Shown: one piece after another, positions 1-64,000 of the stretch
Layout: each line of letters opens with the position of its first letter
Position numbering within the stretch: position 1 is the stretch's first letter
Assembly (NCBI GenBank): GCA_018401115.1
Contig: JAGYKX010000007.1
Location: 314,815-378,814, forward strand
Length of the DNA stretch: 64,000 nt
Direction of reading: 5' to 3'
Origin: Flavobacteriaceae bacterium
GTDB taxonomy: Bacteria; Bacteroidota; Bacteroidia; Flavobacteriales; Flavobacteriaceae
The notes under the pieces: generated by a model
Databases searched by the model: none
What the model saw: the letters and a program-made list of their open reading frames with translations, nothing else
Told to the model about the DNA's origin: nothing
Program-made: the position numbers and the translations under genes

Positions 1-1034
1 TTGTATCTGGATCCATGTACTTGGATAATGGATTTTCCGTTGGACTTAGGGGGTCCTTAAATAAAATAACCACCTTGGGTAATACCCCAGCTAATAAAAT
101 GTATTATGCCTTAGATGCCAGTGTACAATATGCCTTTCTAGATAACACTAAAATAGACCCTTTTGTATCTGCAGGTCTTGGTCATTATTGGATGGAAGAA
201 AATTCTTCTGCAACGGCTAATGTTGGACTTGGATTAAATTACTGGTTCAATGACTTTATTGGATTGAGCTATGAAAGTGTGTACAAGCACACAAAAAATA
301 TTTCAGGAGTGGCCCATATTCAACACAGTTTTGGTATTTCCATAAAAGGAGGTGGTTCTGACAGAGATAAGGACGGTGTTTATGACAACCAAGACGAATG
401 TCCTGATATTGCAGGCTTGGCTCAGTTTAATGGCTGCCCAGACAGCGATGGAGACGGTATTATCGATTCCAAAGACCAATGTCCAAATACGCCTGGATTG
501 CCTGAGTTTAATGGCTGTGCAGATAGTGACGGAGACGGGTTAATAGATCCTAAAGACCAATGTCCAAATACCCCGGGAATATTGGCTTTTAACGGTTGTC
601 CTGACACCGATGGAGACGGTATAAAAGACGCCCAGGATCAATGTCCAGAAGTAGCAGGGGTTCCTGAAAACAATGGGTGTCCAGCGGTACAGAGGCAATT
701 AGACGACTATTCAAAAACAATTTTGTTTGTCTTGGAAAAGGCAGAGATTTTAGAAGAATCTTATCCTGCCTTGAACAACATTCTAGAAATTGTCCAAGAA
801 TATCCTGAAGCAACATTTACCGTTTCCGGCCATGCAGACAGCAGAGGAACTAAAGCTTTTAATCAAAAGCTTTCCGAAGAAAGGGCTCAGTCTATTGTAG
901 ATTATATGGTCAATAAAGGCATTGCTGCCAATCGGTTTAAAGTGGTAGGCTACGGAGAAACAAAACCAATAGCCACTAACGTCAATAGGGCGGGAAGAAA
1001 GCTCAATAGAAGGGTAGAAGTTGTGGTGGACTAG
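1..1034 (+). CDS. OmpA-family outer-membrane protein with thrombospondin type-3 (TSP3) calcium-binding repeats; probably 5'-truncated by the window edge
   Basis: ORF 15..1034 with the frame open back to base 3. Repeated DxDxDGxxDxxDxCP units are followed by an OmpA C-terminal-like tail (SGHADSRG ... NRRVEVVV). Confidence 0.85.
   Translation, partial: VSGSMYLDNGFSVGLRGSLNKITTLGNTPANKMYYALDASVQYAFLDNTKIDPFVSAGLGHYWMEENSSATANVGLGLNYWFNDFIGLSYESVYKHTKNISGVAHIQHSFGISIKGGGSDRDKDGVYDNQDECPDIAGLAQFNGCPDSDGDGIIDSKDQCPNTPGLPEFNGCADSDGDGLIDPKDQCPNTPGILAFNGCPDTDGDGIKDAQDQCPEVAGVPENNGCPAVQRQLDDYSKTILFVLEKAEILEESYPALNNILEIVQEYPEATFTVSGHADSRGTKAFNQKLSEERAQSIVDYMVNKGIAANRFKVVGYGETKPIATNVNRAGRKLNRRVEVVVD
361..674 (+). 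repeat. In-frame tandem repeats encoding the TSP3 motifs: three 81-bp units starting at 432, 513 and 594, plus a shorter leading unit
   Basis: Units NGCPDSDGDGIIDSKDQCPNTPGLPEF / NGCADSDGDGLIDPKDQCPNTPGILAF / NGCPDTDGDGIKDAQDQCPEVAGVPEN read directly from the sequence. Confidence 0.8.
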
Positions 1035-1060
1035 TCCATTAGTAAATAAAGTTTTGAAAG

Positions 1061-1090
1061 AGCGCCGTTTTAACGGCGCTTTTTATATTT
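1061..1090 (+). terminator. Rho-independent terminator after the ompA-like gene
   Basis: Stem agcgccgt / acggcgct with loop ttta, followed by ttttatattttt. Confidence 0.7.
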
Positions 1091-1115
1091 TTAAAGAAGC
1101 TAAGCCCTCGGTTCA

Positions 1116-3848
1116 ATGATCCCTTTTCTAGCACAAATCACAGATAAAATAATTCAAGAAAACCCTAATTTTTCCAATACTATTTGGGTATTTCCTAGTA
1201 AAAGAGCAGGAATATTTGCGGCAAACTACCTCAAAAAAAACAATTCAAAAACCATATTTGCCCCCGAATTTCTAAGTATTGAGGCATTTATTGGTAAACT
1301 TGCGGTCATTGAACCGGCAAGTACTGAAACCGCTCTTTGCCTACTTTACGAAAGTTATTTAGAGACCGATATAAAAGAAAAAGAATCTTTTTCAAGTTTC
1401 ATAGGTTGGGGTACTACCATACTTCAAGACTTTAACGAAATAGACCGCTACGGTATAGTCGCTAAAAAACTATACACACACATCCAAAACCTACAAGAAG
1501 TGTCTCATTGGGCCCTTGAGGAAGACAAGACAGAGATGGTTCAAGCGTATTTAAAATTTTGGGAAATCCTTCCAGAACTCTACGAGCGTTTTACTAAAAA
1601 AATGTTGTCACAAGATATTGGGCACCAAGGTTTATTGTATAAAAAAGCAAAAGAAAATATTGCCCAATTTTTAAAAGACTTACCAGACACTAAGTTTTAT
1701 TTCATTGGTTTTAATGCTTTAAACACTTCTGAGTCTGACATTATACAATATATCTTATCCGAAAAAAGGGGAACAATTTATTGGGACTTAGACCAGTACT
1801 TCTTGGAGAACCCCCTCCATGAGGCGGGCTATTTTATGAGGCAGCACTTGAAAAAATGGCCTTATTTTAAAGAAAATACCCCCGAAGGGATCTCTTACGA
1901 ATACCTGTCAACACAGAAGAAAATTACTATATACGGTGTGCCAAAAAGTATTTCTCAAGCACAATTGATTGGAGAAATTTTACATGATTTACCCCAAGAA
2001 CAAGCGTTAAAAACGGCTATAGTTTTAGGAGATGAGGAACTATTAAACCCTGCCATACACGCTATCCCTAGTGGGCTAAAAGCCAATATTACCATGGGGG
2101 CACCTTTGTCTGGAGTTTCTATGGCCGCATTGGTAGCGCACTTTTTTGATTTACACACCAACAATCATTCCAGCAGTTGGCATATTAAACAAGTTCAGGA
2201 TGTTTTGACCCATCCCTATGTAAAGTCTTTATTAGAAGCGAACCAATACAATGCTGTTACAGCATTCGTTCACCACTGCCAGAAACAAAATATTTCAAGC
2301 TTAAATACGGATTATATCAAGGCCTCCTTTGAAAAAAGTGAGGTAGAAATAAGTCTCCTTTTTAAAGACAAAGCCCATGAACCTGTCGCTTTTGTCGCTA
2401 GATTTAAAGCGCTACTTAATGTACTTTTCAATTTCTCAGAAAAAAACAAGCTGCCTAAAATAAGTTCTGAAGTCTTATATTTCAGAGAGATTTTTGAAGG
2501 ACTAAAGCAGCAGTTAACTGCTTTTCCTTTCATTGACAACCTATCTGGTTTAAAGAAAATTTATCTAGAAACCCTCTCTAAAAAAAGACTTTCTTTTAGT
2601 GGAGACGCCTTAGAGGGTCTTCAATTAATGGGTATGTTGGAGAGTAGAAACCTGGATTTTGAAACGGTTATTATCTCTCATGTAAACGAAGGTATTCTTC
2701 CTGGAGGAAAATCTAGTAATTCATACATACCGCTTTCCTTAAAAAAGATATTTGGACTACCTAGTTTTAAAGAAAAAGATGCAGTGTATGCCTATCATTT
2801 TTACAGATTACTCCAAAGGGCAAAAAATGTTTACTTGCTTTACAACACGGCAACAGATGTATTGGAGGGAGGAGAACCCAGTAGGTTTGTACATCAATTA
2901 AAAACACAAGGAATAGAAAAGGTTCAAGTGGTGCACCAATTGGCCATGCCTGTTTTAGATGCGGTTACGCCTACATTAATGGAGATTGAAAAAGACCCAA
3001 GCGTTATTGAAAAATTACTGGAAAAAGCAACAAGTGGCTTTTCTCCCTCGGCATTAAATACTTATATAAGGAACCCTATAGATTTTTATAAACGCTATAT
3101 TTTAAAGATCAAAGATCCGGAAATTCTAGAAGAACTCATCGCTTATAACACCTTTGGAACTATTGTTCACGATAGTTTAGAAGCGCTTTACACCCCTTGT
3201 ATTGGTCAAATATTGACTGAAAACCACTTTAAAGAAATTAATACCCAACTGCCTAATACCCTAGCCCACATTTTTGAAAAACACCATAGCCCAACTCAAT
3301 CACTGAAAGGGAAAAACCTCATCGCTTTTTCTGTATTGCATCAATATCTCAAGGATTTCCTGGAATACGACCAAGCATGTGCTAAAAAAGAAGAAATTTA
3401 TATTGAAAGCCTAGAGAAAGAATACCAAATGACCCTACAAATTCCAGGTGTTTCTCAAGGTGTTTTATTCAAAGGGAGTTTAGACCGCGTGGACAAAAGA
3501 AATGGAGTAACACATATTATTGATTTTAAAACGGGTGCGGTGAAATCCACTGAATTAAAACTCAAGGACTGGGATGGTTTAAACGACAGCCCAGAGAAAG
3601 GCAAAATTTTTCAGCTACTTTCTTATGCGGCATTATATAGGAATAGCCACGGAAATGAACCCGTAAAAACAGGAATCTATAGTTTTAAAAACACACAAGA
3701 TGGCTATATGTTTTTTGAAGACAGCCTAAAAACCTCAGACAAAAACATTGTAGATGAAGGTGCTTGCAGCAAATTTAAAGAAATGCTTATTGACTTAGTT
3801 CAAGAACTCTTTAATATAGAGAACCCTTTTGTGGAGAAGGAAGTTTAG
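1116..3848 (+). CDS. PD-(D/E)XK nuclease family protein (AddB-like large nuclease/helicase-accessory protein)
   Basis: 910-aa ORF. The C-terminal block GSLDRVDKRNGVTHIIDFKTG fits a D...D/E-x-K nuclease motif, and the size matches Bacteroidota AddB-like proteins. Confidence 0.6.
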   Translation: MIPFLAQITDKIIQENPNFSNTIWVFPSKRAGIFAANYLKKNNSKTIFAPEFLSIEAFIGKLAVIEPASTETALCLLYESYLETDIKEKESFSSFIGWGTTILQDFNEIDRYGIVAKKLYTHIQNLQEVSHWALEEDKTEMVQAYLKFWEILPELYERFTKKMLSQDIGHQGLLYKKAKENIAQFLKDLPDTKFYFIGFNALNTSESDIIQYILSEKRGTIYWDLDQYFLENPLHEAGYFMRQHLKKWPYFKENTPEGISYEYLSTQKKITIYGVPKSISQAQLIGEILHDLPQEQALKTAIVLGDEELLNPAIHAIPSGLKANITMGAPLSGVSMAALVAHFFDLHTNNHSSSWHIKQVQDVLTHPYVKSLLEANQYNAVTAFVHHCQKQNISSLNTDYIKASFEKSEVEISLLFKDKAHEPVAFVARFKALLNVLFNFSEKNKLPKISSEVLYFREIFEGLKQQLTAFPFIDNLSGLKKIYLETLSKKRLSFSGDALEGLQLMGMLESRNLDFETVIISHVNEGILPGGKSSNSYIPLSLKKIFGLPSFKEKDAVYAYHFYRLLQRAKNVYLLYNTATDVLEGGEPSRFVHQLKTQGIEKVQVVHQLAMPVLDAVTPTLMEIEKDPSVIEKLLEKATSGFSPSALNTYIRNPIDFYKRYILKIKDPEILEELIAYNTFGTIVHDSLEALYTPCIGQILTENHFKEINTQLPNTLAHIFEKHHSPTQSLKGKNLIAFSVLHQYLKDFLEYDQACAKKEEIYIESLEKEYQMTLQIPGVSQGVLFKGSLDRVDKRNGVTHIIDFKTGAVKSTELKLKDWDGLNDSPEKGKIFQLLSYAALYRNSHGNEPVKTGIYSFKNTQDGYMFFEDSLKTSDKNIVDEGACSKFKEMLIDLVQELFNIENPFVEKEV

Positions 3849-3857
3849 GGTTTAAAA

Positions 3858-3892
3858 AAACCCTCACATTACTGTGAAGGTTTTTGTTTTTT
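3858..3892 (+). terminator. Rho-independent terminator
   Basis: aaccctcaca-ttac-tgtgaaggtt hairpin (one mismatch) followed by tttttgtttttt. Confidence 0.5.
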
Positions 3893-3916
3893 AGGCTAAA
3901 GCCGATATTTTGTTAG

Positions 3917-3990
3917 TGGAGAATAGCGGATTCGAACCGCTGGCCTCTTGCCTGCCAGGCAAGCGCTCTAGCCAACTGAGCTAATCCCCC
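3917..3990 (-). tRNA. tRNA-Ala (anticodon GGC)
   Basis: The reverse complement folds as a 74-nt cloverleaf: GGGGGAT acceptor with G3:U70, D-stem GCTC/GAGC, anticodon stem CTTGC/GCAAG with loop CTGGCAG, T-arm AGCGG-TTCGAAT-CCGCT, discriminator A. No CCA is encoded. Confidence 0.92.
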
Positions 3991-4052
3991 AAAGCGAAGC
4001 AAAGAAACCACTTTTTTTTATAATCTCAAACCTTTAATTTGTGCAAAAAAAT

Positions 4053-4850
4053 TCAATCCTTTTTCACACTTAACACCAATACAGGAATAGAGACGTGAAA
4101 TTCAGATTTGAGAATGGTGCTTTTTTCCAATAAATTGGTGAAAAAACCTCTTTTTCTTCTAAAAACACACAAAAGATCCGGTTTTTGATCTCTAAAATGC
4201 TCTAAAACGCCCAGATATGTTGTGGCATTTTGGGTCATATTTACCTGACTGCTCATGTCCATTAGAGCGGTGTTTATTTTTAAATCTGCGTCTGTATATC
4301 CAGGGGTTTTAACCAATAAAAGGGAGACCTTTGATTGGTGATTTTTTTGAATCTCCAAAAGGGGCGTTAAAATTCTATTTCTCTTAAGAATACCCGATTT
4401 AAAAGCAGTAAGTACATTTTTAAACGGTTTGAATACTGCCTTTTTAGGTACAATTAGGGTGGGAATATTGGTGCGTTTAATAATACTTCCGGAGGTAGGG
4501 CCCAAATAGTAAATATCTTGTATATCATTGTGCCTAGGGGACATGATGATTAGATCTATCTGCAGCTCTTTGTCAATTGCTTTAACGCCTTCTACCACAC
4601 TTCCGTTGTAAGTGACTATTTTAATCTCTAAGCCTTTTGGGTCTACTTTACCTATAACTTCTAGCAAATGTGCTTTGTTTTGCTGGGCTACTTTTTCAGA
4701 AACATTAACCAGTGTTCCTGGAGCAGAAGGGGCATTAAATACCTCCATCACAAATATTTTAGATTGTAATGGAGCTGCAAAATCTACCGCATATTGGAGG
4801 GTTTCGTGAATGTCTGGACTACTTCCTATGGGAACGAGAATATGATTCAT
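4053..4850 (-). CDS. Universal stress protein family (tandem USP-like domains)
   Basis: 265-aa ORF with N-terminus MNHILVPIGSSPD..TLQYAVDFA and a second half resembling a duplicated USP fold. Confidence 0.55.
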   Translation of the reverse strand: MNHILVPIGSSPDIHETLQYAVDFAAPLQSKIFVMEVFNAPSAPGTLVNVSEKVAQQNKAHLLEVIGKVDPKGLEIKIVTYNGSVVEGVKAIDKELQIDLIIMSPRHNDIQDIYYLGPTSGSIIKRTNIPTLIVPKKAVFKPFKNVLTAFKSGILKRNRILTPLLEIQKNHQSKVSLLLVKTPGYTDADLKINTALMDMSSQVNMTQNATTYLGVLEHFRDQKPDLLCVFRRKRGFFTNLLEKSTILKSEFHVSIPVLVLSVKKD

Positions 4851-4951
4851 AAAGAGATGTTAGGTATATTTAGAATTAGGTATTAAACTACAATGAATAT
4901 ACTATAAATTTGTGATTAATAATATACCTATAAGAACAGACCCCCTAATAT

Positions 4952-5455
4952 ATGATTAGACCAGCAAAAGCAAAAGACCTACCGTTCATTTTAGAAGTCA
5001 CCCAATCATGCGCGAGACATATGATCGCAAATGGTATATTTCAATGGAACGAACAATACCCTAGTATAGAGGCATTTCAGAAAGATCTAGATCGCGAGGA
5101 ATTATATGTTTTTGAACAAGAGGAAAAGGTGCTAGGAGCTGTTGTAATGAGTGATTTTAAAGACCCTTTTTACGAAGCTATTCAATGGAAGTGCCCTACA
5201 GGGAAAAATATGTATATCCACAGGCTTTGTGTGCACCCAATTGCCCAAGGCAAAGGATACGCCAAAGCACTCATGGATTTTGCAGAAAATAAAGCGAGAA
5301 AAGAAGGCTTTCAGTCAGTTCGCCTAGATACTTTTAGTTTAAATGAGAAAAACGTGGCTTTCTACACCAAGAGAGGCTATTCAAGGCTAGGAGATATTTA
5401 TTTTCCCATAAAGAGCAAAGCCCCTTTTCATTGTTTTGAACTGCCCATTTCATGA
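4952..5455 (+). CDS. GNAT family N-acetyltransferase
   Basis: 167 aa with the HRLCVHPIAQGKGYAKALMDFAE acetyl-CoA binding motif. Confidence 0.8.
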   Translation: MIRPAKAKDLPFILEVTQSCARHMIANGIFQWNEQYPSIEAFQKDLDREELYVFEQEEKVLGAVVMSDFKDPFYEAIQWKCPTGKNMYIHRLCVHPIAQGKGYAKALMDFAENKARKEGFQSVRLDTFSLNEKNVAFYTKRGYSRLGDIYFPIKSKAPFHCFELPIS

Positions 5456-6809
5456 CATTCAAAGTAACACATAATACAGAAAACCCCCTCAAAAGAATTC
5501 ATCGTTTGGCCATTCCCGCAACTATTGCAGGTGTAGCAGAACCCTTTTTATCTTTAACAGATACTGCTATTGTGGGAAATATACCTATTCAAGGTGCTCA
5601 AGCATTGGCGGCTGCAGGAATAGTAGGTTCCTTTCTCTCTATGCTCGTTTGGGTTCTGGGGCAAACCCAAAGCGCTATTTCCGCATTGGTCTCTCAATAC
5701 CTAGGAAAAGACAATTTAGACGGGATTAAGGCCTTACCCATGCAGGCCATGTATGTGAATGTTTCCATCAGTCTTTTAGTGCTTGTGATTAGTATGATTT
5801 TTAAAACGGAGATATTTACGCTAATGAATGCCTCCGGTCCTTTGCTTGAAATGTGTGAGCAATACTTTAGTATTAGAATCTGGGGATTTCCATTAACCCT
5901 TTTCACTTTTGGTGTATTTGGAGTCTTTAGGGGACTACAAAATACTTTATGGCCTATGGCTGTAGCACTAACAGGTGCTTTTCTAAATGTGGGATTAGAC
6001 TTTATTTTAGTTTACGGCATAGAAGGATTTATAGAGCCTATGTTTTTAGAAGGGGCTGCCTGGGCCAGTCTAATTGCACAAGTAGTAATGGCTGTATTTG
6101 CATTGAGCTTGCTTTTTTTAAAGACAGATTTCCCGCTCATTGTCAAAGGGCCTATTCATCCTGAATTAAAAAATATTATTGGTATGAGTGCCAATCTCTT
6201 TGTGCGCTCTTTGGCATTAAACACTGCGCTTATTTTGTCCGTTAGAGAAGCTACAGCTATGGGGACTACTTTTATTGGCGCACACACCATATTACTTAAT
6301 CTATGGTTATTTTCTGCCTTCTTTATAGAGGGATATGGCACGGCAGGAAATAGTATTGGCGGCAAATTATTAGGCGCTAAAAATTATATCCTGTTGTGGG
6401 AATTGGCAAAAAAGTGGCCTTTTTTGGTTTTGTGATGGGGAGTATTTTATTGTTGCTTGGGACCTTGTTTTACGGTAATATAGGGGGTCTATTTTCCGAA
6501 AACAAAGCGACTTTATTGGCTTTTGAAGAGGTGTTTTTCATTTTGTTAATTTGCTTGCCCACCAATGGTGTTGCGTTTGTTTTAGACGGTATGTTTAAAG
6601 GCTTGGGAGAGATGAAGTTCTTGAGAAATGTACTCTTACTCACTTCTTTTGGCGTCTTTGTTCCTTTGGTTTTCTGGAGCAATAAAATGAATTGGGGGCT
6701 AAAGGGAATATGGGTGGCTTTTGGTTGTTGGATGGTGGCAAGGGGGGTTGCCTTAATCTTGAAATTCCGAAGAAAATTTTTACCCCTAAAACAAAACACC
6801 TACATTTAA
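5452..6809 (+). pseudogene. MATE family efflux transporter, split into two ORFs by a 1-nt frame break
   Basis: ORFs 5452..6435 and 6396..6809 together make a normal-length, polytopic MATE protein. The frames rejoin if the A-run at 6408..6413 (gcaaaaaagtgg) had one more A (…LWELAKKVAFFGFVMG…). Confidence 0.75.
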
Positions 6810-6817
6810 AAATAATT

Positions 6818-7570
6818 ATGAAAGGGACTGTTCACACTCAAATAGAAAATGCCATTGCTACAATAACTTTCCAGCATCCAGCAAGTAATTCCTGCGATCC
6901 GGAAATGTTAGCAGAAATGTCAGATAGCATAAAAAATCTTTCAGGGCATTCCGCGGTTAAACTAATATTACTGCAATCTGGAGGAGAAAAAACTTTCTGT
7001 GCAGGTGCATCTATAACCCATTTATCTGAGTTAAAAGACCTGAAAACTGCCACGGAATTTTTCAAAGGATTTGGTCGTTTAATACTCGAAATGAAGGTAT
7101 CTCCTAAAATAATCGTAACCAAAGTTCAAGGAAAAGCCGTGGGAGGCGGTATTGGAATTATTGCTGCGAGTGACTATGTGATTGCTGGTCCCAATAGTGA
7201 AATAAGACTTTCGGAATTATTTATAGGGATTGGACCTTTGGTGATTGCGCCAGCGGTCATTCGAAAAATTGGGGTGAGTAATTTCACTCATTTAAGCCTT
7301 GAACCAACCCAATGGAAGCCGGCGCAATGGGGAAAAGAAAGCGGTTTATTTAACAAGCTTGTACAAACTCAAGAAAGCTTAACGACAGAGACAAATACAT
7401 GGGTTTTGGCCCTGACCCAATACAGTAAAGAAGCCCTGTGTCAAATAAAGAAAACAGCTTGGCAAGGTACCGATCATTGGAGTGACCTATTAGACGCCAA
7501 TGCTGCAGAAACTGCAGCGCTTGCTTTAACAGACCAAGCGCAGGCGGCATTTAAATCATTTATAAAATAA
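6818..7570 (+). CDS. Enoyl-CoA hydratase/isomerase (crotonase) family protein
   Basis: Start trimmed to ATG 6818 (MKGTVHTQIENAIATITF). FCAGASI and GGGIGIIAASD crotonase-like motifs are present. Confidence 0.75.
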   Translation: MKGTVHTQIENAIATITFQHPASNSCDPEMLAEMSDSIKNLSGHSAVKLILLQSGGEKTFCAGASITHLSELKDLKTATEFFKGFGRLILEMKVSPKIIVTKVQGKAVGGGIGIIAASDYVIAGPNSEIRLSELFIGIGPLVIAPAVIRKIGVSNFTHLSLEPTQWKPAQWGKESGLFNKLVQTQESLTTETNTWVLALTQYSKEALCQIKKTAWQGTDHWSDLLDANAAETAALALTDQAQAAFKSFIK

Positions 7571-7574
7571 TCTT

Positions 7575-7673
7575 ATGAATCAAAACTTTCTATTTGCGGC
7601 GCTGGCTTTAGTCGTAGGGGTAATATACTTTTTTAATAAATTCAGGAACAACAAAAAGTTTAAACGAAAATAA
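7575..7673 (+). CDS. Possible 32-aa small membrane protein (not in the ORF track)
   Basis: ATG 7575, MNQNFLFAALALVVGVIYFFNKFRNNKKFKRK, stop at 7671: one hydrophobic helix plus a basic tail. It fills the gap between two genes exactly. Confidence 0.25.
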   Translation: MNQNFLFAALALVVGVIYFFNKFRNNKKFKRK

Positions 7674-8315
7674 TTAACTCGTTTTAAGCCAGCCGGTAAT
7701 ACTGAGCCTATCTCTGTGTGCTTTTAATACTTCATGAGGTATTTTTTGGCTTTCAAAAATAACCATCCTACCTCCTAAAGGAGTCACTAGTAGGGTTTGC
7801 TCCTCACCGGCACCCATTATATAAAGGGCTAGCGCACCTCCGTCTGTTTCCGTCCAGTCTTCTGGATTTAAATAAAATGCAATAGAAAGCTTTCTTTTGT
7901 GATCATTTTGAAAGCTGTCTAAATGCCTTTTATATCCAGTACCGGGAGGGTACAGTGCATAATGGAATTCTGTCTGAAGTATACCTAGAAAACAGGTCCT
8001 ATTCAAATAGGCCACCAAATCATTTAATCTTTTAAAGAACAAATTCTCTACATGGGTCTGGATCCTTTCATCTATCCATAAGATATAGTCCCCTCGTATA
8101 GCTGCCGCTATGACTTCATTGGTTTTACTTCCAATAGCGGCTTTTTTAAAGCGATCCTCCTCAAAGTGTAATAAGAGAGACTGCCTCAATAAAAAAACCG
8201 TTTTAGAGTCTATAAAATGATCCACAATACTATAGTCTTGGGTCATTAAATCTGAAATAATGGTTTCGAACAAAGGGTCTAATTCGAAATCCATTTCGCG
8301 GTACAATGCAGCCAC
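7674..8315 (-). CDS. 2OG-Fe(II) oxygenase family protein (prolyl-hydroxylase-like)
   Basis: 213 aa with HLD (HxD) ... IPHEV ... RLSITGW motifs in the expected order. Confidence 0.7.
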   Translation of the reverse strand: MAALYREMDFELDPLFETIISDLMTQDYSIVDHFIDSKTVFLLRQSLLLHFEEDRFKKAAIGSKTNEVIAAAIRGDYILWIDERIQTHVENLFFKRLNDLVAYLNRTCFLGILQTEFHYALYPPGTGYKRHLDSFQNDHKRKLSIAFYLNPEDWTETDGGALALYIMGAGEEQTLLVTPLGGRMVIFESQKIPHEVLKAHRDRLSITGWLKTS

Positions 8316-8376
8316 TTACAATATTTAAAAGAACGGATAAATGTAATTCAATTAAGTGTTGGTTTTGCAAAAAGAA

Positions 8377-8384
8377 TACCTTTG
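8377..8384 (+). promoter_or_regulatory. Candidate Bacteroidota -7 promoter box (TAnnTTTG) for queD
   Basis: TACCTTTG lies 17 nt upstream of ATG 8402. No well-spaced -33 TTTG was found. Confidence 0.3.
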
Positions 8385-8401
8385 CAACTTAAACTTTTCT
8401 C

Positions 8402-8851
8402 ATGAGCAAAATTAGAATTACCAAACAGTTTAGTTTTGAAACTGGCCACGCCTTATTTGGCTACGACGGAAAATGCAGAAATGTTCATGGCCACAGCTAT
8501 AAACTGTCTGTGACAGTCATTGGAAGTCCTATAGAAGAAAAAGGTGCTGTAAAACTCGGAATGGTGATTGACTTTTCTGACCTAAAAAAAATTGTCAAAG
8601 AAGAAGTAGTAGATGTATTTGACCACGCCACAGTATTTAACAAAAACACGCCTCATATTGAGTTAGCAAAAGAATTAAGAAACAGAGGGCACGCAGTTAT
8701 TTTGGCAGACTACCAGCCAACCTCAGAAAACATGGTGCTGGATTTTGCAGATAAAATTAAAGCCAGGTTGCCAAAAAATATTACTTTGTTCTCTTTGAAA
8801 CTTCAAGAGACAGACAGTTCCTTTGCAGAATGGTTTGCCTCAGATAACTAG
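8402..8851 (+). CDS. queD: 6-carboxy-5,6,7,8-tetrahydropterin synthase
   Basis: FSFETGHALFGYDGKCRNVHGHSYKLSVTV is a typical QueD/PTPS signature. Confidence 0.85.
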   Translation: MSKIRITKQFSFETGHALFGYDGKCRNVHGHSYKLSVTVIGSPIEEKGAVKLGMVIDFSDLKKIVKEEVVDVFDHATVFNKNTPHIELAKELRNRGHAVILADYQPTSENMVLDFADKIKARLPKNITLFSLKLQETDSSFAEWFASDN

Positions 8852-8873
8852 CTGTTTACTATCTTTAGGCTCT

Positions 8874-9641
8874 ATGACACAAGAAATATCCCTTACAGAT
8901 GGTAAAAAAATTTATTTTGCCAGTGACAATCACCTCGGAGCACCCAGTGCAGCGGAAAGTTTGCCTAGGGAAAAGAAGTTTGTTTCTTGGCTAGATACTA
9001 TTAAAGACTCTGCTGCTGCTATTTTTCTTTTAGGAGATCTTTTTGATTTTTGGTTTGAATACAAGACTGTTGTTCCTAAAGGGTTTACCCGAACACTTGG
9101 AAAACTAGCGGAACTTTCAGACGCTGGAATCCCTATATATTACTTTGTGGGAAATCATGATTTATGGATGCATGGGTACTTTGAAGATGAATTAGGAATT
9201 CAAGTATTCCACAAACCCCAAGAATTTATGATTGATCATAAAACTTTTTTAATTGGTCATGGGGATGGTTTGGGGCCTGGAGACAAGGGTTTCAAAAGAA
9301 TGAAAAAAGTATTTACCCATCCGTTGGCCAAATGGTTTTTCAAATGGCTTCATCCAGATATTGGTGTTTCTTTGGGTCACTACCTATCAGTTAAAAATAA
9401 ACTCATCTCTGGAGAAGAAGATGTGGTGTTTCTTGGAGAAGAAGGGGAGTGGTTGGTTAAGTATGCCAAGAGAAAGCTCTCACAAAAACACTATGACTAC
9501 TTTGTGTTTGGGCACAGACATTTACCATTAGAAATCGCTGTAGCAGAAAATGCGACCTACATAAACACCGGAGATTGGATCTCTCACTACACCTATGGAG
9601 TTTATGACGGAGCCACTTTAAAACTCCAAACTGCCAAATAA
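8874..9641 (+). CDS. lpxH: UDP-2,3-diacylglucosamine diphosphatase (LpxH-type metallophosphoesterase)
   Basis: Start trimmed to ATG 8874. Motifs FASDNHLG, LLGDLFDFW, GNHDLW and GHRH are present. Confidence 0.8.
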   Translation: MTQEISLTDGKKIYFASDNHLGAPSAAESLPREKKFVSWLDTIKDSAAAIFLLGDLFDFWFEYKTVVPKGFTRTLGKLAELSDAGIPIYYFVGNHDLWMHGYFEDELGIQVFHKPQEFMIDHKTFLIGHGDGLGPGDKGFKRMKKVFTHPLAKWFFKWLHPDIGVSLGHYLSVKNKLISGEEDVVFLGEEGEWLVKYAKRKLSQKHYDYFVFGHRHLPLEIAVAENATYINTGDWISHYTYGVYDGATLKLQTAK

Positions 9642-9648
9642 AGATGTC

Positions 9649-11349
9649 CTAAGTCTGGTGAGGCTTAATGTCCAACAATTGCAATTGTAAGGTGGTTTGC
9701 CCCTGCCAAAAATTTTCTGATATATTGAAAACAATATCTACCTTTTTTTGGTGGGAGAGAAGGGCTAAGGCATCGGCCTTTTTAAAGGCCACAAAATTAA
9801 TTTTTACCCCACCATCTTGGGTAAGCGTTCCCTTGAGATGGGTCTGATCTGCCCCAATTAATTTCGCATAGCCTGTGTCATAAACGCCTGTCGCTTTAAA
9901 TACCGGAATAGGATTTTCAGGACCAAAAGGAGCCATTTGCTTTAAGATTCTAATAAATTTAGGACTAATCTCTGAAAAGGACAGCGGGCTGTCTATACTA
10001 ATTTGAGGAGTTTTTAAATCAGGGTCTAAAGTACTGGAAACGTAGCTTTCAAAGGCATTTTTAAAATCCTCGTATTTTTCAGGATCCAACGTTAGGCCAG
10101 CAGCATACATATGCCCTCCAAATTGAATGAGGTGTTCACTACAGGCTTCAATGGCTTTATACACATCGTATCCTTTAATAGATCTTGCTGAACCCGCCAA
10201 TACATGACCGCTTTTGGTAAAAACAAGGGTGGGTCTATAATGGGTTTCAATAAGCCTAGAGGCTACAATTCCTATCACACCTTTGTGCCAATCTGGCTGA
10301 TAAACTACCGTGCTAGCATTGGTGGTTTCCAAATCTCCAGCAATCTGTTTCAAAGCGTTTTCTGTGATATGCTGATCTAAACTTCTTCTCTCTGTGTTAT
10401 TGTCCTCAATAGCTGCGGCCATTTGCTTGGCTTGTGCCATGTCTTTTGTTTGTAATAAGGCTACAGCATGTGCGCCGTGAACCATCCTACCTGCAGCATT
10501 TATTCTTGGAGAGACCGTAAAATTAAGGTCGGTGAGGGTCACTACAGGTTTTTTAAATGTCTCTAAAAAGGCTTTAAATCCTGGTCTTGGATGGCTGTTA
10601 ATCTGGGCTAAACCTAAATAGGCTAAGGTTCGGTTTTCTCCATTTAGAGGCACAATATCTGCTCCAATGGCAGTAGCTACTAAGTCTAAATAAGGATAAA
10701 CTACTTCTTTTGGAGCCTCCAAAGCCATGGAAATGGCTTGTATAAGTTTAAAACCTATGCCGCAGCCACAAAGCTCTTTATAGGGATAATTACAATCTAA
10801 TCTTTTGGGGTCTAACACGGCTACAGCATCTGGTAAAACAGCGCCAGGCGTATGATGGTCACAAATAATAAAATCGATCCCTTTTTCCTTGGCGTAAGCT
10901 ACTTTATCTATAGCTTTTACTCCGCAGTCTAATGCAATAATAAGCCCTATATCGTTTTCACTTGCGAAATCTATGCCTTGATAAGATACGCCATAACCCT
11001 CGCTGTAACGATCTGGTATATATGTGGCTACTTTATGGTAGTACTGTTGTAAAAAATCGGCTACTAATGCTACCGCTGTAGTACCATCTACGTCGTAATC
11101 TCCATAGACTAAAATAGCCTCTTCACGTTCCATGGCAAGTATGATTCTAGCAACAGCTAGCTCCATATCCTTCATGAGATGGGGGGAATGGAGCTGAGAC
11201 ATTTCGGGTCTAAAAAAAGTTTTAGCAGCATTGAAATCTGACACGCCTCTTTGGATTAGAAGACGGGACAAAACCTTAGAAATACCAAGCGATTCGCTTA
11301 GCTCCTTTATTCTTTCAAGGTCCCTAAGAGGTGTTTCGATCCAATTCAT
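9649..11349 (-). CDS. recJ: Single-stranded-DNA-specific exonuclease RecJ
   Basis: 566 aa with DHH family motifs (GDYDVDG, CDHHTPG) and a DHHA1-like GGHMYAAG. Confidence 0.9.
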   Translation of the reverse strand: MNWIETPLRDLERIKELSESLGISKVLSRLLIQRGVSDFNAAKTFFRPEMSQLHSPHLMKDMELAVARIILAMEREEAILVYGDYDVDGTTAVALVADFLQQYYHKVATYIPDRYSEGYGVSYQGIDFASENDIGLIIALDCGVKAIDKVAYAKEKGIDFIICDHHTPGAVLPDAVAVLDPKRLDCNYPYKELCGCGIGFKLIQAISMALEAPKEVVYPYLDLVATAIGADIVPLNGENRTLAYLGLAQINSHPRPGFKAFLETFKKPVVTLTDLNFTVSPRINAAGRMVHGAHAVALLQTKDMAQAKQMAAAIEDNNTERRSLDQHITENALKQIAGDLETTNASTVVYQPDWHKGVIGIVASRLIETHYRPTLVFTKSGHVLAGSARSIKGYDVYKAIEACSEHLIQFGGHMYAAGLTLDPEKYEDFKNAFESYVSSTLDPDLKTPQISIDSPLSFSEISPKFIRILKQMAPFGPENPIPVFKATGVYDTGYAKLIGADQTHLKGTLTQDGGVKINFVAFKKADALALLSHQKKVDIVFNISENFWQGQTTLQLQLLDIKPHQT

Positions 11350-11429
11350 AATGATATAGGCAGGGTTACATGACCGCGCATTAAAGCTTCAGCAAGTGCA
11401 TTTTAGGTAAGTCTATATTAAAAAAGTGA

Positions 11430-11852
11430 TTATTCGTGATGGAAAACAGTCTTTACCTCTAATTTGGCAAACTGTCTAAACATTTCCATAACGCCACAGT
11501 AACGCTCCACCGAAAGGTCTACTGTTTTTTGAAGCTTGTCTTCTACTAAATTCGGGCCAAAAAAATGATACGAAATAGTTACGGCGTCATAGAATTTGGG
11601 GTGCTCCTCTGTTAGATTGGCTTCTGTTTGAATCTCAAAAGCACGTACCTCCAATTTCATTTTTTTCATTAATGACGCCACGTCCAATCCAGAACAACCA
11701 GCCAGTGAAGTAAGCATGAGTGCTTTGGGTCTATGTCCGGAGTTCTCACCGCCATTTTCAGCATCTACATCTATTTTTAAAGTATGTCCAGAGGGGTTGT
11801 CGCTTTCAAAAGCCATCCCTCCAAGCCACTTTGTGGTCACAAGGTTTTTCAT
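11430..11852 (-). CDS. OsmC family peroxiredoxin-like protein
   Basis: 140 aa with two conserved Cys contexts (LAGCSG, ERYCGV). Confidence 0.8.
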   Translation of the reverse strand: MKNLVTTKWLGGMAFESDNPSGHTLKIDVDAENGGENSGHRPKALMLTSLAGCSGLDVASLMKKMKLEVRAFEIQTEANLTEEHPKFYDAVTISYHFFGPNLVEDKLQKTVDLSVERYCGVMEMFRQFAKLEVKTVFHHE

Positions 11853-11900
11853 TCTTTACGATTTTTATAAAGTCTTAAAAGTACAAAAAACCCAGCGCTT

Positions 11901-13031
11901 TTAAACCTTAAAAAGGCTTTCAAAAAGATATATGGTGATCATTCCCCAAAAAGTTCCCGTTGCCATGCTTAAAATGGCTAAAACAATGGCGTGGGGCATC
12001 CATTTTTTTTCATAAGCAGCGGTCACAGCTGGTGCTGTAGCAATTCCGCCAACATTAGCCATGCTTGCAATAGGCACCCAAGCCAAATGAACATTAAGAA
12101 ACTTTGCAGCCAATACCATTCCTATAAAATGAACGAAAATCCAAAAAACCAAAAAGCCTATAAATTCTATGGGCATTGACAAAGCGGTAAACTGTAATTT
12201 AAGTCCTAATATGGCCATGACTACTATGATTAAAACACCGCCTAATTTAAGGGCAAATTGGTAATTCCATCGCGGTATAAAATTACTCACCAACAAGCCT
12301 ATTATTGATAAGGCAATCACTTTGATCACGAAAATAGTCAAGAAGATTTCTACAAGAAAAACTCCTGAAATGAGAAGGGCAATTACCCCGTACAAGGAGA
12401 GGCTTTTTTGCTTCTCCTCAGAGATGGGTAAAGGAATGGTCTTATCTGAAATGTTGAAAAAGGCATTTAATTTTTGACTCTTTTTAATGATTTGAAACAT
12501 AAATATGGTCCAAATATTAACCAAAACTGTGTCTACAACTAAAACTTGTAAAAAAAGACTCTCCGAGGTTTTTGCCAATTCCTTTAAGACCAATTGACTG
12601 GTGCTCCCTCCAATCCAACTGCCTACAATGGGGGGAATACCTTTCCAATAACCAGCTTGAATCCATTGGTTTTGCACCAGATCAGAATCCAAAAAAGTCC
12701 AAGCAAAAACCACAGGGAACAATGCAATAATCGCAGAACCAATCACAAATAAAACAAGAGGTTTAAAGCCAATAACTTTTAATTGAGAAAAAGAAAGACT
12801 GCTCATCACTGCGACAATAGCCATGGGAATAACCCATGTTTTACTAAAGCTATGAATGGAGTCTGTACTGTAATCTACAGAGAAAAAATACGAAATTAAA
12901 GCTGGTATTACGTAGGCCAAAAGCACTGCTGGAATCCAATCAAATACTGCTGCAAGTACTTTGTTTTTGGATTTGTCTAAAAAATAAACTGCGACAATAG
13001 TGAACAGAGAAATAACCCAAGCCGCGCTCAA
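11901..13031 (-). CDS. Polytopic membrane protein, DUF819-like
   Basis: 376 aa and highly hydrophobic. The C-terminal VPIASMANVGGIATAPAVTAAY block matches my recollection of DUF819. Confidence 0.5.
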   Translation of the reverse strand: MSAAWVISLFTIVAVYFLDKSKNKVLAAVFDWIPAVLLAYVIPALISYFFSVDYSTDSIHSFSKTWVIPMAIVAVMSSLSFSQLKVIGFKPLVLFVIGSAIIALFPVVFAWTFLDSDLVQNQWIQAGYWKGIPPIVGSWIGGSTSQLVLKELAKTSESLFLQVLVVDTVLVNIWTIFMFQIIKKSQKLNAFFNISDKTIPLPISEEKQKSLSLYGVIALLISGVFLVEIFLTIFVIKVIALSIIGLLVSNFIPRWNYQFALKLGGVLIIVVMAILGLKLQFTALSMPIEFIGFLVFWIFVHFIGMVLAAKFLNVHLAWVPIASMANVGGIATAPAVTAAYEKKWMPHAIVLAILSMATGTFWGMITIYLFESLFKV

Positions 13032-13720
13032 TTTTTAAGGGCTTTTACATATGGCTTTCCTCCTACTACTATCACAATTTCACCTTTTGCGGGCTGGTCG
13101 GTATAGTGGTCTAATACTTCTTGTGCAGTACCACGAATGGTCTCTTCAAATAGCTTGGTAATTTCTCTAGAAACACTCAAAGGTCTCTCTGGACCAAAAT
13201 AAGTGCAAAAATCTTGTAAGGTTCTCAGTAATTTATGCGGAGATTCATAAAAAATAATCGTTCGGGGCTCCTCTTGAAGAAAAGTCAAACGAGTTTGTCT
13301 TCCCTTTTTAACCGGTAAAAAGCCCTCAAAGATAAACTTATCGTTGGGCAAACCGCTATTGACAAGAGCAGGAACAAAGGCTGTAGCTCCGGGCAAACAA
13401 TCAATGGAAACCCCCGCCTCTATACATGCCCTAGAGAGTAAAAATCCTGGATCAGAAATGGCTGGCGTTCCCGCGTCTGAAATAAGCGCCATTGGTTCCC
13501 CAGCTTTTATTCTGTTCACCAATACAGCCACAGTCTTGTGCTCATTGTGCATGTGGTGGGAAAACATGGGCGTCTCAATTTCGAAATGTTTGAGTAGCTT
13601 TCCGCTTGTCCTAGTATCTTCTGCTAAAATAAGTGACACCTCTTTTAAAACCCTTATAGCTCTAATAGTCATGTCTTCTAAATTGCCAATAGGCGTAGGA
13701 ACTAAATACAGTTTAGACAT
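13028..13720 (-). CDS. rsmI: 16S rRNA (cytidine1402-2'-O)-methyltransferase
   Basis: LYLVPTPIGNLEDMTIRAIRVLKEV ... AEDTR ... ISDAGTP. Confidence 0.9.
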   Translation of the reverse strand: MSKLYLVPTPIGNLEDMTIRAIRVLKEVSLILAEDTRTSGKLLKHFEIETPMFSHHMHNEHKTVAVLVNRIKAGEPMALISDAGTPAISDPGFLLSRACIEAGVSIDCLPGATAFVPALVNSGLPNDKFIFEGFLPVKKGRQTRLTFLQEEPRTIIFYESPHKLLRTLQDFCTYFGPERPLSVSREITKLFEETIRGTAQEVLDHYTDQPAKGEIVIVVGGKPYVKALKN

Positions 13721-13742
13721 AAGGTATTTCTGGTCAATATAA

Positions 13743-14405
13743 TTAATGGTATTTCCGAGTGATCAGTTCAATAAACCTTTTTTCATAAGCCTCTTTACCC
13801 TTCCAATCGTTGTACTCTGGCTTTACTAAATGGCCAATAAAAGACATTGCACGCTCCTTTGAGTCTATGGTGTTCAGTTGAGAAACCACTCTTTTAAAAC
13901 TGTCTTCTTCCCCGTTAAACAACTCTTTTACAAAGGCAATCTGGTCATTTAAACCAAAGGAGATTTGCTGGCCATAACGGCCATTTAAAGTAGTTGCTGT
14001 ATTTATTCTGCTAGCAGAAGGGTCTTGTGTGTTCATCTGGAGCTCTTGTGGTGGTTCAGAATCAGATTCTGTTGGTTGGCTTCCTTTTTTTGGCATATGA
14101 GAAACTATATCAATAATCGTATCCATACCTGGCGTCATAATATCTGATTCGTGTGGATTGGACTCTGGAATTTCTGCTCCAGGAGACAGCACCTCGTGGG
14201 CCATTTCTTGAAACTTCTGTGCTATTTGATTTTCCTCTGTGTCTAAATGAGGGTCTCCTAAATTTTGTGATATAAATTTCAATACCGTAAGCTTCTCATA
14301 GAGTGTCTTGGCGGTCTCATAGAGGGGCGCCAATTCACTGCTGTGATTGGCGTCTAAGATATGTTTTGCCAAGCGCTGAAGTTCTTGATGAAGCTTTTCT
14401 CTCAT
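13743..14405 (-). CDS. Hypothetical protein
   Basis: 220-aa ORF with a helical N-terminus and a low-complexity acidic/Pro-rich middle. No motif recognised. Confidence 0.6.
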   Translation of the reverse strand: MREKLHQELQRLAKHILDANHSSELAPLYETAKTLYEKLTVLKFISQNLGDPHLDTEENQIAQKFQEMAHEVLSPGAEIPESNPHESDIMTPGMDTIIDIVSHMPKKGSQPTESDSEPPQELQMNTQDPSASRINTATTLNGRYGQQISFGLNDQIAFVKELFNGEEDSFKRVVSQLNTIDSKERAMSFIGHLVKPEYNDWKGKEAYEKRFIELITRKYH

Positions 14406-14515
14406 AGTAAAGCTAATATCGGGTTTTTTAGATAAAAACCCATTTGCTTTGCTCCTAATTTTATATTTTTATGCCCCAAGGCCGATGCCTTAATGAGTCT
14501 ACTAAATAAAATAAT

Positions 14516-15202
14516 ATGTTTCTAGAAAATACCGTAAATCATGAAGAGCCTTTTGGATGGATAGAAGTGATTTGTGGTTCCATGTTTTCTGGAAAAACAG
14601 AGGAGCTTATTAGGCGTTTAAAAAGAGCCCAATTTGCCAAGCAACGTATAGAGATATTTAAACCTCAAATAGACACCCGCTACCACGATGAAATGGTAGT
14701 GTCTCATGACGAAAATCAGATTAGGTCTACCCCCGTTCCAGCAGCAGCAAATATTAGAATCCTTGCGGACCAATGTGATGTTGTTGGTATAGATGAAGCA
14801 CAATTTTTTGATACTGAAATTATACATGTGTGCAACGATCTTGCCAATAAGGGAAAACGCGTTATTGTCGCTGGTTTAGACATGGATTTCAAAGGCAATC
14901 CCTTTGGGCCAATGCCAGCCCTCATGGCTACCGCAGAATATGTCACGAAGGTTCATGCGGTGTGTACTAGAACAGGAAACTTAGCCAATTACAGTTTTAG
15001 AAAATCTTCCAATGAAAATCTTGTTTTGCTGGGAGAAACTGCAGAATACGAACCTTTAAGCAGGGCTGCATATTTTAAAGCCATGCTCAAAGAGAAAGTA
15101 AAAAGCTTAGAGGTAAATGACGCAATTGCCTTGACCGATCCTTTAAAAAATTCGGGGGATTCAAATTCAATTCCGACTTCTAGCCCAAAGCAATCCAACT
15201 AA
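14516..15202 (+). CDS. tdk: Thymidine kinase
   Basis: [18 protein letters not shown]-loop, DEAQFF, and a short low-complexity C-terminal extension. Confidence 0.9.
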
Positions 15203-15213
15203 TTATTTACTAA

Positions 15214-16305
15214 ATGGGACCTTCAATTTTAGAAATTGACCTTGCCGCTTTAGCCCATAACTATCACTATTTGAGGTCTAAAATAGCCTCAGAAACAATG
15301 CTATTAGGGGTGGTAAAAGCCAATGGGTATGGGTCTGAATCGGTGGCGATAGCAAGAAAACTTGCTGCCTTAGGGGTGGATTATCTCGGTGTAGCTTATA
15401 CGCATGAAGGGGTTGCATTAAGATTAGGGGGTATAAAAACACCTATTTTAGTACTTCACCCTCAACCAGAAGAATTTAGTGATATTGTTAAACACTGTTT
15501 AGAGCCAAGCATTTACTCTATAAGAACTTTGGAGGCTTTCATTAAAGCTGCTCCATGGGAAAGTCATTATCCCATTCACCTTAAATTAAATACGGGCCTA
15601 AATCGTTTGGGTCTTTCTCTGGGCAACTTAGCGATTATCTGTGAAATTCTTTTAAATCAGTCCAACGTAAAAGTAAAAGCTATTATGTCTCACTTAGCGG
15701 CTACAGATGACCTTAAAGAAAAGGCTTTTACTGAGTTACAAATCCAACGATTTAAAGAGGGAACCGCGTTTATTGAAAAGCAGATAGGACCTGTCGCTTT
15801 GAAACACCTCAGCAATAGTTCAGGAATTTTAAATTTCCCAGAGGCAGCATTCAATATGGTCAGAAGTGGCATAGCCCTTTATGGCTATGGAAATCATTCC
15901 AAAATAGATTCACTTTTAAAGCCTGTAGCCACCTTAACCACTAAAATTTCTCAAATTCACTCCATTGAAAAAGGAGATTGGGTAGGGTACAACAAAGGTT
16001 TTGTTGCGGCTAAAAAAATGCGCGTAGCCACTTTAACCATTGGCCATGCAGACGGTATTTCAAGGGTTTATGGCCAAGGTAAAGGGGTGGTTTTTGTAAG
16101 TGGAAATCCTTGTCCAATTATAGGAAATGTGTGTATGGATATGCTGATGATAGACCTAAGAAACCATGTGGCTAAGGAAGGAGACAACGTAGTGATCTTT
16201 GGAAAAGGCGCTTCTGCAGAAACTTTTGCTAGCGGAGCTAAAACCATTTCATACGAACTATTAACAGGGATTGGTGCAAGAGTAAAAAGAGTGATTTTCT
16301 TTTGA
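15214..16305 (+). CDS. alr: Alanine racemase
   Basis: VVKANGYG PLP-lysine motif, 363 aa, with a typical C-terminal ELLTGIG..R. Confidence 0.9.
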   Translation: MGPSILEIDLAALAHNYHYLRSKIASETMLLGVVKANGYGSESVAIARKLAALGVDYLGVAYTHEGVALRLGGIKTPILVLHPQPEEFSDIVKHCLEPSIYSIRTLEAFIKAAPWESHYPIHLKLNTGLNRLGLSLGNLAIICEILLNQSNVKVKAIMSHLAATDDLKEKAFTELQIQRFKEGTAFIEKQIGPVALKHLSNSSGILNFPEAAFNMVRSGIALYGYGNHSKIDSLLKPVATLTTKISQIHSIEKGDWVGYNKGFVAAKKMRVATLTIGHADGISRVYGQGKGVVFVSGNPCPIIGNVCMDMLMIDLRNHVAKEGDNVVIFGKGASAETFASGAKTISYELLTGIGARVKRVIFF

Positions 16306-16498
16306 AATAAGCTTTTTACCCATTGACTATGGTGAATGGGTCAATAGTATCATTAACTTATTCATTGTGGGTATGGTGATGTTTTATTGTAGTAAAGGCC
16401 TATTAAAAATTAAACCTGCGCCACCAAAATCAAGTCCTAAAAAGGGGCCTACCTTAGAGGAAATTTTGCTAGAAATAAGAGATCTTATTAAAGAATAA
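16295..16498 (+). pseudogene. mscL: 5'-deleted remnant of the large-conductance mechanosensitive channel gene
   Basis: The open frame from 16295 reads ...IDYGEWVNSIINLFIVGMVMFYCSKGLLKIKPAPPKSSPKKGPTLEEILLEIRDLIKE*. This resembles MscL TM2 plus the C-terminal helix (E. coli ...KEEVLLTEIRDLLKEQ). No room is left for TM1, because alr ends at 16305. Confidence 0.6.
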
Positions 16499-16581
16499 AT
16501 CATAAGTTGTTGCAAAAATAACTTTTTGTTAAATTTTTATAACAATTTGAAAAGTTATGGAGCGGAACCCCTAAGAATGAT

Positions 16582-16589
16582 TACTTTTG
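16582..16589 (+). promoter_or_regulatory. Candidate -7 promoter box (TAnnTTTG) for asd
   Basis: TACTTTTG lies 20 nt upstream of ATG 16610. Confidence 0.3.
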
Positions 16590-16609
16590 TTTATTAAAAA
16601 TTTAAAAAA

Positions 16610-17599
16610 ATGAAAGTAGCTGTTGTAGGCGCTACCGGAATGGTAGGTGAAGTCATGTTAAAAGTTTTGGCAGAACGTAATTTTCCAATTAGTGAATTGC
16701 TTCTTGTAGCCTCTGAGCGATCAGTGGGTAAAACCATGGAATACGGTGGTAAAACCCATACAGTAATTGGTTTACAAACTGCCGTAGACGCAAAACCTCA
16801 TATTGCTATATTTTCTGCAGGAGGAGACACTTCTTTGGAATGGGCACCAAAATTTGCCGCTGCTGGGACTACAGTAATTGATAATTCTTCTGCGTGGAGA
16901 ATGCACCCAGATCACAAATTAATCGTCCCTGAAATTAACGCCAACACTCTTACAAAAGAAGATAAAATTATAGCCAACCCCAATTGCTCTACCATTCAAA
17001 TGGTCTTGGTTTTAGCGCCTTTACACCAAGCTTACAAAATGAAACGCGTGGTGGTGTCTACCTATCAATCTGTTTCAGGAACTGGGGTAAAGGCGGTGGA
17101 ACAAATGGAAAATGAGACAAAGGGCATTCAAGGAGAAATGGCTTATCACTACCCTATACACAGAAATGCTATTCCCCATTGCGATGTGTTTTTAGAAAAC
17201 GGATACACTAAAGAAGAAATGAAATTGGCTAATGAGCCTAAAAAAATATTGGGAGACCACTCTTTCCATATTACTGCCACCGCAGTGAGAATACCGACCG
17301 CTGGGGGGCATTCTGAATCTGTCAATGTGAGCTTTGAAAAAGACTTTGACCTCTCTGAAGTAAGATCAATTCTCCATGAAACACCAGGGGTAGTAGTTCA
17401 AGACAATACCGACACAAATACCTATCCAATGCCAGCCTATGCACATGACAAAGACGACGTTTTTGTAGGGAGAATTAGAAGAGATGAAAGTGCAGAAAAC
17501 ACCTTAAATATGTGGATTGTAGCAGACAACCTCAGAAAAGGAGCTGCCACCAATGCCATTCAAATTGGAGAATACTTAATTGCAAACGGTTTGGTGTAA
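16610..17599 (+). CDS. asd: Aspartate-semialdehyde dehydrogenase
   Basis: MKVAVVGATGMVG ... NPNCSTIQMV active-site Cys context. Confidence 0.95.
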   Translation: MKVAVVGATGMVGEVMLKVLAERNFPISELLLVASERSVGKTMEYGGKTHTVIGLQTAVDAKPHIAIFSAGGDTSLEWAPKFAAAGTTVIDNSSAWRMHPDHKLIVPEINANTLTKEDKIIANPNCSTIQMVLVLAPLHQAYKMKRVVVSTYQSVSGTGVKAVEQMENETKGIQGEMAYHYPIHRNAIPHCDVFLENGYTKEEMKLANEPKKILGDHSFHITATAVRIPTAGGHSESVNVSFEKDFDLSEVRSILHETPGVVVQDNTDTNTYPMPAYAHDKDDVFVGRIRRDESAENTLNMWIVADNLRKGAATNAIQIGEYLIANGLV

Positions 17600-17608
17600 C
17601 TTTAGGGT

Positions 17609-18607
17609 ATGCTTGTACTGGAAAACATCCATTTTAAATACAAAGAACCCCTTCTTCAAAATATACACTTACGTCTAGCCCCTGGAAAGCTTATGGCTTT
17701 AACAGGCGCTAGCGGGAGTGGAAAAAGTACCTTGTTAAAACTAATTTACGGGAGTTTAGCCCCTGAAAAAGGCCAAATACATTGGAAAAAAGAAGCTTTA
17801 TTAGGGCCTGAATACAACCTGCTCCCAGGCGCCCCTTTTTTGAGGTATCTGGCCCAGGATTTTGATCTCATGCCATATACTTCTGTCGCTGAAAATATTA
17901 GCCAACATTTATCTGTTTTTGAGCCAGAGCATATGGAAAAACGTACCGCTGAGCTTTTAGAGCTCACAGATATGGAGTCTTTTGCCAATACCCAAGTTAA
18001 AAATTTATCAGGCGGACAACAACAACGCGTGGCTTTGGCAAAGGTTTTGGCAAAAGCTCCAGAATTAATTCTCTTAGATGAGCCCTTTAGTCATATAGAC
18101 CCCCCTTTAAAACTTATATTGAGAACAAAGCTATTCAACTACCTAGAACAGCACAAAATTGCCTGTATATTAGCCTCTCACCATCCCGAGGATTATATGG
18201 GTCATGCCCACGAAATGGTCTGTATGGAAAAAGGTGAAATTATCGCTTCTGGCACGCCAGAATCCTTGTATCAATTCCCGCCCAACAAAAAGGTAGCAGA
18301 GCTTTTTGGCGTCTTAAATATTTTAGATAAAGCCACTGTTTTGTCGTTGTATCCATCGCTTAAAATAAAAGAAGGACAGGAAATTGTAGTTTGGCCACAT
18401 GAATGGTCCTATAACGCACAAACTGGCATAAAAGTCAGTGTTGAAAAGAGTCTTTTTGTTGGAAATGGCTATCTAATAGTCTTTAAATCAATAGATGGGA
18501 AGCGCTTTTATATGCATTCAAAAACGGCCCTTTTAGAAAATGAAAAAAAGCGTATTCAAGTGTCCTTAGACCTCTGTGAACAGCGTTTAAATTCATTAGA
18601 GGTGTAG
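17609..18607 (+). CDS. ABC transporter ATP-binding protein
   Basis: Walker A GASGSGKST, signature LSGGQQQRV, Walker B LLDEP, plus a C-terminal extra domain. Confidence 0.8.
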   Translation: MLVLENIHFKYKEPLLQNIHLRLAPGKLMALTGASGSGKSTLLKLIYGSLAPEKGQIHWKKEALLGPEYNLLPGAPFLRYLAQDFDLMPYTSVAENISQHLSVFEPEHMEKRTAELLELTDMESFANTQVKNLSGGQQQRVALAKVLAKAPELILLDEPFSHIDPPLKLILRTKLFNYLEQHKIACILASHHPEDYMGHAHEMVCMEKGEIIASGTPESLYQFPPNKKVAELFGVLNILDKATVLSLYPSLKIKEGQEIVVWPHEWSYNAQTGIKVSVEKSLFVGNGYLIVFKSIDGKRFYMHSKTALLENEKKRIQVSLDLCEQRLNSLEV

Positions 18608-19738
18608 CTCCGCCAATTCACTGCCTACTTTTGACCCTAAAGCCACGCCCATTCCTCCCAAACGAACCCCACAGTACACGTTGGGCTGAACACATTTTAA
18701 GAGGGGTTCTTTACCAGCTCCAACACCCATAATTCCAGACCATCTACGATCAATTTCATAGGAAACCCCAGGAAGAATCGTTTCTTTAAGTAAGCGATCA
18801 AGTGCGTCTTGAATAAGCGACGTTTGAGAAAAATCAGTGGTTTCTTCCTCTTTGAAGGCCAAGTTTCGCCCTCCTCCTAGCAGTATTCTTTGGTCTATGT
18901 TTCTAAAATAATAGTAGCCCATGTCCAAATGAAAAGCCCCTTTTATGTGGAGATTTTCTATGGGCTTTGTAATAAGAACCTGAGCCCGTGCAGGCCTTAC
19001 ATTTTCTATTTGAAGCGATTTAGAAAAACCGTTGGTTGCTATAAATAACGCCCCTGCTTTACACTCAAAAAAATTAGTTTTCAGGTGAACCGATCCATTA
19101 GAACTAGAAAAATCAGTGAGCTCAGTCCCATAAAAAATATGAATGTCTTGCGCTTGCACTTTACGGATTAGCTGCTTCATCATGAGGCCGGTATCTATCT
19201 GTCCCTCGTGAACGCTGCTAATATAATTTTCTTTTACCCCCTTAAAATTAAACGTATTGGACGCAGTGTAAAACGAATCCGACTTAAAAACCGGCTGTAA
19301 CAATGAATTCACTGCGGTTAATTGGTCTAAACATGTCTCGTATAGTGCTGTGTGGGCTGCTAAAAAAACTTCATGCCCACCGTGGTTCTTATACCCTATT
19401 GGAGCGTCCCCCAGTCTACTTCTGAGTAATTGAACCCCCTCATACCTTCTTTGAACAATATTTAAAACGCTTTGTTCGCCCTGGCAATCTATGTCGGACA
19501 AAATTTCAGAAATACTACCAAAGCAAGTAAATCCTGCATTTTTAGTACTTGCCCCATGAGGCAAAATGCCTTTTTCAAAAACTACAATAGTAGATTTAGG
19601 GTATTTTTCCCTTAAAGAAAGGGCACAGCTTAAACCGACTATACCACTTCCAATTACTGCATAATCTATATTTGACAACCAGTGTTTGTGCTCCCAGTAA
19701 CTCAGTGCGTCCATGCTTAAAAATACTACATTTTCCAA
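18596..19738 (-). CDS. FAD-dependent oxidoreductase (DAO family)
   Basis: N-terminal dinucleotide fold AVIGSGIVGLSCA, 380 aa. Confidence 0.75.
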   Translation of the reverse strand: MENVVFLSMDALSYWEHKHWLSNIDYAVIGSGIVGLSCALSLREKYPKSTIVVFEKGILPHGASTKNAGFTCFGSISEILSDIDCQGEQSVLNIVQRRYEGVQLLRSRLGDAPIGYKNHGGHEVFLAAHTALYETCLDQLTAVNSLLQPVFKSDSFYTASNTFNFKGVKENYISSVHEGQIDTGLMMKQLIRKVQAQDIHIFYGTELTDFSSSNGSVHLKTNFFECKAGALFIATNGFSKSLQIENVRPARAQVLITKPIENLHIKGAFHLDMGYYYFRNIDQRILLGGGRNLAFKEEETTDFSQTSLIQDALDRLLKETILPGVSYEIDRRWSGIMGVGAGKEPLLKCVQPNVYCGVRLGGMGVALGSKVGSELAELHL

Positions 19739-19854
19739 TACTTATTGGAGGCATTTAAATCAAAAAATCACCCCTAAAAAGCAAACGCTTCTCGGGGGTG
19801 ATGAATACTTAAGTATCAGTTGGGTCAAAATTACCCAGCAGGTTCTTTGACTGT

Positions 19855-21201
19855 TTAATCAATCGGGTCCATTACAAAATCTTCCATAAATTTAGTGGTG
19901 TAATTGCCCGCTAAATAATCCGGATGATCCATAAGTTGTCTGTGGAAAGGAATGGTTGTCTTAACGCCTTCAATCACAAATTCGTCTAAAGCCCTTTTCA
20001 TTTTGTTAATAGCCTCTTCCCTAGTTTGTGCCGTTGTAATTAACTTGGCAATCATAGAGTCATAATTTGGAGGAATCACATAGCCGCTATACACATGGGT
20101 GTCTAATCTAATCCCATGACCCCCTGGCGTGTGAAGAGTGGTGATTTTTCCCGGACTCGGTCTAAAACCGTTATACGGGTCTTCTGCATTAATCCTACAT
20201 TCTATGGCGTGTAGTTTTGGGTAGTAATTTTTTCCAGATATTGGCACCCCTGCAGCCACTAATATTTGCTCTCTAATCAAATCGTAATCTACCACTTGTT
20301 CTGTAATAGGGTGCTCTACCTGAATTCTAGTATTCATTTCCATGAAGTAAAACTTCCTGTGTTTGTCTACCAAAAATTCTATGGTTCCAGCGCCTTCGTA
20401 CTTAATATATTCTGCTGCTTTTACCGCAGCATTGCCCATTTCTTCTCTCAATTTATCTGTCATAAATGGAGAAGGGGTTTCTTCTGTTAGTTTTTGGTGT
20501 CTGCGTTGCACCGAACAATCTCTTTCTGACAAGTGACATGCTTTTCCAAACTGATCTCCAACTACCTGAATCTCAATGTGTCTAGGCTCTTCTATCAGTT
20601 TTTCCATATACATCCCTCCATTACCAAAAGCTGCTGTAGCTTCTTGTACAGCACTTTCGAATAATTTGGTCATGTCTTCTTCTTTCCAAACGGCGCGCAT
20701 TCCCTTACCTCCACCACCAGCAGTGGCTTTAATCATTACAGGATAACCCACTTTTTTTGCGGTGGCAAGAGCATCCTTAACATCCTTTAAAATACCCGCA
20801 GAACCAGGAACACAGGGCACTCCTGCTTTTTTCATGGTTTCTTTAGCAGTGGCTTTGTCGCCCATTTTATCTATTTGATCACCCGATGCACCAATGAATT
20901 TAATGCCATGCTCCGCGCAAATTCTTGAAAACTTAGCGTTTTCAGACAAAAAACCATAACCAGGGTGAATGGCGTCTGCATTGGTAATTTCAGCCGCAGC
21001 AATAATATTTGGGATTTTCAAATAAGACTCGCTACTCGGTGCAGGTCCTATACAAACCGCCTCGTCTGCGAATCTCACATGAAGACTTTCCTCGTCTGCT
21101 TTGGAATACACCGCAACAGTCTTAATTCCCATTTCTTTACAGGTCCTGATAATCCTTAAGGCTATCTCTCCCCTATTTGCAATTAATATCTTCTTAAACA
21201 T
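19855..21201 (-). CDS. accC: Acetyl-CoA carboxylase, biotin carboxylase subunit
   Basis: [26 protein letters not shown]..., 448 aa. Confidence 0.95.
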
Positions 21202-21249
21202 AGTAGCGCTATTTATAATCCATGAAATATGTTAGCCTTTAGAGGCAAA

Positions 21250-21720
21250 TTAAGAAGGATCTACTACGAAAAGTGGCTGATCAAATTCTACTGGGGAAGA
21301 GTCGTCTACCAAAATCTTAACAATCTTACCCGACACTTCTGACTCAATGTCATTAAATAATTTCATGGCTTCAATCACACAAAGCACATCTCCTTTTCCT
21401 ATCTCACCTCCAACCTCAACAAAATTGGGTTTGTCTGGAGAAGGCCTTCTGTAAAAAGTTCCAATAATGGGCGATTTTATGGTGATCAAATGGTCTTCAT
21501 TAGCTGGGGCAGATTTTGTGGCTGGCGCCGATGCCTCAACCACTGCTGCCACAGGAGCCGTAGCCACTGGCATTTGTTGCATGTAAACAGGCTCAGAAAC
21601 AGCCGTCCCTAAAGGACCTGTTCTGATGGTAATTTTAATTTCTTCTGTCTCTAATTTAACTTCACTGGCTCCTGATTTAGCCACAAATTTAATGAGGTTC
21701 TGAATTTCTTTAATATCCAT
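21250..21720 (-). CDS. accB: Acetyl-CoA carboxylase biotin carboxyl carrier protein
   Basis: Ala/Pro linker plus the biotinylation motif CVIEAMKLFN. Confidence 0.9.
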   Translation of the reverse strand: MDIKEIQNLIKFVAKSGASEVKLETEEIKITIRTGPLGTAVSEPVYMQQMPVATAPVAAVVEASAPATKSAPANEDHLITIKSPIIGTFYRRPSPDKPNFVEVGGEIGKGDVLCVIEAMKLFNDIESEVSGKIVKILVDDSSPVEFDQPLFVVDPS

Positions 21721-21748
21721 TTTAATAAAGTTTAGTTGCGTTAAAGTA

Positions 21749-22744
21749 TTAGTTGTCGTAGGCCCATGTCAAATAAATAGAACCCCACGTAAAGCCTCCA
21801 CCGAAAGCGGCAAAGACCAGTTTGTCTCCTTTTTTTAATTGATTCTCGTAATCTGCCAATAACAGTGGTAAAGTGGCAGAAGTTGTATTCCCGTATTTGG
21901 CAATATTGTTCATTACCTTGGAAGTATCTACTTCCATTCTTTTAGCTGTAGCGTCAATAATTCTATTGTTGGCCTGGTGGGGCACCAACCAATCTACTTG
22001 ATCTTTTGTGAGTGTGTTACGCTCCATTATTTTAGCGGCAGCGTCTGCCATATTAGAAACGGCAAATTTAAATACTGTTTTCCCGTCTTGGTAAACATGG
22101 TGCTGCTTATTTTGAACTGTTTCTATAGAGGCGGGCAACAACGAACCACCTGCTTCCATTTTAAGAAAATTCCTTCCTATTCCGTCGGACCTTAGGTATT
22201 CATCTTGCAATCCATAACCTTCGTTGTTGGGCTCAAAAAGAGCTGCTCCTGCACCATCTCCAAAGATAATACAAGTAGCCCTGTCAGTATAGTCAATAAT
22301 AGAAGACATTTTATCTGCGCCTATTAAAAGTACTTTCTTATACCTCCCTGCCTCAATATATGCCGCAGCTGTAGACATTCCATACAAGAAACTTGAACAA
22401 GCGGCCTGTAAATCATAAGAAAAAGCATTAATCGCGCCTATTTCTGAAGCCACATAGGCGGCAGTAGAAGCTACTAAAAGGTCTGGAGTAGCTGTAGCTA
22501 CAAGCACTAAATCTATAGTGTGAGGGTCTAATTGTTTCTTTTCAATAAGGTCCTTGGCTGCCTGAATAGCCAAGTAAGAAGTTCCTTTGTCTTTGTCTTT
22601 TAAAATTCTACGCTCTTTAATTCCTGTTCTAGAGGTAATCCATTCATCGTTGGTCTCCACCATGGTCTCTAAAAGTGCGTTTGTTAACACAAAGTCTGGG
22701 ACATAAGATCCCACAGCTGAAATGGCTGCATGTAATTTTGTCAT
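21749..22744 (-). CDS. fabH: Beta-ketoacyl-ACP synthase III
   Basis: 331 aa with the ACSSFLYG active-site Cys, HQAN, and GNTTSATLP. Confidence 0.9.
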   Translation of the reverse strand: MTKLHAAISAVGSYVPDFVLTNALLETMVETNDEWITSRTGIKERRILKDKDKGTSYLAIQAAKDLIEKKQLDPHTIDLVLVATATPDLLVASTAAYVASEIGAINAFSYDLQAACSSFLYGMSTAAAYIEAGRYKKVLLIGADKMSSIIDYTDRATCIIFGDGAGAALFEPNNEGYGLQDEYLRSDGIGRNFLKMEAGGSLLPASIETVQNKQHHVYQDGKTVFKFAVSNMADAAAKIMERNTLTKDQVDWLVPHQANNRIIDATAKRMEVDTSKVMNNIAKYGNTTSATLPLLLADYENQLKKGDKLVFAAFGGGFTWGSIYLTWAYDN

Positions 22745-22926
22745 TCGAATTGGTTTGTTTTTAAGCGAAAAGTGCTGAAAAATGATTCAAAATTCGTGAA
22801 AATTAATCATTTTACACCACCTTTTAGTGTTTTTTACAATTTTTAAAGGATTTTAAGCGGTTTTTTTATCATCTCAAATCCACTTTAAAAAAACAAGCTT
22901 TGGTTATAAAACCAAAAGTTTATATC

Positions 22927-22958
22927 ATAAAAAAACTCCCACTTAAAAAAGTGGGAGT
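22927..22958 (-). terminator. Rho-independent terminator after rpmF
   Basis: Stem actcccac / gtgggagt (22935..22958). On the minus strand it is followed by a T-run (plus-strand A-run 22929..22934). Confidence 0.7.
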
Positions 22959-22981
22959 TATTTGAACCTAAAAACGTTTAC

Positions 22982-23179
22982 TTAGGCAGTAGCTACCTCA
23001 GTGTTGTCTATAAGCACTTGACCTCTGTAGTATAATTTACCTTCGTGCCAGTGTGCTCTATGATACAGGTGCATTTCACCTGTTGTTGGATCTTTAGCAA
23101 TAGTAGGGGCTACTGCTTTGTAATGTGTTCTTCTTTTGTCTCTCCTTGTTTTGGAAATTTTTCTCTTTGGATGTGCCAT
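22982..23179 (-). CDS. rpmF: 50S ribosomal protein L32
   Basis: [22 protein letters not shown]. Confidence 0.9.
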
Positions 23180-23187
23180 AACAATAC

Positions 23188-23727
23188 CTATTTATCCGTT
23201 AATAACTTTTTTAGAGCGTCCCATCTAGGGTCCGTCTCTTCTATTGCTTCTTTTTGTTCCTTTAGTTCTTTAACTCCTAATTTTTCTAGGGTTTCGAGTG
23301 CCTCAGATTTTAATGTTCCGTCTAATACACCTGGATGTACTTTTTTGGCGGGTAATGCCAAAACAATCATTTCGTAAATATATTGTGATACATCTACTTG
23401 GTGTTCTCCGTGAGGAAGCACTAAAAGCGCTTCATTTTCATTGTCAAAAGCCTCTCCAAATTTCACGACTAAATCTAGTGAAGATTGCAGCGGGAGATCG
23501 AAAGGTTCATTAGTGGTGTCACAGTTTACACGGACACTTCCACGGGCTTCAAATGTCAATTCCATCATGGTACTTAACTTCTTTAATGTCACATGAACAT
23601 TGAGTTCAGCGGCATTAAAATCATTAAAATCATATGCGTTAAAGAACGTGTTGTCTATGGCAAATTCGAACTGGTGCTTTCCTTCTTTAAGTCCTGAAAA
23701 TGGAATATGGTACTCCCTATTTTTCAT
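23188..23727 (-). CDS. DUF177 (YceD-like) protein
   Basis: 179 aa, conserved position immediately upstream of rpmF, acidic C-terminus. Confidence 0.8.
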
Positions 23728-23823
23728 TATAAATTAGATTATACGCACCTCTCCACTAAGCCAAAAGGCGGGTGCAAAGATACTATTATTATACTAACAA
23801 CCAAGCATTAAAGAAATTAAAAA

Positions 23824-24915
23824 TTATTTTTGTGTTGGTGGTTTATAGTGGCTTTTCTTAATGGGTCTCTTCTCGACAATTTTAGCTTTTTTCAAAGGAT
23901 TTTCCATAAGGGTTTTATACATGGCCCTATGCTTAAAAATCTGTATGGCTGCATACACCGCAGCTGAAAATGAAGTGTGATCTGCTACACCTTTACCCGC
24001 TATATCATAAGCAGTTCCATGGTCTGGTGAAGTTCTCACCTTTGATAAGCCTGCAGTGAAGTTCACCCCATTGCCAAAAGAAAGTGTTTTAAAGGGAATT
24101 AATCCTTGGTCGTGATAGGCGGCGAGTATCGCGTCAAATTGGGTGTAATTTTTAGAACCAAAAAAGCTATCGGCCGCGTAGGGGCCAAAAACCAAAGATC
24201 CTCCGTGGGCAATTTCAGCAATGGTCGGGATAAGAATGTCTTGGTCTTCTTTTCCAATAACACCATGGTCCCCGTTGTGTGGGTTTATACCCAACATGGC
24301 TACTTTGGGTTTTCTAATCCCAAAATCTTGTTCTAAAGACTTTAATATCGTTTTTATTTTAGATTTAATAATTTCAGGAGTGATATGACTAGACACTTCA
24401 CTCACAGCTACATGGTCTGTTAATAATCCAACCCTAAGAGAATCTGACACCATAAACATGAGGCTCTCCCCGCCGAGTTCCTGAGCCAAATAATCTGTAT
24501 GTCCCGGAAAACTGAAAGTCTCACTTTGAATATTACTCTTGTTTATTGGCGCGGTAACCAAGACGTCAATGCTTCCTTCCTTAAGTGCTTTTGTGGCTGC
24601 TTCTAAAGATTTTAAAGCGTATTCACCCCCTAACTTGGTCTCTTTACCAAAATGTATTTCAGGAACCTCTTTCCAAATATTGACCACATTAAATTTACCT
24701 TCTATAGCCTCTGAGGCGCTAGTGACACCCTGATACACAAGCTGGGTGCCTAATTGTTGTTGGTGCTGTGCTATGGTTTTGCTAGAGGCAAATACCACAG
24801 GGGTACACAATTCTAATGTCCTAGGGTCTTCGAAAGTTTTTAAAATAACTTCGCCGCCTATTCCATTTAAATCTCCTATTGAAATTCCAACTTTTATTTT
24901 TGCATTATTCTGCAT
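23824..24915 (-). CDS. pdxA: 4-hydroxythreonine-4-phosphate dehydrogenase
   Basis: Start trimmed to ATG 24915 (MQNNAKIKVGISIGD). FPGHTDYLA and SPDHGTA motifs are present. Confidence 0.9.
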   Translation of the reverse strand: MQNNAKIKVGISIGDLNGIGGEVILKTFEDPRTLELCTPVVFASSKTIAQHQQQLGTQLVYQGVTSASEAIEGKFNVVNIWKEVPEIHFGKETKLGGEYALKSLEAATKALKEGSIDVLVTAPINKSNIQSETFSFPGHTDYLAQELGGESLMFMVSDSLRVGLLTDHVAVSEVSSHITPEIIKSKIKTILKSLEQDFGIRKPKVAMLGINPHNGDHGVIGKEDQDILIPTIAEIAHGGSLVFGPYAADSFFGSKNYTQFDAILAAYHDQGLIPFKTLSFGNGVNFTAGLSKVRTSPDHGTAYDIAGKGVADHTSFSAAVYAAIQIFKHRAMYKTLMENPLKKAKIVEKRPIKKSHYKPPTQK

Positions 24916-24973
24916 GCTATATCTGGCTTTATAAGTAAATTTGCTGGGTAAAATTAGACAATAAAAACGAACC

Positions 24974-25564
24974 ATGTTTACTGGAATTATTGAAACTTTA
25001 GGAAAAGTAGTTGGAATAGATGCTGAAGGGAGTAATATGCACCTAAGCATTGAAACACCTTTAGCGAATGAGTTAAAAATTGATCAGAGTGTTGCACACA
25101 ACGGAGTATGTTTAACCGTGATAGAAAAAACATCCAAACAATACACGGTAACTGCTATTGCAGAAACATTAGAAAAAACATCCTTGAATCACTTTAAAGT
25201 GGGCCAACTAATTAACCTTGAACGCGCTATGATATTAGGCAGTAGATTGGACGGACATATTGTTCAAGGTCATGTAGATCAGACCGGGGTTTGTTCGGGG
25301 CTCAAAGAAGAAGACGGGAGCTGGGTATTTACCTTTAACTACGATCCAGACAAAAGCAATGTGACTATTGAAAAAGGATCTATTACTATAGATGGAACGA
25401 GTCTAACCGTTGTAAACTCTGAAAAAAATAGCTTCTCTGTGGCTATTATACCCTACACTTATGCGCACACCTGTTTCCAACAGTACCAAATAGGTACAGT
25501 TGTAAACTTGGAGTTTGACGTAATTGGAAAATACGTAAAACGTTTGTTAGAAATTGGCAAATAA
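24974..25564 (+). CDS. ribE: Riboflavin synthase
   Basis: MFTGIIETLGKV ... internal duplication with GHVD and DGTSLTV. Confidence 0.9.
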   Translation: MFTGIIETLGKVVGIDAEGSNMHLSIETPLANELKIDQSVAHNGVCLTVIEKTSKQYTVTAIAETLEKTSLNHFKVGQLINLERAMILGSRLDGHIVQGHVDQTGVCSGLKEEDGSWVFTFNYDPDKSNVTIEKGSITIDGTSLTVVNSEKNSFSVAIIPYTYAHTCFQQYQIGTVVNLEFDVIGKYVKRLLEIGK

Positions 25565-25616
25565 AATAAGTCTTTGGCGGGGGTTTTAATTCAATTTTAA
25601 GTTGGCTTAAAATTGA

Positions 25617-25853
25617 CTACGCGCTTTCTAATTGCGACCTAAAATCTGCGATAAGCCTCAATGCTGCTTCCTCAAATTCTTGGGGGACAGCCATTTTAAT
25701 CGTAGATTCTGTTCCGCCGGCAAATCCTGCTAAAACACCCGAAACCTGTTCGTTTTTCTCCACAAAAGGAATCCCATGATCTTCAAAAACTCCTTTAAGT
25801 AATAAAACTGCCATGGCGTTTCCTGTAAAAATTTCCTTATATGTGCTGCTCAT
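25617..25853 (-). CDS. Small protein, DUF2007-like (putative signal-transducing fold)
   Basis: 78-aa ORF. The call rests on size and sequence pattern only. Confidence 0.4.
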   Translation of the reverse strand: MSSTYKEIFTGNAMAVLLLKGVFEDHGIPFVEKNEQVSGVLAGFAGGTESTIKMAVPQEFEEAALRLIADFRSQLESA

Positions 25854-25904
25854 TTGAATGGTCTTTTAACATAAAAATAAGGCATTTCATACAAAACGAC
25901 AAAA

Positions 25905-26996
25905 TTAAACCTTAATGAAAATTTTCTTTTGATACATAAAGGACGCCATGAACACATAAAATGCACAGACCGTTATGGCGTAAAGCAAAGAAGACAAGGC
26001 GGGATCTATGGCCTGGTGCAGGTATATTTTTTCAAATAAAACTCCGTGAATACTACTTCCATTGATTGGAATTAAATAAAACAATTTAGTGACAAAACTA
26101 GACGTAAAATAAATAGCAATCGCATTCGCACCTACTTTGGAAAACACCCTTCCAAAGGTGAGTTTTTTCACTTCACGCAGGTAAAATAAAGTCCCTAACA
26201 CTAGATTGGCCCAACCAGCTGTAACCAGCACAAATGAACTGCTCCAAAGGGCTTTATTAATGGGAAAACTCAAATCTAATAAATGCCCTAAACCGAGCAA
26301 AACAATACCCGATATAAACAAAAGGGAGGCTTTTTGATAGGTGTTAGACCGCAATATATCTCCCGCTAATGTGCCCAGCAATGCCGTTGAAATTGCAGGT
26401 AAAGTACTGAGTATACCCTCAGGGTCATAGTCTGGTTTCCACATATGAGAACCCAGTAATTTCAAGTCTATAAAATTGGCCCAATTGTTCGCTGCTCTTT
26501 CATAGGTAGGGGCCACCCCTTCTATAGGGAGAAAACCCATCCATAGCCAATAAGCCAATAAAATAATTCCAATAATCAAGGCAGTACTTCTTTTGCTACC
26601 CAAGAGATATATCATACTCGCAAAGAAAAAAACAAGTCCAATACGTTGAAGCACTCCGGGAAAACGAATGCTTTCAAAATCTTTAATAAAGGGAAAACTA
26701 ATGGTAAATGAGCCTAGAAAAAGACCCAGTCCAATAAGTTTTAAACTCCTTTTGGTCAATTTTAAAAAAACAGGGGGCTTTAATTTCTTGTCTTTATAGG
26801 AGAGCGAGATAGACACGCCAACAATAAAAAGAAAGAAAGGAAAAACCAAATCTGTAAGGGTGTATCCATGCCAAGAGGCGTGTAAAAAAGGGGTGTAAAC
26901 AGCAGACCAAGTGCCAGGAGTATTGACCAAAATCATGAGTAATATGGTGGTTCCCCTAAAAATATCTACCGAAGGTACCCTTTTGTTAAAAATCAT
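25905..26996 (-). CDS. Heparan-alpha-glucosaminide N-acetyltransferase-like membrane protein (DUF5009/DUF1624)
   Basis: Start trimmed to ATG 26996, which forms an ATGA overlap with the upstream stop. N-terminus is RVPSVDIFRGTTILLMILVN; the protein is polytopic. Confidence 0.6.
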   Translation of the reverse strand: MIFNKRVPSVDIFRGTTILLMILVNTPGTWSAVYTPFLHASWHGYTLTDLVFPFFLFIVGVSISLSYKDKKLKPPVFLKLTKRSLKLIGLGLFLGSFTISFPFIKDFESIRFPGVLQRIGLVFFFASMIYLLGSKRSTALIIGIILLAYWLWMGFLPIEGVAPTYERAANNWANFIDLKLLGSHMWKPDYDPEGILSTLPAISTALLGTLAGDILRSNTYQKASLLFISGIVLLGLGHLLDLSFPINKALWSSSFVLVTAGWANLVLGTLFYLREVKKLTFGRVFSKVGANAIAIYFTSSFVTKLFYLIPINGSSIHGVLFEKIYLHQAIDPALSSLLYAITVCAFYVFMASFMYQKKIFIKV

Positions 26997-28801
26997 AAAA
27001 TAGATTTTTTTAAGGTTTTCCAAACTTTGAGTAATAAAACTCCTGCTACAATCACTGCAAGCGTTAAGCCAGCGGCCAAAGTGTAATTGCCATAGATCCA
27101 ATTACCTGTTGCAAACATACAGCCATACACAAGTATTGCACCTAAAATCATCGCTAAAATACCAGAAGGAACGGACCATTCCTGATGTTTTAATTGGCCT
27201 TCGGAAATGGCTTTTTCCTGTTGTGTTTTCCAGCCAGGACCTCCAGGCTGAGTTTGCTTGTAAAATCTATCTAGGGTTTCTTCCCTCTCGGGCGATGTTA
27301 GGAAAGTGACCGTAATCCAAACAATAGAAGTCAGAAGTACCACTAAAGGGAATTTGGCCCAAGAGGGAAAAATACCATCTAATCCATCTCCGCCAAAAAA
27401 AGTGGTTCCTAAGGAGCCAAAATTAAACAGTATAGACAGTACCCCAGAAACAATCATAGCAGATATTTCACTCCACGCATTTATACGCCACCAAAACCAC
27501 CTAAGAATAAAAATAAGCCCAGTTCCTGCGCCAAACATTAAAATTATATCAAACAATTGAAGGGCATTTGTCAGGGTGAGTGCTAAAAAACCACTTGCCA
27601 CCATCAATAAAACAGTGGCTATTCTACCCACCATAACCAGTTGTTTTTCAGTAGCATTGGGCTGAATTTCTAGTTTATATACATCGTTTACAATATAAGA
27701 AGAACCCCAATTTAAATGGGTGGAGATTGTAGACATATAAGCGGCTCCTAAAGAAGCCATAACCAGACCGAGTAAGCCGCTGGGTAGTTTTGTGAGCATG
27801 GCAGAGTACGCCAAGTCATTCCCTAATTTGTCTGCAGCTACATTGGGAAAGGCTGTTTGGATAGATAATAAATCTGGGTAAACCACCATAGAAGCTAAAG
27901 CCACTATGATCCATGGCCAAGGACGCAATGCATAGTGCATGATATTAAAGAAAAAAGTAGCCCCTATGGCGTGGTTTTCGTTTTTGGCAGCCAGCATTCT
28001 CTGTGCAATATATCCGCCTCCACCAGGTTCTGCGCCCGGATACCAAGCAGACCACCATTGCACAGCTAAAGGGATAATTAAAATCCCTATTAAGGCTTCT
28101 GTATCTGAGAAATCAGGGAGAATAGACAATTTATCTGAAACATTTTCGTGGGCTAAAAGTGCTTCTAAACCGCCTACCTCTGGGATATTGACCAAATAAT
28201 AAGCCGCACCTACAGCGCCTGCAATAGCGACAAAAAACAAGACAAAATCTGTGTAAATTACTCCTCTAAAACCTCCAAAAGCACTGAATAATACCGTAAT
28301 ACTCCCTGCCACTAATACTGTAAAAACAGGATCTAAGCCCAACATGACTTGACCTATTTTAATCGCAGCTAAAGTCACTGCAGACATAGCCATAACGTTA
28401 AACAAAACCCCTAAATAAAAAGCCCTAAACCACCTTAGAAAGTGCGCTGGTTTTCCGCCATATCTGAGTTCATAAAATTCCATATCTGTAGCCACATTTG
28501 ACCGGCGCCATAGTTTGGCGTAAACAAAAACAGTCAGAAGGCCAGTAAGTAGAAAGGCCCACCAAACCCAGTTTCCTGAAACCCCGTTTGTTCTTACAAT
28601 ATCTGTGACAAGATTAGGGGTGTCTGTAGAAAATGTGGTAGCTACCATAGAAAATCCTAAAAGCCACCACGGCATACTTCTTCCTGAAAGGAAATACTCA
28701 GCGCTGCTTTGGCCAGATTTTTTAGAGACTACAATTCCTATAATTAGTACGATTGAAAAAAAGCCAGCAATAATGCTGTAATCCAAGACAGACAAATTCA
28801 T
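26993..28801 (-). CDS. Sodium:solute symporter (SSF) family transporter
   Basis: 602 aa and polytopic, with a typical SSF N-terminus (EYFLSGRSMPWW). Confidence 0.85.
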   Translation of the reverse strand: MNLSVLDYSIIAGFFSIVLIIGIVVSKKSGQSSAEYFLSGRSMPWWLLGFSMVATTFSTDTPNLVTDIVRTNGVSGNWVWWAFLLTGLLTVFVYAKLWRRSNVATDMEFYELRYGGKPAHFLRWFRAFYLGVLFNVMAMSAVTLAAIKIGQVMLGLDPVFTVLVAGSITVLFSAFGGFRGVIYTDFVLFFVAIAGAVGAAYYLVNIPEVGGLEALLAHENVSDKLSILPDFSDTEALIGILIIPLAVQWWSAWYPGAEPGGGGYIAQRMLAAKNENHAIGATFFFNIMHYALRPWPWIIVALASMVVYPDLLSIQTAFPNVAADKLGNDLAYSAMLTKLPSGLLGLVMASLGAAYMSTISTHLNWGSSYIVNDVYKLEIQPNATEKQLVMVGRIATVLLMVASGFLALTLTNALQLFDIILMFGAGTGLIFILRWFWWRINAWSEISAMIVSGVLSILFNFGSLGTTFFGGDGLDGIFPSWAKFPLVVLLTSIVWITVTFLTSPEREETLDRFYKQTQPGGPGWKTQQEKAISEGQLKHQEWSVPSGILAMILGAILVYGCMFATGNWIYGNYTLAAGLTLAVIVAGVLLLKVWKTLKKSIL

Positions 28802-28918
28802 TTTTTGGTTGGTTTAACGGTTTGGTTGGTAATGATAAACATAAAGGTATTATTTTTTGTTACACTGCACACATTTTATGACTTAAGTGTCTTAAAAAAC
28901 AAATTGTACCTTCGTTTT

Positions 28919-29674
28919 ATGGACGCTTATTTAAATGGACTACTATCTATAGAATCATTTGTTTTTGCCTTTTTAGCCGCTTTTATTTTAGGGGTCTCCA
29001 AAGCAGGAGTTAAAGGAATAGCTGTATTAATAGTCACCCTAATGGCATTGGCTTTTGGAGGTAGGTCTTCTACAGGAATGCTCATGCCGCTGCTCATTGT
29101 GGGAGATGTTTTTGCCATTACATACTACCACAGGCATACCCAATGGCACTATTTAAAAGTCTTCCTCCCCTGGATGATGCTGGGTGTGGTCATTGGCGTA
29201 ATTATTGGTAAAGACCTTCCTGAAAAAACCTTTCAAATGGGAATGGCTGTTGCTATATTACTCACCTTGAGTATGCTTATATGGTGGGAAAAAAAGAAAG
29301 TAAAAACCATTCCTACCCATTGGAGCTTTGGAGGTTTTATGGGCATTATGGCAGGAATTACCACCATGATTGGAAATCTAGCGGGTGCTTTTTCAAATAT
29401 TTATTTTCTAGCCATGCGCCTTCCTAAAAATCATTTTATTGGCACTGCGGCCTGGTTGTTTTTCCTAATAAACTTATTCAAACTCCCTTTTCATGTTTTT
29501 GTATGGAAGACTGTCACTTCTGAGAGTTTAAAAATATTTTTAATACTGCTTCCAGGTACTTTAGTAGGTTTACTTACAGGAGTGTTTTTTGTACACAAAA
29601 TTTCAGATGCGTTTTTTAGAAAAATGATACTAGTGCTTACCTCCTTAGGGGCAATAGTCTTGTTTTTAAGGTAA
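28919..29674 (+). CDS. TauE/SafE family sulfite-exporter-like membrane protein
   Basis: Start trimmed to ATG 28919. About 250 aa and polytopic, with a GVSKAGVKG motif. Confidence 0.7.
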   Translation: MDAYLNGLLSIESFVFAFLAAFILGVSKAGVKGIAVLIVTLMALAFGGRSSTGMLMPLLIVGDVFAITYYHRHTQWHYLKVFLPWMMLGVVIGVIIGKDLPEKTFQMGMAVAILLTLSMLIWWEKKKVKTIPTHWSFGGFMGIMAGITTMIGNLAGAFSNIYFLAMRLPKNHFIGTAAWLFFLINLFKLPFHVFVWKTVTSESLKIFLILLPGTLVGLLTGVFFVHKISDAFFRKMILVLTSLGAIVLFLR

Positions 29675-29777
29675 TTTTATTACTTAAGAACTGCATATAA
29701 TGATAATATTGTATATTTATTTTATAGAATTATTGAAATAAATAACCTCTTTGAATTCTTGAACTCAGCCTATCCCC

Positions 29778-31139
29778 ATGTTTAAAAAAAGACTATTTCT
29801 ATTCTTGCTTTTTAGCCTTCCTGTTCTTGGTCAAGAAATTGTTTTTAAAATTTCCGACCAAGAACTCACAACGCTAGACAAGGAAAAAGGATTGCTACTT
29901 CAATTCTCAGGAGATAGTTTAACTACAATCGATATAGAAGCTTTTAAAATAAAAAGCAAAACCGCTTTAAAATTACCTCCAGAATTTACATTTATTGACT
30001 ATCGTCCTATTTGGCAAAACAAGGCTTTATTGTTCACTGAAAAAGACGGAGGAAAGGTTTATGCTTTTGAAAATGACAGTTTAATTAGAATAGACCGTTC
30101 GGACATTGTTCACTGGCAATCCTTTAGTAGTTTGTTCAATAGAAACGACAGCATTTATAAATACGGTGGTTATGCTTACTGGACTACTTCAAACGCGCTC
30201 ACCTATTTAAACCCAATCTCAAAAGGCTGGGAGGTTATTTCTTTTAAAAGCAAAGAAGTTCCTCAAAGCGCCTACAATCAAATTCATCATTTAGGTAAAT
30301 CAGATTTATTCATATTTGGCGGCTATCATGTAAATGACCATGATCGGTTAAACTATATTCATGTGAATGCCGTATGGTCGTATCATTTTAAATCAAAAAG
30401 CTGGAAATATTTAGGAGAGTGCGATATTAAAGATATTGCGTCTTACAAAAAAATAAATGGAGATTTTAAAGAAACATTTGAGGTGTTTAGCGCCCAAAGG
30501 GGCTTAATTAAAATTGACCCGTACAATAACATAGTCACCTATTATAAAGAAAATCCTCTGTATTTTAATGTGGCTATAAGCCAAAACCTTCCCGTGTTTA
30601 AACACAATGGATTCTATTACTACTACAACAGTAATGACCAAGATCTTGTGTTCACAAAAGTTGCTGAAAGTAAATTTGTTCCAAAAGAAACCAATAGTGG
30701 AGCTTTGTTTGTAAACAAAACAAATAAGTATTTGTTGCTAGGTACATCTATCTTTCTAATATTTACATTGGGGCTTTTCTGGTGGCTTTTGAAAAAAACA
30801 AAAAAGAAGAAAAAGACCCTCTTAGTTTTTGAGCACAAAATAAGCTTGAACAAAAAAGAAACTTTTTTGGAGCCTGAAGAGCACCTCATTTTAAAAACAC
30901 TGATTTCAAAAAAAACCTTAGAATCTGCACAGCTAATTTCTCTAATTTACAACGAAAACCTCACCAAATCTCATAATGAGAAAATTAAAAACAACCTAAT
31001 AGAGTCTTTAAACCTAAAACTTTCTTATGTATTAGGTGTGGAAAAAACGCCTATTGTAAGCGAAAAATCATTGGAAGATAAGAGAATTAGGGTCTACAGC
31101 TTAAAAGTGCCTCAAATCATAGTTCGTTTAGAAAAATAA
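29778..31139 (+). CDS. Membrane-anchored protein: signal peptide, beta-propeller-like (Kelch-like) exodomain, one TM helix, poly-Lys stop-transfer, C-terminal DNA-binding-like domain
   Basis: MFKKRLFLFLLFSLPVLGQE signal peptide; repeated GG-Y/W blocks (YKYGGYAYW, IFGGYHV); TM YLLLGTSIFLIFTLGLFWWLL followed by KKTKKKKKT; about 110-aa tail with a helix-rich winged-helix-like pattern. Confidence 0.45.
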   Translation: MFKKRLFLFLLFSLPVLGQEIVFKISDQELTTLDKEKGLLLQFSGDSLTTIDIEAFKIKSKTALKLPPEFTFIDYRPIWQNKALLFTEKDGGKVYAFENDSLIRIDRSDIVHWQSFSSLFNRNDSIYKYGGYAYWTTSNALTYLNPISKGWEVISFKSKEVPQSAYNQIHHLGKSDLFIFGGYHVNDHDRLNYIHVNAVWSYHFKSKSWKYLGECDIKDIASYKKINGDFKETFEVFSAQRGLIKIDPYNNIVTYYKENPLYFNVAISQNLPVFKHNGFYYYYNSNDQDLVFTKVAESKFVPKETNSGALFVNKTNKYLLLGTSIFLIFTLGLFWWLLKKTKKKKKTLLVFEHKISLNKKETFLEPEEHLILKTLISKKTLESAQLISLIYNENLTKSHNEKIKNNLIESLNLKLSYVLGVEKTPIVSEKSLEDKRIRVYSLKVPQIIVRLEK

Positions 31140-31192
31140 AAAGCCTCAAATATTTATCAATACCTTAGTAGCAAAGATAATTACTACGATTA

Positions 31193-33254
31193 ATGGTTTC
31201 TAAATTACGCTTTGCATTCGCTTTATTTTTTGCTTTTTCAGTCTATAATATTATATACAGCCAAGACCACAGCGAAAAAGCCAAAGACACTACTGCTTTA
31301 AACGAAGTGGTGCTAACTGCCTCATTAATTACAACAAATTTATTAGACGCTCCTACTGCTTCTAGTTTTGTGAATGCCAAAAAAATTCATGAAACGACCC
31401 CCCAACTATCCCTAAAAGAATATCTGGGTCAGGTGCCTGGTTTATTTGCCCAAAACCAATACAACTACAACCAAGACTTGCGAATCTCTATTAGAGGTTT
31501 TGGGGCAAGGGCCTCATTTGGTATAAGGGGTGTGTTTCTAAATATAGACGGTATACCAGAAACCACTCCAGACGGACAAAGCCAATTAGACAATATACCA
31601 ATTGGTATTATATCTAATATTGAAGTGCTCAGAGGGCCTAGCAGTGCGCTATATGGCAACGCCGCTGGTGGAGTAATTTTAATGAGCACCCAGGAAGACT
31701 TGGGAGCAAACACCTTAAAATTTAGGGCCATGGGCGGGGCGTTTGGATTGGCTGCTTCTCAGCTAACGGTTGCTTTAGGAGAGAATAAATTTAAATCTCT
31801 TTGGCATTTTAACCATAGTGTCTCAGAGGGATATAGAGCGCTTGAGTGGATTTAAACAAAGCCAATTAAATGGAACATTTACATATCAATTGGCCAAAAA
31901 TCAATCCTTAAAAGGACAGTTCAATTACACTGACAGCCCCTATGCAAATGACCCTGGTAGTTTAAGCCTAAAACAAGTTACAAACGGGAGAAGGTTGGCA
32001 AGAGAGGCTAATATTGTTTACCAAACAACAGAAAAAATAAATCATTTAAAATTTGGTTTAAGCCACCAATACGCTCCTAATAAGAAGGGTATTGATGCTT
32101 TAAACAATGCCTTTGAAATAAACTCCTATGCCTTTTTTGCCCAAAGAAACTTTCTAGGGCTATTGCCTTTTTTAAATGGTGGCGTCTCTGCATTTAAAAG
32201 AAACTATTACGGACTTGGCTCAAAGGCCGTTTTTAAAGGAGAAAACAAGCGAACAGTTGGTTGTGGGAATAGGTCATGCTTTGCAAAGCGACCTTAGAAG
32301 TAGATTTCAAAATGAAAGAGGTGTTGTTGGTACATTGGTCGGGCAACAAAATGAGGTTTTTCCAACAGTCATGGGTTTATCACTGGTAAAATTCCCTTTC
32401 AAAATTGGATGCTTAGCGCTGCTTTAAGGACAGACCTCATCCATATAGAAATGGACACAAACCAAAAAAGAAATTTTACCGCCTTAAGCCCAACAGCCGC
32501 ATTAGGCAGAAAAATAGGTATTAATCAATATATAAGCTTCTCCTATGCGCAGAGTTTCGAAACCCCTACCCTAAGTGAGTTGAGCAATGCACCAGACGGG
32601 AGCCTGGGTTTTAACGAAACCCTAGATCCAGTAAAATCAAATAATATAGAATTAACCTACAGGGGCAAGCACTTCATAAAAAACGACTACAAATTAAATT
32701 GGGAGATCAGTGGTTTTATAAGTGATTCAAATGGAGAAATTTTGCCTTTTGAGTTGCCTGAATTTCCACAGAGACAATTTTTCAAAAATAGTGGCGAAAC
32801 AAAAAGAAAGGGTGTCGAGGCAATGGTCACATTAATCGGAAATATACTGGAATGGAACAATTCAGCAACCTTTGCAAACTACACCTTTAAAGAAAACACA
32901 GAAATTACTGCACTGTCAGGAAAGAAGATTCCTGGCATTCCAAGCCATCATTTTAATTCACAAATACAGTTAAAATTTCGTAGTCAACTTAATATACGAT
33001 TAGAGTATCAGCATATAGGATCCTTAATGGCCAACAATAACAACAGTGTAAAAGTCGCTCCATATAGCGTATTAAATCTTTCAGGCGTAAAACAACTGCC
33101 TTTAAAAGATGGCGCCCTCAAGCTTTTTGCTGGTATTAACAACCTGACGAATAGTCTTTATTTTGACAATATTAGAATTAATGCTTTTGGAGGAAGATTT
33201 TACGAAGCCGCGCCAACGAGACACCTTTATATGGGAATAGAATTGTCTTTATAA
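31193..33254 (+). pseudogene. TonB-dependent receptor broken into four ORFs
   Basis: ORFs 31193..31855 (plug: DAPTASSFV, RGPSSALYGN), 31818..32297, 32176..32427 and 32409..33254 (C-terminal barrel ending ...HLYMGIELSL) tile one about 700-aa TBDR in three different frames. Confidence 0.8.
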
Positions 33255-33380
33255 GCAGACAAAAACACAAGGAAGCATTTTTTTTATTAATTTAATGGCT
33301 ATAAAAGATTACTGTCCTTCCGTAGGACAAACTATTTGTTGCGGAATTATTTTAATAACCACCAAACACTTTTCACATTC

Positions 33381-34814
33381 ATGAAAACAAAAAACAACAG
33401 AAGAGATTTTATTAAAAAAAGTACCTTAATAGGCACTGGATTCTATATTGTGCCAAGGCATGTTTTAGGAGGTACTGGCTTTACCGCCCCTAGTGACCAA
33501 CTGGTCGTTGGTGCAATTGGTGCCGGTGGAAAAGGCGGCTCTGATATAAACAACGCATACAATGAGGGTAAAAATAGGGTTGCGGCACTTTGTGATGTAG
33601 ATCCTGCTATGGCAAAAAACGCTATGGAAAGACACGAGGGAGCTGCTTTTTTTCATGATTTTAGAAAAATGCTAGACCAGCAAAAAGACCTAGATGCTGT
33701 GACCATTTCAACGCCAGATCATACCCATGCAATCATTGCCCATGAGGCCATGATGCGTAATTTACATGTGTATGTTCAAAAACCATTGACCCATACCATA
33801 GCAGAAGCTAGGCACTTAACTCATTTAGCGAGAAAACAACAGGTGGTTACTCAAATGGGAAACCAAGGAGGCTCTTCTTTGGGGGTGGTTAAAATCAAAG
33901 AATGGATAGACGGAAATGCCATAGGAGACGTTAAAAAAGTATTTATTTGGACCAACAGACCTGTATGGCCTCAAGGAAAAGGGGCGCCTGAGGCAAACCC
34001 TTCTAAAAAACCACAGGGCTTGGATTGGGATCTATGGCTTGGCCCAGCATCTAATAAAGAATACACTCCAGGATTGCACCCATTTGATTGGAGGGGGTTT
34101 TGGGAATACGGAACTGGAGCCCTTGGAGATATGGGTTGTCATTTACTAGATGTTCCTTACAAAGTATTGAATCTGGGATACCCTACAGGAGTGCAATGTA
34201 GTGTTGCCAATATTTACTCTAGAATGTGGACCCCAGACTACGTCCCCGACGGATGTCCAGTAGCTTCTAAAGTAACCATTGATTTTCCTAGTAAAATTGC
34301 AGGACAATCAGGGGTTGAATTAGAATGGACAGACGGGGGCATTACGCCAGCTATTCCAGATGAAATTAGCGATTACTACTCCGCTTCTAGCAGTGGGGTA
34401 ATGATGATGGGTTCTGAAGGTATTATTACCTGTACCGACTACGGAAACAATCCTATTTTATTTAAAAAAGGTATGGAACCTCAGCCATTTGACACCAGTG
34501 TACAAGGCAACTTAGACGCCCTTCATAACGCCGCTTGGACAGAGGCTTGTAAGGCTGGATTTAATTCTGACAAACACAAAGCGCTTACTTCTTCTTTTGA
34601 TTATGCAGGACCATTTACTGAGACGGTATTAATGGGTAATATAGCCATTAGAAGCCATATGCTCAGAAAAGAAAATGAAGCAGGTAATATGGAGTTCTAC
34701 GGAAGGAAAAAGTTGCGTTGGGATGGAGAAAATATGCGCATCACCAATTTCGAAGACGCCAACCAATTTGTTACAAAGCCTTACAGAGAAGGCTGGAGTA
34801 TCCAAGGTCTATAA
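33381..34814 (+). CDS. Gfo/Idh/MocA family oxidoreductase with a twin-arginine signal
   Basis: Start trimmed to ATG 33381. MKTKNNRRDFIKKSTLIGTG Tat motif, GAIGAGGKG Rossmann, EKPL-like QKPL. Confidence 0.85.
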   Translation: MKTKNNRRDFIKKSTLIGTGFYIVPRHVLGGTGFTAPSDQLVVGAIGAGGKGGSDINNAYNEGKNRVAALCDVDPAMAKNAMERHEGAAFFHDFRKMLDQQKDLDAVTISTPDHTHAIIAHEAMMRNLHVYVQKPLTHTIAEARHLTHLARKQQVVTQMGNQGGSSLGVVKIKEWIDGNAIGDVKKVFIWTNRPVWPQGKGAPEANPSKKPQGLDWDLWLGPASNKEYTPGLHPFDWRGFWEYGTGALGDMGCHLLDVPYKVLNLGYPTGVQCSVANIYSRMWTPDYVPDGCPVASKVTIDFPSKIAGQSGVELEWTDGGITPAIPDEISDYYSASSSGVMMMGSEGIITCTDYGNNPILFKKGMEPQPFDTSVQGNLDALHNAAWTEACKAGFNSDKHKALTSSFDYAGPFTETVLMGNIAIRSHMLRKENEAGNMEFYGRKKLRWDGENMRITNFEDANQFVTKPYREGWSIQGL

Positions 34815-34816
34815 GA

Positions 34817-34848
34817 CAAAAACCCCAGCCAGTGCTGGGGGTTTTTTT
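34817..34848. terminator. Bidirectional stem-loop terminator between convergent genes
   Basis: aaaaaccccagc-cagt-gctgggggttttttt. Confidence 0.75.
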
Positions 34849-34883
34849 ATGAAAAAGGGGGAATGCTAATGAAAGTGTTTTTT

Positions 34884-37397
34884 TTATTCAGAAGGCACCT
34901 CTATATGGTTTCCTAAAAATATAGCATTTAAGAAAAGCCTATTCATTCCGTAATTCACCCCTCTGAAATTAGGGTTGTCTGCAAACATCACCACACGACC
35001 ACTACCTTTAGGGCTCACAATGAGTGAAGCGCTTTTAGGTAAAAAAACACGACTGTTTTTTGGTGAAATATAGCCGTCTAAATGTGGATTGTCTGCATAA
35101 TCTATCACTGTACCATAGGCGCTTTTCGAAGGTGACAGCCAAACCTCATTGTTTTTATACAAAGCAATTCTAGACTGATCGTAACCAAATCCAAGCGGAT
35201 GGGTCAAATCTATATCACCCTTTAAAAATACCCCGCCTAAAGCTTCTCTCCCTATATTTTCTCCAGCGTCTACATAGGGTTTTCTCTGTACTATTTCAGT
35301 GGAGTCTGAGGGGGCCTTAATCAGTTTTTCATTTACAAATTTAGTGTTCACCGCCCACGAAGAACCGCTGCCAATGGTGATTAAAGTGTTTCCTTTAGAC
35401 ACCCAATCATAAAGTTTTTTTGTAAACCGCTCAGACAATGCATACCGGCCAGAGACCATCACTAAAATATTGTAGGCATCTAATGAAACACGGTCTAAAT
35501 TTCTGATAGGTAATTTACTAATAGGCATACCCACGCGAGTGTCCAACAAATGCCAAATCTCTCCTGCTTCATATGAAGAAGTGCCATTCCCAATAATCAT
35601 AGCAGCTTTAGGTACTTGTAGTGGGCGTACATTCCTACTTCCTAAATCTACTCCTGAAAGACTTAAACCAGATTGCACTGCAGACACTGAAACCCCTAAT
35701 TTATTAGGTAAGTCTGCCATAAGGGTAGCTAAACTGTCCTTTGAGATTTTTTGTAATGCCACAGGAATCATCAGGGATCCGTACGAAAAAGACTTTGCGC
35801 CGTCTGAAGTAGACACTTTAAAAGGCTTAAAAGCTGCTGAAAGCACTACGCCATTTTTTTGTAAATGAGCTATGGCTGAAGGTACATTGTAATCTCTAGC
35901 CTCAATAGCATACGCATAGTCTGAAGGGACAAAATCAGATACTTTTACTAAGTCTGCTTCCTTTAATGGGCTGCCCAACTTAGGGAGTTTGGTGAGGGGC
36001 TTATAAGAAATATTAAAAAAATTGGCCACAGACCAAGCGCTTGCGTCGTAATAAACAGAGTCCCTGTATTTATTGTAGGTCTCAAAGAAACTCTGAACCA
36101 TTCGGTATTGCGCCTGAGCGGTAGGCACTACATATTGATCTTTTTCGGTCTCATACACAGAGATCTTATGGGTATTTAATTTCCCAATAAAAGCCTTGGC
36201 TAGGTTTTGATCCGTTTCTTTAAAAGAGTAGCCCTTAATTTTACTAGCTGCTGCATTTGAAAAAGCACTCTTAAAAAAATCCCGCTGATACGCCTGAAGC
36301 ATAGCAGCATTTTCTACTGCTGCTTTCACCGTTGTAATACTAGAAACGTATTGGTTTCTGATTGTAAAAGGAAAGGTAATTTCCCCAAAAGCTGTAGTTT
36401 GTTTTAAACCCCTTGAACTGGCTTGTTCAAACAACAAGGCCAAAGCGCCTTGAAGATCTGGATAGGAAGAGCCGTATCCTGGATATGTGCCGTCAAAAGC
36501 TTCTTTGGTAAAGTACAAAGACCCTATGCTGTCTAGGGCTTTTGAAAAATAACTTCCAAAAAGATCATTTAAGGTGGTATAGTTTTCTTTGGGCATAATG
36601 GGGTCCCAAGAAGCGTTGGGCTTCATGGGCTCAAAAAAATAGGTACTTTGGCTGCCCATTTCGTGAAAATCAGTCACCACATTGGGGTACCATTCATGCG
36701 ACCAGGCCACCTTTCCTTGGCTTTCAGGATTTACGGTTAACAACCAGTCTCGGTTGAGGTCAAACCAGTAATGGTTGGTTCTACCCCCAGGCCAATATTC
36801 ATTGTGCTCTGCATCTTGAGGATCTGCTACCAAGGGACGCCCTTTATAGGTATTGGCCCACTGGGTGTGCCTATCTCTACCATCTGGATTGATCGTTGGA
36901 TCTATAAAAATAACGGCGTTCTCTAGGTATTTTTCTATCTCAGCATTTTTAGAGGCCACAAACGTATAAGCCGCCAAAAGCGCCGCCTCTGAACTGGATG
37001 GTTCGTTTCCGTGTACGTTGTAAGCTAGGTTTATAATCAACGGAAGCGCTTTGTCTTTTGGTGCTTCCCCGCTTTTTACAGAAGCTATATGCGCTGCTTT
37101 AATTTCCGACAATCTAGCGAGGTTTTCAGGGCTACTCACCACTAAAAAAGCCAGTTTTCTCCCTTCGTGTGTTTTTCCGTAGGGCATGATTTGAGCGCGG
37201 TCAGATCCCGCTGCCAATTGTTCTAAATACCCCACGATTAGATCATGACGGCTGTGTTGGCTGCCAATGTCGTATCCTAGAAAAGACGCTGGAGAAGGCA
37301 CCTCCTGACTAAAAGGTGCATATTTTTCATAAAAATAGTCTTGGCCAAAAGCCATACTACTGCAACACAACAGCAGGGTAAATAATCTCAATAACAT
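34884..37397 (-). CDS. Secreted M14-family zinc carboxypeptidase-like protein (large, multi-domain)
   Basis: 837 aa with signal peptide MLLRLFTLLLCCSSMAFGQ and the NVHGNEPSSSEA (HxxE zinc-ligand context) of M14. Confidence 0.75.
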   Translation of the reverse strand: MLLRLFTLLLCCSSMAFGQDYFYEKYAPFSQEVPSPASFLGYDIGSQHSRHDLIVGYLEQLAAGSDRAQIMPYGKTHEGRKLAFLVVSSPENLARLSEIKAAHIASVKSGEAPKDKALPLIINLAYNVHGNEPSSSEAALLAAYTFVASKNAEIEKYLENAVIFIDPTINPDGRDRHTQWANTYKGRPLVADPQDAEHNEYWPGGRTNHYWFDLNRDWLLTVNPESQGKVAWSHEWYPNVVTDFHEMGSQSTYFFEPMKPNASWDPIMPKENYTTLNDLFGSYFSKALDSIGSLYFTKEAFDGTYPGYGSSYPDLQGALALLFEQASSRGLKQTTAFGEITFPFTIRNQYVSSITTVKAAVENAAMLQAYQRDFFKSAFSNAAASKIKGYSFKETDQNLAKAFIGKLNTHKISVYETEKDQYVVPTAQAQYRMVQSFFETYNKYRDSVYYDASAWSVANFFNISYKPLTKLPKLGSPLKEADLVKVSDFVPSDYAYAIEARDYNVPSAIAHLQKNGVVLSAAFKPFKVSTSDGAKSFSYGSLMIPVALQKISKDSLATLMADLPNKLGVSVSAVQSGLSLSGVDLGSRNVRPLQVPKAAMIIGNGTSSYEAGEIWHLLDTRVGMPISKLPIRNLDRVSLDAYNILVMVSGRYALSERFTKKLYDWVSKGNTLITIGSGSSWAVNTKFVNEKLIKAPSDSTEIVQRKPYVDAGENIGREALGGVFLKGDIDLTHPLGFGYDQSRIALYKNNEVWLSPSKSAYGTVIDYADNPHLDGYISPKNSRVFLPKSASLIVSPKGSGRVVMFADNPNFRGVNYGMNRLFLNAIFLGNHIEVPSE

Positions 37398-37489
37398 AAG
37401 AAAGGGTTTAAAGTTTTACCCTTTAAAGATACCAAAGAATTTTTGCTTAATCTCCTTTCAACTGTTATGAAACACGATAGGATAGAAAC

Positions 37490-38206
37490 CTAAAATAAAG
37501 ATCGGCTATCGGTCACTAAATTACTCCCTTTAAAATGGCCCTTGTCAAAATGTAATCTATTTGCTTTTACCGCTATAGGAAAGGGCATTTTACCCTCCGA
37601 TACAAGCTTTAATACTTTGTTGTTTTTCTTAAAAGTATTGAGTTTTCCGTCTGTTTTTTTATCTAACTTTAATATTAGCGAAGGAGATATTTCAATATCT
37701 GTCTCTATGGTAATCACGAGATTCTTAGCCCACAAAACCCCTGAAATTAGTAAAATTTGATCCTTGTTTGCGTGAGAAAACAGGCTGGGATTGGGATGTA
37801 AATAATCTGCCTGATGTAAATAATTTTCCAAACTCCCCATCACCAATTCCTCAGACTCTGACCCTTCATATGAAATGCTTAAAGATTTTCCAGAGGTAAT
37901 CAGGGTTTCCAAAGAGAGGTTTCCAAGCCCAAAAGCACTTAAAAGCGGTTCCAACAAAGACATTCCCATATTAAACATATATTCGTTTTTATACCTAGAA
38001 GACACTTTTAATGCGCTGTTCTCAGATACCTCAAGGGACTTTTTGGATTCAAATGCATGATTTATGTGAGTATAATACAACTCAATAGGGTTAGCGGGAA
38101 CTTTAAGCCACAACTGCAATAATTTATAACTTCTAATTGGCCCGCCAAGCAGGTCATATCCGTGTTCCCTTAGGTTTTTACTCAAATTTGATTGTAACAT
38201 ATTCAT
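37490..38206 (-). CDS. Hypothetical protein resembling bacterial gasdermin (bGSDM)
   Basis: 238 aa, and the gene is visibly more AT-rich than its neighbours. Blocks L-x3-GYDLL..P....LLQL, MGMSLLEPLLSAFGLGNLSLE, SLSISYEGSESEELVMGSLENYLHQAD and PFPIAVKANRLHFDKGHF occur in the order I recall for bGSDM proteins. Not HMM-verified. Confidence 0.35.
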   Translation of the reverse strand: MNMLQSNLSKNLREHGYDLLGGPIRSYKLLQLWLKVPANPIELYYTHINHAFESKKSLEVSENSALKVSSRYKNEYMFNMGMSLLEPLLSAFGLGNLSLETLITSGKSLSISYEGSESEELVMGSLENYLHQADYLHPNPSLFSHANKDQILLISGVLWAKNLVITIETDIEISPSLILKLDKKTDGKLNTFKKNNKVLKLVSEGKMPFPIAVKANRLHFDKGHFKGSNLVTDSRSLF

Positions 38207-38383
38207 TTTTTTAACGCTTTACCGCATTTGATTTAAAGATACCTTAAAATCCTGCTTTTTGTCTTTTTGTGTCATTAATCCGAAATAAATGGTCTTTGGC
38301 CGATGTTTTTTTGCATGCACTAATTCATTATCTTTAGGTACTTAACAATTTCCCTAGGTAGGAAAATCAAAAAAAACCAACTC

Positions 38384-41300
38384 ATGAAAAAAATTTTAAT
38401 CCCTTTTTTGGCCTTTTTTATGCTGCTCATATCCGTGGAAGAAGCATCGGCACAAAGAAAAAAGAAGACTGCTGAAGCAAGCTCAGATAAGATCTCGTTA
38501 GACGCATTTAAATTCAGAAACGTGGGGCCTGCATTTTTATCTGGACGTATTTCAGATATTGCCATGCATCCTGAAAACGACAACCTTTGGTATGTAGCAA
38601 CCGCTTCTTCCGGGGTTTGGAAAACAGAAAATGCAGGAACTACCTGGCAATCTATTTTTGAAGGACAAGGCACCTTTGCTGCCGGCTGTGTGACCATAGA
38701 TCCCAATAACCCCAGTACCGTTTGGGTAGGGAGCGGAGAAAATGTAGGGGGGCGTCATATCGCTTTTGGAGACGGTGTGTACAGAAGTACAGACGGAGGA
38801 AAGTCATGGAAAAACATGGGGCTTCCAAACTCAGAGCACATCTCTAAAATTATAGTACATCCAGACAATGCTGAGGTAGTTTGGGTAGCTGCTCAGGGAC
38901 CTTTATGGAGTTCTGGTGGAGACCGCGGCGTTTACAAAACAACAGACGGTGGAAAAAACTGGAAGAAAGTACTTGGAGACAATATGTGGACGGGTGCCAC
39001 TGACCTTTTAATGGATCCAAGAAATGCAGATGTTTTATACGCTGCTACTTGGGACAGACACAGAACAGTAGCTGCCTATATGGGTGGAGGGCCTGGATCT
39101 GGTATTCACCGCTCCACAGACGGGGGAAAAACCTGGACCAAACTTACCTCTGGTATTCCGAATTCAAACCTCGGTAAAATAGGCTTAGCCATTTCCCCAC
39201 AAAAACCAGATGTAGTCTATGCAGCTATAGAATTAGACAGAACTACCGGAGGTGTTTTTAAATCTGACGACCGCGGAAGCTCTTGGAAAAAAATGTCCAA
39301 TACTGTTTCTGGTGGAACCGGACCCCACTACTACCAAGAATTATATGCTAGTCCGCACAAATTTGACCGTTTATACCTCATGAATGTAAGGGTACTGACT
39401 TCAGAAGATGGCGGAGCTAATTTTGTCACTTTAAAAGAATCTGACAAACACTCAGACAACCATGCTATTGTCTTTAAAAAAGACGATCCCAACTATATTA
39501 TGTTGGGAACAGATGCTGGAATCTATGAGAGTTTTGACCTGGCAGATACTTGGAAATATCACAAAAACTTACCGCTTACCCAATATTATAAAGTAGCCGT
39601 AAATAATGCCAAACCTTTTTATCACATCTTTGGAGGGACCCAAGACAACGGTTCTTCTGGAGGGCCTTCTGCTACAGATGAGCGAGAAGGTATTGCCAAC
39701 AAACACTGGTATAAAACCTTATTTGCAGACGGGCATCAGTCTGCTACAGACCCAGAAAATCCAAACATTATATACGCAGAAACACAACAAGGGGGCTTAC
39801 ACAGAGTAGACCTCTCTACTGGAGAGCCTTTAATGATTCAGCCACAAGCTAGGGCTGGTGAACCACACGAACGTTTTAATTGGGACGCCCCTATATTAGT
39901 AAGCCCACACAAAGCTTCTAGACTTTATTTTGCTTCTTACCGTGTTTGGAAGTCGGAAGACAGGGGGGATTCTTGGACCCCTATCTCTGGAGACCTTACT
40001 AGAAATGAAGCGCGCATTGAACTGCCTATTATGGGCAAACAACAGTCTTGGGACAATGCCTGGGATGTGAGGGCTATGTCTAATTACAACACCATTACCT
40101 CTTTGTCTGAATCTGAAGTGCAAGAAGGACTGCTTTGGGCAGGTACAGACGACGGTATTATTCAATACACTACAGATTCAGGAGCCAACTGGACTAAAAT
40201 TCCTGTGACTCGAATGGGATTGCCTTCTAGAGCGTTTGTAAATGATATTAAAGCAGACATATTTGACAAAAACACGGTATATGTGTCCTTAGACAACCAT
40301 AAAGAAGGAGACTACAAACCGTATTTATTGGTGTCTAATGACATGGGTAAAACATGGCGCTCTTTAGGCAAAGATCTCGGAAAACGAAACCTCGTTTGGA
40401 GAATGGTACAGGATTATATTAAAAAAGACCTGCTTTTTGCAGCCACTGAGAATGGTATTTTCACCTCCTTAAACGGGGGCCAAGATTGGCAAAAAATGAG
40501 TGGTACTCCTACCATCTCTTTTAGAGATATTACAATTCAAAGAGAGGAAAATGACTTGGTAGCGGCGTCTTTTGGCCGTGGTTTCTTTGTGTTAGACAAC
40601 TATGCCCCCTTGAGAGACTTCACTGCTGAAAACCTCAGCAAAAAAGCCACTTTATTTGCGCCAAGAACAGCCAAATGGTATGTACCAAGAAGCAATGTAG
40701 GAAACACAGGAGCAGATTATTACTTTGCAGAAAACCCAACTTTCGGGGCAGAATTCACGGTTCATATGAAAGATGAATACAAGAGTTTAAAAGCCAAAAG
40801 ACAGGATGAAGAGAAAAAATTAGGCGCCAATGACAATGTGCCTTTCCCAGGCTGGGATGCATTAGATGCTGAAGCTTCTGAATCGGCTGCCAAATTATTA
40901 CTTCACATCAAAGATGCTCAGGGTAATCTGATAAGAACCATCACGGCTAAGCCTAAAAAAGGTTCTCAAAGAATTGCCTGGGACCTAAGGCATGCCAATC
41001 CATATCCTATAAGAAGTGGAAGCAGTGGGTGGAGATCTGGTGGCCCAATGGCTACTCCTGGAACCTATATGGCACATCTTTCTATGGAAAAAGAAGGCGT
41101 TATTACACCATTAGACGGCCCAGTATCTTTTGAGGTAAAACCCATCAGAGAAGGAGTGTTAAAAGGGGTAGATTACGCCGCGTTTAACAGTTACTTTACA
41201 CGTGTAAAAGCTCTTTTAAATGAAAGTGCTGCCTATGAAGACGCCCTGTCTATGGCAGAAAAAAAACTAGCGATGTTTGAAACAGCCTTGTATAGAACTA

Positions 41301-41632
41301 CTACAGATCCTAAGACTATTTTGTCTCAAATCACCGACGCTAAAAAAGCGTTGGCTGGTTTACGTAAACAAATAGATGGCAGCCCTTCTAAAAATGTGAT
41401 AGGAGAGCGTAATCCCGCTTCGTGGCAAGATCATTTAGGTGTAGCTATGAGAGGCATGGGAACCACCTATGGCCCCACAGCGCTTCACATGCAGAGTCTA
41501 CAAATTGCTGCCGAATTATTGGAAAATATGAAGGCTGCTATTAAAGAGGTGGCTGAAGAAAAAGTCCCTGCTATAGAAGCAGCGCTTAAAAAAGCTGGAG
41601 CCCCTTATATGGCTGGACAAGGCATTGAGTAA
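38384..41632 (+). CDS. Secreted BNR/Asp-box repeat protein (sortilin/VPS10-like, glycoside-hydrolase-like beta-propellers)
   Basis: 1082 aa with a signal peptide and at least 8 SxDxGxTW-type Asp-boxes (STDGGKSWK, TTDGGKNWK, STDGGKTWT, SEDRGDSWT, SNDMGKTWR ...). Confidence 0.75.
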   Translation: MKKILIPFLAFFMLLISVEEASAQRKKKTAEASSDKISLDAFKFRNVGPAFLSGRISDIAMHPENDNLWYVATASSGVWKTENAGTTWQSIFEGQGTFAAGCVTIDPNNPSTVWVGSGENVGGRHIAFGDGVYRSTDGGKSWKNMGLPNSEHISKIIVHPDNAEVVWVAAQGPLWSSGGDRGVYKTTDGGKNWKKVLGDNMWTGATDLLMDPRNADVLYAATWDRHRTVAAYMGGGPGSGIHRSTDGGKTWTKLTSGIPNSNLGKIGLAISPQKPDVVYAAIELDRTTGGVFKSDDRGSSWKKMSNTVSGGTGPHYYQELYASPHKFDRLYLMNVRVLTSEDGGANFVTLKESDKHSDNHAIVFKKDDPNYIMLGTDAGIYESFDLADTWKYHKNLPLTQYYKVAVNNAKPFYHIFGGTQDNGSSGGPSATDEREGIANKHWYKTLFADGHQSATDPENPNIIYAETQQGGLHRVDLSTGEPLMIQPQARAGEPHERFNWDAPILVSPHKASRLYFASYRVWKSEDRGDSWTPISGDLTRNEARIELPIMGKQQSWDNAWDVRAMSNYNTITSLSESEVQEGLLWAGTDDGIIQYTTDSGANWTKIPVTRMGLPSRAFVNDIKADIFDKNTVYVSLDNHKEGDYKPYLLVSNDMGKTWRSLGKDLGKRNLVWRMVQDYIKKDLLFAATENGIFTSLNGGQDWQKMSGTPTISFRDITIQREENDLVAASFGRGFFVLDNYAPLRDFTAENLSKKATLFAPRTAKWYVPRSNVGNTGADYYFAENPTFGAEFTVHMKDEYKSLKAKRQDEEKKLGANDNVPFPGWDALDAEASESAAKLLLHIKDAQGNLIRTITAKPKKGSQRIAWDLRHANPYPIRSGSSGWRSGGPMATPGTYMAHLSMEKEGVITPLDGPVSFEVKPIREGVLKGVDYAAFNSYFTRVKALLNESAAYEDALSMAEKKLAMFETALYRTTTDPKTILSQITDAKKALAGLRKQIDGSPSKNVIGERNPASWQDHLGVAMRGMGTTYGPTALHMQSLQIAAELLENMKAAIKEVAEEKVPAIEAALKKAGAPYMAGQGIE

Positions 41633-41677
41633 CTGCCCGTGCTTTACCTCTTAAACCAAAGCGCCAATGATTCATTT

Positions 41678-41707
41678 AAAACCCCGCAATAGATGCGGGG
41701 TTTTTTT
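41678..41707 (+). terminator. Rho-independent terminator
   Basis: aaaaccccgca-atag-a-tgcggggttttttt. Confidence 0.75.
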
Positions 41708-41759
41708 GTAACAATTAACCCCCAAGTTCGTCATAATATAAACCATTAAAAATACCCCC

Positions 41760-42224
41760 ATGAAAAAAATAGCTTTATTATGTATGGTAGCGCTTTTAAG
41801 CTGCTCGTTTTTGAATGCGCAATCTAAAGTAAAAGACCGAGACGTACTGGGTGAATGGAGGCTGTATGTAGACCTTCAAAAAGAAATTCAAGACAAAGAC
41901 AGTGATCTTAACTTTTTAGAAAAAGCCTTAGTAGGTGCTGTATCTGGTATTGTGACCACCGCCATGAATCACGTAGACATTCGTTTTGATTTTAAGCGAA
42001 ATAACGAGGTCTTGTTAAAAATTCACAACAAGGATGAAGACACCACAGAAACAGAAACCCTTAAGTGGTTCATTAACAATCAAGGACAACTGGAAATAGA
42101 CGATATTGACAATGACCATGTGAATGTTCAGCACGACGGTGCCTGGATGCTTCTAGACAAGCAACTGGTAGCGGTAGAAGATGGCAAAGTAAAACAAGCG
42201 GTGTATTTGGAAAAAATGAGATAA
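41760..42224 (+). CDS. Secreted or lipoprotein hypothetical protein
   Basis: 154 aa with MKKIALLCMVALLSCSFLNAQ, a signal peptide with a Cys lipobox-like site. Confidence 0.6.
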   Translation: MKKIALLCMVALLSCSFLNAQSKVKDRDVLGEWRLYVDLQKEIQDKDSDLNFLEKALVGAVSGIVTTAMNHVDIRFDFKRNNEVLLKIHNKDEDTTETETLKWFINNQGQLEIDDIDNDHVNVQHDGAWMLLDKQLVAVEDGKVKQAVYLEKMR

Positions 42225-42249
42225 TCCTCTGTTTAAAGGACTGCATTTT

Positions 42250-42432
42250 CTATTGTCCTATAGGCTCCGCTGAAAATTCACTCACCTCATTATAGGAGAC
42301 TCCTATTTGAAACTGAATGGGATTACAACAGACTTCACAGTCTTCAATAAATTCCTGGAACCCTACAGAAGGGTCTATCATTTTAAGCTGGGACTCCCAA
42401 CAATGGGGGCAATCAAAATAGTGTTCTAACAT
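42250..42432 (-). CDS. CPXCG-motif cysteine-rich small protein
   Basis: 60 aa with DCPHCW ... CEVCCNP, two CxxC pairs. Confidence 0.7.
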   Translation of the reverse strand: MLEHYFDCPHCWESQLKMIDPSVGFQEFIEDCEVCCNPIQFQIGVSYNEVSEFSAEPIGQ

Positions 42433-42524
42433 AGCGTTTAAAAATAATAAAAGCTCCTCAATTGAGGGCTTTACTATAAATTTTATTTACAATTCAATTG
42501 TCTGAAAAATTAGTGATTATAACG

Positions 42525-43361
42525 CTAATACGTCCACTCAAGTTTCACTGGAAGATGGTCTGAGATCCATCGGCCATTGGCCCTTTTTTCATCCAAATGT
42601 GTATACTTTAAAGGTGTAAGCCCTCTAAAGAATATATAATCAATTCTGCGGTCTAAAGCCGCTCCTATCACAAATGCGTTAAAAGTCCCTTTTGGGCCCT
42701 CTAAAGCCAAAGCGTCAAGGGGGTCTTTAAAGTCCTTTTTAATAGTTACAATGGGGGCTTCTTCTGGTTGGGTGTTAAAGTCTCCTGTAATCACAACAGC
42801 GCTACCCTTCTTTGTCATTTGATTTATCTTATTAATTATAAGCTTGGCAGATTCATTCCTTGCTATTTTACCTATATGGTCAAAATGGGTGTTAAAATGC
42901 CAGTACTCCCTTCCGTTGTAGTGCGCTTTTAATTTGGCGTAAGTGCAAATTCTAGGCAAAGCGGCGTCCCATGCTTTTGACACTACTTCAGGGGTATCTG
43001 ACAACCAAAAGGTGTTACTTTCTAATACTTCGAACTTTTCTTTTAAGTAAAAAACAGCACTGTACTCGCCTTTACTTGCGCCGTCATCTCTGCCCACACC
43101 CACATAGGCGTATTCAGGCAAAGCCTCAAGAATGTATTGCATTTGAGCCGCTGTAGCTTCTTGAACACCAAAACTATCTGGCGAATGCTGCTGAATCTGA
43201 TCTACCAATTCACTTTTGCGCAAGTCCCAAAGATCTTCTCCGTCGCTCTGGCTATTGTAGCGAATGTTGTAAGAGAGCACTGTGAGATCCTGTGCCACAA
43301 CCGCAGCAGAGAACAGGCAAAGTAAAAAGCCTAATTTTATGTATTTAGTGGTAAAACGCAT
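42525..43361 (-). CDS. Secreted endonuclease/exonuclease/phosphatase (EEP) family protein
   Basis: Signal peptide, LSYNIRY, VQEA, GDFN and SDHLPV motifs. Confidence 0.85.
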   Translation of the reverse strand: MRFTTKYIKLGFLLCLFSAAVVAQDLTVLSYNIRYNSQSDGEDLWDLRKSELVDQIQQHSPDSFGVQEATAAQMQYILEALPEYAYVGVGRDDGASKGEYSAVFYLKEKFEVLESNTFWLSDTPEVVSKAWDAALPRICTYAKLKAHYNGREYWHFNTHFDHIGKIARNESAKLIINKINQMTKKGSAVVITGDFNTQPEEAPIVTIKKDFKDPLDALALEGPKGTFNAFVIGAALDRRIDYIFFRGLTPLKYTHLDEKRANGRWISDHLPVKLEWTY

Positions 43362-43474
43362 GATAGTATATTTTTAAAAAATTTATTGCATCGGATTTAC
43401 CCTAAGGGTTTTATGGCCTTTGGCCGATGCCAAAAGTAGACTTAATAAAATTATATGAAACGAAACAACATTAC

Positions 43475-43505
43475 AAAAAAAACCCTTGTGAAATTTTCAC
43501 AAGGG
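43475..43505 (-). terminator. Rho-independent terminator after the fasciclin gene
   Basis: Stem cccttgtgaaa / tttcacaaggg, with a T-run on the minus strand (plus-strand A-run 43475..43482). Confidence 0.75.
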
Positions 43506-43530
43506 CCTTATAAATTTAGGTTTGGGGAAA

Positions 43531-44043
43531 TTAGTTAGGCATGATTACTGTATTGATCACATGAATCACTCCATTAGAACCCATCACATCTGTAGCAATA
43601 ATTTCACTATAATTTTCTTTAGCATCCTGAATCCAAATTTTTCCATCTTTTTGCATCACGGTAATGCTTTGACCGTTAAGGGTTGGTAGTGTTACTTTTC
43701 CGTTACCTTTTTCAAGTGCGGCTACTACGTCTGCTGCAGCTAATTTTCCAGATACTACATGGTAAGTCAAAATACCAGACAAAGCAGCTTTGTTCTCAGC
43801 TTTTAACAATGAATTTAAAGTAGCACTGTCTAACTTACCAAAAGCGGCATTGGTAGGAGCAAAAACCGTAAAAGGTCCATCTCCCTGTAATGCAGAAACA
43901 AGATCTGCTGCTGTTAATGCAGTTACTAAGGTGGAGAAATCTTCATTCCCAACTGCAGCATCTACAATCGTTCCCTGTGCTTTCACCTGAAAGGAAAAAA
44001 TAGCACTAAATAATAATACGCTTAATACACTTAACTTTTTCAT
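43531..44043 (-). CDS. Fasciclin (FAS1) domain protein, secreted
   Basis: FTVFAPTNAAF and NGVIHVINTVIMP motifs, plus a signal peptide. Confidence 0.9.
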   Translation of the reverse strand: MKKLSVLSVLLFSAIFSFQVKAQGTIVDAAVGNEDFSTLVTALTAADLVSALQGDGPFTVFAPTNAAFGKLDSATLNSLLKAENKAALSGILTYHVVSGKLAAADVVAALEKGNGKVTLPTLNGQSITVMQKDGKIWIQDAKENYSEIIATDVMGSNGVIHVINTVIMPN

Positions 44044-44276
44044 AATTGATTTTTTAATTATTTCCTACAAAGGTATGCATTAAAGCGTTTGTTTAATTAA
44101 TATTACAAAACTTTAAACAAAATTTAACTTATTGATTTTAAGTTATTTAATTAGATGGGAGCTGAACCTTTTTCTATGAATAAATAGTCTGGGGGAAATA
44201 AAAAAAGCCCCTCTTTTAAGAGGAGCTTTTGATTCTCGGTTGTGGTCCCACCTGTCCTTTAACCACTTAACTATAT

Positions 44277-44291
44277 AATTGATAATCAATT
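44277..44291. repeat. Perfect 15-bp palindrome AATTGATAATCAATT at the composition boundary
   Basis: Read directly: 7-bp arms around a central A. Confidence 0.6.
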
Positions 44292-44316
44292 AATTAAAAA
44301 TAAATTACGGACTCAA

Positions 44317-44405
44317 TGAGTTCCAAAGTCTTTTTAAGTTGGAATGTTTTGAGGTTGTGAAAAATATGTGAGTTCCAAGTCACCTCTTGATTTGAGTTCC
44401 AAGTT
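44317..44405 (+). repeat. Three direct copies of TGAGTTCCAA(A)GT at 44317, 44369 and 44393
   Basis: Read directly. They lie at the island edge, 160 bp beyond the 3' end of the Xis-like gene. Confidence 0.7.
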
Positions 44406-44565
44406 AAGGTTTAAATAAACTTGGTTATGGTCCAAACAGAACCACCTATCTCAAACATACAACTCGGAGGGGATGTTGAGAAAATTTTATATCATAATTG
44501 AAATGAAAAAATATCCCCTCTTCGTTGTTTAGTATTCATTCCCACACGAAGAACACTATTTCATT

Positions 44566-44841
44566 TTAGAGTTCTTGAAATTGTTTTAATTCGATTTCCC
44601 GAACCATTTCTTTATTCTTGAGGTTATTTATCTCAATCACTTTTTTGTTCAGTAGAAACCCTACAACAGATACTGAATCAATCAATCTTTTATTCTTCCA
44701 TTTGATTCCTTTAATCTTTCCATCTTGAAGATACTGAAAAATGGTTCTTCTACTTACTCCGAGTTCTTGGGAACAATCATCTACTGATATCCATTTATAA
44801 GTTTCAAAACCTTCTAATTTTTGTTCAAATAGATTCTCCAT
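44566..44841 (-). CDS. Helix-turn-helix DNA-binding protein, excisionase/MerR-like (HTH_17)
   Basis: KWISVDDCSQELGVSRRTIFQYLQDGKIKGIKWKNKRLI fits the Xis-type HTH pattern. Its start shares a TAATG overlap with the upstream gene. Confidence 0.6.
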   Translation of the reverse strand: MENLFEQKLEGFETYKWISVDDCSQELGVSRRTIFQYLQDGKIKGIKWKNKRLIDSVSVVGFLLNKKVIEINNLKNKEMVREIELKQFQEL

Positions 44842-45362
44842 TATAGTAGTATTCCACTTATGTGTTTCACTTCATCTATAACATACTTTTGTTGAGGTGT
44901 AGTTAGTTTTACATAATCGTTCCAAAGGATACCACCATTCTTATCAATGGTTCCAACTAACATTAAATTCTTCCCCGTTGAATCATAGATTTTCATTCCG
45001 TTTGATTCCTTAACCACCCCAATAAGTTTTCGGTTAGAACCATTACCAATCCATCTGAACGGAACAACAGAGTTCATTTCTTTATTGATTGTATCTAATT
45101 TTTGATTTAATCCTAATGAGTAAGAAGGGAGATATTGTTTCCACTCACTATATCTTTCTAATAGTTGGGTAATATCACCATAATTCATTTCGGTTTCTTC
45201 CTTGAGAGTTTTAATCATCTTATCTCGTTCAGAGGAAATCCACCCCCTTTCACACATATGATTTAATACCAATACATCAGTGTATTTCATCAATCCCTTG
45301 ATTCCCGTTTCTTTTAGGGTTTGAACTAACCCATCAATTTCATAATCGTTTATTTCTTCCAT
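44841..45362 (-). CDS. Hypothetical protein
   Basis: 173-aa ORF, translationally coupled to the HTH gene and divergent from hsdM. Confidence 0.55.
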   Translation of the reverse strand: MEEINDYEIDGLVQTLKETGIKGLMKYTDVLVLNHMCERGWISSERDKMIKTLKEETEMNYGDITQLLERYSEWKQYLPSYSLGLNQKLDTINKEMNSVVPFRWIGNGSNRKLIGVVKESNGMKIYDSTGKNLMLVGTIDKNGGILWNDYVKLTTPQQKYVIDEVKHISGILL

Positions 45363-45484
45363 AATACTTTCACAGATAGTGTTGTTGTTTCACACTATTA
45401 CTTATAAGTATTACAAACTCAGAAAAGTGTTTTATCTCTATACTTAAAACATTAACTTTAGGTTTTTAATTTTGAAATTAAACT

Positions 45485-47192
45485 ATGAGTAACCATAACG
45501 AAATATCATCCTTCATCTGGAGTGTCAGTGATGATATTCTGAGAGATGTTTTTAAAAATTATGAATATGGTGATATAATTCTCCCATTCCTTGTTTTAAG
45601 AAGGTTGGATTGTGTTCTTGAACCAAAGAAAAAGAAGTAGTTGAGTTTTACGATACAATCAAGGGAGAATTTGAAGACCCTTCTGAGGTATTGATGGAAC
45701 AAACTAACATGAATTTTACAAATCACTCTAAATTTGATTTAGTAAAACTAATAGAAGACCCTAACAAACTAAAAACGAATATAGATGAGTATATAAGTGG
45801 TTACTCTTCAAATGTTCGTGAAATTCTTTCTTACCATAACCTAACCTCAATTATAAATAAACTTCATAAGAATAATCGGTTATTTAAACTTGTTGAGGTC
45901 TTTACACAAATAGATTTACATCCAAATGTGGTAAATAACCACACAATGGGAAGAATCTTTGAAGAAATTTTGAGAAGGTTCTCAGAGATGAGTAATGAAA
46001 CAAGTGGAGAACATTATACTCCAAGAGATATAGTTAGTTTGTTGGTGTCATTAGTGTTTTCACCTGATAAAGAAAAACTCCAAGATAAAGGGAAGATTAT
46101 TTCGGTTTTTGACCCTTGTTGTGGAACTGGTGGTATGTTAACTGTTGGTAAAGAATGGGTACATGAGAACATCAACGAAAATATTTCTGTAAACCTTTTT
46201 GGACAGGAATTAAACGAAACAACTTACTCAATTTGTAAGTCAGATTTTCTAATTACTGATGAAAATCCAAACAACATTAAGTTAGGTTCTTCTCTTTCTC
46301 AAGATGGATTCTCTGATACAGATAGGAAGTTTGATTACATGATTACTAACCCACCCTTTGGAGTGAGTTGGAAATCTGAAAAATCATTTATTGAAGATGA
46401 ATCTCATAGAGGGGACGATTCAATGTGGGTACACCAAGAGTATCAGATGGTTCATTACTCTTCTTACAACACCTTATTTCCAAAATGGAAACTCAAGGTT
46501 CAAGAATAGGAATTGTATTCAATGGTTCACCTCTCTTTACTGGTGATAGTGGTTCAGGTGAATCTGAAATCCGTAAATGGATAATAGAAAACGATTGGTT
46601 AGAAAGTGTAGTTTCATTACCAGACCAACTATTTTTTAATACAGGTATCTCAACATATATCTGGATAGTAACAAATAAAAAGGAACCTCAACGAAAAGGG
46701 AAAGTTCAACTAATAGATGGTTCTTCATTCTATAAATCAATGAAGAAATCATTGGGTAGTAAACGAAAGTTTATTGATGATTCTCAACGAGAACAACTTA
46801 TTCAAACTTATCAGAACTTTGAAGAAAATGAACACTCAAAGATTTTTGATAATGAATACTTTGGGTATACTAAAATTACCATTGAACAACCAAAAGTTGA
46901 GAATGGTAAGGTAGTAAGAGACAAGAAAGGAAATCCAAAATCAGATTCCAAACTCAGAGATTTTGAAAGAGTTCCTTTATCAGAAGATATTGAAGAGTAT
47001 TTCTCTCGTGAAGTTGAACCACATCTTCCTAACTCATGGATTGATTTTGATAAGAGTAAGGTGGGTTATGAAATCAACTTTACAAAGTATTTCTTCAAGT
47101 ACAAACCTCTTCGTTCATCAGTTGATATCTCCAATGATTTATTAGAATTAAAAAGAGAATCTGAAAACTTACTTAACCTAATAATGGATTAA
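45485..47192 (+). pseudogene. hsdM: Type I restriction-modification methyltransferase subunit, in three frames
   Basis: Pieces 45485..45640 (HsdM_N: FIWSVSDDILRD...ILPFLVLRRLD), 45691..46509 (EHYTPRDIV, DPCCGTGGM, NPPFG) and 46425..47192 (SDGSLLFLQHL). Junctions fit 1-nt deficits in an A-run (near 45630) and a G-run (near 46410). Confidence 0.85.
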
Positions 47193-48442
47193 TGAAGAGA
47201 TATGATTCATATAAAGATTCAGGGTAGAATGGATTGGGGAGATTCCAAGTCATTGGAAGAAAACAAAACATAAATTCAATCTTTCAATTTTAAGTGGTTA
47301 TCCATTTAAGTCTGAGTTATTTGATAAATCAGAGGTTTTCCTTTAATCCGAATACGAGATATTTCATCAGGAAAAATAGAGACTTATTATCAGGGTGAAG
47401 TATTAGATAAATTTGTAGTTAATGAAGGAGACCTACTAATTGGAATGGATGGGGACTTCAATACCCGTTGGTGGAATTCTGAACAAGGACTATTAAATCA
47501 GAGATGTTGTTCCATAATTGAGGTTCAGATGTTCTAAGAAGATATCTACATTATGTTCTCCCGATAGAACTTAATATAATAAACGACCTAACATATTATA
47601 CAACGGTAAAACATCTTTCAGTTGATGACATAAACAATACTGATACGATACTTCCACCCCTCTCAGAACAACAACAAATCGTAACCTTCTTAGATACCAA
47701 AACCTCACTCATTGATTCTTTAATTGAGAAAACCCAACGAAAGATTGAACTACTCAAAGAGAAAAGAACCTCTCTTATCAATGAAGTAGTTACCAAAGGA
47801 TTGAATCCCAATGTGGAGATGAAGGATAGTGGTGTGGAATGGATTGGGGAGATTCCGAGTGATTGGGACACTCCATTTTTTAGTCTTATCTCTAATCTTC
47901 AACAGGGTTTACAAATTCCTTTTGACAATAGATTCTTTGAAAAAGAAGAAGGAATGTTTGAATATATAACTACAAAATCTGTCCACAATACAAATGACCC
48001 AAGACAATATGTATTGAACCCAAAAAAATCAGTTATATGTGGTAAAGATGAAATTTTATATGGTAGAACAGGAAATACAGGTGAGGTAATAACTAATGTT
48101 GAAGGGGTGTTTCATAACAACTTCTTCAAAATAAACTATGATAAAAATAAACTTGTTAAAGAATATCTGATATATCAATTAACTAATTCAAGATTTAGAG
48201 AGACCATATTACTTCTTTCAGGAACTACAACAATTCCAGATTTGAATCACGGAGACTTTAATTCTATGAGGTGTTTAATTCCACCACTCTCTGAACAACA
48301 ACAAATCGTTGAATATTTGGATGAACAAACTCAACTGATTGATAAAACAGTATCTATTGAAGAAAAGAGAATAGAACTACTTAAAGAATATCGTCAATCC
48401 CTTATCTCTGAAGTAGTAACTGGTAAACGAAAAGTAGTTTAA
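47192..48442 (+). pseudogene. hsdS: Type I R-M specificity subunit. The TRD1 half is broken by at least 3 frame breaks; the TRD2 half (47801..48442) is intact.
   Basis: ATG overlaps the hsdM stop (TAATG). The conserved EWIGEIPS.W block occurs twice (near 47230 and 47836), and the conserved LPPLSEQQQIV..L coiled-coil spacers occur twice. Confidence 0.8.
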
Positions 48443-48444
48443 TT

Positions 48445-51321
48445 ATGTATGTACACCCTACCGAATATAGATACCAAAAAGAGATAATAGAATATCTTTC
48501 AACTCATGAGTTTAATGGGTTGAAGTATAATTATCTAAAGGATGATAGTTATGAATACGATAGGTTTAAGTGTATAATACCTTCAGAAACTTTAAAGTTT
48601 ATTGAGAAACACACAATCTGAAACTTATAAAAATATCCTCAAATACAAGGGAGAACCTGAAGGATTTATTTCAAAATTAGTTAACGATAGTGTTTTAAAA
48701 AATGGTTTAATCAAAACTCTTAAAGATGGTGTAGATGATTATGATGTTGGTCATGTTGATTTAATTTATTTTAACCCTGATAGAAGGATATCTCAATCTT
48801 ATTTAGAGAAATACCAAGAGAATAGGTTTGTTGTAATAGATGAATTTAAGTACTCTGTAAAGAACGAAAACAGAATTGATGTTGTTCTTATCATTAATGG
48901 AATTCCAATCCTTACAATGGAGTTAAAGAATCAATTTACTGGTCAATCAGTAAAGGATTCAGATAAACAATATGTTTATGATAGAAAACCTGATGGAGAA
49001 CCTCTTTTAAAATTCAAAAGATGTATTTGGTCATTTTAGTTTAGATAAATCAGAGATTCATTTTACCACAAATCTCAGAGGAGAAAAAACCAAGTTCTTT
49101 CCTTTCAATAAAGAAATGGATGTCAATAAAGATGGTTACAAGGTATCTTTCCTTTGGGAAGAGATTTTTAACCCTGTCTCTTTACTTGATATTCTTGAAA
49201 AGTTCGTTGTTCAAGTTATAGAAGTAAGTAAGGAGTGGAATGATAAAACCCAAAAGTTGAGAAAGAAAGAATGAAGTACTCATTTTTCCAAGATATCATC
49301 AATTAGAGGTAATTAGAAACCTTAGAAGTACTGTAAAATCAAATGGTATTGGTGGTAATTATTTAGTTCAACACACCACAGGTTCTGGTAAATCATATTC
49401 TATCGGATGGTTATCTCATAACCTCAATACTCTATTTGATAAAGATGATAATAAGATGTTTGATTCAATCATTGTTATCACTGATAGAAGAGTATTAGAT
49501 TCTCAACTTCAAAAGACTATAAAAGATTTAGAGGGAGTTGAAGGAGTAGTAAAACAAATAGATGAGGACTCTAAACAACTAAAAGGTTATTTAGAAAGTG
49601 GTGGTAGTATTATCATTACTACTATTCAAAAATTCTCAGTTGTTGTAAAATCCATTCAAGAACTCTCAGGAAAGTAATTTTGGTGTAATAATTGATGAGG
49701 TCCACTCTTCACAAACCGGTAAAAGTGGTTTGAATCTTAGAAAGGTTTTATCTCTCAATGAAGATGATGAGGTCACCAATACAGAACTACAAGATTACAC
49801 AAACTCAGTTGTTAAATTTCTAAGTGAAGAACAAAGAAGTAGAAAGAAACCACCTAACATTTCTTTCTTTGGATTTACAGGTACTCCAAAACAGAAACCC
49901 TTGAAATCTTTGGTACTGAATCAATAGTAGATGGAGAAACTAAAAAATTCCCTTTCACTCTTATTCGATGAAACAATCAATTAAAGAAGGTTTCACTTTA
50001 GATGTATTAGAAAACTTTACTTCTGTAAAAGATGGTTTAAACTCAAAATGAAGGGGGATGATAAAGAACTCCCTGAATCTAAAGTAAAACACGAATTGGT
50101 GAATTGGGTTGATTCATCTCCTGAGATGATATCTGAGAAAGTGAGAATCATTCTGAACCATTTAACTCAAAAACCTTTAATACTATTCCTAAAAAACTTT
50201 CAAGTGGGAAAATCCAAAACAGTGGTAAAGGGATGATTGTTTGTAGTTCTCAATATGATGTGGTACAATACTTCTTTGAATTGACCAAACAACTAAAAGA
50301 AAAAGGATGGTACGATAAATGTAAACCTTTATGTGGTTTTAGTGGTAAAATCGATTTTCAAGGTGAAAAATTCACTGAACAAGACCTCAACGATATAAGT
50401 GGTCACAATAGAAGAGAAAGTATCCCTGATGGGTTTAAAAACCCCGTCAATAGAATACTGATTGTTTGTAGTAAGTTTCAAACTGGTTTTGATGAACCTC
50501 TTCTTCATTCCATGTTTGTAGATAAGAAATTAAATGGTGTTCAATGTGTTCAAACTTTATCAAGATTGAATAGAACCACTTCTGGTAAAGAAGATACATT
50601 CGTTCTTGATTTTGTGAATAGACCCGAAGATGTTCAAAATTCATTTCAAGAATTCTATAAAACAAAAATTCTCTCTGGTGAAAGTGACCCTAACGAGTTG
50701 TATGGAATACTAAAAGATATTGAAGGTTATAACCTTTATAGACCATCTCAAATTGATGATTGGTTAGAAATATACTTTAGAAAGAACCGTAGTGATAAAG
50801 ATTTACAACCTTTAGTAGATACCATATACAATCAATGGATAGAATTACCTGATGATGATAGGGTAAGGTTTCGTTCAAAAATTGGTTCCTTTCATAAGAT
50901 GTATGAGTATATCACTCAAATCATTGATTTTAAGAATCAACCTAAATTGGAAGGTTACAACCTTTTCTTTTCATTACTTCATAAATTTCTAACTGTATCA
51001 AAACCTATTGTTGAATTAAATCTATCTGACTCTGTTTATTTAGATTCATATAAGTTTGATATTCAAGGTAAAAACAATTTGTTTTTAGATGATGTAGATA
51101 CACCCGTTGACCCTAAATCATATGATTCTGAAGGAATGTTAATGGAAGAGGAGACGGATTTACTTTCAAATATTATTAAAGGAATGAATGAAGTTCTTGG
51201 AGAGGGTTTACCTGAACATTTAAGAAAACCTCTCGAGAATCTTACCAAGAAAATTGAAGGTCACGAAGAGTTTGATACAACCTTAAAAATAACACAGAAT
51301 CTAACTCAAGAGATTGGTTAG
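48445..51321 (+). pseudogene. hsdR: Type I restriction endonuclease R subunit, fragmented into at least 8 pieces
   Basis: Fragments carry NRIDVVLIINGIPILTMELK (nuclease), QHTTGSGKS (motif I), IIDEVHSSQ (DEAH-like), FGFTGTP (motif III) and QTGFDEP...TLSRLNR (motifs V/VI), spread over several frames. Confidence 0.85.
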
Positions 51322-51481
51322 ATAAAATATATCTTGATATCAATAAAGAGAATTTTAAAACGATTTAGAAGGTTATAAGTTTTAAAAGATGAAAATATTA
51401 AGGATATAATTATTCAAGGTATTATTAATTCTAAAAAGGAAGTTCTTCTAGAGTTAAATAATTTTAAAAGAAAGTTATTAT

Positions 51482-52435
51482 ATGGATTTGTTAACAGATG
51501 TAGAAGATCTTTATGGAAACCCTATTTTACTTGGGAATGGTTTCAGTATTTTAAACAACAATAATTTTTCTTATAAAAACTTAATTAAAGAAATCATACA
51601 AAATAGTGAGGTTGACGTAAAAATATTTTAAATAAATTTAATGAGAAGAATATAGAAGAAGTCTTATACAAGATTCAGTCAAGTATTGAAATATGTAAAA
51701 TATTAGATATACCCAGTAAAAAAATAATTAAAACAGAAACTAAACTAATTAGATCTTTTATAGATATAATTAGTAAACTCCAACCCTCTTCAGACTCATA
51801 TTTTGAACCCTACAGTTACCACTATGGTAATCAACTTAAAAATTTGGTAGTATTTTTACCACTAATTACGATTTGAATATCTATTTTTAGTTTTAAAATA
51901 TTTTTCAAGAAATAACGGTCTTTTTACCCACTCTGATAACTTTTCGGGGTCAAACCAATATCTTACGTTTAATAATGAAAGTAACTCTAGTTATGAATCT
52001 CATATTTATTATTTACACGGAAATATATTGTTGTTTGGTAATAATCTTGAAATTTTTAAAGTAAAAAAACAGACGAGAACAGTAGTATTATTGATAAAAT
52101 AAAAGAAAACATAAATAATGGTAAACTTCCAATTATAGTTACTGATGGAAGTCCTGAATATAAATTGAACAAAATAAATGGAAATAAATATTTGAGGTTT
52201 TGTTTTGAAGAGTTTAAAAATCACAAGAGTGATTCCCTAGTTATATATGGACATTCATTAAGTGATTTAGATAAACATCTAATAGAATGTATTAACTCAA
52301 ATAAAAATTATAAAAAATTTATTTTGGACTATTTAAACCAACTGAAAATAAAATTAACCTTCAAAAGTCTAAGTTTAATGAAGAATTAGATGTCAAATTT
52401 TTGATTCTGAAATGTTATTTAACCCTGACATCTAA
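51482..52435 (+). pseudogene. DUF4917 family protein gene, broken by at least 5 frame breaks or stops
   Basis: MDLLTDVEDLYGNPILLGNGFS..., ...IFTTNYDL..., ...YYLHGNILLF..., ...LVIYGHSLSDLDKHL..., ...VKF(F)DSEMLF are DUF4917-like landmarks in shifting frames. Confidence 0.6.
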
Positions 52436-52440
52436 TAATT

Positions 52441-52600
52441 TTCACAATCTTTCTACTTAAATCTCGTTCCTTTACACTTATAGTTCAACACATGATATCG
52501 ATATAACAATGATACTGATACCAGATTAACTGAAATTAATATCCTTAGTTACAAGAAACCTTCAAGTTAATCTTCCGATTTGAACCTCTTAAAATTTTCG
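52441..52600. repeat. Intergenic repeat copy A (cassette-boundary element)
   Basis: Alignable by eye with copies B and C. It shares acaatctttct..cttaaatctc..tacacttatagtt with them, and the 15-nt block aaattaatatcctta (52533..52547) is identical in B. Confidence 0.7.
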
Positions 52601-52655
52601 AAGAGAGGGATTGTTATGTATTAAGAAGAGATTTGTGTTTCTTATTCACATTGAA

Positions 52656-52901
52656 TCAGTTGAATTTTCCTAAGTATTTGGTATAAACCAACTGACAGAC
52701 TTTATCCATTGATTTGAATACACTCATATCAAAATCAGAACTCTTGGTGATACTTGTAAGGGTAACTACCGAGTTATAGAGAACCTCATTATCCTCACGA
52801 GAGATTCGTTCGATAAAGTTGATATGATTACTTCCTTTAGGTGATTCAGAAACGATTACTTCTTCTGATTTTGAATCTATGGAAAAGAGAAAATTACTCA
52901 T
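52656..52901 (-). CDS. Small acidic hypothetical protein (candidate inhibitor or immunity partner of the upstream HNH protein)
   Basis: 81-aa ORF, 8 nt downstream of the HNH gene on the same strand, rich in D/E/S. Confidence 0.5.
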   Translation of the reverse strand: MSNFLFSIDSKSEEVIVSESPKGSNHINFIERISREDNEVLYNSVVTLTSITKSSDFDMSVFKSMDKVCQLVYTKYLGKFN

Positions 52902-52909
52902 AGGTTAGG

Positions 52910-53332
52910 TTATTGATGGAGGTGACATCTTCCGTTAGTATTTTTAGTTCGATTCTTACACCTAAGTCCTTTTTGAGTGGTTCCTGAACATTGAGTTGAG
53001 GTTACTGATTTAGAAGTTTTGGATTTAGTGGTTTCACCTTGACAACAGTTTGTTCCTACTATATTATTGTGAATCTTACAAACACAACTATTGGATTTAC
53101 TCCGATTACATCGTTGACAGAGAAGTTGGATATTCGATGGGTCATTCTTCCCTCCACACGAAAAGGGAGTGATGTGGTCATACTCTAAGTTATCGGTTCT
53201 TCCACAACATTGACACGAACCACCATCACGAGTAAAGACAATCTTTTTGGTAGTGGTGGAGATATTTCTACTTTGAGAGTAACCTGAGAAGGTGATTAGA
53301 ATCAGGGATATGAGAAGGAGTAATCTTTTCAA
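52910..53332 (-). CDS. HNH endonuclease domain protein with an N-terminal signal peptide and a Cys-rich C-terminal tail
   Basis: TTG start. (M)KRLLLLISLILITFSGYSQS signal-like N-terminus; HNH core CQCCG...EYDHITPFSCGG...NIQLLCQRCNRSK; tail GLRCKNRTKNTNGRCHLHQ. Confidence 0.65.
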   Translation of the reverse strand: MKRLLLLISLILITFSGYSQSRNISTTTKKIVFTRDGGSCQCCGRTDNLEYDHITPFSCGGKNDPSNIQLLCQRCNRSKSNSCVCKIHNNIVGTNCCQGETTKSKTSKSVTSTQCSGTTQKGLRCKNRTKNTNGRCHLHQ

Positions 53333-53370
53333 AACCAGTAATTTTTAAAAGATTTTACTAAATATAACTA

Positions 53371-53520
53371 AATTCTCTTCACCTCCCATTACTTCACACT
53401 TATAGTTAAATTAAAGGTATCGATATGACAATGTATTCGATACAGGTTTATCAAAAATTAATATCCTTACATACAAAAACATATTGGATGTTCTTTGGAT
53501 TTGAAAACTGTAAAGACTGT
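53371..53520. repeat. Intergenic repeat copy B (cassette-boundary element)
   Basis: Shares ttcacacttatagtt, tatcgatat, acaatg and aaattaatatcctta (53455..53469) with copy A. Contains an internal 7-bp inverted repeat, gtatcga (53417..) / tcgatac (53437..). Confidence 0.7.
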
Positions 53521-53868
53521 TCTGGTGTACAAAAAAAGACAATTCAAGAAGAAGGATTTCACACTAGAAAAGGACATCAACAAATTAAAAACATTCTATA
53601 CCCAAGAAGGAGAAAGTAATTGAGATGAAAATATATCTTACAAAATTTAATAACAGTTAGTGTTCTAAATTATCTTTATGAAATTAGTCCTTGATATACT
53701 AAAAAAGAGAAGTGTTTTTAGAAAATTCAATTATAAGTTTTCTAATAACAATGGAGATTTTGATTTAGGTTTGGAACCAGATAATCCATTAGTTCCCATA
53801 GACCCTAAAAATGGACCTAAGATTTTATTTAACAAAAAAGAACTAAGAGAGTAATCTTCTATTCTAAT

Positions 53869-55013
53869 TCAATCCCTATTGTAATCAATTAATCTAAATT
53901 GTTCTTTAGAAGTAACTCTTGGAAATTTTGATTTATAATCTTTCCACTTCCTTAGACATGTTTCATAATCATCATTATCTTCAATTCCACATAAATCACC
54001 TGAGTCACCATTATAATCCCAATCTCCCCAATCTTTAGTTTCAAAGAATTTAGGTATATCCTCTAACTCATATAAAAACCCTTCTTCAATTCCAGTTAAA
54101 TAAAAGTCATCTATTAGAACCCGATTATCTTGTATTTCAAACCATTCTCCATCTTCATATTCTTCCTCTATTTTATCTAGTTTGTGATATTGACCAAAAA
54201 CAATTATTCCACTACCGTCATTAAGTTTAAATTCCCCCCTATATCTTACTTCATGTATGATTCGGATTCTTATATCACCATGTTTTAAAACATCTTCTTT
54301 TATTATTTTTCCATCCTTATCCCATTCTGTTATTGATTCACAAATATCATTATTAAAAAACTCTTCCTTTTTTATTTTACCACTTTGAAAGTAGGTGAAC
54401 CATTTCCCGGATTTACTTCCCTTATGAAACTCTCCTTCACTTTTTAGTTGATAGTTTTTAAAATATCTTTTGTAAGAACCATGTTTAAAAAATCCAAACT
54501 GTCCACTTTTTAGATTTGACTCTAATTTTAAATTACCATTTTTAAAATATTCTTTTCTAACACCATATCTTTCATTGGTCTGAGTATCTATTTTGGTCTG
54601 ATTTTCCTCTAATCTTAAAACACCATTTTTATTCCATATTTTTTGAGATTGAGTAAAATGTTTATCGAAGATTTCTTCTTTTTTTATAGTACCACTTTGA
54701 AAGTAGGTGAACCATTTCCCATTTTTTTTGTAGTTGTCAATGTATTTACCTTCGAACTTTAAATTATTCCCTGGATAAAATTCTTTTTGGGATATTTTCT
54801 TATGATTTTCGAATATATTCTCTCTTTTATATCACCATTCTCATAATACAATCTCCACAAACCTTCTTGTTTATCATTTTGAAACTCTCCTTCATACATT
54901 AATTCCCCCGTTTCATAATATAATTTTTGAAGTCCGTGGTATAAACCATTTAATGTGGGAACGGTTGATTTTAATTTTCCATTTGGGTAGTAATCTTCCT
55001 TTATATCATCCAT
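53869..55013 (-). pseudogene. YwqK/MORN-repeat (antitoxin/immunity-like) protein fused to a C-terminal domain paralogous to 55024..55476; one frame break
   Basis: ORF 54759..55013 (YYPNGKLKS..YYETGELMYEGEF..DKQEGLWRLYYENGDIK) continues in the -1 frame as a 320-codon open frame (54831..53872). That frame has no start codon, so it is absent from the ORF track. One more A in the run at 54825..54828 restores ...GDIKRENIFENHKK.... Confidence 0.7.
53896..54231. repeat. Paralogous DNA duplication, copy 1 (pairs with 55042..55378)
   Basis: Long identical stretches, e.g. tatttcaaaccattctccatcttcatattcttcctctattttatctagtttgtgatattgaccaaaaacaattatt, are present in both copies. Confidence 0.85.
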
Positions 55014-55023
55014 GATACTACAA

Positions 55024-55476
55024 TTAATATTTTACTATTTCAAATTGTTCTTTAGAAGTAACTCTTGGAAATTTTGATTTATAATCATTCCATTTTTTTA
55101 GACATGTTTCATAATCATCTTCATCTTTAATTCCACACCAATTATCGGAGTCACCATTAAATTCCCTATCACCCCAACCTTCAACTTTAAAAAACTTAGG
55201 TATATCATCTAAATCAAATAAAAAACCTTTTTCATAATCTGTTAAATAAAACTCATCAATTTCTACTCGATTATCCTCTATTTCAAACCATTCTCCATCT
55301 TCATATTCTTCCTCTATTTTATCTAGTTTGTGATATTGACCAAAAACAATTATTTCATTCCCATCATTAAGTTTAAAATGTAGATTTCCACTTGATTTCA
55401 CTTCATGTTTAAGTTTTATTTTTACTTCACCATTTTTATGAAGAAAATTTGGTTTTTGTTTGTTGATATAATCCAT
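55024..55476 (-). CDS. Hypothetical protein, stand-alone paralog of the C-terminal domain of the YwqK-fusion gene (immunity-protein-like)
   Basis: Start trimmed to ATG 55476 (MDYINKQKPNF...). ...FKLNDGNEIIVFGQYHKLDKIEEEYEDGEWFEIEDNRV... is nearly identical to the neighbour. Confidence 0.6.
   Translation of the reverse strand: MDYINKQKPNFLHKNGEVKIKLKHEVKSSGNLHFKLNDGNEIIVFGQYHKLDKIEEEYEDGEWFEIEDNRVEIDEFYLTDYEKGFLFDLDDIPKFFKVEGWGDREFNGDSDNWCGIKDEDDYETCLKKWNDYKSKFPRVTSKEQFEIVKY
55042..55378. repeat. Paralogous DNA duplication, copy 2
   Basis: See copy 1. Confidence 0.85.
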
Positions 55477-56229
55477 TATTAAATATTTTTTCGTTAATGA
55501 TTCTCCCCATATGTTTTTTATCCTCAGTTGATACCGAACCAAAAGGAAGGTTTTTAGGTTCACCGTAAACTATTCTTGTTTCAAAATCACCTATTGTAAC
55601 TTTAAATAAATCTAACTTAAATGGTTTCCTTGGTTTACCTTCTTTAGTTTTTTCAATTACATGAAGTGTTTCAACATGTGTGGGGTCTAATAATTCCAAG
55701 TATCTTTTCCTAGTGGACAGAATAATTAAATTGGGTTTAACTTCTTGAACTAATCTTTTCCAAAGTTTGAATCCATTTAATCTTAGAAGTTCTTGTTCAT
55801 CAGATTTTAATCTACTCCAAGTTGGATTTGTGGATAAAGGAGAACCAATATCTGTATGGAGGACTTTATTGAAATTATTGTTTGGATAAAAACTACAATT
55901 TAATCCATTAAGTAAAGGTTCATACCCTGTAGAAAACCACTTTTTATAAGGTTCATTTTTAAAATAATCACATAACGATTTTTCAAGTGAAAGAGGGGAG
56001 TTTCTGTACTGTGGAAACCTAAAAAACGAATAGTTATCTAATTGATTAGATTGAAATTCAATGTTTGATGGATTAAGACCTACCGTTATAACTTTCTTTT
56101 TTTGATTAACGAATGATTCAATATCTCCAAAAAGAGTATTGGTAAACTCTTCCCTATAACATAGGGTAAATGTTTTTTATCGTTAAATTCATCAAGTAAT
56201 TCGTTTAAAAGAGACTCTGATAATATCAT
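55436..56229 (-). pseudogene. Hypothetical protein of about 264 aa, split by one frame break; weak resemblance to the uracil-DNA-glycosylase-like fold
   Basis: ATG 56229 (MILSESLLNELLDEFNDKK) runs into a stop. The -1 frame continues ...EEFTNTLFGDIESFVNQKKKVITVGLNPS... to the listed ORF 55436..55699. One extra A in the run near 56172..56177 restores the frame. VGLNPS and a late LPFGSVS loosely recall UDG-superfamily motifs. Confidence 0.4.
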
Positions 56230-56256
56230 TAGTTATGATTTAAGGTTAATTAAAAA

Positions 56257-56619
56257 TTATACTAAATACATGTAAAATCCTCTTATAGGATTTTCATATA
56301 AATCGTTAGTTATTTTGTTCTTTACCCCATTTTCATTATTAATTAAAGACCACTTATACTTTTTATTTTCAAGAAACTCTTCTACCCCCTCTTTAGTAGT
56401 GTCACTATTTATTTTATACTCTTTACTACCAATTTCAACTCTTATTCTTGTAGTATTTCGATTGTATTTATTTAAATCTCCTATTGTTTCTTTTTTAGTC
56501 AATTTCATCCAACAATCCAATAAATCATATAGTGTTTCTTTATTGTTAATAGAAACGGTTTCTATATAGTTTAAATCACTTGATAAATAGTTTCTCACTC
56601 TCTCTAGTTTTTCTTTCAT
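56257..56619 (-). CDS. Hypothetical protein
   Basis: 120-aa ORF, the first gene after repeat copy C. Confidence 0.5.
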   Translation of the reverse strand: MKEKLERVRNYLSSDLNYIETVSINNKETLYDLLDCWMKLTKKETIGDLNKYNRNTTRIRVEIGSKEYKINSDTTKEGVEEFLENKKYKWSLINNENGVKNKITNDLYENPIRGFYMYLV

Positions 56620-56756
56620 AATAATTTGTATTTAACAGGTTTGTTAATGTATTATCTAAAGGTCTCCGTATTTTTTTGTAAATGGATAATCTATTAATTT
56701 CCCTTTAGGAATATGACTATTATATAATTAATACTTAGAAAGTTAAGAATTTTAAA

Positions 56757-56865
56757 ACACAATCTTTCTTCTTATATCTCATTCCTTCACACTAATAATT
56801 CAAAACATAGGGGTAGGTATTCAAATTTATCTGAGTCAGGTTGTAAATAAATAATATTTCTCACT
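56757..56865. repeat. Intergenic repeat copy C (cassette-boundary element)
   Basis: acacaatctttcttcttatatctcattccttcacactaataattcaaaaca aligns with the first part of copy A. The second part (gagtcaggttgtaaataaataatatttctcac) aligns loosely with B (gatacaggtttatcaaaaattaatatccttac). Confidence 0.6.
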
Positions 56866-56887
56866 TCCGAATAACCTATTGGGTTGT

Positions 56888-57493
56888 TTATGAAACCTTT
56901 CTTTTAGTTTTTAGGTACTCTGAGTGAAGGAGTTCTTTGTTTCCGTTATCACACTTTTCAAACCAAGTTGAAATCCAATCCCCACCTCTTTTTTTGATGA
57001 AGAAATACTCTAAATATTCTTTATGTTCTTTGAATCTGTGATTGAGTTCCTTTTCATCGTAACCAATTCCTTCGTTGTTTGTAGATATCATATCAGTATC
57101 TGAAAACATCTCTCTGATTATTGGGTTATCCATTCTGAATGAAAGTGTGTAGTCATGACCAGACTTTGAAATATCTATAAGAACTACTGGTATAAGGTTC
57201 TTCATTTCTTTACTATCCTTATCCTTGTTTGATGGATGTAAATGAGAGTTGAACCCACTATTTGTGAGTCTATAAAAATCATTTGAGTCATTGATATTAT
57301 CAAAAAGTTCACCATTGACATCTCCTTTTACAATTCTACGAGTAACATCACTTGGAGGTATAACACCCCATTTAAAAATAATACAGTCAGGATAACTATT
57401 ATCATTTTCCCATTGGTCTTCACATGTGTATAGACCTACAATTTTAAACCCATATCTTTTTTCTACTTCTTTGATGTAATTACTTTTATTCAT
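56888..57493 (-). CDS. Hypothetical protein (gene 5 of a five-gene operon)
   Basis: 201-aa ORF with an 8-nt overlap with the upstream gene. Confidence 0.55.
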   Translation of the reverse strand: MNKSNYIKEVEKRYGFKIVGLYTCEDQWENDNSYPDCIIFKWGVIPPSDVTRRIVKGDVNGELFDNINDSNDFYRLTNSGFNSHLHPSNKDKDSKEMKNLIPVVLIDISKSGHDYTLSFRMDNPIIREMFSDTDMISTNNEGIGYDEKELNHRFKEHKEYLEYFFIKKRGGDWISTWFEKCDNGNKELLHSEYLKTKRKVS

Positions 57494-57680
57494 TTTGTAG
57501 TTTTTTAATTAATTCTTCTAAATATTCCTCATCTGTAAAAACCTTAAAAGGTATTGTGATAGATTCAAAAATTGATTCCACCACTATGGATGGAATAATA
57601 ATAAACAGTTGATGTATCATCATTGGTATTATTAACATCTTCAATTTTTGTTTGTGTTTTTCTAATTCATTTTCATTCAT
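57486..57680 (-). CDS. Small hypothetical protein with one hydrophobic segment (gene 4)
   Basis: 64 aa with MLIIPMMIHQLFIIIPSIVV flanked by charged helices. Confidence 0.45.
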   Translation of the reverse strand: MNENELEKHKQKLKMLIIPMMIHQLFIIIPSIVVESIFESITIPFKVFTDEEYLEELIKKLQNE

Positions 57681-57684
57681 TTTT

Positions 57685-58113
57685 TTACATGTTTACAAAC
57701 CGGTTGGATTTAAATTTTATATTCTTGATTTCTATTTCTAATCTTGATACTCTTTCTATTAAATCCTCCATACTTTCAGAGTTTCTAAATGTTTGAAACT
57801 TATGGTCTTTAAGTCTTTCTCTTTCCCATTGATTTCTGAACTTAGACATGAGGTAACCAAACGAATCGTACATATAATTCCATTGGTCTAACAGTTCATA
57901 ATCTGATAGTGAGTAGTCAAGTTCATTAGTTAAACCATCACTAATTTTCTTGTCAGTTGAAAAGGGTAGAGATGAAAAGACCTCATCCAAATATGTAGAC
58001 GAGGTCTCTAATAATTTCTCTCTATTCTTCTTAGATAACTTATCATTACATTGAATGTAAAAGTTATACCCCTTGAACTTCTTTTTTGAAGGAGTTCCAT
58101 CGTATTTTTTCAT
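57685..58113 (-). CDS. Hypothetical protein (gene 3)
   Basis: 142-aa ORF with a 4-nt overlap with the upstream gene. Confidence 0.55.
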   Translation of the reverse strand: MKKYDGTPSKKKFKGYNFYIQCNDKLSKKNREKLLETSSTYLDEVFSSLPFSTDKKISDGLTNELDYSLSDYELLDQWNYMYDSFGYLMSKFRNQWERERLKDHKFQTFRNSESMEDLIERVSRLEIEIKNIKFKSNRFVNM

Positions 58114-58622
58114 ATGTGGGTTACAGTTCCTTTTTCATACTCCCTCATGAACATAAACCCATTATAATTATCATCTACTATTAACCCTTGTTGAACTAAA
58201 AAGTAAATCCCATACATGATGTGGAACAATGTTTCTACAAAAAATCTATCTGAAAAATCAAGTTTAAGTTCATATGTTAAACCCTTATCTCTTGAGTTAA
58301 TGTTTTGAATTTTATTCCAATTCTCAATCCCTAATTCAAGATTATGTTTCACACTTCTAGTTAGAGATTTTAATCCATCTTTATATCCCTTTTCATTATT
58401 TAGAACTCCTTTTATCTCTTTTCTATAACACGATTGAACTTGATTAAAACATTTCATAAATTCTTCAATCATTTCTTTTCCATCAACATTTAATTCATTG
58501 ACTACTAAATTGAATCCCTCTTCTGTATTATCCTTATAATACATTCCAAACATTGTGGGTAATGAACTCTTCTTACCTTTTAGTTCATCTCTTTCTGATT
58601 TTCTTCTTTGTTGTCTTGTCAT
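58110..58622 (-). CDS. Hypothetical protein with an MTRQQRRK N-terminal leader (gene 2)
   Basis: 170-aa ORF. The N-terminus is shared with 59430..59789. Confidence 0.55.
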   Translation of the reverse strand: MTRQQRRKSERDELKGKKSSLPTMFGMYYKDNTEEGFNLVVNELNVDGKEMIEEFMKCFNQVQSCYRKEIKGVLNNEKGYKDGLKSLTRSVKHNLELGIENWNKIQNINSRDKGLTYELKLDFSDRFFVETLFHIMYGIYFLVQQGLIVDDNYNGFMFMREYEKGTVTHI

Positions 58623-58623
58623 C

Positions 58624-58995
58624 CTACTTAGATTTATAGATTATCTTTTCCTCTAAACCAACTCTCGAGGTAAGAATTTCTTTTATGAATAGATTAGTAT
58701 TTTCTAATGATATTAACTCTTCTAATATTTTAACTATGTTGTTAAGATTATCTATTCCATCTTTATCTAAAGTCAACCTATCTACTCTGTTCTTTATTTC
58801 ATTGTAAATCAAAGTCCAACTTTCATCTTTTATAAATTCCCTAATTAGAGGGTCTTCATAAAAACTTATTTCCTCGTCTTTTTCTTCATCGAAAAGAAAT
58901 GTGGTGTTAAATTCCTCTTTAAGTTCATTTACAGATTCAATTGTAAATTGTTTAAAATCAGTTATGATGTTTTCTAATTCTCCATTTGATTTCAT
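58624..58995 (-). CDS. Acidic hypothetical protein (gene 1)
   Basis: 123-aa ORF with a 1-nt gap to the next gene. Confidence 0.55.
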   Translation of the reverse strand: MKSNGELENIITDFKQFTIESVNELKEEFNTTFLFDEEKDEEISFYEDPLIREFIKDESWTLIYNEIKNRVDRLTLDKDGIDNLNNIVKILEELISLENTNLFIKEILTSRVGLEEKIIYKSK

Positions 58996-59099
58996 CTCCC
59001 AGTCTGAAGATATATTCTCACCATAATAAAGGTTGTTAAATCTCTTTTTCTATATAATTTCTTACTTGTTTTTCTTTTTGTTTTACTTCTAACTCTTTC

Positions 59100-59312
59100 T
59101 CATAAGTTTCCTTTTGTTATTACTATTATTTGTCCCCAATTCCAAGATGGTATATACCATTGAAATCCGTGTTTATCTAAAACTTGTTGGGTGATTTTGT
59201 TTTGAATGGATGAGGATTTTCCTGTCACAATTGTGAGTTCCGTTAGACCCTCTTTGATTGAGTTTTTTAGAACAAACTCTTCAACCAACGGAATGGATTG
59301 ATGGTGTTTCAA
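59100..59312 (-). CDS. Small protein, possibly Smr-domain-like
   Basis: 70 aa with a TTG start. ...EGLTELTIVTGKSSSIQNKITQQVLDKHGF... loosely resembles the Smr core (..v.iIhGkG...l...v...L). Confidence 0.25.
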   Translation of the reverse strand: MKHHQSIPLVEEFVLKNSIKEGLTELTIVTGKSSSIQNKITQQVLDKHGFQWYIPSWNWGQIIVITKGNL

Positions 59313-59361
59313 CTGTGTAAATCTATTATCATTTCATGTATTCAATCTTTTTAAATGTTTG

Positions 59362-59398
59362 AAAAGAAATACCCTCACCGTTTCTGATGAGGGTATTT
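59362..59398 (-). terminator. Stem-loop terminator after 59430..59789
   Basis: Stem aaataccctca / tgagggtattt with a 10-nt loop, and T-rich runs on both sides. Confidence 0.6.
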
Positions 59399-59429
59399 TA
59401 CTAATTTAATGTTGAGGTCTAATTCAACC

Positions 59430-59789
59430 CTATTCTTTCCATTTACCTATCTTCATTTTTTTCCAAATTTCTGTATGATGTTTATCAACCTCGATTCTTA
59501 AATGAAATGGTTTTTCATTGAATGTGAAATTGAAGTTTACTCCATTTCCTTCAATTGAAGTTCCACCTGTGTAATCACCAAGTTTATCTTCAATTACATC
59601 TCTAATCTCATTCATTTCATCAAAAAATTCATCTGATGAATTGTAATTACTATAATCAATCTGATTATACGAGTTATCCTGATGTTCGATGAGTTGTTTT
59701 TTTTCTAATTCCCTCATTTGTTGTACCATTAAGGGTTTTGATTCTTTCATTTCATCTCTTTCTAATTTTCTTCTTTGTTGTCTTGTCAT
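59430..59789 (-). CDS. Hypothetical protein with an MTRQQRRK N-terminal leader
   Basis: 119-aa ORF. Its first 39 nt are near-identical to the start of 58110..58622. Confidence 0.55.
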   Translation of the reverse strand: MTRQQRRKLERDEMKESKPLMVQQMRELEKKQLIEHQDNSYNQIDYSNYNSSDEFFDEMNEIRDVIEDKLGDYTGGTSIEGNGVNFNFTFNEKPFHLRIEVDKHHTEIWKKMKIGKWKE

Positions 59790-59810
59790 ATTTCTAATTT
59801 TTAAATTGTT

Positions 59811-59942
59811 TTACAATGGTTTTCCAACCTTTAATTTGTCATGTACTTCCATGACATACTTTATAAACCCATCACCTGGTTCTTGATTATCGAGAAGTAT
59901 TTTACCTTCATAACTGATTTGAACTCCGAAGAAATCTCTCAT
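59811..59942 (-). CDS. Possible 43-aa ORF (not in the track)
   Basis: MRDFFGVQISYEGKILLDNQEPGDGFIKYVMEVHDKLKVGKPL. Its ATG overlaps the stop of the preceding small ORF (ATGA). Confidence 0.3.
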   Translation of the reverse strand: MRDFFGVQISYEGKILLDNQEPGDGFIKYVMEVHDKLKVGKPL

Positions 59943-60085
59943 TCCCAAATTATATCCTTGAATGAAAAGTCATAATCTAATTCAAAGGATACTTTTTCAA
60001 CCTCACTTCTACAATTCAGGTAGAACATAAGAGGAACAAGTCGTTGGTCATCTCTTGTAAGTGATTTCTTTTTTCTTTTTTTCAT
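59939..60085 (-). CDS. Possible 48-aa basic ORF (not in the track)
   Basis: MKKRKKKSLTRDDQRLVPLMFYLNCRSEVEKVSFELDYDFSFKDIIWE. It starts 10 nt after the recombinase terminator. Confidence 0.3.
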   Translation of the reverse strand: MKKRKKKSLTRDDQRLVPLMFYLNCRSEVEKVSFELDYDFSFKDIIWE

Positions 60086-60094
60086 AATTTTTAG

Positions 60095-60125
60095 ACATAA
60101 AAAACCCCAAGAAATTTGGGGGTTT
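60095..60125 (-). terminator. Rho-independent terminator downstream of the serine recombinase gene
   Basis: The minus strand reads aaacccccaaatttcttggggttttttat. A second hairpin, cctcaa/ttgagg, lies at 60128..60147. Confidence 0.7.
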
Positions 60126-60284
60126 ATGACCTCAACAAATTGAGGTTTTGTTGTTGTTAATTAGATTGTTTTGTATTCAACCCATTCAAATGATGTTATT
60201 TCTTTAAATACATCGTTTTTACTCCATTGTTCGACCTTTTTTATTTCAAAGATGTCAATTGAGTTATGTTTTCTTATTTTCTTT

Positions 60285-60917
60285 TCACTCCTTGATAGTT
60301 TCATAAACTTCACTTCTTAATTTTTTAACCTTATCTATTGTTGAAGGAGAACATTTCCTCATTTCCATAATTTCTCTAACGGTATAACCATTGTCTAAAT
60401 CCTTGATGATGTTCTGAGATTTAGGTTTCATGAGAAATTTTTCAGGTGAAATAGTAGTTCCAATCTTTCTTCCACTATATCTCTCAGGATAAAACTTTTT
60501 CGTTCTTTCTATCCCCTCTTTTCTACGACTATCTATCATAGATTTTTCAAATGATGACATAATCGACAATAAACTGACCATCATCTCAGAAAAACTATCA
60601 ATAGTTCCATCTTCATTGAAATTTTGAATATTTGGATTTCTACAAACTACTCTAATGTTGAGGTCTGTTAGTTCCTTATAGGTAGATAATACATCAATTG
60701 TATTTCTTCCAAGTCTATCAATCGAGTGGATGTGAAGTTCTTTAAGTTTTCCTTCATCTATGAGTTCCTTAATCTGTCTCCCTCTCGGTCTTTCCCAAAT
60801 CGGGATGGTTCCACTACACCGGTCTGAAAGAACATAGTCAAATCCCCTTTCAGTATTCTTTAATTGTCTTAAATCTGATTGGTCTTCGGTAGAAACTCTT
60901 GAATAAAACACCTTCAT
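60285..60917 (-). CDS. Serine recombinase (resolvase/invertase family)
   Basis: MKVFYSRVSTEDQSDLRQ catalytic-Ser context, SIDRLGRN, and a C-terminal HTH (YTVREIMEMRKCSPSTIDKV). Confidence 0.9.
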   Translation of the reverse strand: MKVFYSRVSTEDQSDLRQLKNTERGFDYVLSDRCSGTIPIWERPRGRQIKELIDEGKLKELHIHSIDRLGRNTIDVLSTYKELTDLNIRVVCRNPNIQNFNEDGTIDSFSEMMVSLLSIMSSFEKSMIDSRRKEGIERTKKFYPERYSGRKIGTTISPEKFLMKPKSQNIIKDLDNGYTVREIMEMRKCSPSTIDKVKKLRSEVYETIKE

Positions 60918-61154
60918 AATGTTACTATTTTAGGTTGTTACTAATTATACTCTAATATAGTAATTTTTATTGAGATACACAAGTATTACAAATAAAAATA
61001 TGTTATCCTTTGGGGTATAGTCTAAATTAGTATCAACTTGGTGAGTGTGTCAAAGTTATAGAGGAAAACTTGGTAATGTCAGATAAAAAGAAAAACACCT
61101 ATTGTGAATGGTTACAGAGTGTTTCTCTTTTAATTATCTGAATAATCTATCAAT

Positions 61155-61502
61155 CTATCCTACCAATTCGTATTCTTTCTCCTTACTACTTAACATTGAT
61201 TCTAAAGTTTCTTTATCAGTCAACATTACCATCGTTCCACAATCTTTAACCATTTCCTTAAAACCTGGGAAATATTTAAACAAGGTTTGTTCTCTTTTAC
61301 CAATTTTTGATTTTGGAGGAATCTCTAATGGAATGAAAGGAACATCTTCTTCTAATTTATCAAAACCTATATACTCACAGAATGGTATTACCCCCTCTAG
61401 ATTCTGGTACTCAATGTGGTTATTATTATCATCCGTTTTTTCAAACAACAGATGAAACACAGTCATTTTAGTTGACCAACACTTTTCAAAAAATTCAACC
61501 AT
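61155..61502 (-). CDS. Hypothetical protein
   Basis: 115-aa ORF. It is co-oriented with its neighbours and preferred over the equal-length antisense ORF 61108..61455, which is low-complexity. Confidence 0.45.
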   Translation of the reverse strand: MVEFFEKCWSTKMTVFHLLFEKTDDNNNHIEYQNLEGVIPFCEYIGFDKLEEDVPFIPLEIPPKSKIGKREQTLFKYFPGFKEMVKDCGTMVMLTDKETLESMLSSKEKEYELVG

Positions 61503-61527
61503 TGTTTTACCATTATCTTTGAAAAAC

Positions 61528-62220
61528 TTATAAACCTCCCTTCTGAATCTTATTCTGAAATGATTTTTCCATTTCTATCAAATATTCTGGATGTTCCTTT
61601 TCCATTATACTCAAAGTATAACACGGTCTACAAGTATCAACACAAAACAATGTTCCATCACTATAAAGTTCCACTCTACTTTTCTCTCCATATTTATCTG
61701 TTTGAGTTGTAAAACCTTTCTCTTTACATTTTTTGACTTGAGAATCGTAAGAATCTTGACTGAGAAGAATATTTGATTCCACTCCATTATTTTTAAATTT
61801 ATTTCCCTCAATAACACCTTTTGGACATACATTTCCACCACTCAGTTGAGATGTAAACATTTTATATAATTCTAACTTATTCTCTTTTGATAGTTTTTCA
61901 AAATGTAATTGTTTCTTTCCTTTTGTTTGTTCCTTAAAATTCAAGTAGTCATTCCAAATAAGTGGATATTCAGATATATCTGTTTTTGAAAATGTAGTTT
62001 CTAATACACTTAGTAATACATTATTTAACAATTTCTGAATCCTTTCTGATTTATAATCATCGTTTGATTCTGTCCTTTTATTTAAATCCCCAACCATCAT
62101 TTTACTAAAACCTGACTCATTCCAATGTTCTAAAATATAGTTGATTAATGATTCTGTTTTTCTGAGTTTGAAACTCATTTCATCACCTTCTTTTCTTTTT
62201 ATCTTAATTTCTTGTGTCAT
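61528..62220 (-). CDS. Hypothetical protein with a Cys-containing C-terminal region
   Basis: 230-aa ORF. No motif recognised. Confidence 0.5.
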   Translation of the reverse strand: MTQEIKIKRKEGDEMSFKLRKTESLINYILEHWNESGFSKMMVGDLNKRTESNDDYKSERIQKLLNNVLLSVLETTFSKTDISEYPLIWNDYLNFKEQTKGKKQLHFEKLSKENKLELYKMFTSQLSGGNVCPKGVIEGNKFKNNGVESNILLSQDSYDSQVKKCKEKGFTTQTDKYGEKSRVELYSDGTLFCVDTCRPCYTLSIMEKEHPEYLIEMEKSFQNKIQKGGL

Positions 62221-62317
62221 AATCTAATTTTGAATTAATTATCTATTGAACTTGTCACTTCACATATAACCTCTGAGATAGTATTTTGATTTACCAAATC
62301 CTCTAGGTACTTCTTCT

Positions 62318-62919
62318 TTAACTTATCTGAAATTTCTTCCCAAACATCCCTACTGTATTTTTAAAACCTTCTTCAATTGAATTCGATTTGTAAATTGATT
62401 CAATCAACTTGTTTTGATTATAAGATAATTTACAAGGTTTGGGAATCACATTTATATGGATATGTGAATTGGAGTCTTTATGAACTCTAATATCAAATCC
62501 TGAAATTGGACAGAGTGGGTTGTCCTTTTCATACTTTGATAAATTTTCAATAAGATTTGTGTAGGTTGTTAACCCTAAACTCCATAAGAAAAACTTATTA
62601 CCCCCTGACCTATTTAAAACAGGAACATAAGTCATCATCATTGGTCTAATAAGTTTTCCTATTATCTGTTTTTGATAGATTTTTGTATTCTTAAATTATT
62701 TCCAAAATCCTCAATTGGGTCATTTTCTCCATAATTCATTGGGGAATGTATTGTCCCCTTTGTGGTGTGGTAAACATATCTCTCTATAAAGGGTGTTTCC
62801 ATAACCTTAAACGATTTTGGAACAATTCTTAATTGAACCGTTTCTCCTTTTTTAATCTTTAAATAACTCCATTCTCGTGTTGGAGTTTTCTCTTTCAGTA
62901 TCTCTTTAAATGATATCAT
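62318..62919 (-). pseudogene. Possible phage T4 gp32-like ssDNA-binding protein, split into two ORFs in different frames
   Basis: 62662..62919 (REWSYLKIKKGETVQLRIVPKS..ETPFIERYVYH) resembles the gp32 N-terminal OB region (GEWKLKLD..GQAVIRFLPS). 62318..62641 (TYVPVLNRSGGNKFFLWSLGLTTYTNLIENL) resembles SYWANILVV..GKVFKYRFGKKIWDKI. The zinc-ligand cysteines are absent. Confidence 0.3.
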
Positions 62920-62930
62920 ATTTTACTTTT

Positions 62931-63896
62931 TTAACTTACTAACTTATATTCTTCTTTAGTTGATACCCTTTCTTTTGAAGTAGTCCTCTTTAGGGTTCTT
63001 GATTCATTTTTATTACTAAAACCTTTATAATCTTGACTACTTGAAACATTAATTATATCCTGAGATGGGGAATCAAAATCAACACCCATTAGTGATATGT
63101 TTTCTTTATCAATACCTTTAGAAACAGAGAGGTAGTCTTGTTTTAATTGACCAAACTCTTCTCTATCATCATAATACTGTTTTGTTCTTGTATGAAAGGT
63201 TTTATGATACTTGATGTATTGAGGGAGTATCCTTTTCTGATTGGTTAGAACCATATGGAGTGGAGTTATAAACTCATTACCATCTTCTCCGAATAATTCA
63301 CCTGTGATTCCCTTTTTATCAATCTCTAAAACAACCACTGGTAGATTATCTGTTCCACCTGTACATTGTCCCCAACCAACATAATTAAATACTTTATGTT
63401 CATCGGATTGAAGGAAATACAATTGATTCCTTCTTTCAGAGTAATTGTGATTTTTGTGATTACTAAGAAGTCCATGAACTCTAATTTGATTCCAATTTTT
63501 TGGAGATGTTAAATGGTAAATCTTATCCTCACTTCCATAGAGTTCAAACATTTTTGAATCTCTAACTTGTGATAATGGGACATTTCCCCACCCAATCCAT
63601 CTACTTGAGGGTATGTGTTGAACTTCCACAAACCTATTATCATTATCTAGACAGTTTCTATAATTTCGTGTACCATCTGTATTAATAATTCGGTCATTTG
63701 TATTAATTCTTCCATGTTGAATCCAATTAGAATGGATTTTCTTTGAAATATTCATTTTATCTAACCTTCTATCCAATCCCTTTTCCCAATTAGTTTGGTT
63801 TTTATGATTCTCTAAAAAATCCATCTCTGAGATAAAACCTCTTTCTATGACATTTTTTGTTTGGGTTTGTCTAAACCCTTTTCTTAAATAACTCAT
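62931..63896 (-). CDS. Hypothetical protein with a Tpt1/KptA-like (RNA 2'-phosphotransferase / ADP-ribosyltransferase-fold) C-terminal half
   Basis: 321 aa. KIYHLTSPKNWNQIRVHGLL...RRNQLYFLQSDE...LPVVVLEIDKKGITGELFGEDGNEFITPLHMV..ILPQYI parallels E. coli KptA [67 protein letters not shown]. Confidence 0.3.
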   Translation of the reverse strand: MSYLRKGFRQTQTKNVIERGFISEMDFLENHKNQTNWEKGLDRRLDKMNISKKIHSNWIQHGRINTNDRIINTDGTRNYRNCLDNDNRFVEVQHIPSSRWIGWGNVPLSQVRDSKMFELYGSEDKIYHLTSPKNWNQIRVHGLLSNHKNHNYSERRNQLYFLQSDEHKVFNYVGWGQCTGGTDNLPVVVLEIDKKGITGELFGEDGNEFITPLHMVLTNQKRILPQYIKYHKTFHTRTKQYYDDREEFGQLKQDYLSVSKGIDKENISLMGVDFDSPSQDIINVSSSQDYKGFSNKNESRTLKRTTSKERVSTKEEYKLVS

Positions 63897-64000
63897 GTTT
63901 TAAACTTTTAAATTGTTTGAAATAAAAAGGGAGGTTATTAACCCCCCCTCTTCTTCTAATTATATAATCATTCATTACCCTTTGTAAACAAATGTTTTCT

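Follow-up and report, generated by a model that had tools for sequence, protein, structure and literature searches.

The window analysed here, a 64,000-nt stretch of a Flavobacteriaceae genome, carries at 37490..38206 of its minus strand an ORF that begins with ATG and encodes 238 aa, as an earlier note on this DNA had described it, and the four sequence blocks quoted in that note were all found in the claimed order. The gene, its parts and the element upstream of it are the following.

37490..38206, minus strand: coding sequence of a 238-aa tail-less bacterial gasdermin (bGSDM), ATG start, TAG stop at 37490-37492 (ORF list, HMM, AF2 model, dN/dS).
37844..37990, minus strand: residues 73-121, first proto-finger region (AF2 secondary structure, hhalign, β-amphipathic peaks).
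37598..37723, minus strand: residues 162-203, second proto-finger region (AF2 secondary structure, hhalign, β-amphipathic peaks).
37514..37582, minus strand: residues 209-231, last core β-hairpin (FPIAVKANRLHF - DKG - HFKGSNLV) (model strands E209-221 and E224-231, hhalign).
37493..37513, minus strand: residues 232-238 (TDSRSLF), the entire C-terminal tail (family alignment, readthrough excluded).
38232..38243, minus strand: promoter-like box GGTATCTTTAAA, 26 nt 5′ of the ATG, with a conserved core.

The box GGTATCTTTAAA resembles a Bacteroidetes −7 element and is inferred to function as a promoter. Its core, TATCTTTAA, was present upstream of the gasdermin gene in all eight members of the window's clade, including those at 66-70% identity, and the complete 12-mer occurs just twice in the window, the second copy (37422-37433) lying ahead of the next gene downstream, which encodes an M14 protein. 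These features indicate that the gasdermin gene is transcribed as a lone gene from its own promoter-like box. The term singleton, applied to it previously, holds in this sense but not for the protein, which has more than 160 homologues.

The earlier note had proposed a resemblance to bGSDMs, to be checked by HMM search and by comparing an AlphaFold model with published crystal structures, and both comparisons placed it far above chance. Significant matches were obtained with the PADLOC bGSDM model (PDLC02986; E = 1.7e-21, residues 14-232 against profile positions 12-229 of 257) and with the NCBIfam equivalog NF051890 prok_gasdermin (108.4 bits, curated cutoff 100). The precomputed annotation PF26164 was found on all homologues, and the local Pfam library gave no match for the window protein. 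Direct phmmer of the window protein against the PDB was likewise empty, and 7n51 and 8sl0 were reached with a family profile only. The AF2 model (pLDDT 85, pTM 0.81) was then compared with the PDB using Foldseek, and the best six matches were all to 7n51, 7n50 and 7n52 (E = 2e-12 to 1e-9, TMq 0.61-0.73), which are inactive-state bGSDM crystal structures (TM 0.73 for 7n51, 0.68 for 7n52 and 0.66 for 7n50); mammalian GSDMA3, GSDMB and GSDMD ranked after them. By two curated HMMs and the predicted fold, the window protein is a genuine homologue of the bGSDMs, which are cell-death proteins that form membrane pores.

Likeness to the classical bGSDMs of Vitiosangium (7N51), Bradyrhizobium (7N50) and Runella (7N52) (Johnson et al. 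2022) extends from the common HMM superfamily and the inactive fold (TM 0.66-0.73) to the equivalent positions of the proto-finger segments and of the last β-hairpin, and to the motifs GY[DN]..R.P, F.xG...G.G and the hairpin strand (FPIAVKA in the window protein, FGFKC in the classical ones). In the first proto-finger region, which contains the shared motif as FNxG...GLG, the inactive-state model puts helices at residues 78-91 and 99-102, and β-amphipathic segments were found at 78-82 and 99-102; in the second, the β-amphipathic segments 164-174 and 188-192 flank a model helix at 175-184 and have their Vitiosangium counterparts at 165-179 and 189-195. All four segments occupy Vitiosangium-equivalent positions in a test made on sequence only, and the hhalign alignment with the Vitiosangium group runs unbroken across every one of them. 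The palmitoyl pocket of the Vitiosangium protein is lined by L211 and F213 (PMC10153256), and the residues aligned with these two are F209 and I211, respectively, in the last hairpin of the window protein. Sequence and model together indicate that the whole pore-forming core, that is, the twisted sheet and the four proto-finger segments, is kept, and pore formation is predicted.

The C-terminal end is where the window protein departs from the classical ones. Some 11 residues (SNLVTDSRSLF) had been reported to follow the last conserved block, and this stretch does come after FDKGHFKG; however, the model places the last core β-strand at E224-231 and SNLVT lies within it, so the true tail is 6-7 residues long. 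About seven residues follow the last core strand in the window protein, compared with 35 in the Vitiosangium bGSDM and 20-45 or more in classical bGSDMs generally, which leaves no inhibitory peptide. The register was taken from hhalign of the window family (alignment A1) against the Vitiosangium group (A2), which at a probability of 96.8 equates window residues 8-218 with Vitiosangium 8-220, thus pairing residue 218 with 220, and from a control AF2 model of the Vitiosangium protein with strands E199-223 and E226-231 (pLDDT 59 from a 9-sequence alignment, used just for secondary-structure register). The tail itself (residues 231-238) was modelled with a moderate mean pLDDT of 68. Published C-terminal domains (CTDs) of bGSDMs span 17-67 aa (PMC13475620), and the engineered ΔCTD forms comprise residues 1-237 of 266 in Vitiosangium, which is toxic, and 1-247 of 268 in Runella (PMC10153256; preprint). 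In length and end point the window protein is practically equal to these ΔCTD forms, whose pore-state structures are 8SL0 and 9A84, its residue 238 corresponding to about Vitiosangium 238-240; by alignment and model it ends at about the end of a toxic, protease-activated classical bGSDM. The AF2 model of the window protein is close to the inactive fold (TM 0.73) and not to the pore fold (TM 0.45).

Two ways in which a longer tail might be restored were ruled out. Stop-codon readthrough or a frameshift is refuted by the use of all three stop codons across loci, where the in-frame extension past the stop has a median of 7 codons and, in the nearest relatives (94-98% identity), meets a second stop after 4. 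A separately encoded downstream tail peptide has no room, since the 92-nt gap to the M14 gene is filled by the conserved promoter region of the latter.

The short form is not peculiar to this locus. The family comprises at least 164 proteins (65 clusters at 50% identity) across Bacteroidota, and an exhaustive HMM search gave a bimodal result, in which 65 representatives (E < 1e-30, ∼233 aa) align through their last residue while the classical bGSDMs (251-284 aa) run on for another 20-45 residues. A neighbour-joining tree placed the window family on one side of a deep split from the classical bGSDMs. No such short form is present in the founding catalogue of 50 bGSDMs, whose complete, unfused entries measure 249-318 aa, and the literature searched describes no bacterial gasdermin that lacks the tail or acts independently of a protease. 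The family has a fixed end point: the distance from the FPxAVK anchor to the carboxyl terminus is exactly 30 residues in 135 of the 164 members, and the proteins finish with the motif [TS]-D-x-[RN]-x-hydrophobic-F, 154 of them ending in F and 151 carrying D at position −6; in alignment A1, D233 and F238 are invariant. Cysteine, in turn, is absent from the first eight residues of every member (0/164, against 19/44 classical bGSDMs) and from the entire sequence in 134 of the 164. The window protein has none, hence no N-terminal palmitoylation is possible. The family also lacks the exposed cleavage loop of ∼12 aa that precedes the C-terminal peptide in classical bGSDMs (preprint).

Selection on the gene was estimated from dN/dS, which was 0.02-0.06 in 10 of the 11 measurable (unsaturated) pairs and 0.02-0.04 between the window gene and its relatives at 94-98% identity. 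By these comparisons the gene is intact and strongly constrained within a deep, Bacteroidota-wide clade of bGSDM homologues. Engineered ΔCTD forms are toxic and palmitoylated, whereas purifying selection strongly maintains this protein in many genomes, and the natural protein must therefore be tolerated. Its distribution among species is patchy (114 loci among 185,579 species genomes), and searches of IMG/VR contigs, of 50,697 phage records and of 72,556 plasmid records gave no case of carriage by a phage or plasmid. Carriers include Flavobacterium hercynium, F. pectinovorum and Psychroflexus sediminis.

The immediate neighbours in the window are housekeeping genes, and the context of the family appears to be mostly of this kind rather than that of the anti-phage defence islands described for classical bGSDMs. 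The gene had been described as AT-rich, which was taken to suggest horizontal insertion. Its GC content (0.359) is indeed below that of its neighbours (0.419 and 0.433), but in GC3 it stands at 0.366, level with them (0.378 and 0.360), for which reason we read the low GC as reflecting amino-acid composition. The order BNR/sortilin, gasdermin, M14 persists among relatives with as little as 66% protein identity, and together with GC3 this rules out a recent horizontal insertion. Between genera the BNR-M14 slot is variable, being occupied elsewhere by unrelated genes, and in Flavobacterium the gasdermin stands in a different series (DUF3754, DUF4494, gasdermin, Mpo1-like); synteny kept to 66% identity in a slot that varies between genera points to an old, lineage-specific acquisition. 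Separately, a low-GC island with a fragmented, degraded type I restriction-modification (RM) system begins 6.6 kb away in the window, and several other window genes are fragmented.

A partner was sought at several levels. Clustering of the neighbours over 79 loci (±3 genes) revealed no conserved partner or protease, nor did Pfam on the recurrent neighbours; PADLOC gave no gasdermin-type protease among the best 25 families listed per scan, either for the 255 neighbour clusters, in which defence matches were scattered singles, or for all 66 window ORFs. Within ±3 genes in the window there is no caspase/C14, CHAT, trypsin-like, subtilase or U49 gene, whereas 43 of the 50 founding bGSDMs have an adjacent protease. 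The earlier statement that no caspase-like, trypsin-like or subtilisin-like protease gene adjoins therefore stands, and CHAT is likewise absent there, but the note had overlooked an M14 peptidase gene, which lies directly downstream (34884-37397; zinc-carboxypeptidase-like by Pfam). The prediction that regulation must differ from described systems was upheld, as there is neither an inhibitory peptide of at least 17 aa nor an adjacent protease of the described kinds. Without tail, palmitoyl cysteine and partner protease, control of the window protein must differ from the described kinds and would be one not yet described in any known system.

Our preferred reading, to which we give a probability of about 0.5, is that this is a self-contained gasdermin, made of the pore-forming domain only, whose control would lie in a terminal latch and would need no dedicated protease to take off a long inhibitory peptide. 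The soluble protein would adopt the inactive fold predicted by AlphaFold, held by the conserved terminal hexapeptide. In classical bGSDMs a hydrophobic groove accommodates the palmitoyl chain beneath a capping residue of the CTD; here the invariant C-terminal Phe would be enough to plug this groove, which in the window protein would lie at helix 78-91 and F209/I211. In Bradyrhizobium and Vitiosangium, F253 and L260, respectively, cap this palmitoyl tunnel (preprint), and in a weak MAFFT alignment the last nine residues of the window protein match the terminal anchor of classical CTDs, its hydrophobic-F pair falling on Vitiosangium L259-L260. Conservation and this weak alignment suggest that the terminal Phe may serve as a latch. 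The absent palmitoyl anchor would further reduce spontaneous membrane insertion. Activation would occur when the latch is displaced or trimmed, or when the membrane or expression state changes, and the outcome would be membrane permeabilisation followed by cell death or lysis, be it in abortive defence against phages or in a regulated lysis of another kind. A protein lacking both CTD and palmitoyl group could, however, be toxic at all times or else hardly active at all, because in classical bGSDMs removal of the CTD suffices for toxicity and palmitoylation promotes pores.

Among the alternatives, the one that survives best, although we consider it clearly less probable than the latch, is that the family has taken on a non-lethal or physiological role at the membrane instead of anti-phage suicide, for instance as a conduit under regulation, in remodelling the membrane, or in the programmed lysis of part of the population to release public goods. 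The housekeeping context with its genus-stable synteny, a dN/dS in the range of core genes (0.02-0.06), the lack of a consistent association of gasdermin loci with defence islands and the absence of the family from the phage, plasmid and IMG/VR sets searched all speak for it, and a suicide role would account for the first two of these no better than a non-lethal one. Against it, all characterised gasdermins permeabilise membranes, the patchy distribution is that of an accessory gene, the degraded type I RM island lies only 6.6 kb off, and nothing positive points to a specific alternative function.

It is rather unlikely that the protein is a classical protease-activated gasdermin whose tail of 6-7 residues is removed by an unlinked endo- or carboxypeptidase encoded elsewhere. 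Seven of the 50 founding bGSDMs likewise lack an adjacent protease, and the genome was examined for an unlinked one within the 64-kb window only; besides, conservation of the tail is rigid and its last residue is an invariant Phe, and C-termini of the Phe type are recognised by PDZ-proteases and A-type carboxypeptidases. Nevertheless, those seven protease-less proteins all have full-length tails (262-318 aa), the window protein offers no exposed cleavage loop, and no protease family recurred at ±3 genes over the 79 loci.

The adjacent M14 protein would be the obvious candidate for trimming the C-terminal Phe, as it lies directly downstream on the same strand in 8 of the 8 loci of the window's clade, contains the M14 domain with HxxE...H zinc ligands (by inspection), shares the 12-mer GGTATCTTTAAA with the gasdermin gene and would find in the gasdermin a substrate ending in Phe. 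This activator role is very improbable and was ruled out by three observations: the M14 protein bears a Sec-type signal peptide (MLLRLFTLLLCCSSMAFG|QD, by inspection) while the gasdermin has none, the two genes do not co-occur (72 of the 79 gasdermin loci lack M14, and 66 of 66 informative loci of M14 orthologues in other flavobacteria lack the gasdermin), and M14 has a conserved promoter region of its own; moreover, unrelated genes fill the BNR-M14 slot in other genera. Finally, a truncated pseudogene or annotation artefact, with the 3′ end lost or the tail made by readthrough or frameshift, would agree with the 33 stop-free in-frame codons past the TAG, found at the window locus only, and with the fragmentation of several other window genes, but it is refuted, and next to impossible, given the stop-codon pattern (three stop codons in use, median extension 7 codons, re-stop after 4 in the closest relatives), the fixed end point in at least 135 proteins and the dN/dS of 0.02-0.06.

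Returning to the terminal latch, a broader reading is possible but doubtful: the ∼233-aa clade may represent the first prokaryotic gasdermins controlled without proteolysis, of activated length from birth and devoid of a lipid anchor, checked by a six-residue, Phe-ended plug or by expression or membrane state, inherited vertically as quasi-core genes and serving a regulated lysis that need not be phage defence. To our knowledge, all characterised bacterial gasdermins lose a C-terminal peptide of 17-67 aa to a protease dedicated to this task and are helped into the membrane by a palmitoyl group at the N-terminus, and cleavage-independent gasdermin control is so far known only from Trichoplax and Neurospora. 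Experimental removal of the C-terminal peptide is lethal to the cell. The present family, large and natural, lacks the peptide, the palmitoyl cysteine and the protease, yet its genes rank among the most strongly constrained that could be expected (dN/dS ∼0.03), which raises the question of what keeps a gasdermin of activated length harmless and what triggers it. An answer would bring cleavage-independent gasdermin control to bacteria, and the window protein would offer a minimal system for the transition from the inactive form to the pore.

GasderMIN systems (PADLOC/DefenseFinder), which include a four-gene operon of Lysobacter with CARD and NLR-like components, have an effector that matches the same PADLOC bGSDM model as the window protein, but a locus counts as such a system only if a protease accompanies the effector, an NLR-like ATPase being optional. 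The window locus has neither and would therefore escape GasderMIN system calling; defence-system finders that require a protease would be shown to miss a whole gasdermin branch. The closest functional precedent for control of the window protein may instead be TrichoGSDM (8JYV) and fungal RCD-1 (8JYY), which, like it, are made up of nothing but the pore-forming domain, lack a repressor domain and have no protease dedicated to them, although the likeness in fold is distant (Foldseek TM 0.45 to 8jyv, 8jyy not significant). Activation of both is cleavage-free: TrichoGSDM is restrained as a disulfide-linked dimer, and RCD-1 needs two antagonistic alleles (PMC13475620, PMC13305819). A disulfide restraint is impossible in the cysteine-less window protein, and, in contrast to the pairing of two RCD-1 alleles, the window family has as a rule a single gene per locus, although one metagenome-assembled genome carries two paralogues (L060 and L070) of 66% identity.

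We recovered the candidate gasdermin gene from the ORF list:

37490-38206, minus strand: bacterial gasdermin (bGSDM) ORF, 238 codons, ATG start

Its translation contained, in the same order, every sequence block on which the earlier note had based its bGSDM assignment, and that identity was upheld both by profiles and by fold, the two comparisons the note had proposed. Of two independently curated profiles, the PADLOC bGSDM model aligned its positions 12-229 of 257 with residues 14-232 (E=1.7e-21), and the NCBIfam equivalog NF051890 'prok_gasdermin' scored 108.4 bits, above its curated cutoff of 100 bits. The Pfam copy searched here gave no match for the window protein; PF26164 is a precomputed annotation on every homologue in the protein database. 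An AlphaFold2 model built from a family alignment of 29 sequences was confident (mean pLDDT 85, pTM 0.81), and its six top PDB matches were the three bGSDM crystal structures in the inactive state (E=2e-12 to 1e-9; TM 0.73 for 7n51, 0.66 for 7n50 and 0.61-0.68 for 7n52); bGSDM pore-state structures (TM 0.45) ranked below them, as did the gasdermins of Trichoplax and mammals. The Vitiosangium bGSDM was also reached from the family profile by sequence alone (E=2e-7), and profile-profile comparison (hhalign) with the Vitiosangium group gave a probability of 96.8 over 208 columns. Together, these profile, model and profile-profile matches securely identify the window protein as a bacterial gasdermin homologue.

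The C-terminal register was established by three lines of evidence. hhalign paired window residues 8-218 with Vitiosangium residues 8-220. The last core hairpin of the window model (strands 209-221 and 224-231) is followed by 7 residues, whereas in a Vitiosangium control model obtained by the same procedure, of low confidence and used for register only, 35 residues follow the last strand (226-231). Finally, the PADLOC profile has 28 unmatched positions past the point where the window protein keeps 6 residues. Inhibitory C-terminal peptides (CTDs) of known bGSDMs span 17-67 aa (PMC13475620) and their truncation causes growth arrest (preprint 10.1101/2021.06.07.447441); the toxic constructs lacking them comprise residues 1-237 (of 266) in Vitiosangium, 1-247 (of 268) in Runella and 1-246 in Nostoc (PMC10153256). 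The C-terminus of the window protein therefore lies no more than about three residues from that of an activated classical bGSDM. The tail of the window protein is indeed short, as the earlier note had reported, but it does not have the 11 residues counted there, since SNLVT belongs to the last core strand and the tail proper is TDSRSLF.

A word-indexed search returned 135 homologues, almost all of 233-242 aa, from Flavobacterium, Polaribacter, Psychroflexus, Aquimarina, Bacteroidales, Chitinophagaceae, Pedobacter and others, and 114 loci were found in species-representative genomes. The window protein belongs to the known bGSDM superfamily, in which proteins like it are already machine-annotated as 'gasdermin' (some homologues by NCBI or UniRef). 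When 1.84 billion representatives were searched exhaustively by HMM, the hits fell into two sharply separated groups: at E<1e-30, 65 representatives of ~233 aa aligned through their last residue, whereas classical bGSDMs (251-284 aa) appeared only at E=1e-13 to 1e-8 and extended 20-45 residues past the end of the short family. A few more divergent proteins of 237-244 aa shared the short end point. All tail-less forms lay on the same side of one deep split in a midpoint-rooted neighbour-joining tree; given the method and the lack of an outgroup, this is suggestive only.

Among 164 tail-less family members, none had Cys within the first eight residues and 134 had no Cys anywhere, as is the case for the window protein, while 19 of 44 classical bGSDMs carried an N-terminal Cys. 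The last residue was Phe in 154 members and position -6 was Asp in 151. Exactly 30 residues separated the FPxAVK anchor and the C-terminus in 135 of the 164, compared with mostly 47-66 in classical bGSDMs, and four beta-amphipathic segments, the prospective membrane fingers, occupied equivalent positions in both families. The tail-less C-terminus is rigid and fixed in length. Separately, some distant relatives from the exhaustive HMM search (P0240, 737 aa; P0268, 743 aa; P0263, 595 aa) joined an N-terminal gasdermin domain to a 350-500 aa C-terminal extension and may be gasdermin-protease or gasdermin-sensor fusions. The Chitinophagaceae MAG CANHSD01 carried two tail-less paralogues (L060 and L070, 66% identity) on separate contigs, and a KatG catalase-peroxidase adjoined the gasdermin in Chitinophagaceae loci (L061, L071, L072, L074 and L079); either could be a clue, to pairing of paralogues or to a redox link, or could come from synteny alone or from a mixed bin.

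None of the 50 bGSDMs in Table S1 of Johnson et al. 2022 belongs to the ~233-aa family; complete unfused entries there measure 249-318 aa, the exceptions being an incomplete entry of 195 aa and a protease fusion of 482 aa. The seven Bacteroidetes entries (266-281 aa) each have a CHAT or caspase neighbour, and the seven protease-less entries measure 262-318 aa. No tail-less or protease-independent bacterial gasdermin was described in the literature searched. The nearest functional precedents are eukaryotic gasdermins consisting of the pore-forming domain only, TrichoGSDM, a disulfide-locked dimer, and RCD-1, which acts by allelic pairing (PMC13475620, PMC13305819). Neither mechanism applies as such, because the window protein has no Cys and tail-less gasdermins are normally encoded by one gene per locus.

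Genes were called in 79 loci and the neighbours clustered; none of these was conserved family-wide. In the eight loci of the window's clade (the window and seven relatives, 66-98% identity), the gasdermin lies between a divergent BNR/sortilin gene upstream and a downstream M14-like gene. In Flavobacterium it is preceded by DUF3754, sometimes together with DUF4494, and followed by an Mpo1-like gene, and the remaining loci have other, differing neighbours. Among the families listed (the top 25 per scan), PADLOC scans of the 255 neighbour clusters gave only single, scattered defence hits and no gasdermin-type protease. To this extent the absence of an adjacent caspase-like, trypsin-like or subtilisin-like protease claimed in the earlier note stands, but the gene next to the gasdermin had been overlooked:

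34884-37397, minus strand: M14 zinc-carboxypeptidase-like gene

M14 is a tempting partner, since its putative substrate ends in Phe. However, it has a Sec-type signal peptide (by inspection) and its own conserved promoter region, it is missing from 72 of the 79 gasdermin loci, and the gasdermin is missing from all 66 informative M14-orthologue loci of other marine flavobacteria; we therefore rejected this partnership. In five of these 66 loci (L098, L100, L101, L107 and L108), BNR and M14 remained paired, and a PhzF-like gene (261 aa) and a small membrane protein (115 aa) occupied the interval. Flanked by two conserved genes, this slot is variable.

This variable slot shows that the gasdermin is either an old lineage-specific acquisition or a differentially retained gene. 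The AT-richness that the earlier note had taken as suggesting horizontal insertion is real, GC being 0.359 against 0.419 and 0.433 in the neighbours, but GC3 equals theirs (0.366 against 0.378 and 0.360) and exceeds the window mean. The low GC thus stems from a protein rich in Lys, Asn, Ser and Leu rather than from foreign DNA, and the equal GC3, together with synteny conserved down to 66% identity, argues against recent transfer. Searches of IMG/VR contigs, phage records and plasmid records found no homologue.

That the short form is an artefact was ruled out by mixed stop codons (TAA 47, TAG 18 and TGA 14 across 79 loci), short in-frame extensions past the stop (median 7 codons) and low dN/dS. 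Only in the window do 33 stop-free codons follow the TAG (37397-37492), reaching the M14 start region; because relatives 94-98% identical stop again 4 codons on, we judged this a one-off due to chance. Strong purifying selection acts on the gene: dN/dS was 0.02-0.04 in comparisons with close relatives, 0.03-0.06 for most other lineages and 0.145 in a single pair.

The window protein has an intact pore-forming core and lacks a CTD, Cys and a conserved partner. The earlier expectation of regulation unlike that of described systems is thus supported: tail-less gasdermins form an undescribed variant class that lacks three defining features of the described protease-controlled systems. This would surprise a specialist and is directly testable, function and mechanism being putative. 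We propose a self-contained gasdermin whose inactive fold would be stabilised by the terminal hexapeptide. MAFFT aligned the last nine residues ([LIV][VI][TS]D.[RN]-hydrophobic-F) with the terminal anchor of classical CTDs (...LLDEGG-LL... in Vitiosangium), placing the hydrophobic-Phe pair opposite L259-L260. As Vitiosangium L260 and Bradyrhizobium F253 are reported to cap the palmitoyl tunnel (preprint 10.1101/2021.06.07.447441), the invariant terminal Phe might plug the same hydrophobic groove directly, a hypothetical minimal latch in a tail modelled at a pLDDT of about 68. The absent palmitoyl would lower spontaneous membrane insertion, and activation might follow displacement or trimming of the latch, membrane or lipid changes, or merely induced expression. 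The role may be phage defence or other regulated lysis, although very low dN/dS and housekeeping neighbours (in the window, TonB receptor, GFO/IDH oxidoreductase, M14, BNR/sortilin, Exo_endo_phos, fasciclin) lean away from a typical defence-island gene.

A promoter-like box of its own precedes the gasdermin gene: TATCTTTAA in the clade of the window, all of whose members keep this core, and TAnnTTTG in Flavobacterium. The window holds only two copies of the 12-mer, and a similar box precedes the divergent gene:

38232-38243, minus strand: GGTATCTTTAAA, 26 nt upstream of the gasdermin ATG
37422-37433, minus strand: GGTATCTTTAAA, 25 nt upstream of the M14 ATG
38329-38337, plus strand: TATCTTTAG, preceding the BNR gene

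The 12-mer is probably a local -7 promoter element, and co-regulation of gasdermin and M14 is possible. Between the divergent promoters, a palindrome-like CATCGGCCAAAGACCAT (38289-38305, minus-strand reading), replaced by GGCCAAAGGCC in relatives and by a different palindrome, CTGTTAACAG, in locus L004, could be a shared operator or hairpin. In Flavobacterium loci L035-L057 the canonical Bacteroidetes -7 box (TAnnTTTG) is found some 100-130 nt before the ATG, implying a long 5' leader, which contains blocks conserved among related species.

A low-GC3 island (44800-64000; GC3 0.11-0.29 against about 0.35 elsewhere) begins 6.6 kb from the gasdermin. It holds a fragmented type I restriction-modification (RM) system and resembles a degraded mobile or defence island:

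45691-46506 and 46425-47189: hsdM, split
47801-48439: hsdS
48602-49036 and 50233-51318: hsdR pieces
52910-53329: HNH endonuclease
60285-60914: resolvase/invertase

PADLOC on all window ORFs gave, among the top 25 families listed, nothing beyond type I RM components and a few weak hits. The TonB-dependent receptor (31193-33251) is also broken, into three consecutive ORFs:

31193-31852: Plug domain
31818-32294: unassigned middle piece
32409-33251: beta-barrel

The split receptor and RM genes suggest true pseudogenes or assembly frameshift errors. Across the window, Rfam gave a single match at the gathering threshold:

3917-3990, minus strand: tRNA gene

Follow-up and report, generated by a model that had tools for sequence, protein, structure and literature searches.

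The island and its cargo modules

The window, i.e., the whole stretch of 64,000 nucleotides analyzed here from the genome of a marine member of the Flavobacteriaceae, has a GC content of about 40% up to roughly 44 kb and of about 30% beyond it. The region from 44.5 to 64 kb and beyond is best explained as a low-GC integrative genomic island of a family common in marine Flavobacteriaceae. Where the island meets the chromosome, two backbone genes lie on the minus strand (44566..45362), encoding a 173-aa protein (44841-45362) and a 91-aa HTH_17 excisionase-like protein (44566-44841; match to the phrog_66 excisionase), both 53 to 60% identical to the products of the genes that follow the L-R unit in metagenome loci L003 and L004. 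In relatives, the backbone order is Rec - 44aa - L - R - 174aa - Xis-like - integrase, in which Rec is a small serine recombinase and L and R are the noncoding elements described below. The integrase of simple islands is of the tyrosine or large serine type, and the integrase end is often located at a tRNA gene.

The recombinase gene that the first-pass annotation had placed at 60285-60917 encodes a Resolvase-domain protein of 210 aa (Pfam Resolvase; E = 1e-19). Together with an overlapping 50-aa ORF, which is 44 aa long in relatives, it occupies 60161..60917 on the minus strand, and a terminator scan detected a terminator-like hairpin after this operon (60121..60105). The nearest solved structure to Rec is the Sin resolvase (2R0Q; E = 6.5e-9; residues 3-197), and its PHROG match is "DNA invertase" (E = 1e-31). 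Neither an integron integrase (IntI) nor a rAID-type XerD-like tyrosine recombinase was found.

Three modules of minus-strand genes follow. Module 1 (56888..59789) extends from the recombinase operon to repeat copy C and contains seven or eight small genes, including one for an Smr-domain protein. Module 2 (53869..56619) contains genes for proteins of 120, 264 (frameshifted in the window), and 179 aa and a MORN_2 protein, besides a degenerate duplicate of the last two. Module 3 (52656..53332) encodes an HNH nuclease with a signal-peptide-like N terminus and an 81-aa protein. The gene layout proposed earlier, with an HNH protein at 52910-53332 and a MORN_2 protein at 54759-55013, was thus borne out. 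From copy A to R, the cargo lies on the plus strand (45485..52389) and comprises a type I restriction-modification (RM) system (hsdM, hsdS, and a fragmented hsdR) and a DUF4917/AbiH-like gene, with homologues in L011, L045, and L121. Several ORFs that are broken in the window are intact in metagenome contig L001, which is 99.84% identical. A likeness to arrays of orphan immunity genes had also been noted, and one MORN_2 protein alone points that way; the remaining cargo consists of type I RM, AbiH-like, HNH, DUF285, and Kelch proteins and lipoproteins. The cargo is heterogeneous, made up mostly of defense genes and genes of unknown function, without a recognizable immunity set.

Three direct repeats between the modules

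The noncoding element that had been noticed between these gene blocks is real, with three copies of about 150 bp each that part the gene blocks downstream of the small serine recombinase. Copies A (52443..52562), B (53371..53485), and C (56758..56879) are direct repeats, all on the minus strand. The repeat search aligned A with B over 107 nt (52451-52557 versus 53373-53479; 72%) and A with C over 51 nt (52443-52493 versus 56758-56808; 86%). Across the whole window, a three-copy profile matched the minus strand at 52430-52599, 53348-53518, and 56741-56893, with E values of 1e-37 to 1e-42 that are self-matches because the profile was made from the copies themselves; no fourth copy was found in the 64 kb, the next match having an E value of >1. 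As had been noted, A and B share the 15-nt block AAATTAATATCCTTA, which is found nowhere else (two occurrences versus 0.02 expected). TAWWAGTGTGAAR occurs three times (0.07 expected), in B, in C, and at 45388-45400, copy A being one base off.

Each copy is composed of an L part of about 70 to 90 nt and an R' part. In copy A, these lie at 52562..52493 and 52493..52443, and a convergent plus-strand gene comes next. In copy B, some 40 nt ahead of the start of the HNH gene (53332), they lie at about 53485..53416 and at 53410..53371. Copy C, which begins 11 nt past the stop codon of a 201-aa gene and is also present in contig L001, has a diverged L part (56877..56810) and an R' part at 56807..56758. 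When the window was ranked by an L profile built from relatives only, A, C, and B were matches 1, 3, and 4, respectively; the L part of A was the top match of the window (E = 3.6e-4), and B, the fourth best, was in the correct register.

The R' parts weakly resemble R, the leader of the conserved 174-aa gene. The window has its own R element at 45360..45417 on the minus strand, as the leader of the 173-aa backbone gene (relatives-only R profile; E = 2.7e-4). It contains the sequence at 45388-45400 and a hairpin, TAGTGTG...CACACTA, that is retained through compensatory changes. The short core reported earlier at 45388 does occur there exactly, and its counterpart in the element is the right-hand (R) part alone.

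The role of A, B, and C as module boundaries is supported. No L abuts the recombinase gene in the window itself, where module 1 and the terminator lie in between. L as a genome-wide REP was rejected, there being three one-strand island copies in 64 kb. We likewise give hardly any weight to an ordinary interspersed repeat of the REP or MITE type that has no relation to the recombinase or the module borders. The element is short, noncoding, multicopy, and found in many metagenome contigs, as such a repeat would be, but only three copies occur per 64 kb, all in the low-GC island and on one strand; relatives have L only within islands, next to backbone genes at its 5' end; and neither terminal inverted repeats nor target duplications were seen in the L flanks inspected.

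Anatomy of the L element

L has homologues in marine metagenomes (at least 120 loci) and in metagenome-assembled genomes (MAGs) of Flavobacteriaceae. A 20-nt L pattern gave at least 120 marine metagenome matches, whereas about 15 would be expected by chance according to our estimate, and profiles detected L in GTDB MAG loci fetched through the 174-aa protein. The site of about 90 bp is widespread and apparently undescribed.

As a DNA element, L has a strand orientation, a length of about 75 to 90 bp, and a sharp 5' edge, just outside of which the information content falls to about 0.1 to 0.3 bits. It starts with a conserved 26-bp core, GAGGTTTCTTGT-AA-CTGAGAAAATAC, whose apparent conservation is inflated because the metagenome set was gathered by an exact core pattern. 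The core has a weak dyad symmetry (TTTCT...AGAAA; 6/12 positions only) and is followed by a T-rich spacer, a direct pair of TATCGGAGT repeats at a distance of 17 bp, and a T-run; three to four GTAWC(G)GAG-like direct repeats lie within L. Since the symmetry is limited to 6/12 positions and the half-sites of the core have no clear counterpart in the direct repeats further down, any assignment of subsites is speculative. The recognition helix of the Rec HTH (CSPSTIDKVKKL versus CSPKTITKVRKL) is kept between clades that are only about 31% identical overall, much as the L core is nearly invariant.

A small RNA gene or an RNA regulatory element with a conserved 5' seed, a stem-loop, and a U-run would account for the conserved 26-nt 5' block and for the T-run after a variable stem, and GC-rich variants do fold well (e.g., GGCTCG...CGAGCC, then TTTTTTT). 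We nevertheless consider an RNA very improbable. The drop in information just 5' of L leaves no conserved upstream promoter, the mean folding z score is +0.1 versus shuffles, and RNAalifold returned only a 7-bp hairpin, within the pattern-forced core and broken in unbiased variants. Besides, there is no Rfam match, and the T-run is missing from copies A to C. The attC-like hairpins that had been envisaged did not appear either, single-stranded DNA folding of the copies giving z scores of -0.7 to +1.05 on both strands. The element is not an integron attC.

Linkage to the recombinase and orientation

Among contigs that were chosen only for encoding Rec homologues (66 to 72% identity), L adjoins the rec operon in 25 of the 25 that extend far enough. 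The physical tie between the element and small serine recombinase genes supposed earlier holds in these loci. It lies either 3 to 10 nt past the stop codon of the 44-aa ORF or 110 to 220 nt upstream in divergent orientation, and its 5' end faces rec in both layouts, as well as in L003 to L006. Only 17 of 82 L copies have rec within 400 nt, and many lie in islands without visible rec; the adjacency could therefore reflect mere backbone synteny with the L-R-174aa unit. Backbone genes make up about half of the 5' neighbors of L (rec, 17; ParB-methylase, 16; HTH, 10; n = 82), and the 3' neighbor is variable in 91/100. The first ORF downstream of L, at a distance of 11 to 982 nt, is on the same strand in 63 cases and on the opposite strand in 60, and a shared promoter or leader, the alternative put forward in the first-pass annotation, fails on this count.

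Most islands carry a single L. Direct-repeat arrays with variable cargo, as proposed for the window, recur elsewhere: 10 of the 11 other distinct multicopy loci are all direct, including a five-copy and a three-copy array. The analogy to integron cassettes is not supported in this respect, the blocks being multigene and the cargo between direct L repeats lying on either strand in relatives.

Exchange of flanks at L

Sequences to the left and to the right of L have been freely reassorted. Fifty-seven pairs of loci share the left flank and differ in the right, and eight show the reverse; in pairs such as L062/L115 and L051/L060, similarity begins exactly at the 5' edge of L. Breakpoints thus fall at the element, and L marks exchange points of cargo modules. 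In metagenome contig L132, module 2 of the window is found at 95 to 96% identity behind a different L, with an L part that resembles copy A (86%) far more than copy C (46%).

Cassette gain and loss is another matter. Among about 165 loci, we found neither L-bounded precise deletions or insertions (empty-site/filled-site pairs) nor circle junctions. In L021, L070, and L090, 5' fragments of the ParB-methylase gene, differing in length, stand ahead of internal L copies. They show illegitimate deletions rather than clean site-specific events and suggest whole-island accretion with later decay rather than clean cassette capture.

These data bear on a true integron-like platform, in which the serine recombinase would insert and excise circular L (or L-R') cassettes at L and the array would actively grow and shrink. 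In its favor are the direct arrays and small one-gene inter-L units of 420 to 1,100 nt (L036, L037, L057, and L070), "L - cargo - ParB-methylase" blocks in two backbones, sometimes with L on both sides (L012, L019, and L064), sharp element edges on both sides with a breakpoint between L and R', and the Rec-L linkage. We regard it as improbable, given the missing polymorphism and circles, the variable-length backbone-gene remnants inside arrays, the single L in most islands, and the lack of attC-like structure. Besides, small resolvase/invertase-type serine recombinases favor intramolecular reactions. Cointegrate formation by these enzymes is rare (PMC12217951).

Possible function of L and comparison with known systems

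We tentatively favor the reading that L is a res-like cis-acting site of the adjacent Sin-like recombinase of the island and that the array consists of accreted modules bounded by such sites. The size and layout of L recall the 86-bp Sin res, in which a bendable spacer lies between the crossover site and a direct-repeat accessory site. Copies A, B, and C would then be L-R' junction regions that remained when three modules derived from islands were added in tandem, between Rec and the R-173aa backbone, through L x L cointegration or tandem integration, with subsequent loss of redundant backbone genes. Since the copies are direct repeats, Rec, if it binds and recombines L, could delete or swap the modules that lie between them.

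Alternatively, L-R may be a conserved regulatory intergenic region, duplicated via tandem island accretion and homologous recombination, and not a recombination site. Its parts would be HTH_17 operator sites, a terminator-like T-run, and a leader hairpin; the window copies would be leftovers of tandemly integrated sister islands with their backbone genes deleted; and modules would be shuffled by ordinary homologous recombination between conserved backbone segments. In simple islands, L-R is indeed directly upstream of the 174-aa gene, R ending at the start codon, and the R hairpin shows compensatory changes. Excisionase-type HTH proteins typically bind direct repeats such as the three to four within L, and HTH_17 genes (hth60 and p91) are near-universal in these islands. 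L is also present in islands without visible rec, the ParB-methylase fragments ahead of internal copies indicate accretion and decay, and a same-strand gene follows both B and C. However, copy A is not upstream of any gene, the orientation of L is independent of that of flanking genes, L often lies with rec, hth60, or ParB-methylase with R-174aa kilobases off (L008, L014, L082, and L118), and R-174aa is sometimes absent, as in the ParB-methylase - L - integrase arrangement. In the L132 mosaic, an L of 46% identity is joined to cargo of 96% identity, and homologous recombination within such diverged sequence is unlikely. On balance, we judge a regulatory region, the main rival reading, less likely than a res-like site, although it retains an appreciable probability.

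The res-like reading has its closest precedent in the Sin/beta-type resolvases, with a res of 86 to 90 bp (crossover site I, HU/IHF spacer, and direct-repeat site II), Sin being the best solved homologue of Rec. The Sin res is 86 bp long with a direct-repeat site II (PMC2428073). Likewise, L is about 75 to 90 bp long and directly beside the recombinase gene, runs from a conserved 26-bp block through a T-rich middle to a direct-repeat pair, and its sites are direct. Unlike in the Sin res, the subsites are putative, the dyad is weak, and the core half-sites lack a clear match in the direct-repeat motif; the Sin system has one site per replicon, whereas L is chromosomal, island-borne, and present in multicopy arrays with cargo in between.

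SGI1 is a documented case of an integrative island that carries a resolvase/res pair and has received its cargo (In104) at the res site (PMC12217951). Like the present islands, this integrative mobilizable element has an integrase and a separate small resolvase, the site beside its gene, and accessory cargo at the site. In contrast, its res is Tn3-like with three subsites, and its cargo came by a res-hunting transposon leaving 5-bp duplications (PMC12217951); here, a transposase and duplications were not seen, the phylum is different, and the site is repeated between cargo blocks.

Integrons (IntI, attI, and attC) share with this locus a recombinase at one end, co-oriented blocks, and a recurring element of about 100 to 150 bp, sharp-edged with an internal breakpoint. 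They differ in that the recombinase here is a serine rather than a tyrosine enzyme, an attC-type bulged hairpin is lacking, the blocks are multigene and on either strand in relatives, and circular cassettes were not found. The rAID-1 clusters of Bacteroidales, also in Bacteroidota, likewise have co-directional low-GC genes, separated by repetitive sequences, after a recombinase, and one MORN_2 (YwqK-like) gene is present here. Their defining enzyme is a XerD-like tyrosine recombinase that shares at least 44% identity with BF9343_RS08045 (Ross et al., 10.1101/471110), whereas the window has a serine recombinase and mostly defense or unknown cargo without recognizable immunity genes. The integron- or rAID-like cassette array first suggested is partly supported, namely, in its module boundaries, its tie to the recombinase, and the recurrence of direct arrays with variable cargo.

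Rec is annotated as a Pin-like invertase, and the L core, at 26 bp with a central AA, resembles the 26-bp hix/gix sites of the Hin/Gin/Pin invertases. As a lead only, GGTTTCTTGTAA of L is similar to the hix half-site GGTTTTTGATAA of hixL. Unlike in those systems, the closest solved homologue of Rec is a resolvase, not an invertase, and the L sites are direct, not inverted, in the window and in 10 of the 11 other multicopy loci.

Repeat copies and the acquired island

The window contains three minus-strand copies of a noncoding repeat, A (52443..52562), B (53371..53485), and C (56758..56879), which the first-pass annotation had described as separating blocks of genes. A repeat search bore this out (72% identity between 52451-52557 and 53373-53479, and 86% between 52443-52493 and 56758-56808), and about 130 columns were alignable among all three copies. 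An nhmmer profile of A, B, and C matched solely these three in the 64 kb, all on the minus strand and with the next match at an E value of >1; the E values of 1e-37 to 1e-42 are self-matches, because the profile was made from the same three copies. The shared blocks already pointed out by eye, namely, a 15-nt block in A and B and the TAWWAGTGTGAAR core, were both far above chance, and Resolvase-domain, HNH, and MORN_2 proteins were found among the flanking genes, as had been proposed. A REP or MITE is considered very unlikely, since there are three copies in the 64-kb window, on one strand and confined to the island. Inspection of the flanks revealed no TIR or TSD at the repeat edges.

The GC content drops from 38 to 41% to 28 to 32% at approximately 44 kb and remains low through the window end, and the stretch from 44.5 to 64 kb is therefore regarded as one acquired island. 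No tRNA was found at the island border near 44.2 kb. The minus-strand blocks with A, B, and C span 59789 to 52656 and have a GC content of 28 to 30%, against 38 to 41% in the remainder of the window. Their cargo includes one recognizable MORN_2 protein, the remainder being without a Pfam or PADLOC match or of HNH, Smr, type I restriction-modification (RM), or AbiH-like type. Exact look-up of the window cargo proteins returned metagenome contig L001 or no match at all. L001 is 99.84% identical to window positions 64000..55325, with 14 differences, 13 of which are single-base indels, mostly in homopolymer runs. Genes of 228, 354, 264, 158, and 77 amino acids (aa) are intact in L001, whereas the window open reading frames (ORFs) are broken by indels; it is therefore best to regard several apparent pseudogenes of the window, probably the fragmented hsdR among them, as sequence errors.

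Origin of the repeat in a backbone intergenic region

Two related loci, L003 and L004, whose recombinase (Rec) is 92% identical to that of the window, have the gene order Rec, a 45-aa ORF, an intergenic region, a 174-aa gene, a 91-aa HTH_17 gene, and a tyrosine integrase, followed by a tRNA and the chromosome. Alignment of their intergenic regions with A, B, and C indicates that the repeat is a version of this backbone region. The region has two parts: L, on the left, reads GAGGTTTCTTGTAACTGAGAAAATAC...TATCGGAGTGGTTTTTATATCGA...TTTTTT, and R, on the right, stops at the start codon of the 174-aa gene. A profile of L made from relatives only matched A first (E value, 3.6e-4), C third, and B fourth in the window, in the same register, and the corresponding R profile had its sole window match at 45360-45417. 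We therefore infer that A, B, and C consist of L and a diverged right part, R', and that the fourth site noted previously (45388..45400) is related to the element, although it is R alone and has no L. The window counterparts of the 174-aa and 91-aa genes, encoding 173 and 91 aa, lie beside it at 45362..44566, about 15 kb from Rec.

R' in A, B, and C was undetected by the relatives-only R profile, and its homology to R is suggested only by a short shared core and by position; the R' end (...GATTGTG) is the point at which R meets the start codon of the 174-aa gene. The exact R' core pattern, AAYTATWAGTGTRAAGNAAYGRGA, had zero matches in GTDB genomes and IMG/VR, and thus the source genome is absent among the representatives. 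The 174-aa family had zero matches in viral-contig scans. Besides, the R leader carries a hairpin with compensatory changes (AGAGG/CCTCT, ATAGG/CCTAT, AGAGA/TCTCT, and TAGTGTG/CACACTA), which is present at window positions 45360-45417 and in the R elements of L003 to L014, L036, and L090 and was uncalled by RNAalifold. A conserved (T)ATGAAC box lies 3' of this hairpin.

Distribution and anatomy of L

A 20-nt L pattern matched at least 120 JGI, ENA, and TARA marine metagenome stretches and 3 IMG/VR contigs. The L-carrying "viral" contigs of IMG/VR (L135, L136, and L137) are 27 to 53 kb in size. Among the matches listed, 121 unique copies showed that L is approximately 75 to 90 nt long and that its conservation begins abruptly at (G)AGG, with almost no information 5' of this point. 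In a pattern-independent set of 23 unique copies, the 26-nt core, the T-run, TCGG...TTTTTATATCG, and the second T-run were again conserved. Self-comparison of the L profile detected direct repeats, GAGGTTTCT and GTGGTTTTT, about 49 nt apart, and two direct occurrences of TATCGGAGT 17 nt apart. There is also a weak dyad (TTTCT...AGAAA) centered on the AA of GTAAC, the 26-bp core being symmetric at 6 of 12 positions; the motif relationship between the core and the TATCGGAGT repeats is weak. A hix-like site centered on GA, with a half-site left of the L edge, was rejected because the left flank of L is without information.

An integron attC is an imperfect palindrome that, as single-stranded DNA, adopts a stable bulged hairpin. 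The proposed likeness to attC was rejected, since single-stranded DNA folds of either strand of A, B, and C had energies of -2.4 to -7.6 kcal/mol and MFE z scores of -0.67 to +1.05 against 200 shuffles. L as a promoter or leader of the next gene was ruled out, because, among the matches listed, the first downstream ORF lies on the same strand in 63 cases and on the opposite strand in 60. The distance from L to this ORF ranges from 11 to 982 nt, and upstream ORFs are divided 60 versus 48 by strand. Rfam 15 at the gathering threshold gave tRNA-Ala as its sole match, and no Rfam 15 match at an E value of ≤1 overlapped A, B, C, or L. No convincing consensus structure emerged when RNAalifold was applied to the two strands of 121 L copies and to 17 R copies; its one 7-bp hairpin in L lies within the invariant core and is disrupted in unbiased variants. 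As a possible terminator, the stem before the L T-run had a mean z score of +0.1, but good hairpins are formed by GC-rich variants. A sigma-70 promoter scan, with a model unsuited to Bacteroidota, showed no enrichment.

Association of L with a Sin-like serine recombinase

Rec (60285-60917, minus strand) carries a Pfam Resolvase domain (PF00239) over residues 3 to 141. Its closest solved relative is the Sin resolvase (2R0Q), and the alignment, covering residues 3 to 197, retains the R-x-S-T motif, R68/G70/R71, and the C-terminal HTH. More than 1,000 close homologues exist, mostly in marine Flavobacteriaceae. In contigs fetched solely for three Rec homologues (P0027, P0054, and P0073; 66 to 72% identity), L adjoined the rec operon in all 25 having enough flanking sequence, and it lay within approximately 250 nt of the operon in these 25 as well as in L003 to L006. 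Two geometries were seen: L follows Rec and a 44-aa ORF, beginning 3 to 10 nt past the stop codon, or it lies 110 to 220 nt upstream of rec and is divergently oriented. The 5' edge of L points to rec in either geometry. Furthermore, a recB clade (about 31 to 36% identical), which retains the HTH recognition helix of Rec, also adjoins L (L011, L012, L014, L064, L082, L118, and L124).

The Sin res site has 86 bp, comprising a crossover site, an HU/IHF spacer, and a direct-repeat site II (PMC2428073). Sites of this class measure about 86 to 120 bp and combine a dyad crossover subsite with accessory subsites that share its binding motif. The present system is similar in its small serine recombinase with a catalytic N-terminal domain and a C-terminal HTH and in the element adjoining the recombinase gene in relatives; the window differs in that about 3.3 kb (module 1) lies between Rec and the nearest copy, C. 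As the leading reading, held with somewhat less than even confidence, we interpret L as a putative res-like cis site of the Sin-like recombinase and the array as accreted modules bounded by direct copies, between which Rec could delete or exchange modules.

The converse association, from L to rec, does not hold, because most pattern-anchored L copies have another 5' neighbor. Among 82 such copies with at least 900 nt upstream in the matches listed, the neighbor within 400 nt was rec for 17 copies, a ParB_N-DNA methylase for 16, a 60-aa HTH_17 gene for 10, and none of these for 39. Of 100 copies among the matches listed, 91 had a variable 3' neighbor. The main rival, which we consider less likely, is that L-R is instead a regulatory region bound by excisionase-like HTH proteins and that all shuffling occurs via homologous recombination.

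Multicopy loci and accretion of modules

Among the matches listed, 11 other distinct loci had at least two L copies, with the identical L036 and L100 counted once. All copies were direct in 10 of the 11, including L090 (five copies) and L021 (three copies); by our own arithmetic, chance co-orientation of ten all-direct loci has a probability of approximately 6e-5. A Hin/Gin-type invertible segment needs inverted sites, whereas A, B, and C share the minus strand and the copies of relatives are direct as described. The sole inverted pair is in L149 (1830-1899, minus; 6168-6238, plus), on either side of a 4.3-kb segment that includes the recombinase and may be invertible. The inter-L units measure 0.4 to 8 kb and carry genes in either orientation, which encode lipoproteins, surface proteins of the DUF285 and Kelch types, MORN-like proteins, and unknowns. 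A 562-aa DUF285 protein is the product of one such cargo gene (L101, 1708-2727), in which a 72-nt unit is repeated eleven times in tandem; related copies occur in L081 and L160.

Among the matches listed, 57 pairs of L copies shared the left flank with a different right flank, and 8 pairs showed the converse; in L062/L115 and L051/L060, similarity begins precisely at the L 5' edge. Another locus, L132, bears module 2 of the window at 96% identity, beginning with the 120-aa gene. The L part of L132 resembles A (86%) far more than C (46%), whereas its R' shares 77% with C, which implies a recombination breakpoint between L and R'. This agrees with the earlier view that each block carries the element at its 3' end, in that L would belong with the upstream block; R' groups only weakly (77%) with the downstream block.

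The expected gain and loss of cassettes between loci was not seen: among the matches listed, there were no filled/empty pairs, and L036 and L100 alone were identical. When the inter-L cargo was sought in other contexts, the matches were mostly to the ParB-methylase gene. 5' fragments of this gene, differing in length, precede internal L copies in L021, L070, L090, L018, and L116. Besides, L090 contains R-L-R-L tandems, and in L014 and L008 cargo separates L from R and a second L is absent. All four features look like the outcome of accretion and deletion and speak against a clean cassette mechanism; an actively acquiring integron-like platform is improbable in our view. Under the accretion reading, whole islands or large blocks would accrete by L × L cointegration or tandem integration, and redundant backbone would then be lost by illegitimate deletion. 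The window fits this picture, with each L-R' as an orphaned backbone intergenic region; its last unit (type I RM and AbiH-like genes, opposite strand) reaches R without L.

Several other features were observed in these loci. A second junction element that recurs is a perfect palindrome with a 12-bp stem, TAACTTCTGTTAGATTTAACAGAAGTTA. It is present in L021 (397-428, 3867-3898, 6831-6862, and 11783-11814), L008, L012, L013, and L090, lying approximately 15 nt before internal L copies and approximately 25 nt after others. A 65-nt repeat (TTTTATTTCAATTATCACATCACAATTTATTTTG...) lies beside minus-strand cargo in L090 (1040-1104, 4249-4313, 4583-4647, and 5151-5215). Related islands end at a tRNA: a tRNA-Phe lies by the tyrosine integrase in L003 (7030-7103), and a tRNA-Val lies directly 3' of the rec operon in L148 (7373-7448). 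The L011 and L014 islands are beside a formyltransferase (fmt) gene and have a large serine recombinase instead.

Relationship to known systems

The array had been likened to integrons and to rAID clusters, and membership in the integron and rAID-1 families fails on the defining features of both. No IntI-type tyrosine recombinase was found in 44 to 64 kb, where the sole recombinase is the Resolvase-domain serine type. Integron cassettes are mostly single, promoterless, co-oriented ORFs, whereas the window blocks have 2 to 8 genes each and the inter-L genes of relatives occur on either strand. By definition, rAID-1 has at its 5' end a XerD-like tyrosine recombinase that is at least 44% identical to BF9343_RS08045 (10.1101/471110). 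Its cargo is dominated by gene families for immunity to interbacterial toxins; in the window, one MORN_2 protein is recognizable. The rAID likeness is retained in at least two codirectional, low-GC downstream genes with repetitive intergenic sequence, but it is lost in the recombinase, which is of the PF00239 type and not XerD-like. A broader proposal, which we find doubtful, is that these marine Flavobacteriaceae islands hold a serine-recombinase counterpart of the integron, with L (with R') as its putative recombination site. The Sin-like recombinase would then excise L-bounded cargo as circles and reinsert it, possibly in trans where rec is absent, so that arrays of defense, immunity-like, and surface-protein genes would be built and reshuffled.

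Among documented systems on integrative islands, the closest analogue is the resolvase/res pair of SGI1, in which cargo is inserted at res (PMC12217951). We regard L and Rec as a candidate resolvase/res-type module on genomic islands, distinguished by a site that is multicopy and delimits cargo. A full-text literature search found rAID and resolvase papers and nothing on the L element or the island family. If L is the target of Rec, a very common modular island system exists in ocean Flavobacteriaceae (at least 120 metagenome loci), in which one short DNA site serves for the exchange of defense and surface-protein genes. This would extend the SGI1-type "resolvase plus res" idea to another phylum and to multisite arrays, and it would offer a testable gene-cassette organization based on a serine, not a tyrosine, recombinase. 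Members of the family are plentiful in the ocean, and the hypothesis that L is the recombinase site can be tested directly; besides, the L core is a simple tag with which variable regions of islands can be located in marine metagenomes.

Other repeats in the window

Module 2 contains a tandem paralogous duplication of the 179-aa and MORN_2 genes (53896-54195/55042-55341 and 54311-54408/54623-54720), and the duplicate copy at 53869-54750 is without a long ORF. In module 1, the 60-nt 5' ends of the 170-aa and 119-aa genes are 85% identical (58577-58636/59744-59803) and encode MTRQQRRK(S/L)ERDE, a shared N-terminal module. The type I hsdM/hsdR region (45485-51321) is likewise fragmented, which suggests assembly indel errors and not real pseudogenes. 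The hsdS region has internal repeats (47224-47256/47834-47866 and 47649-47716/48276-48343), in keeping with the pair of half-repeats that a type I specificity subunit contains.
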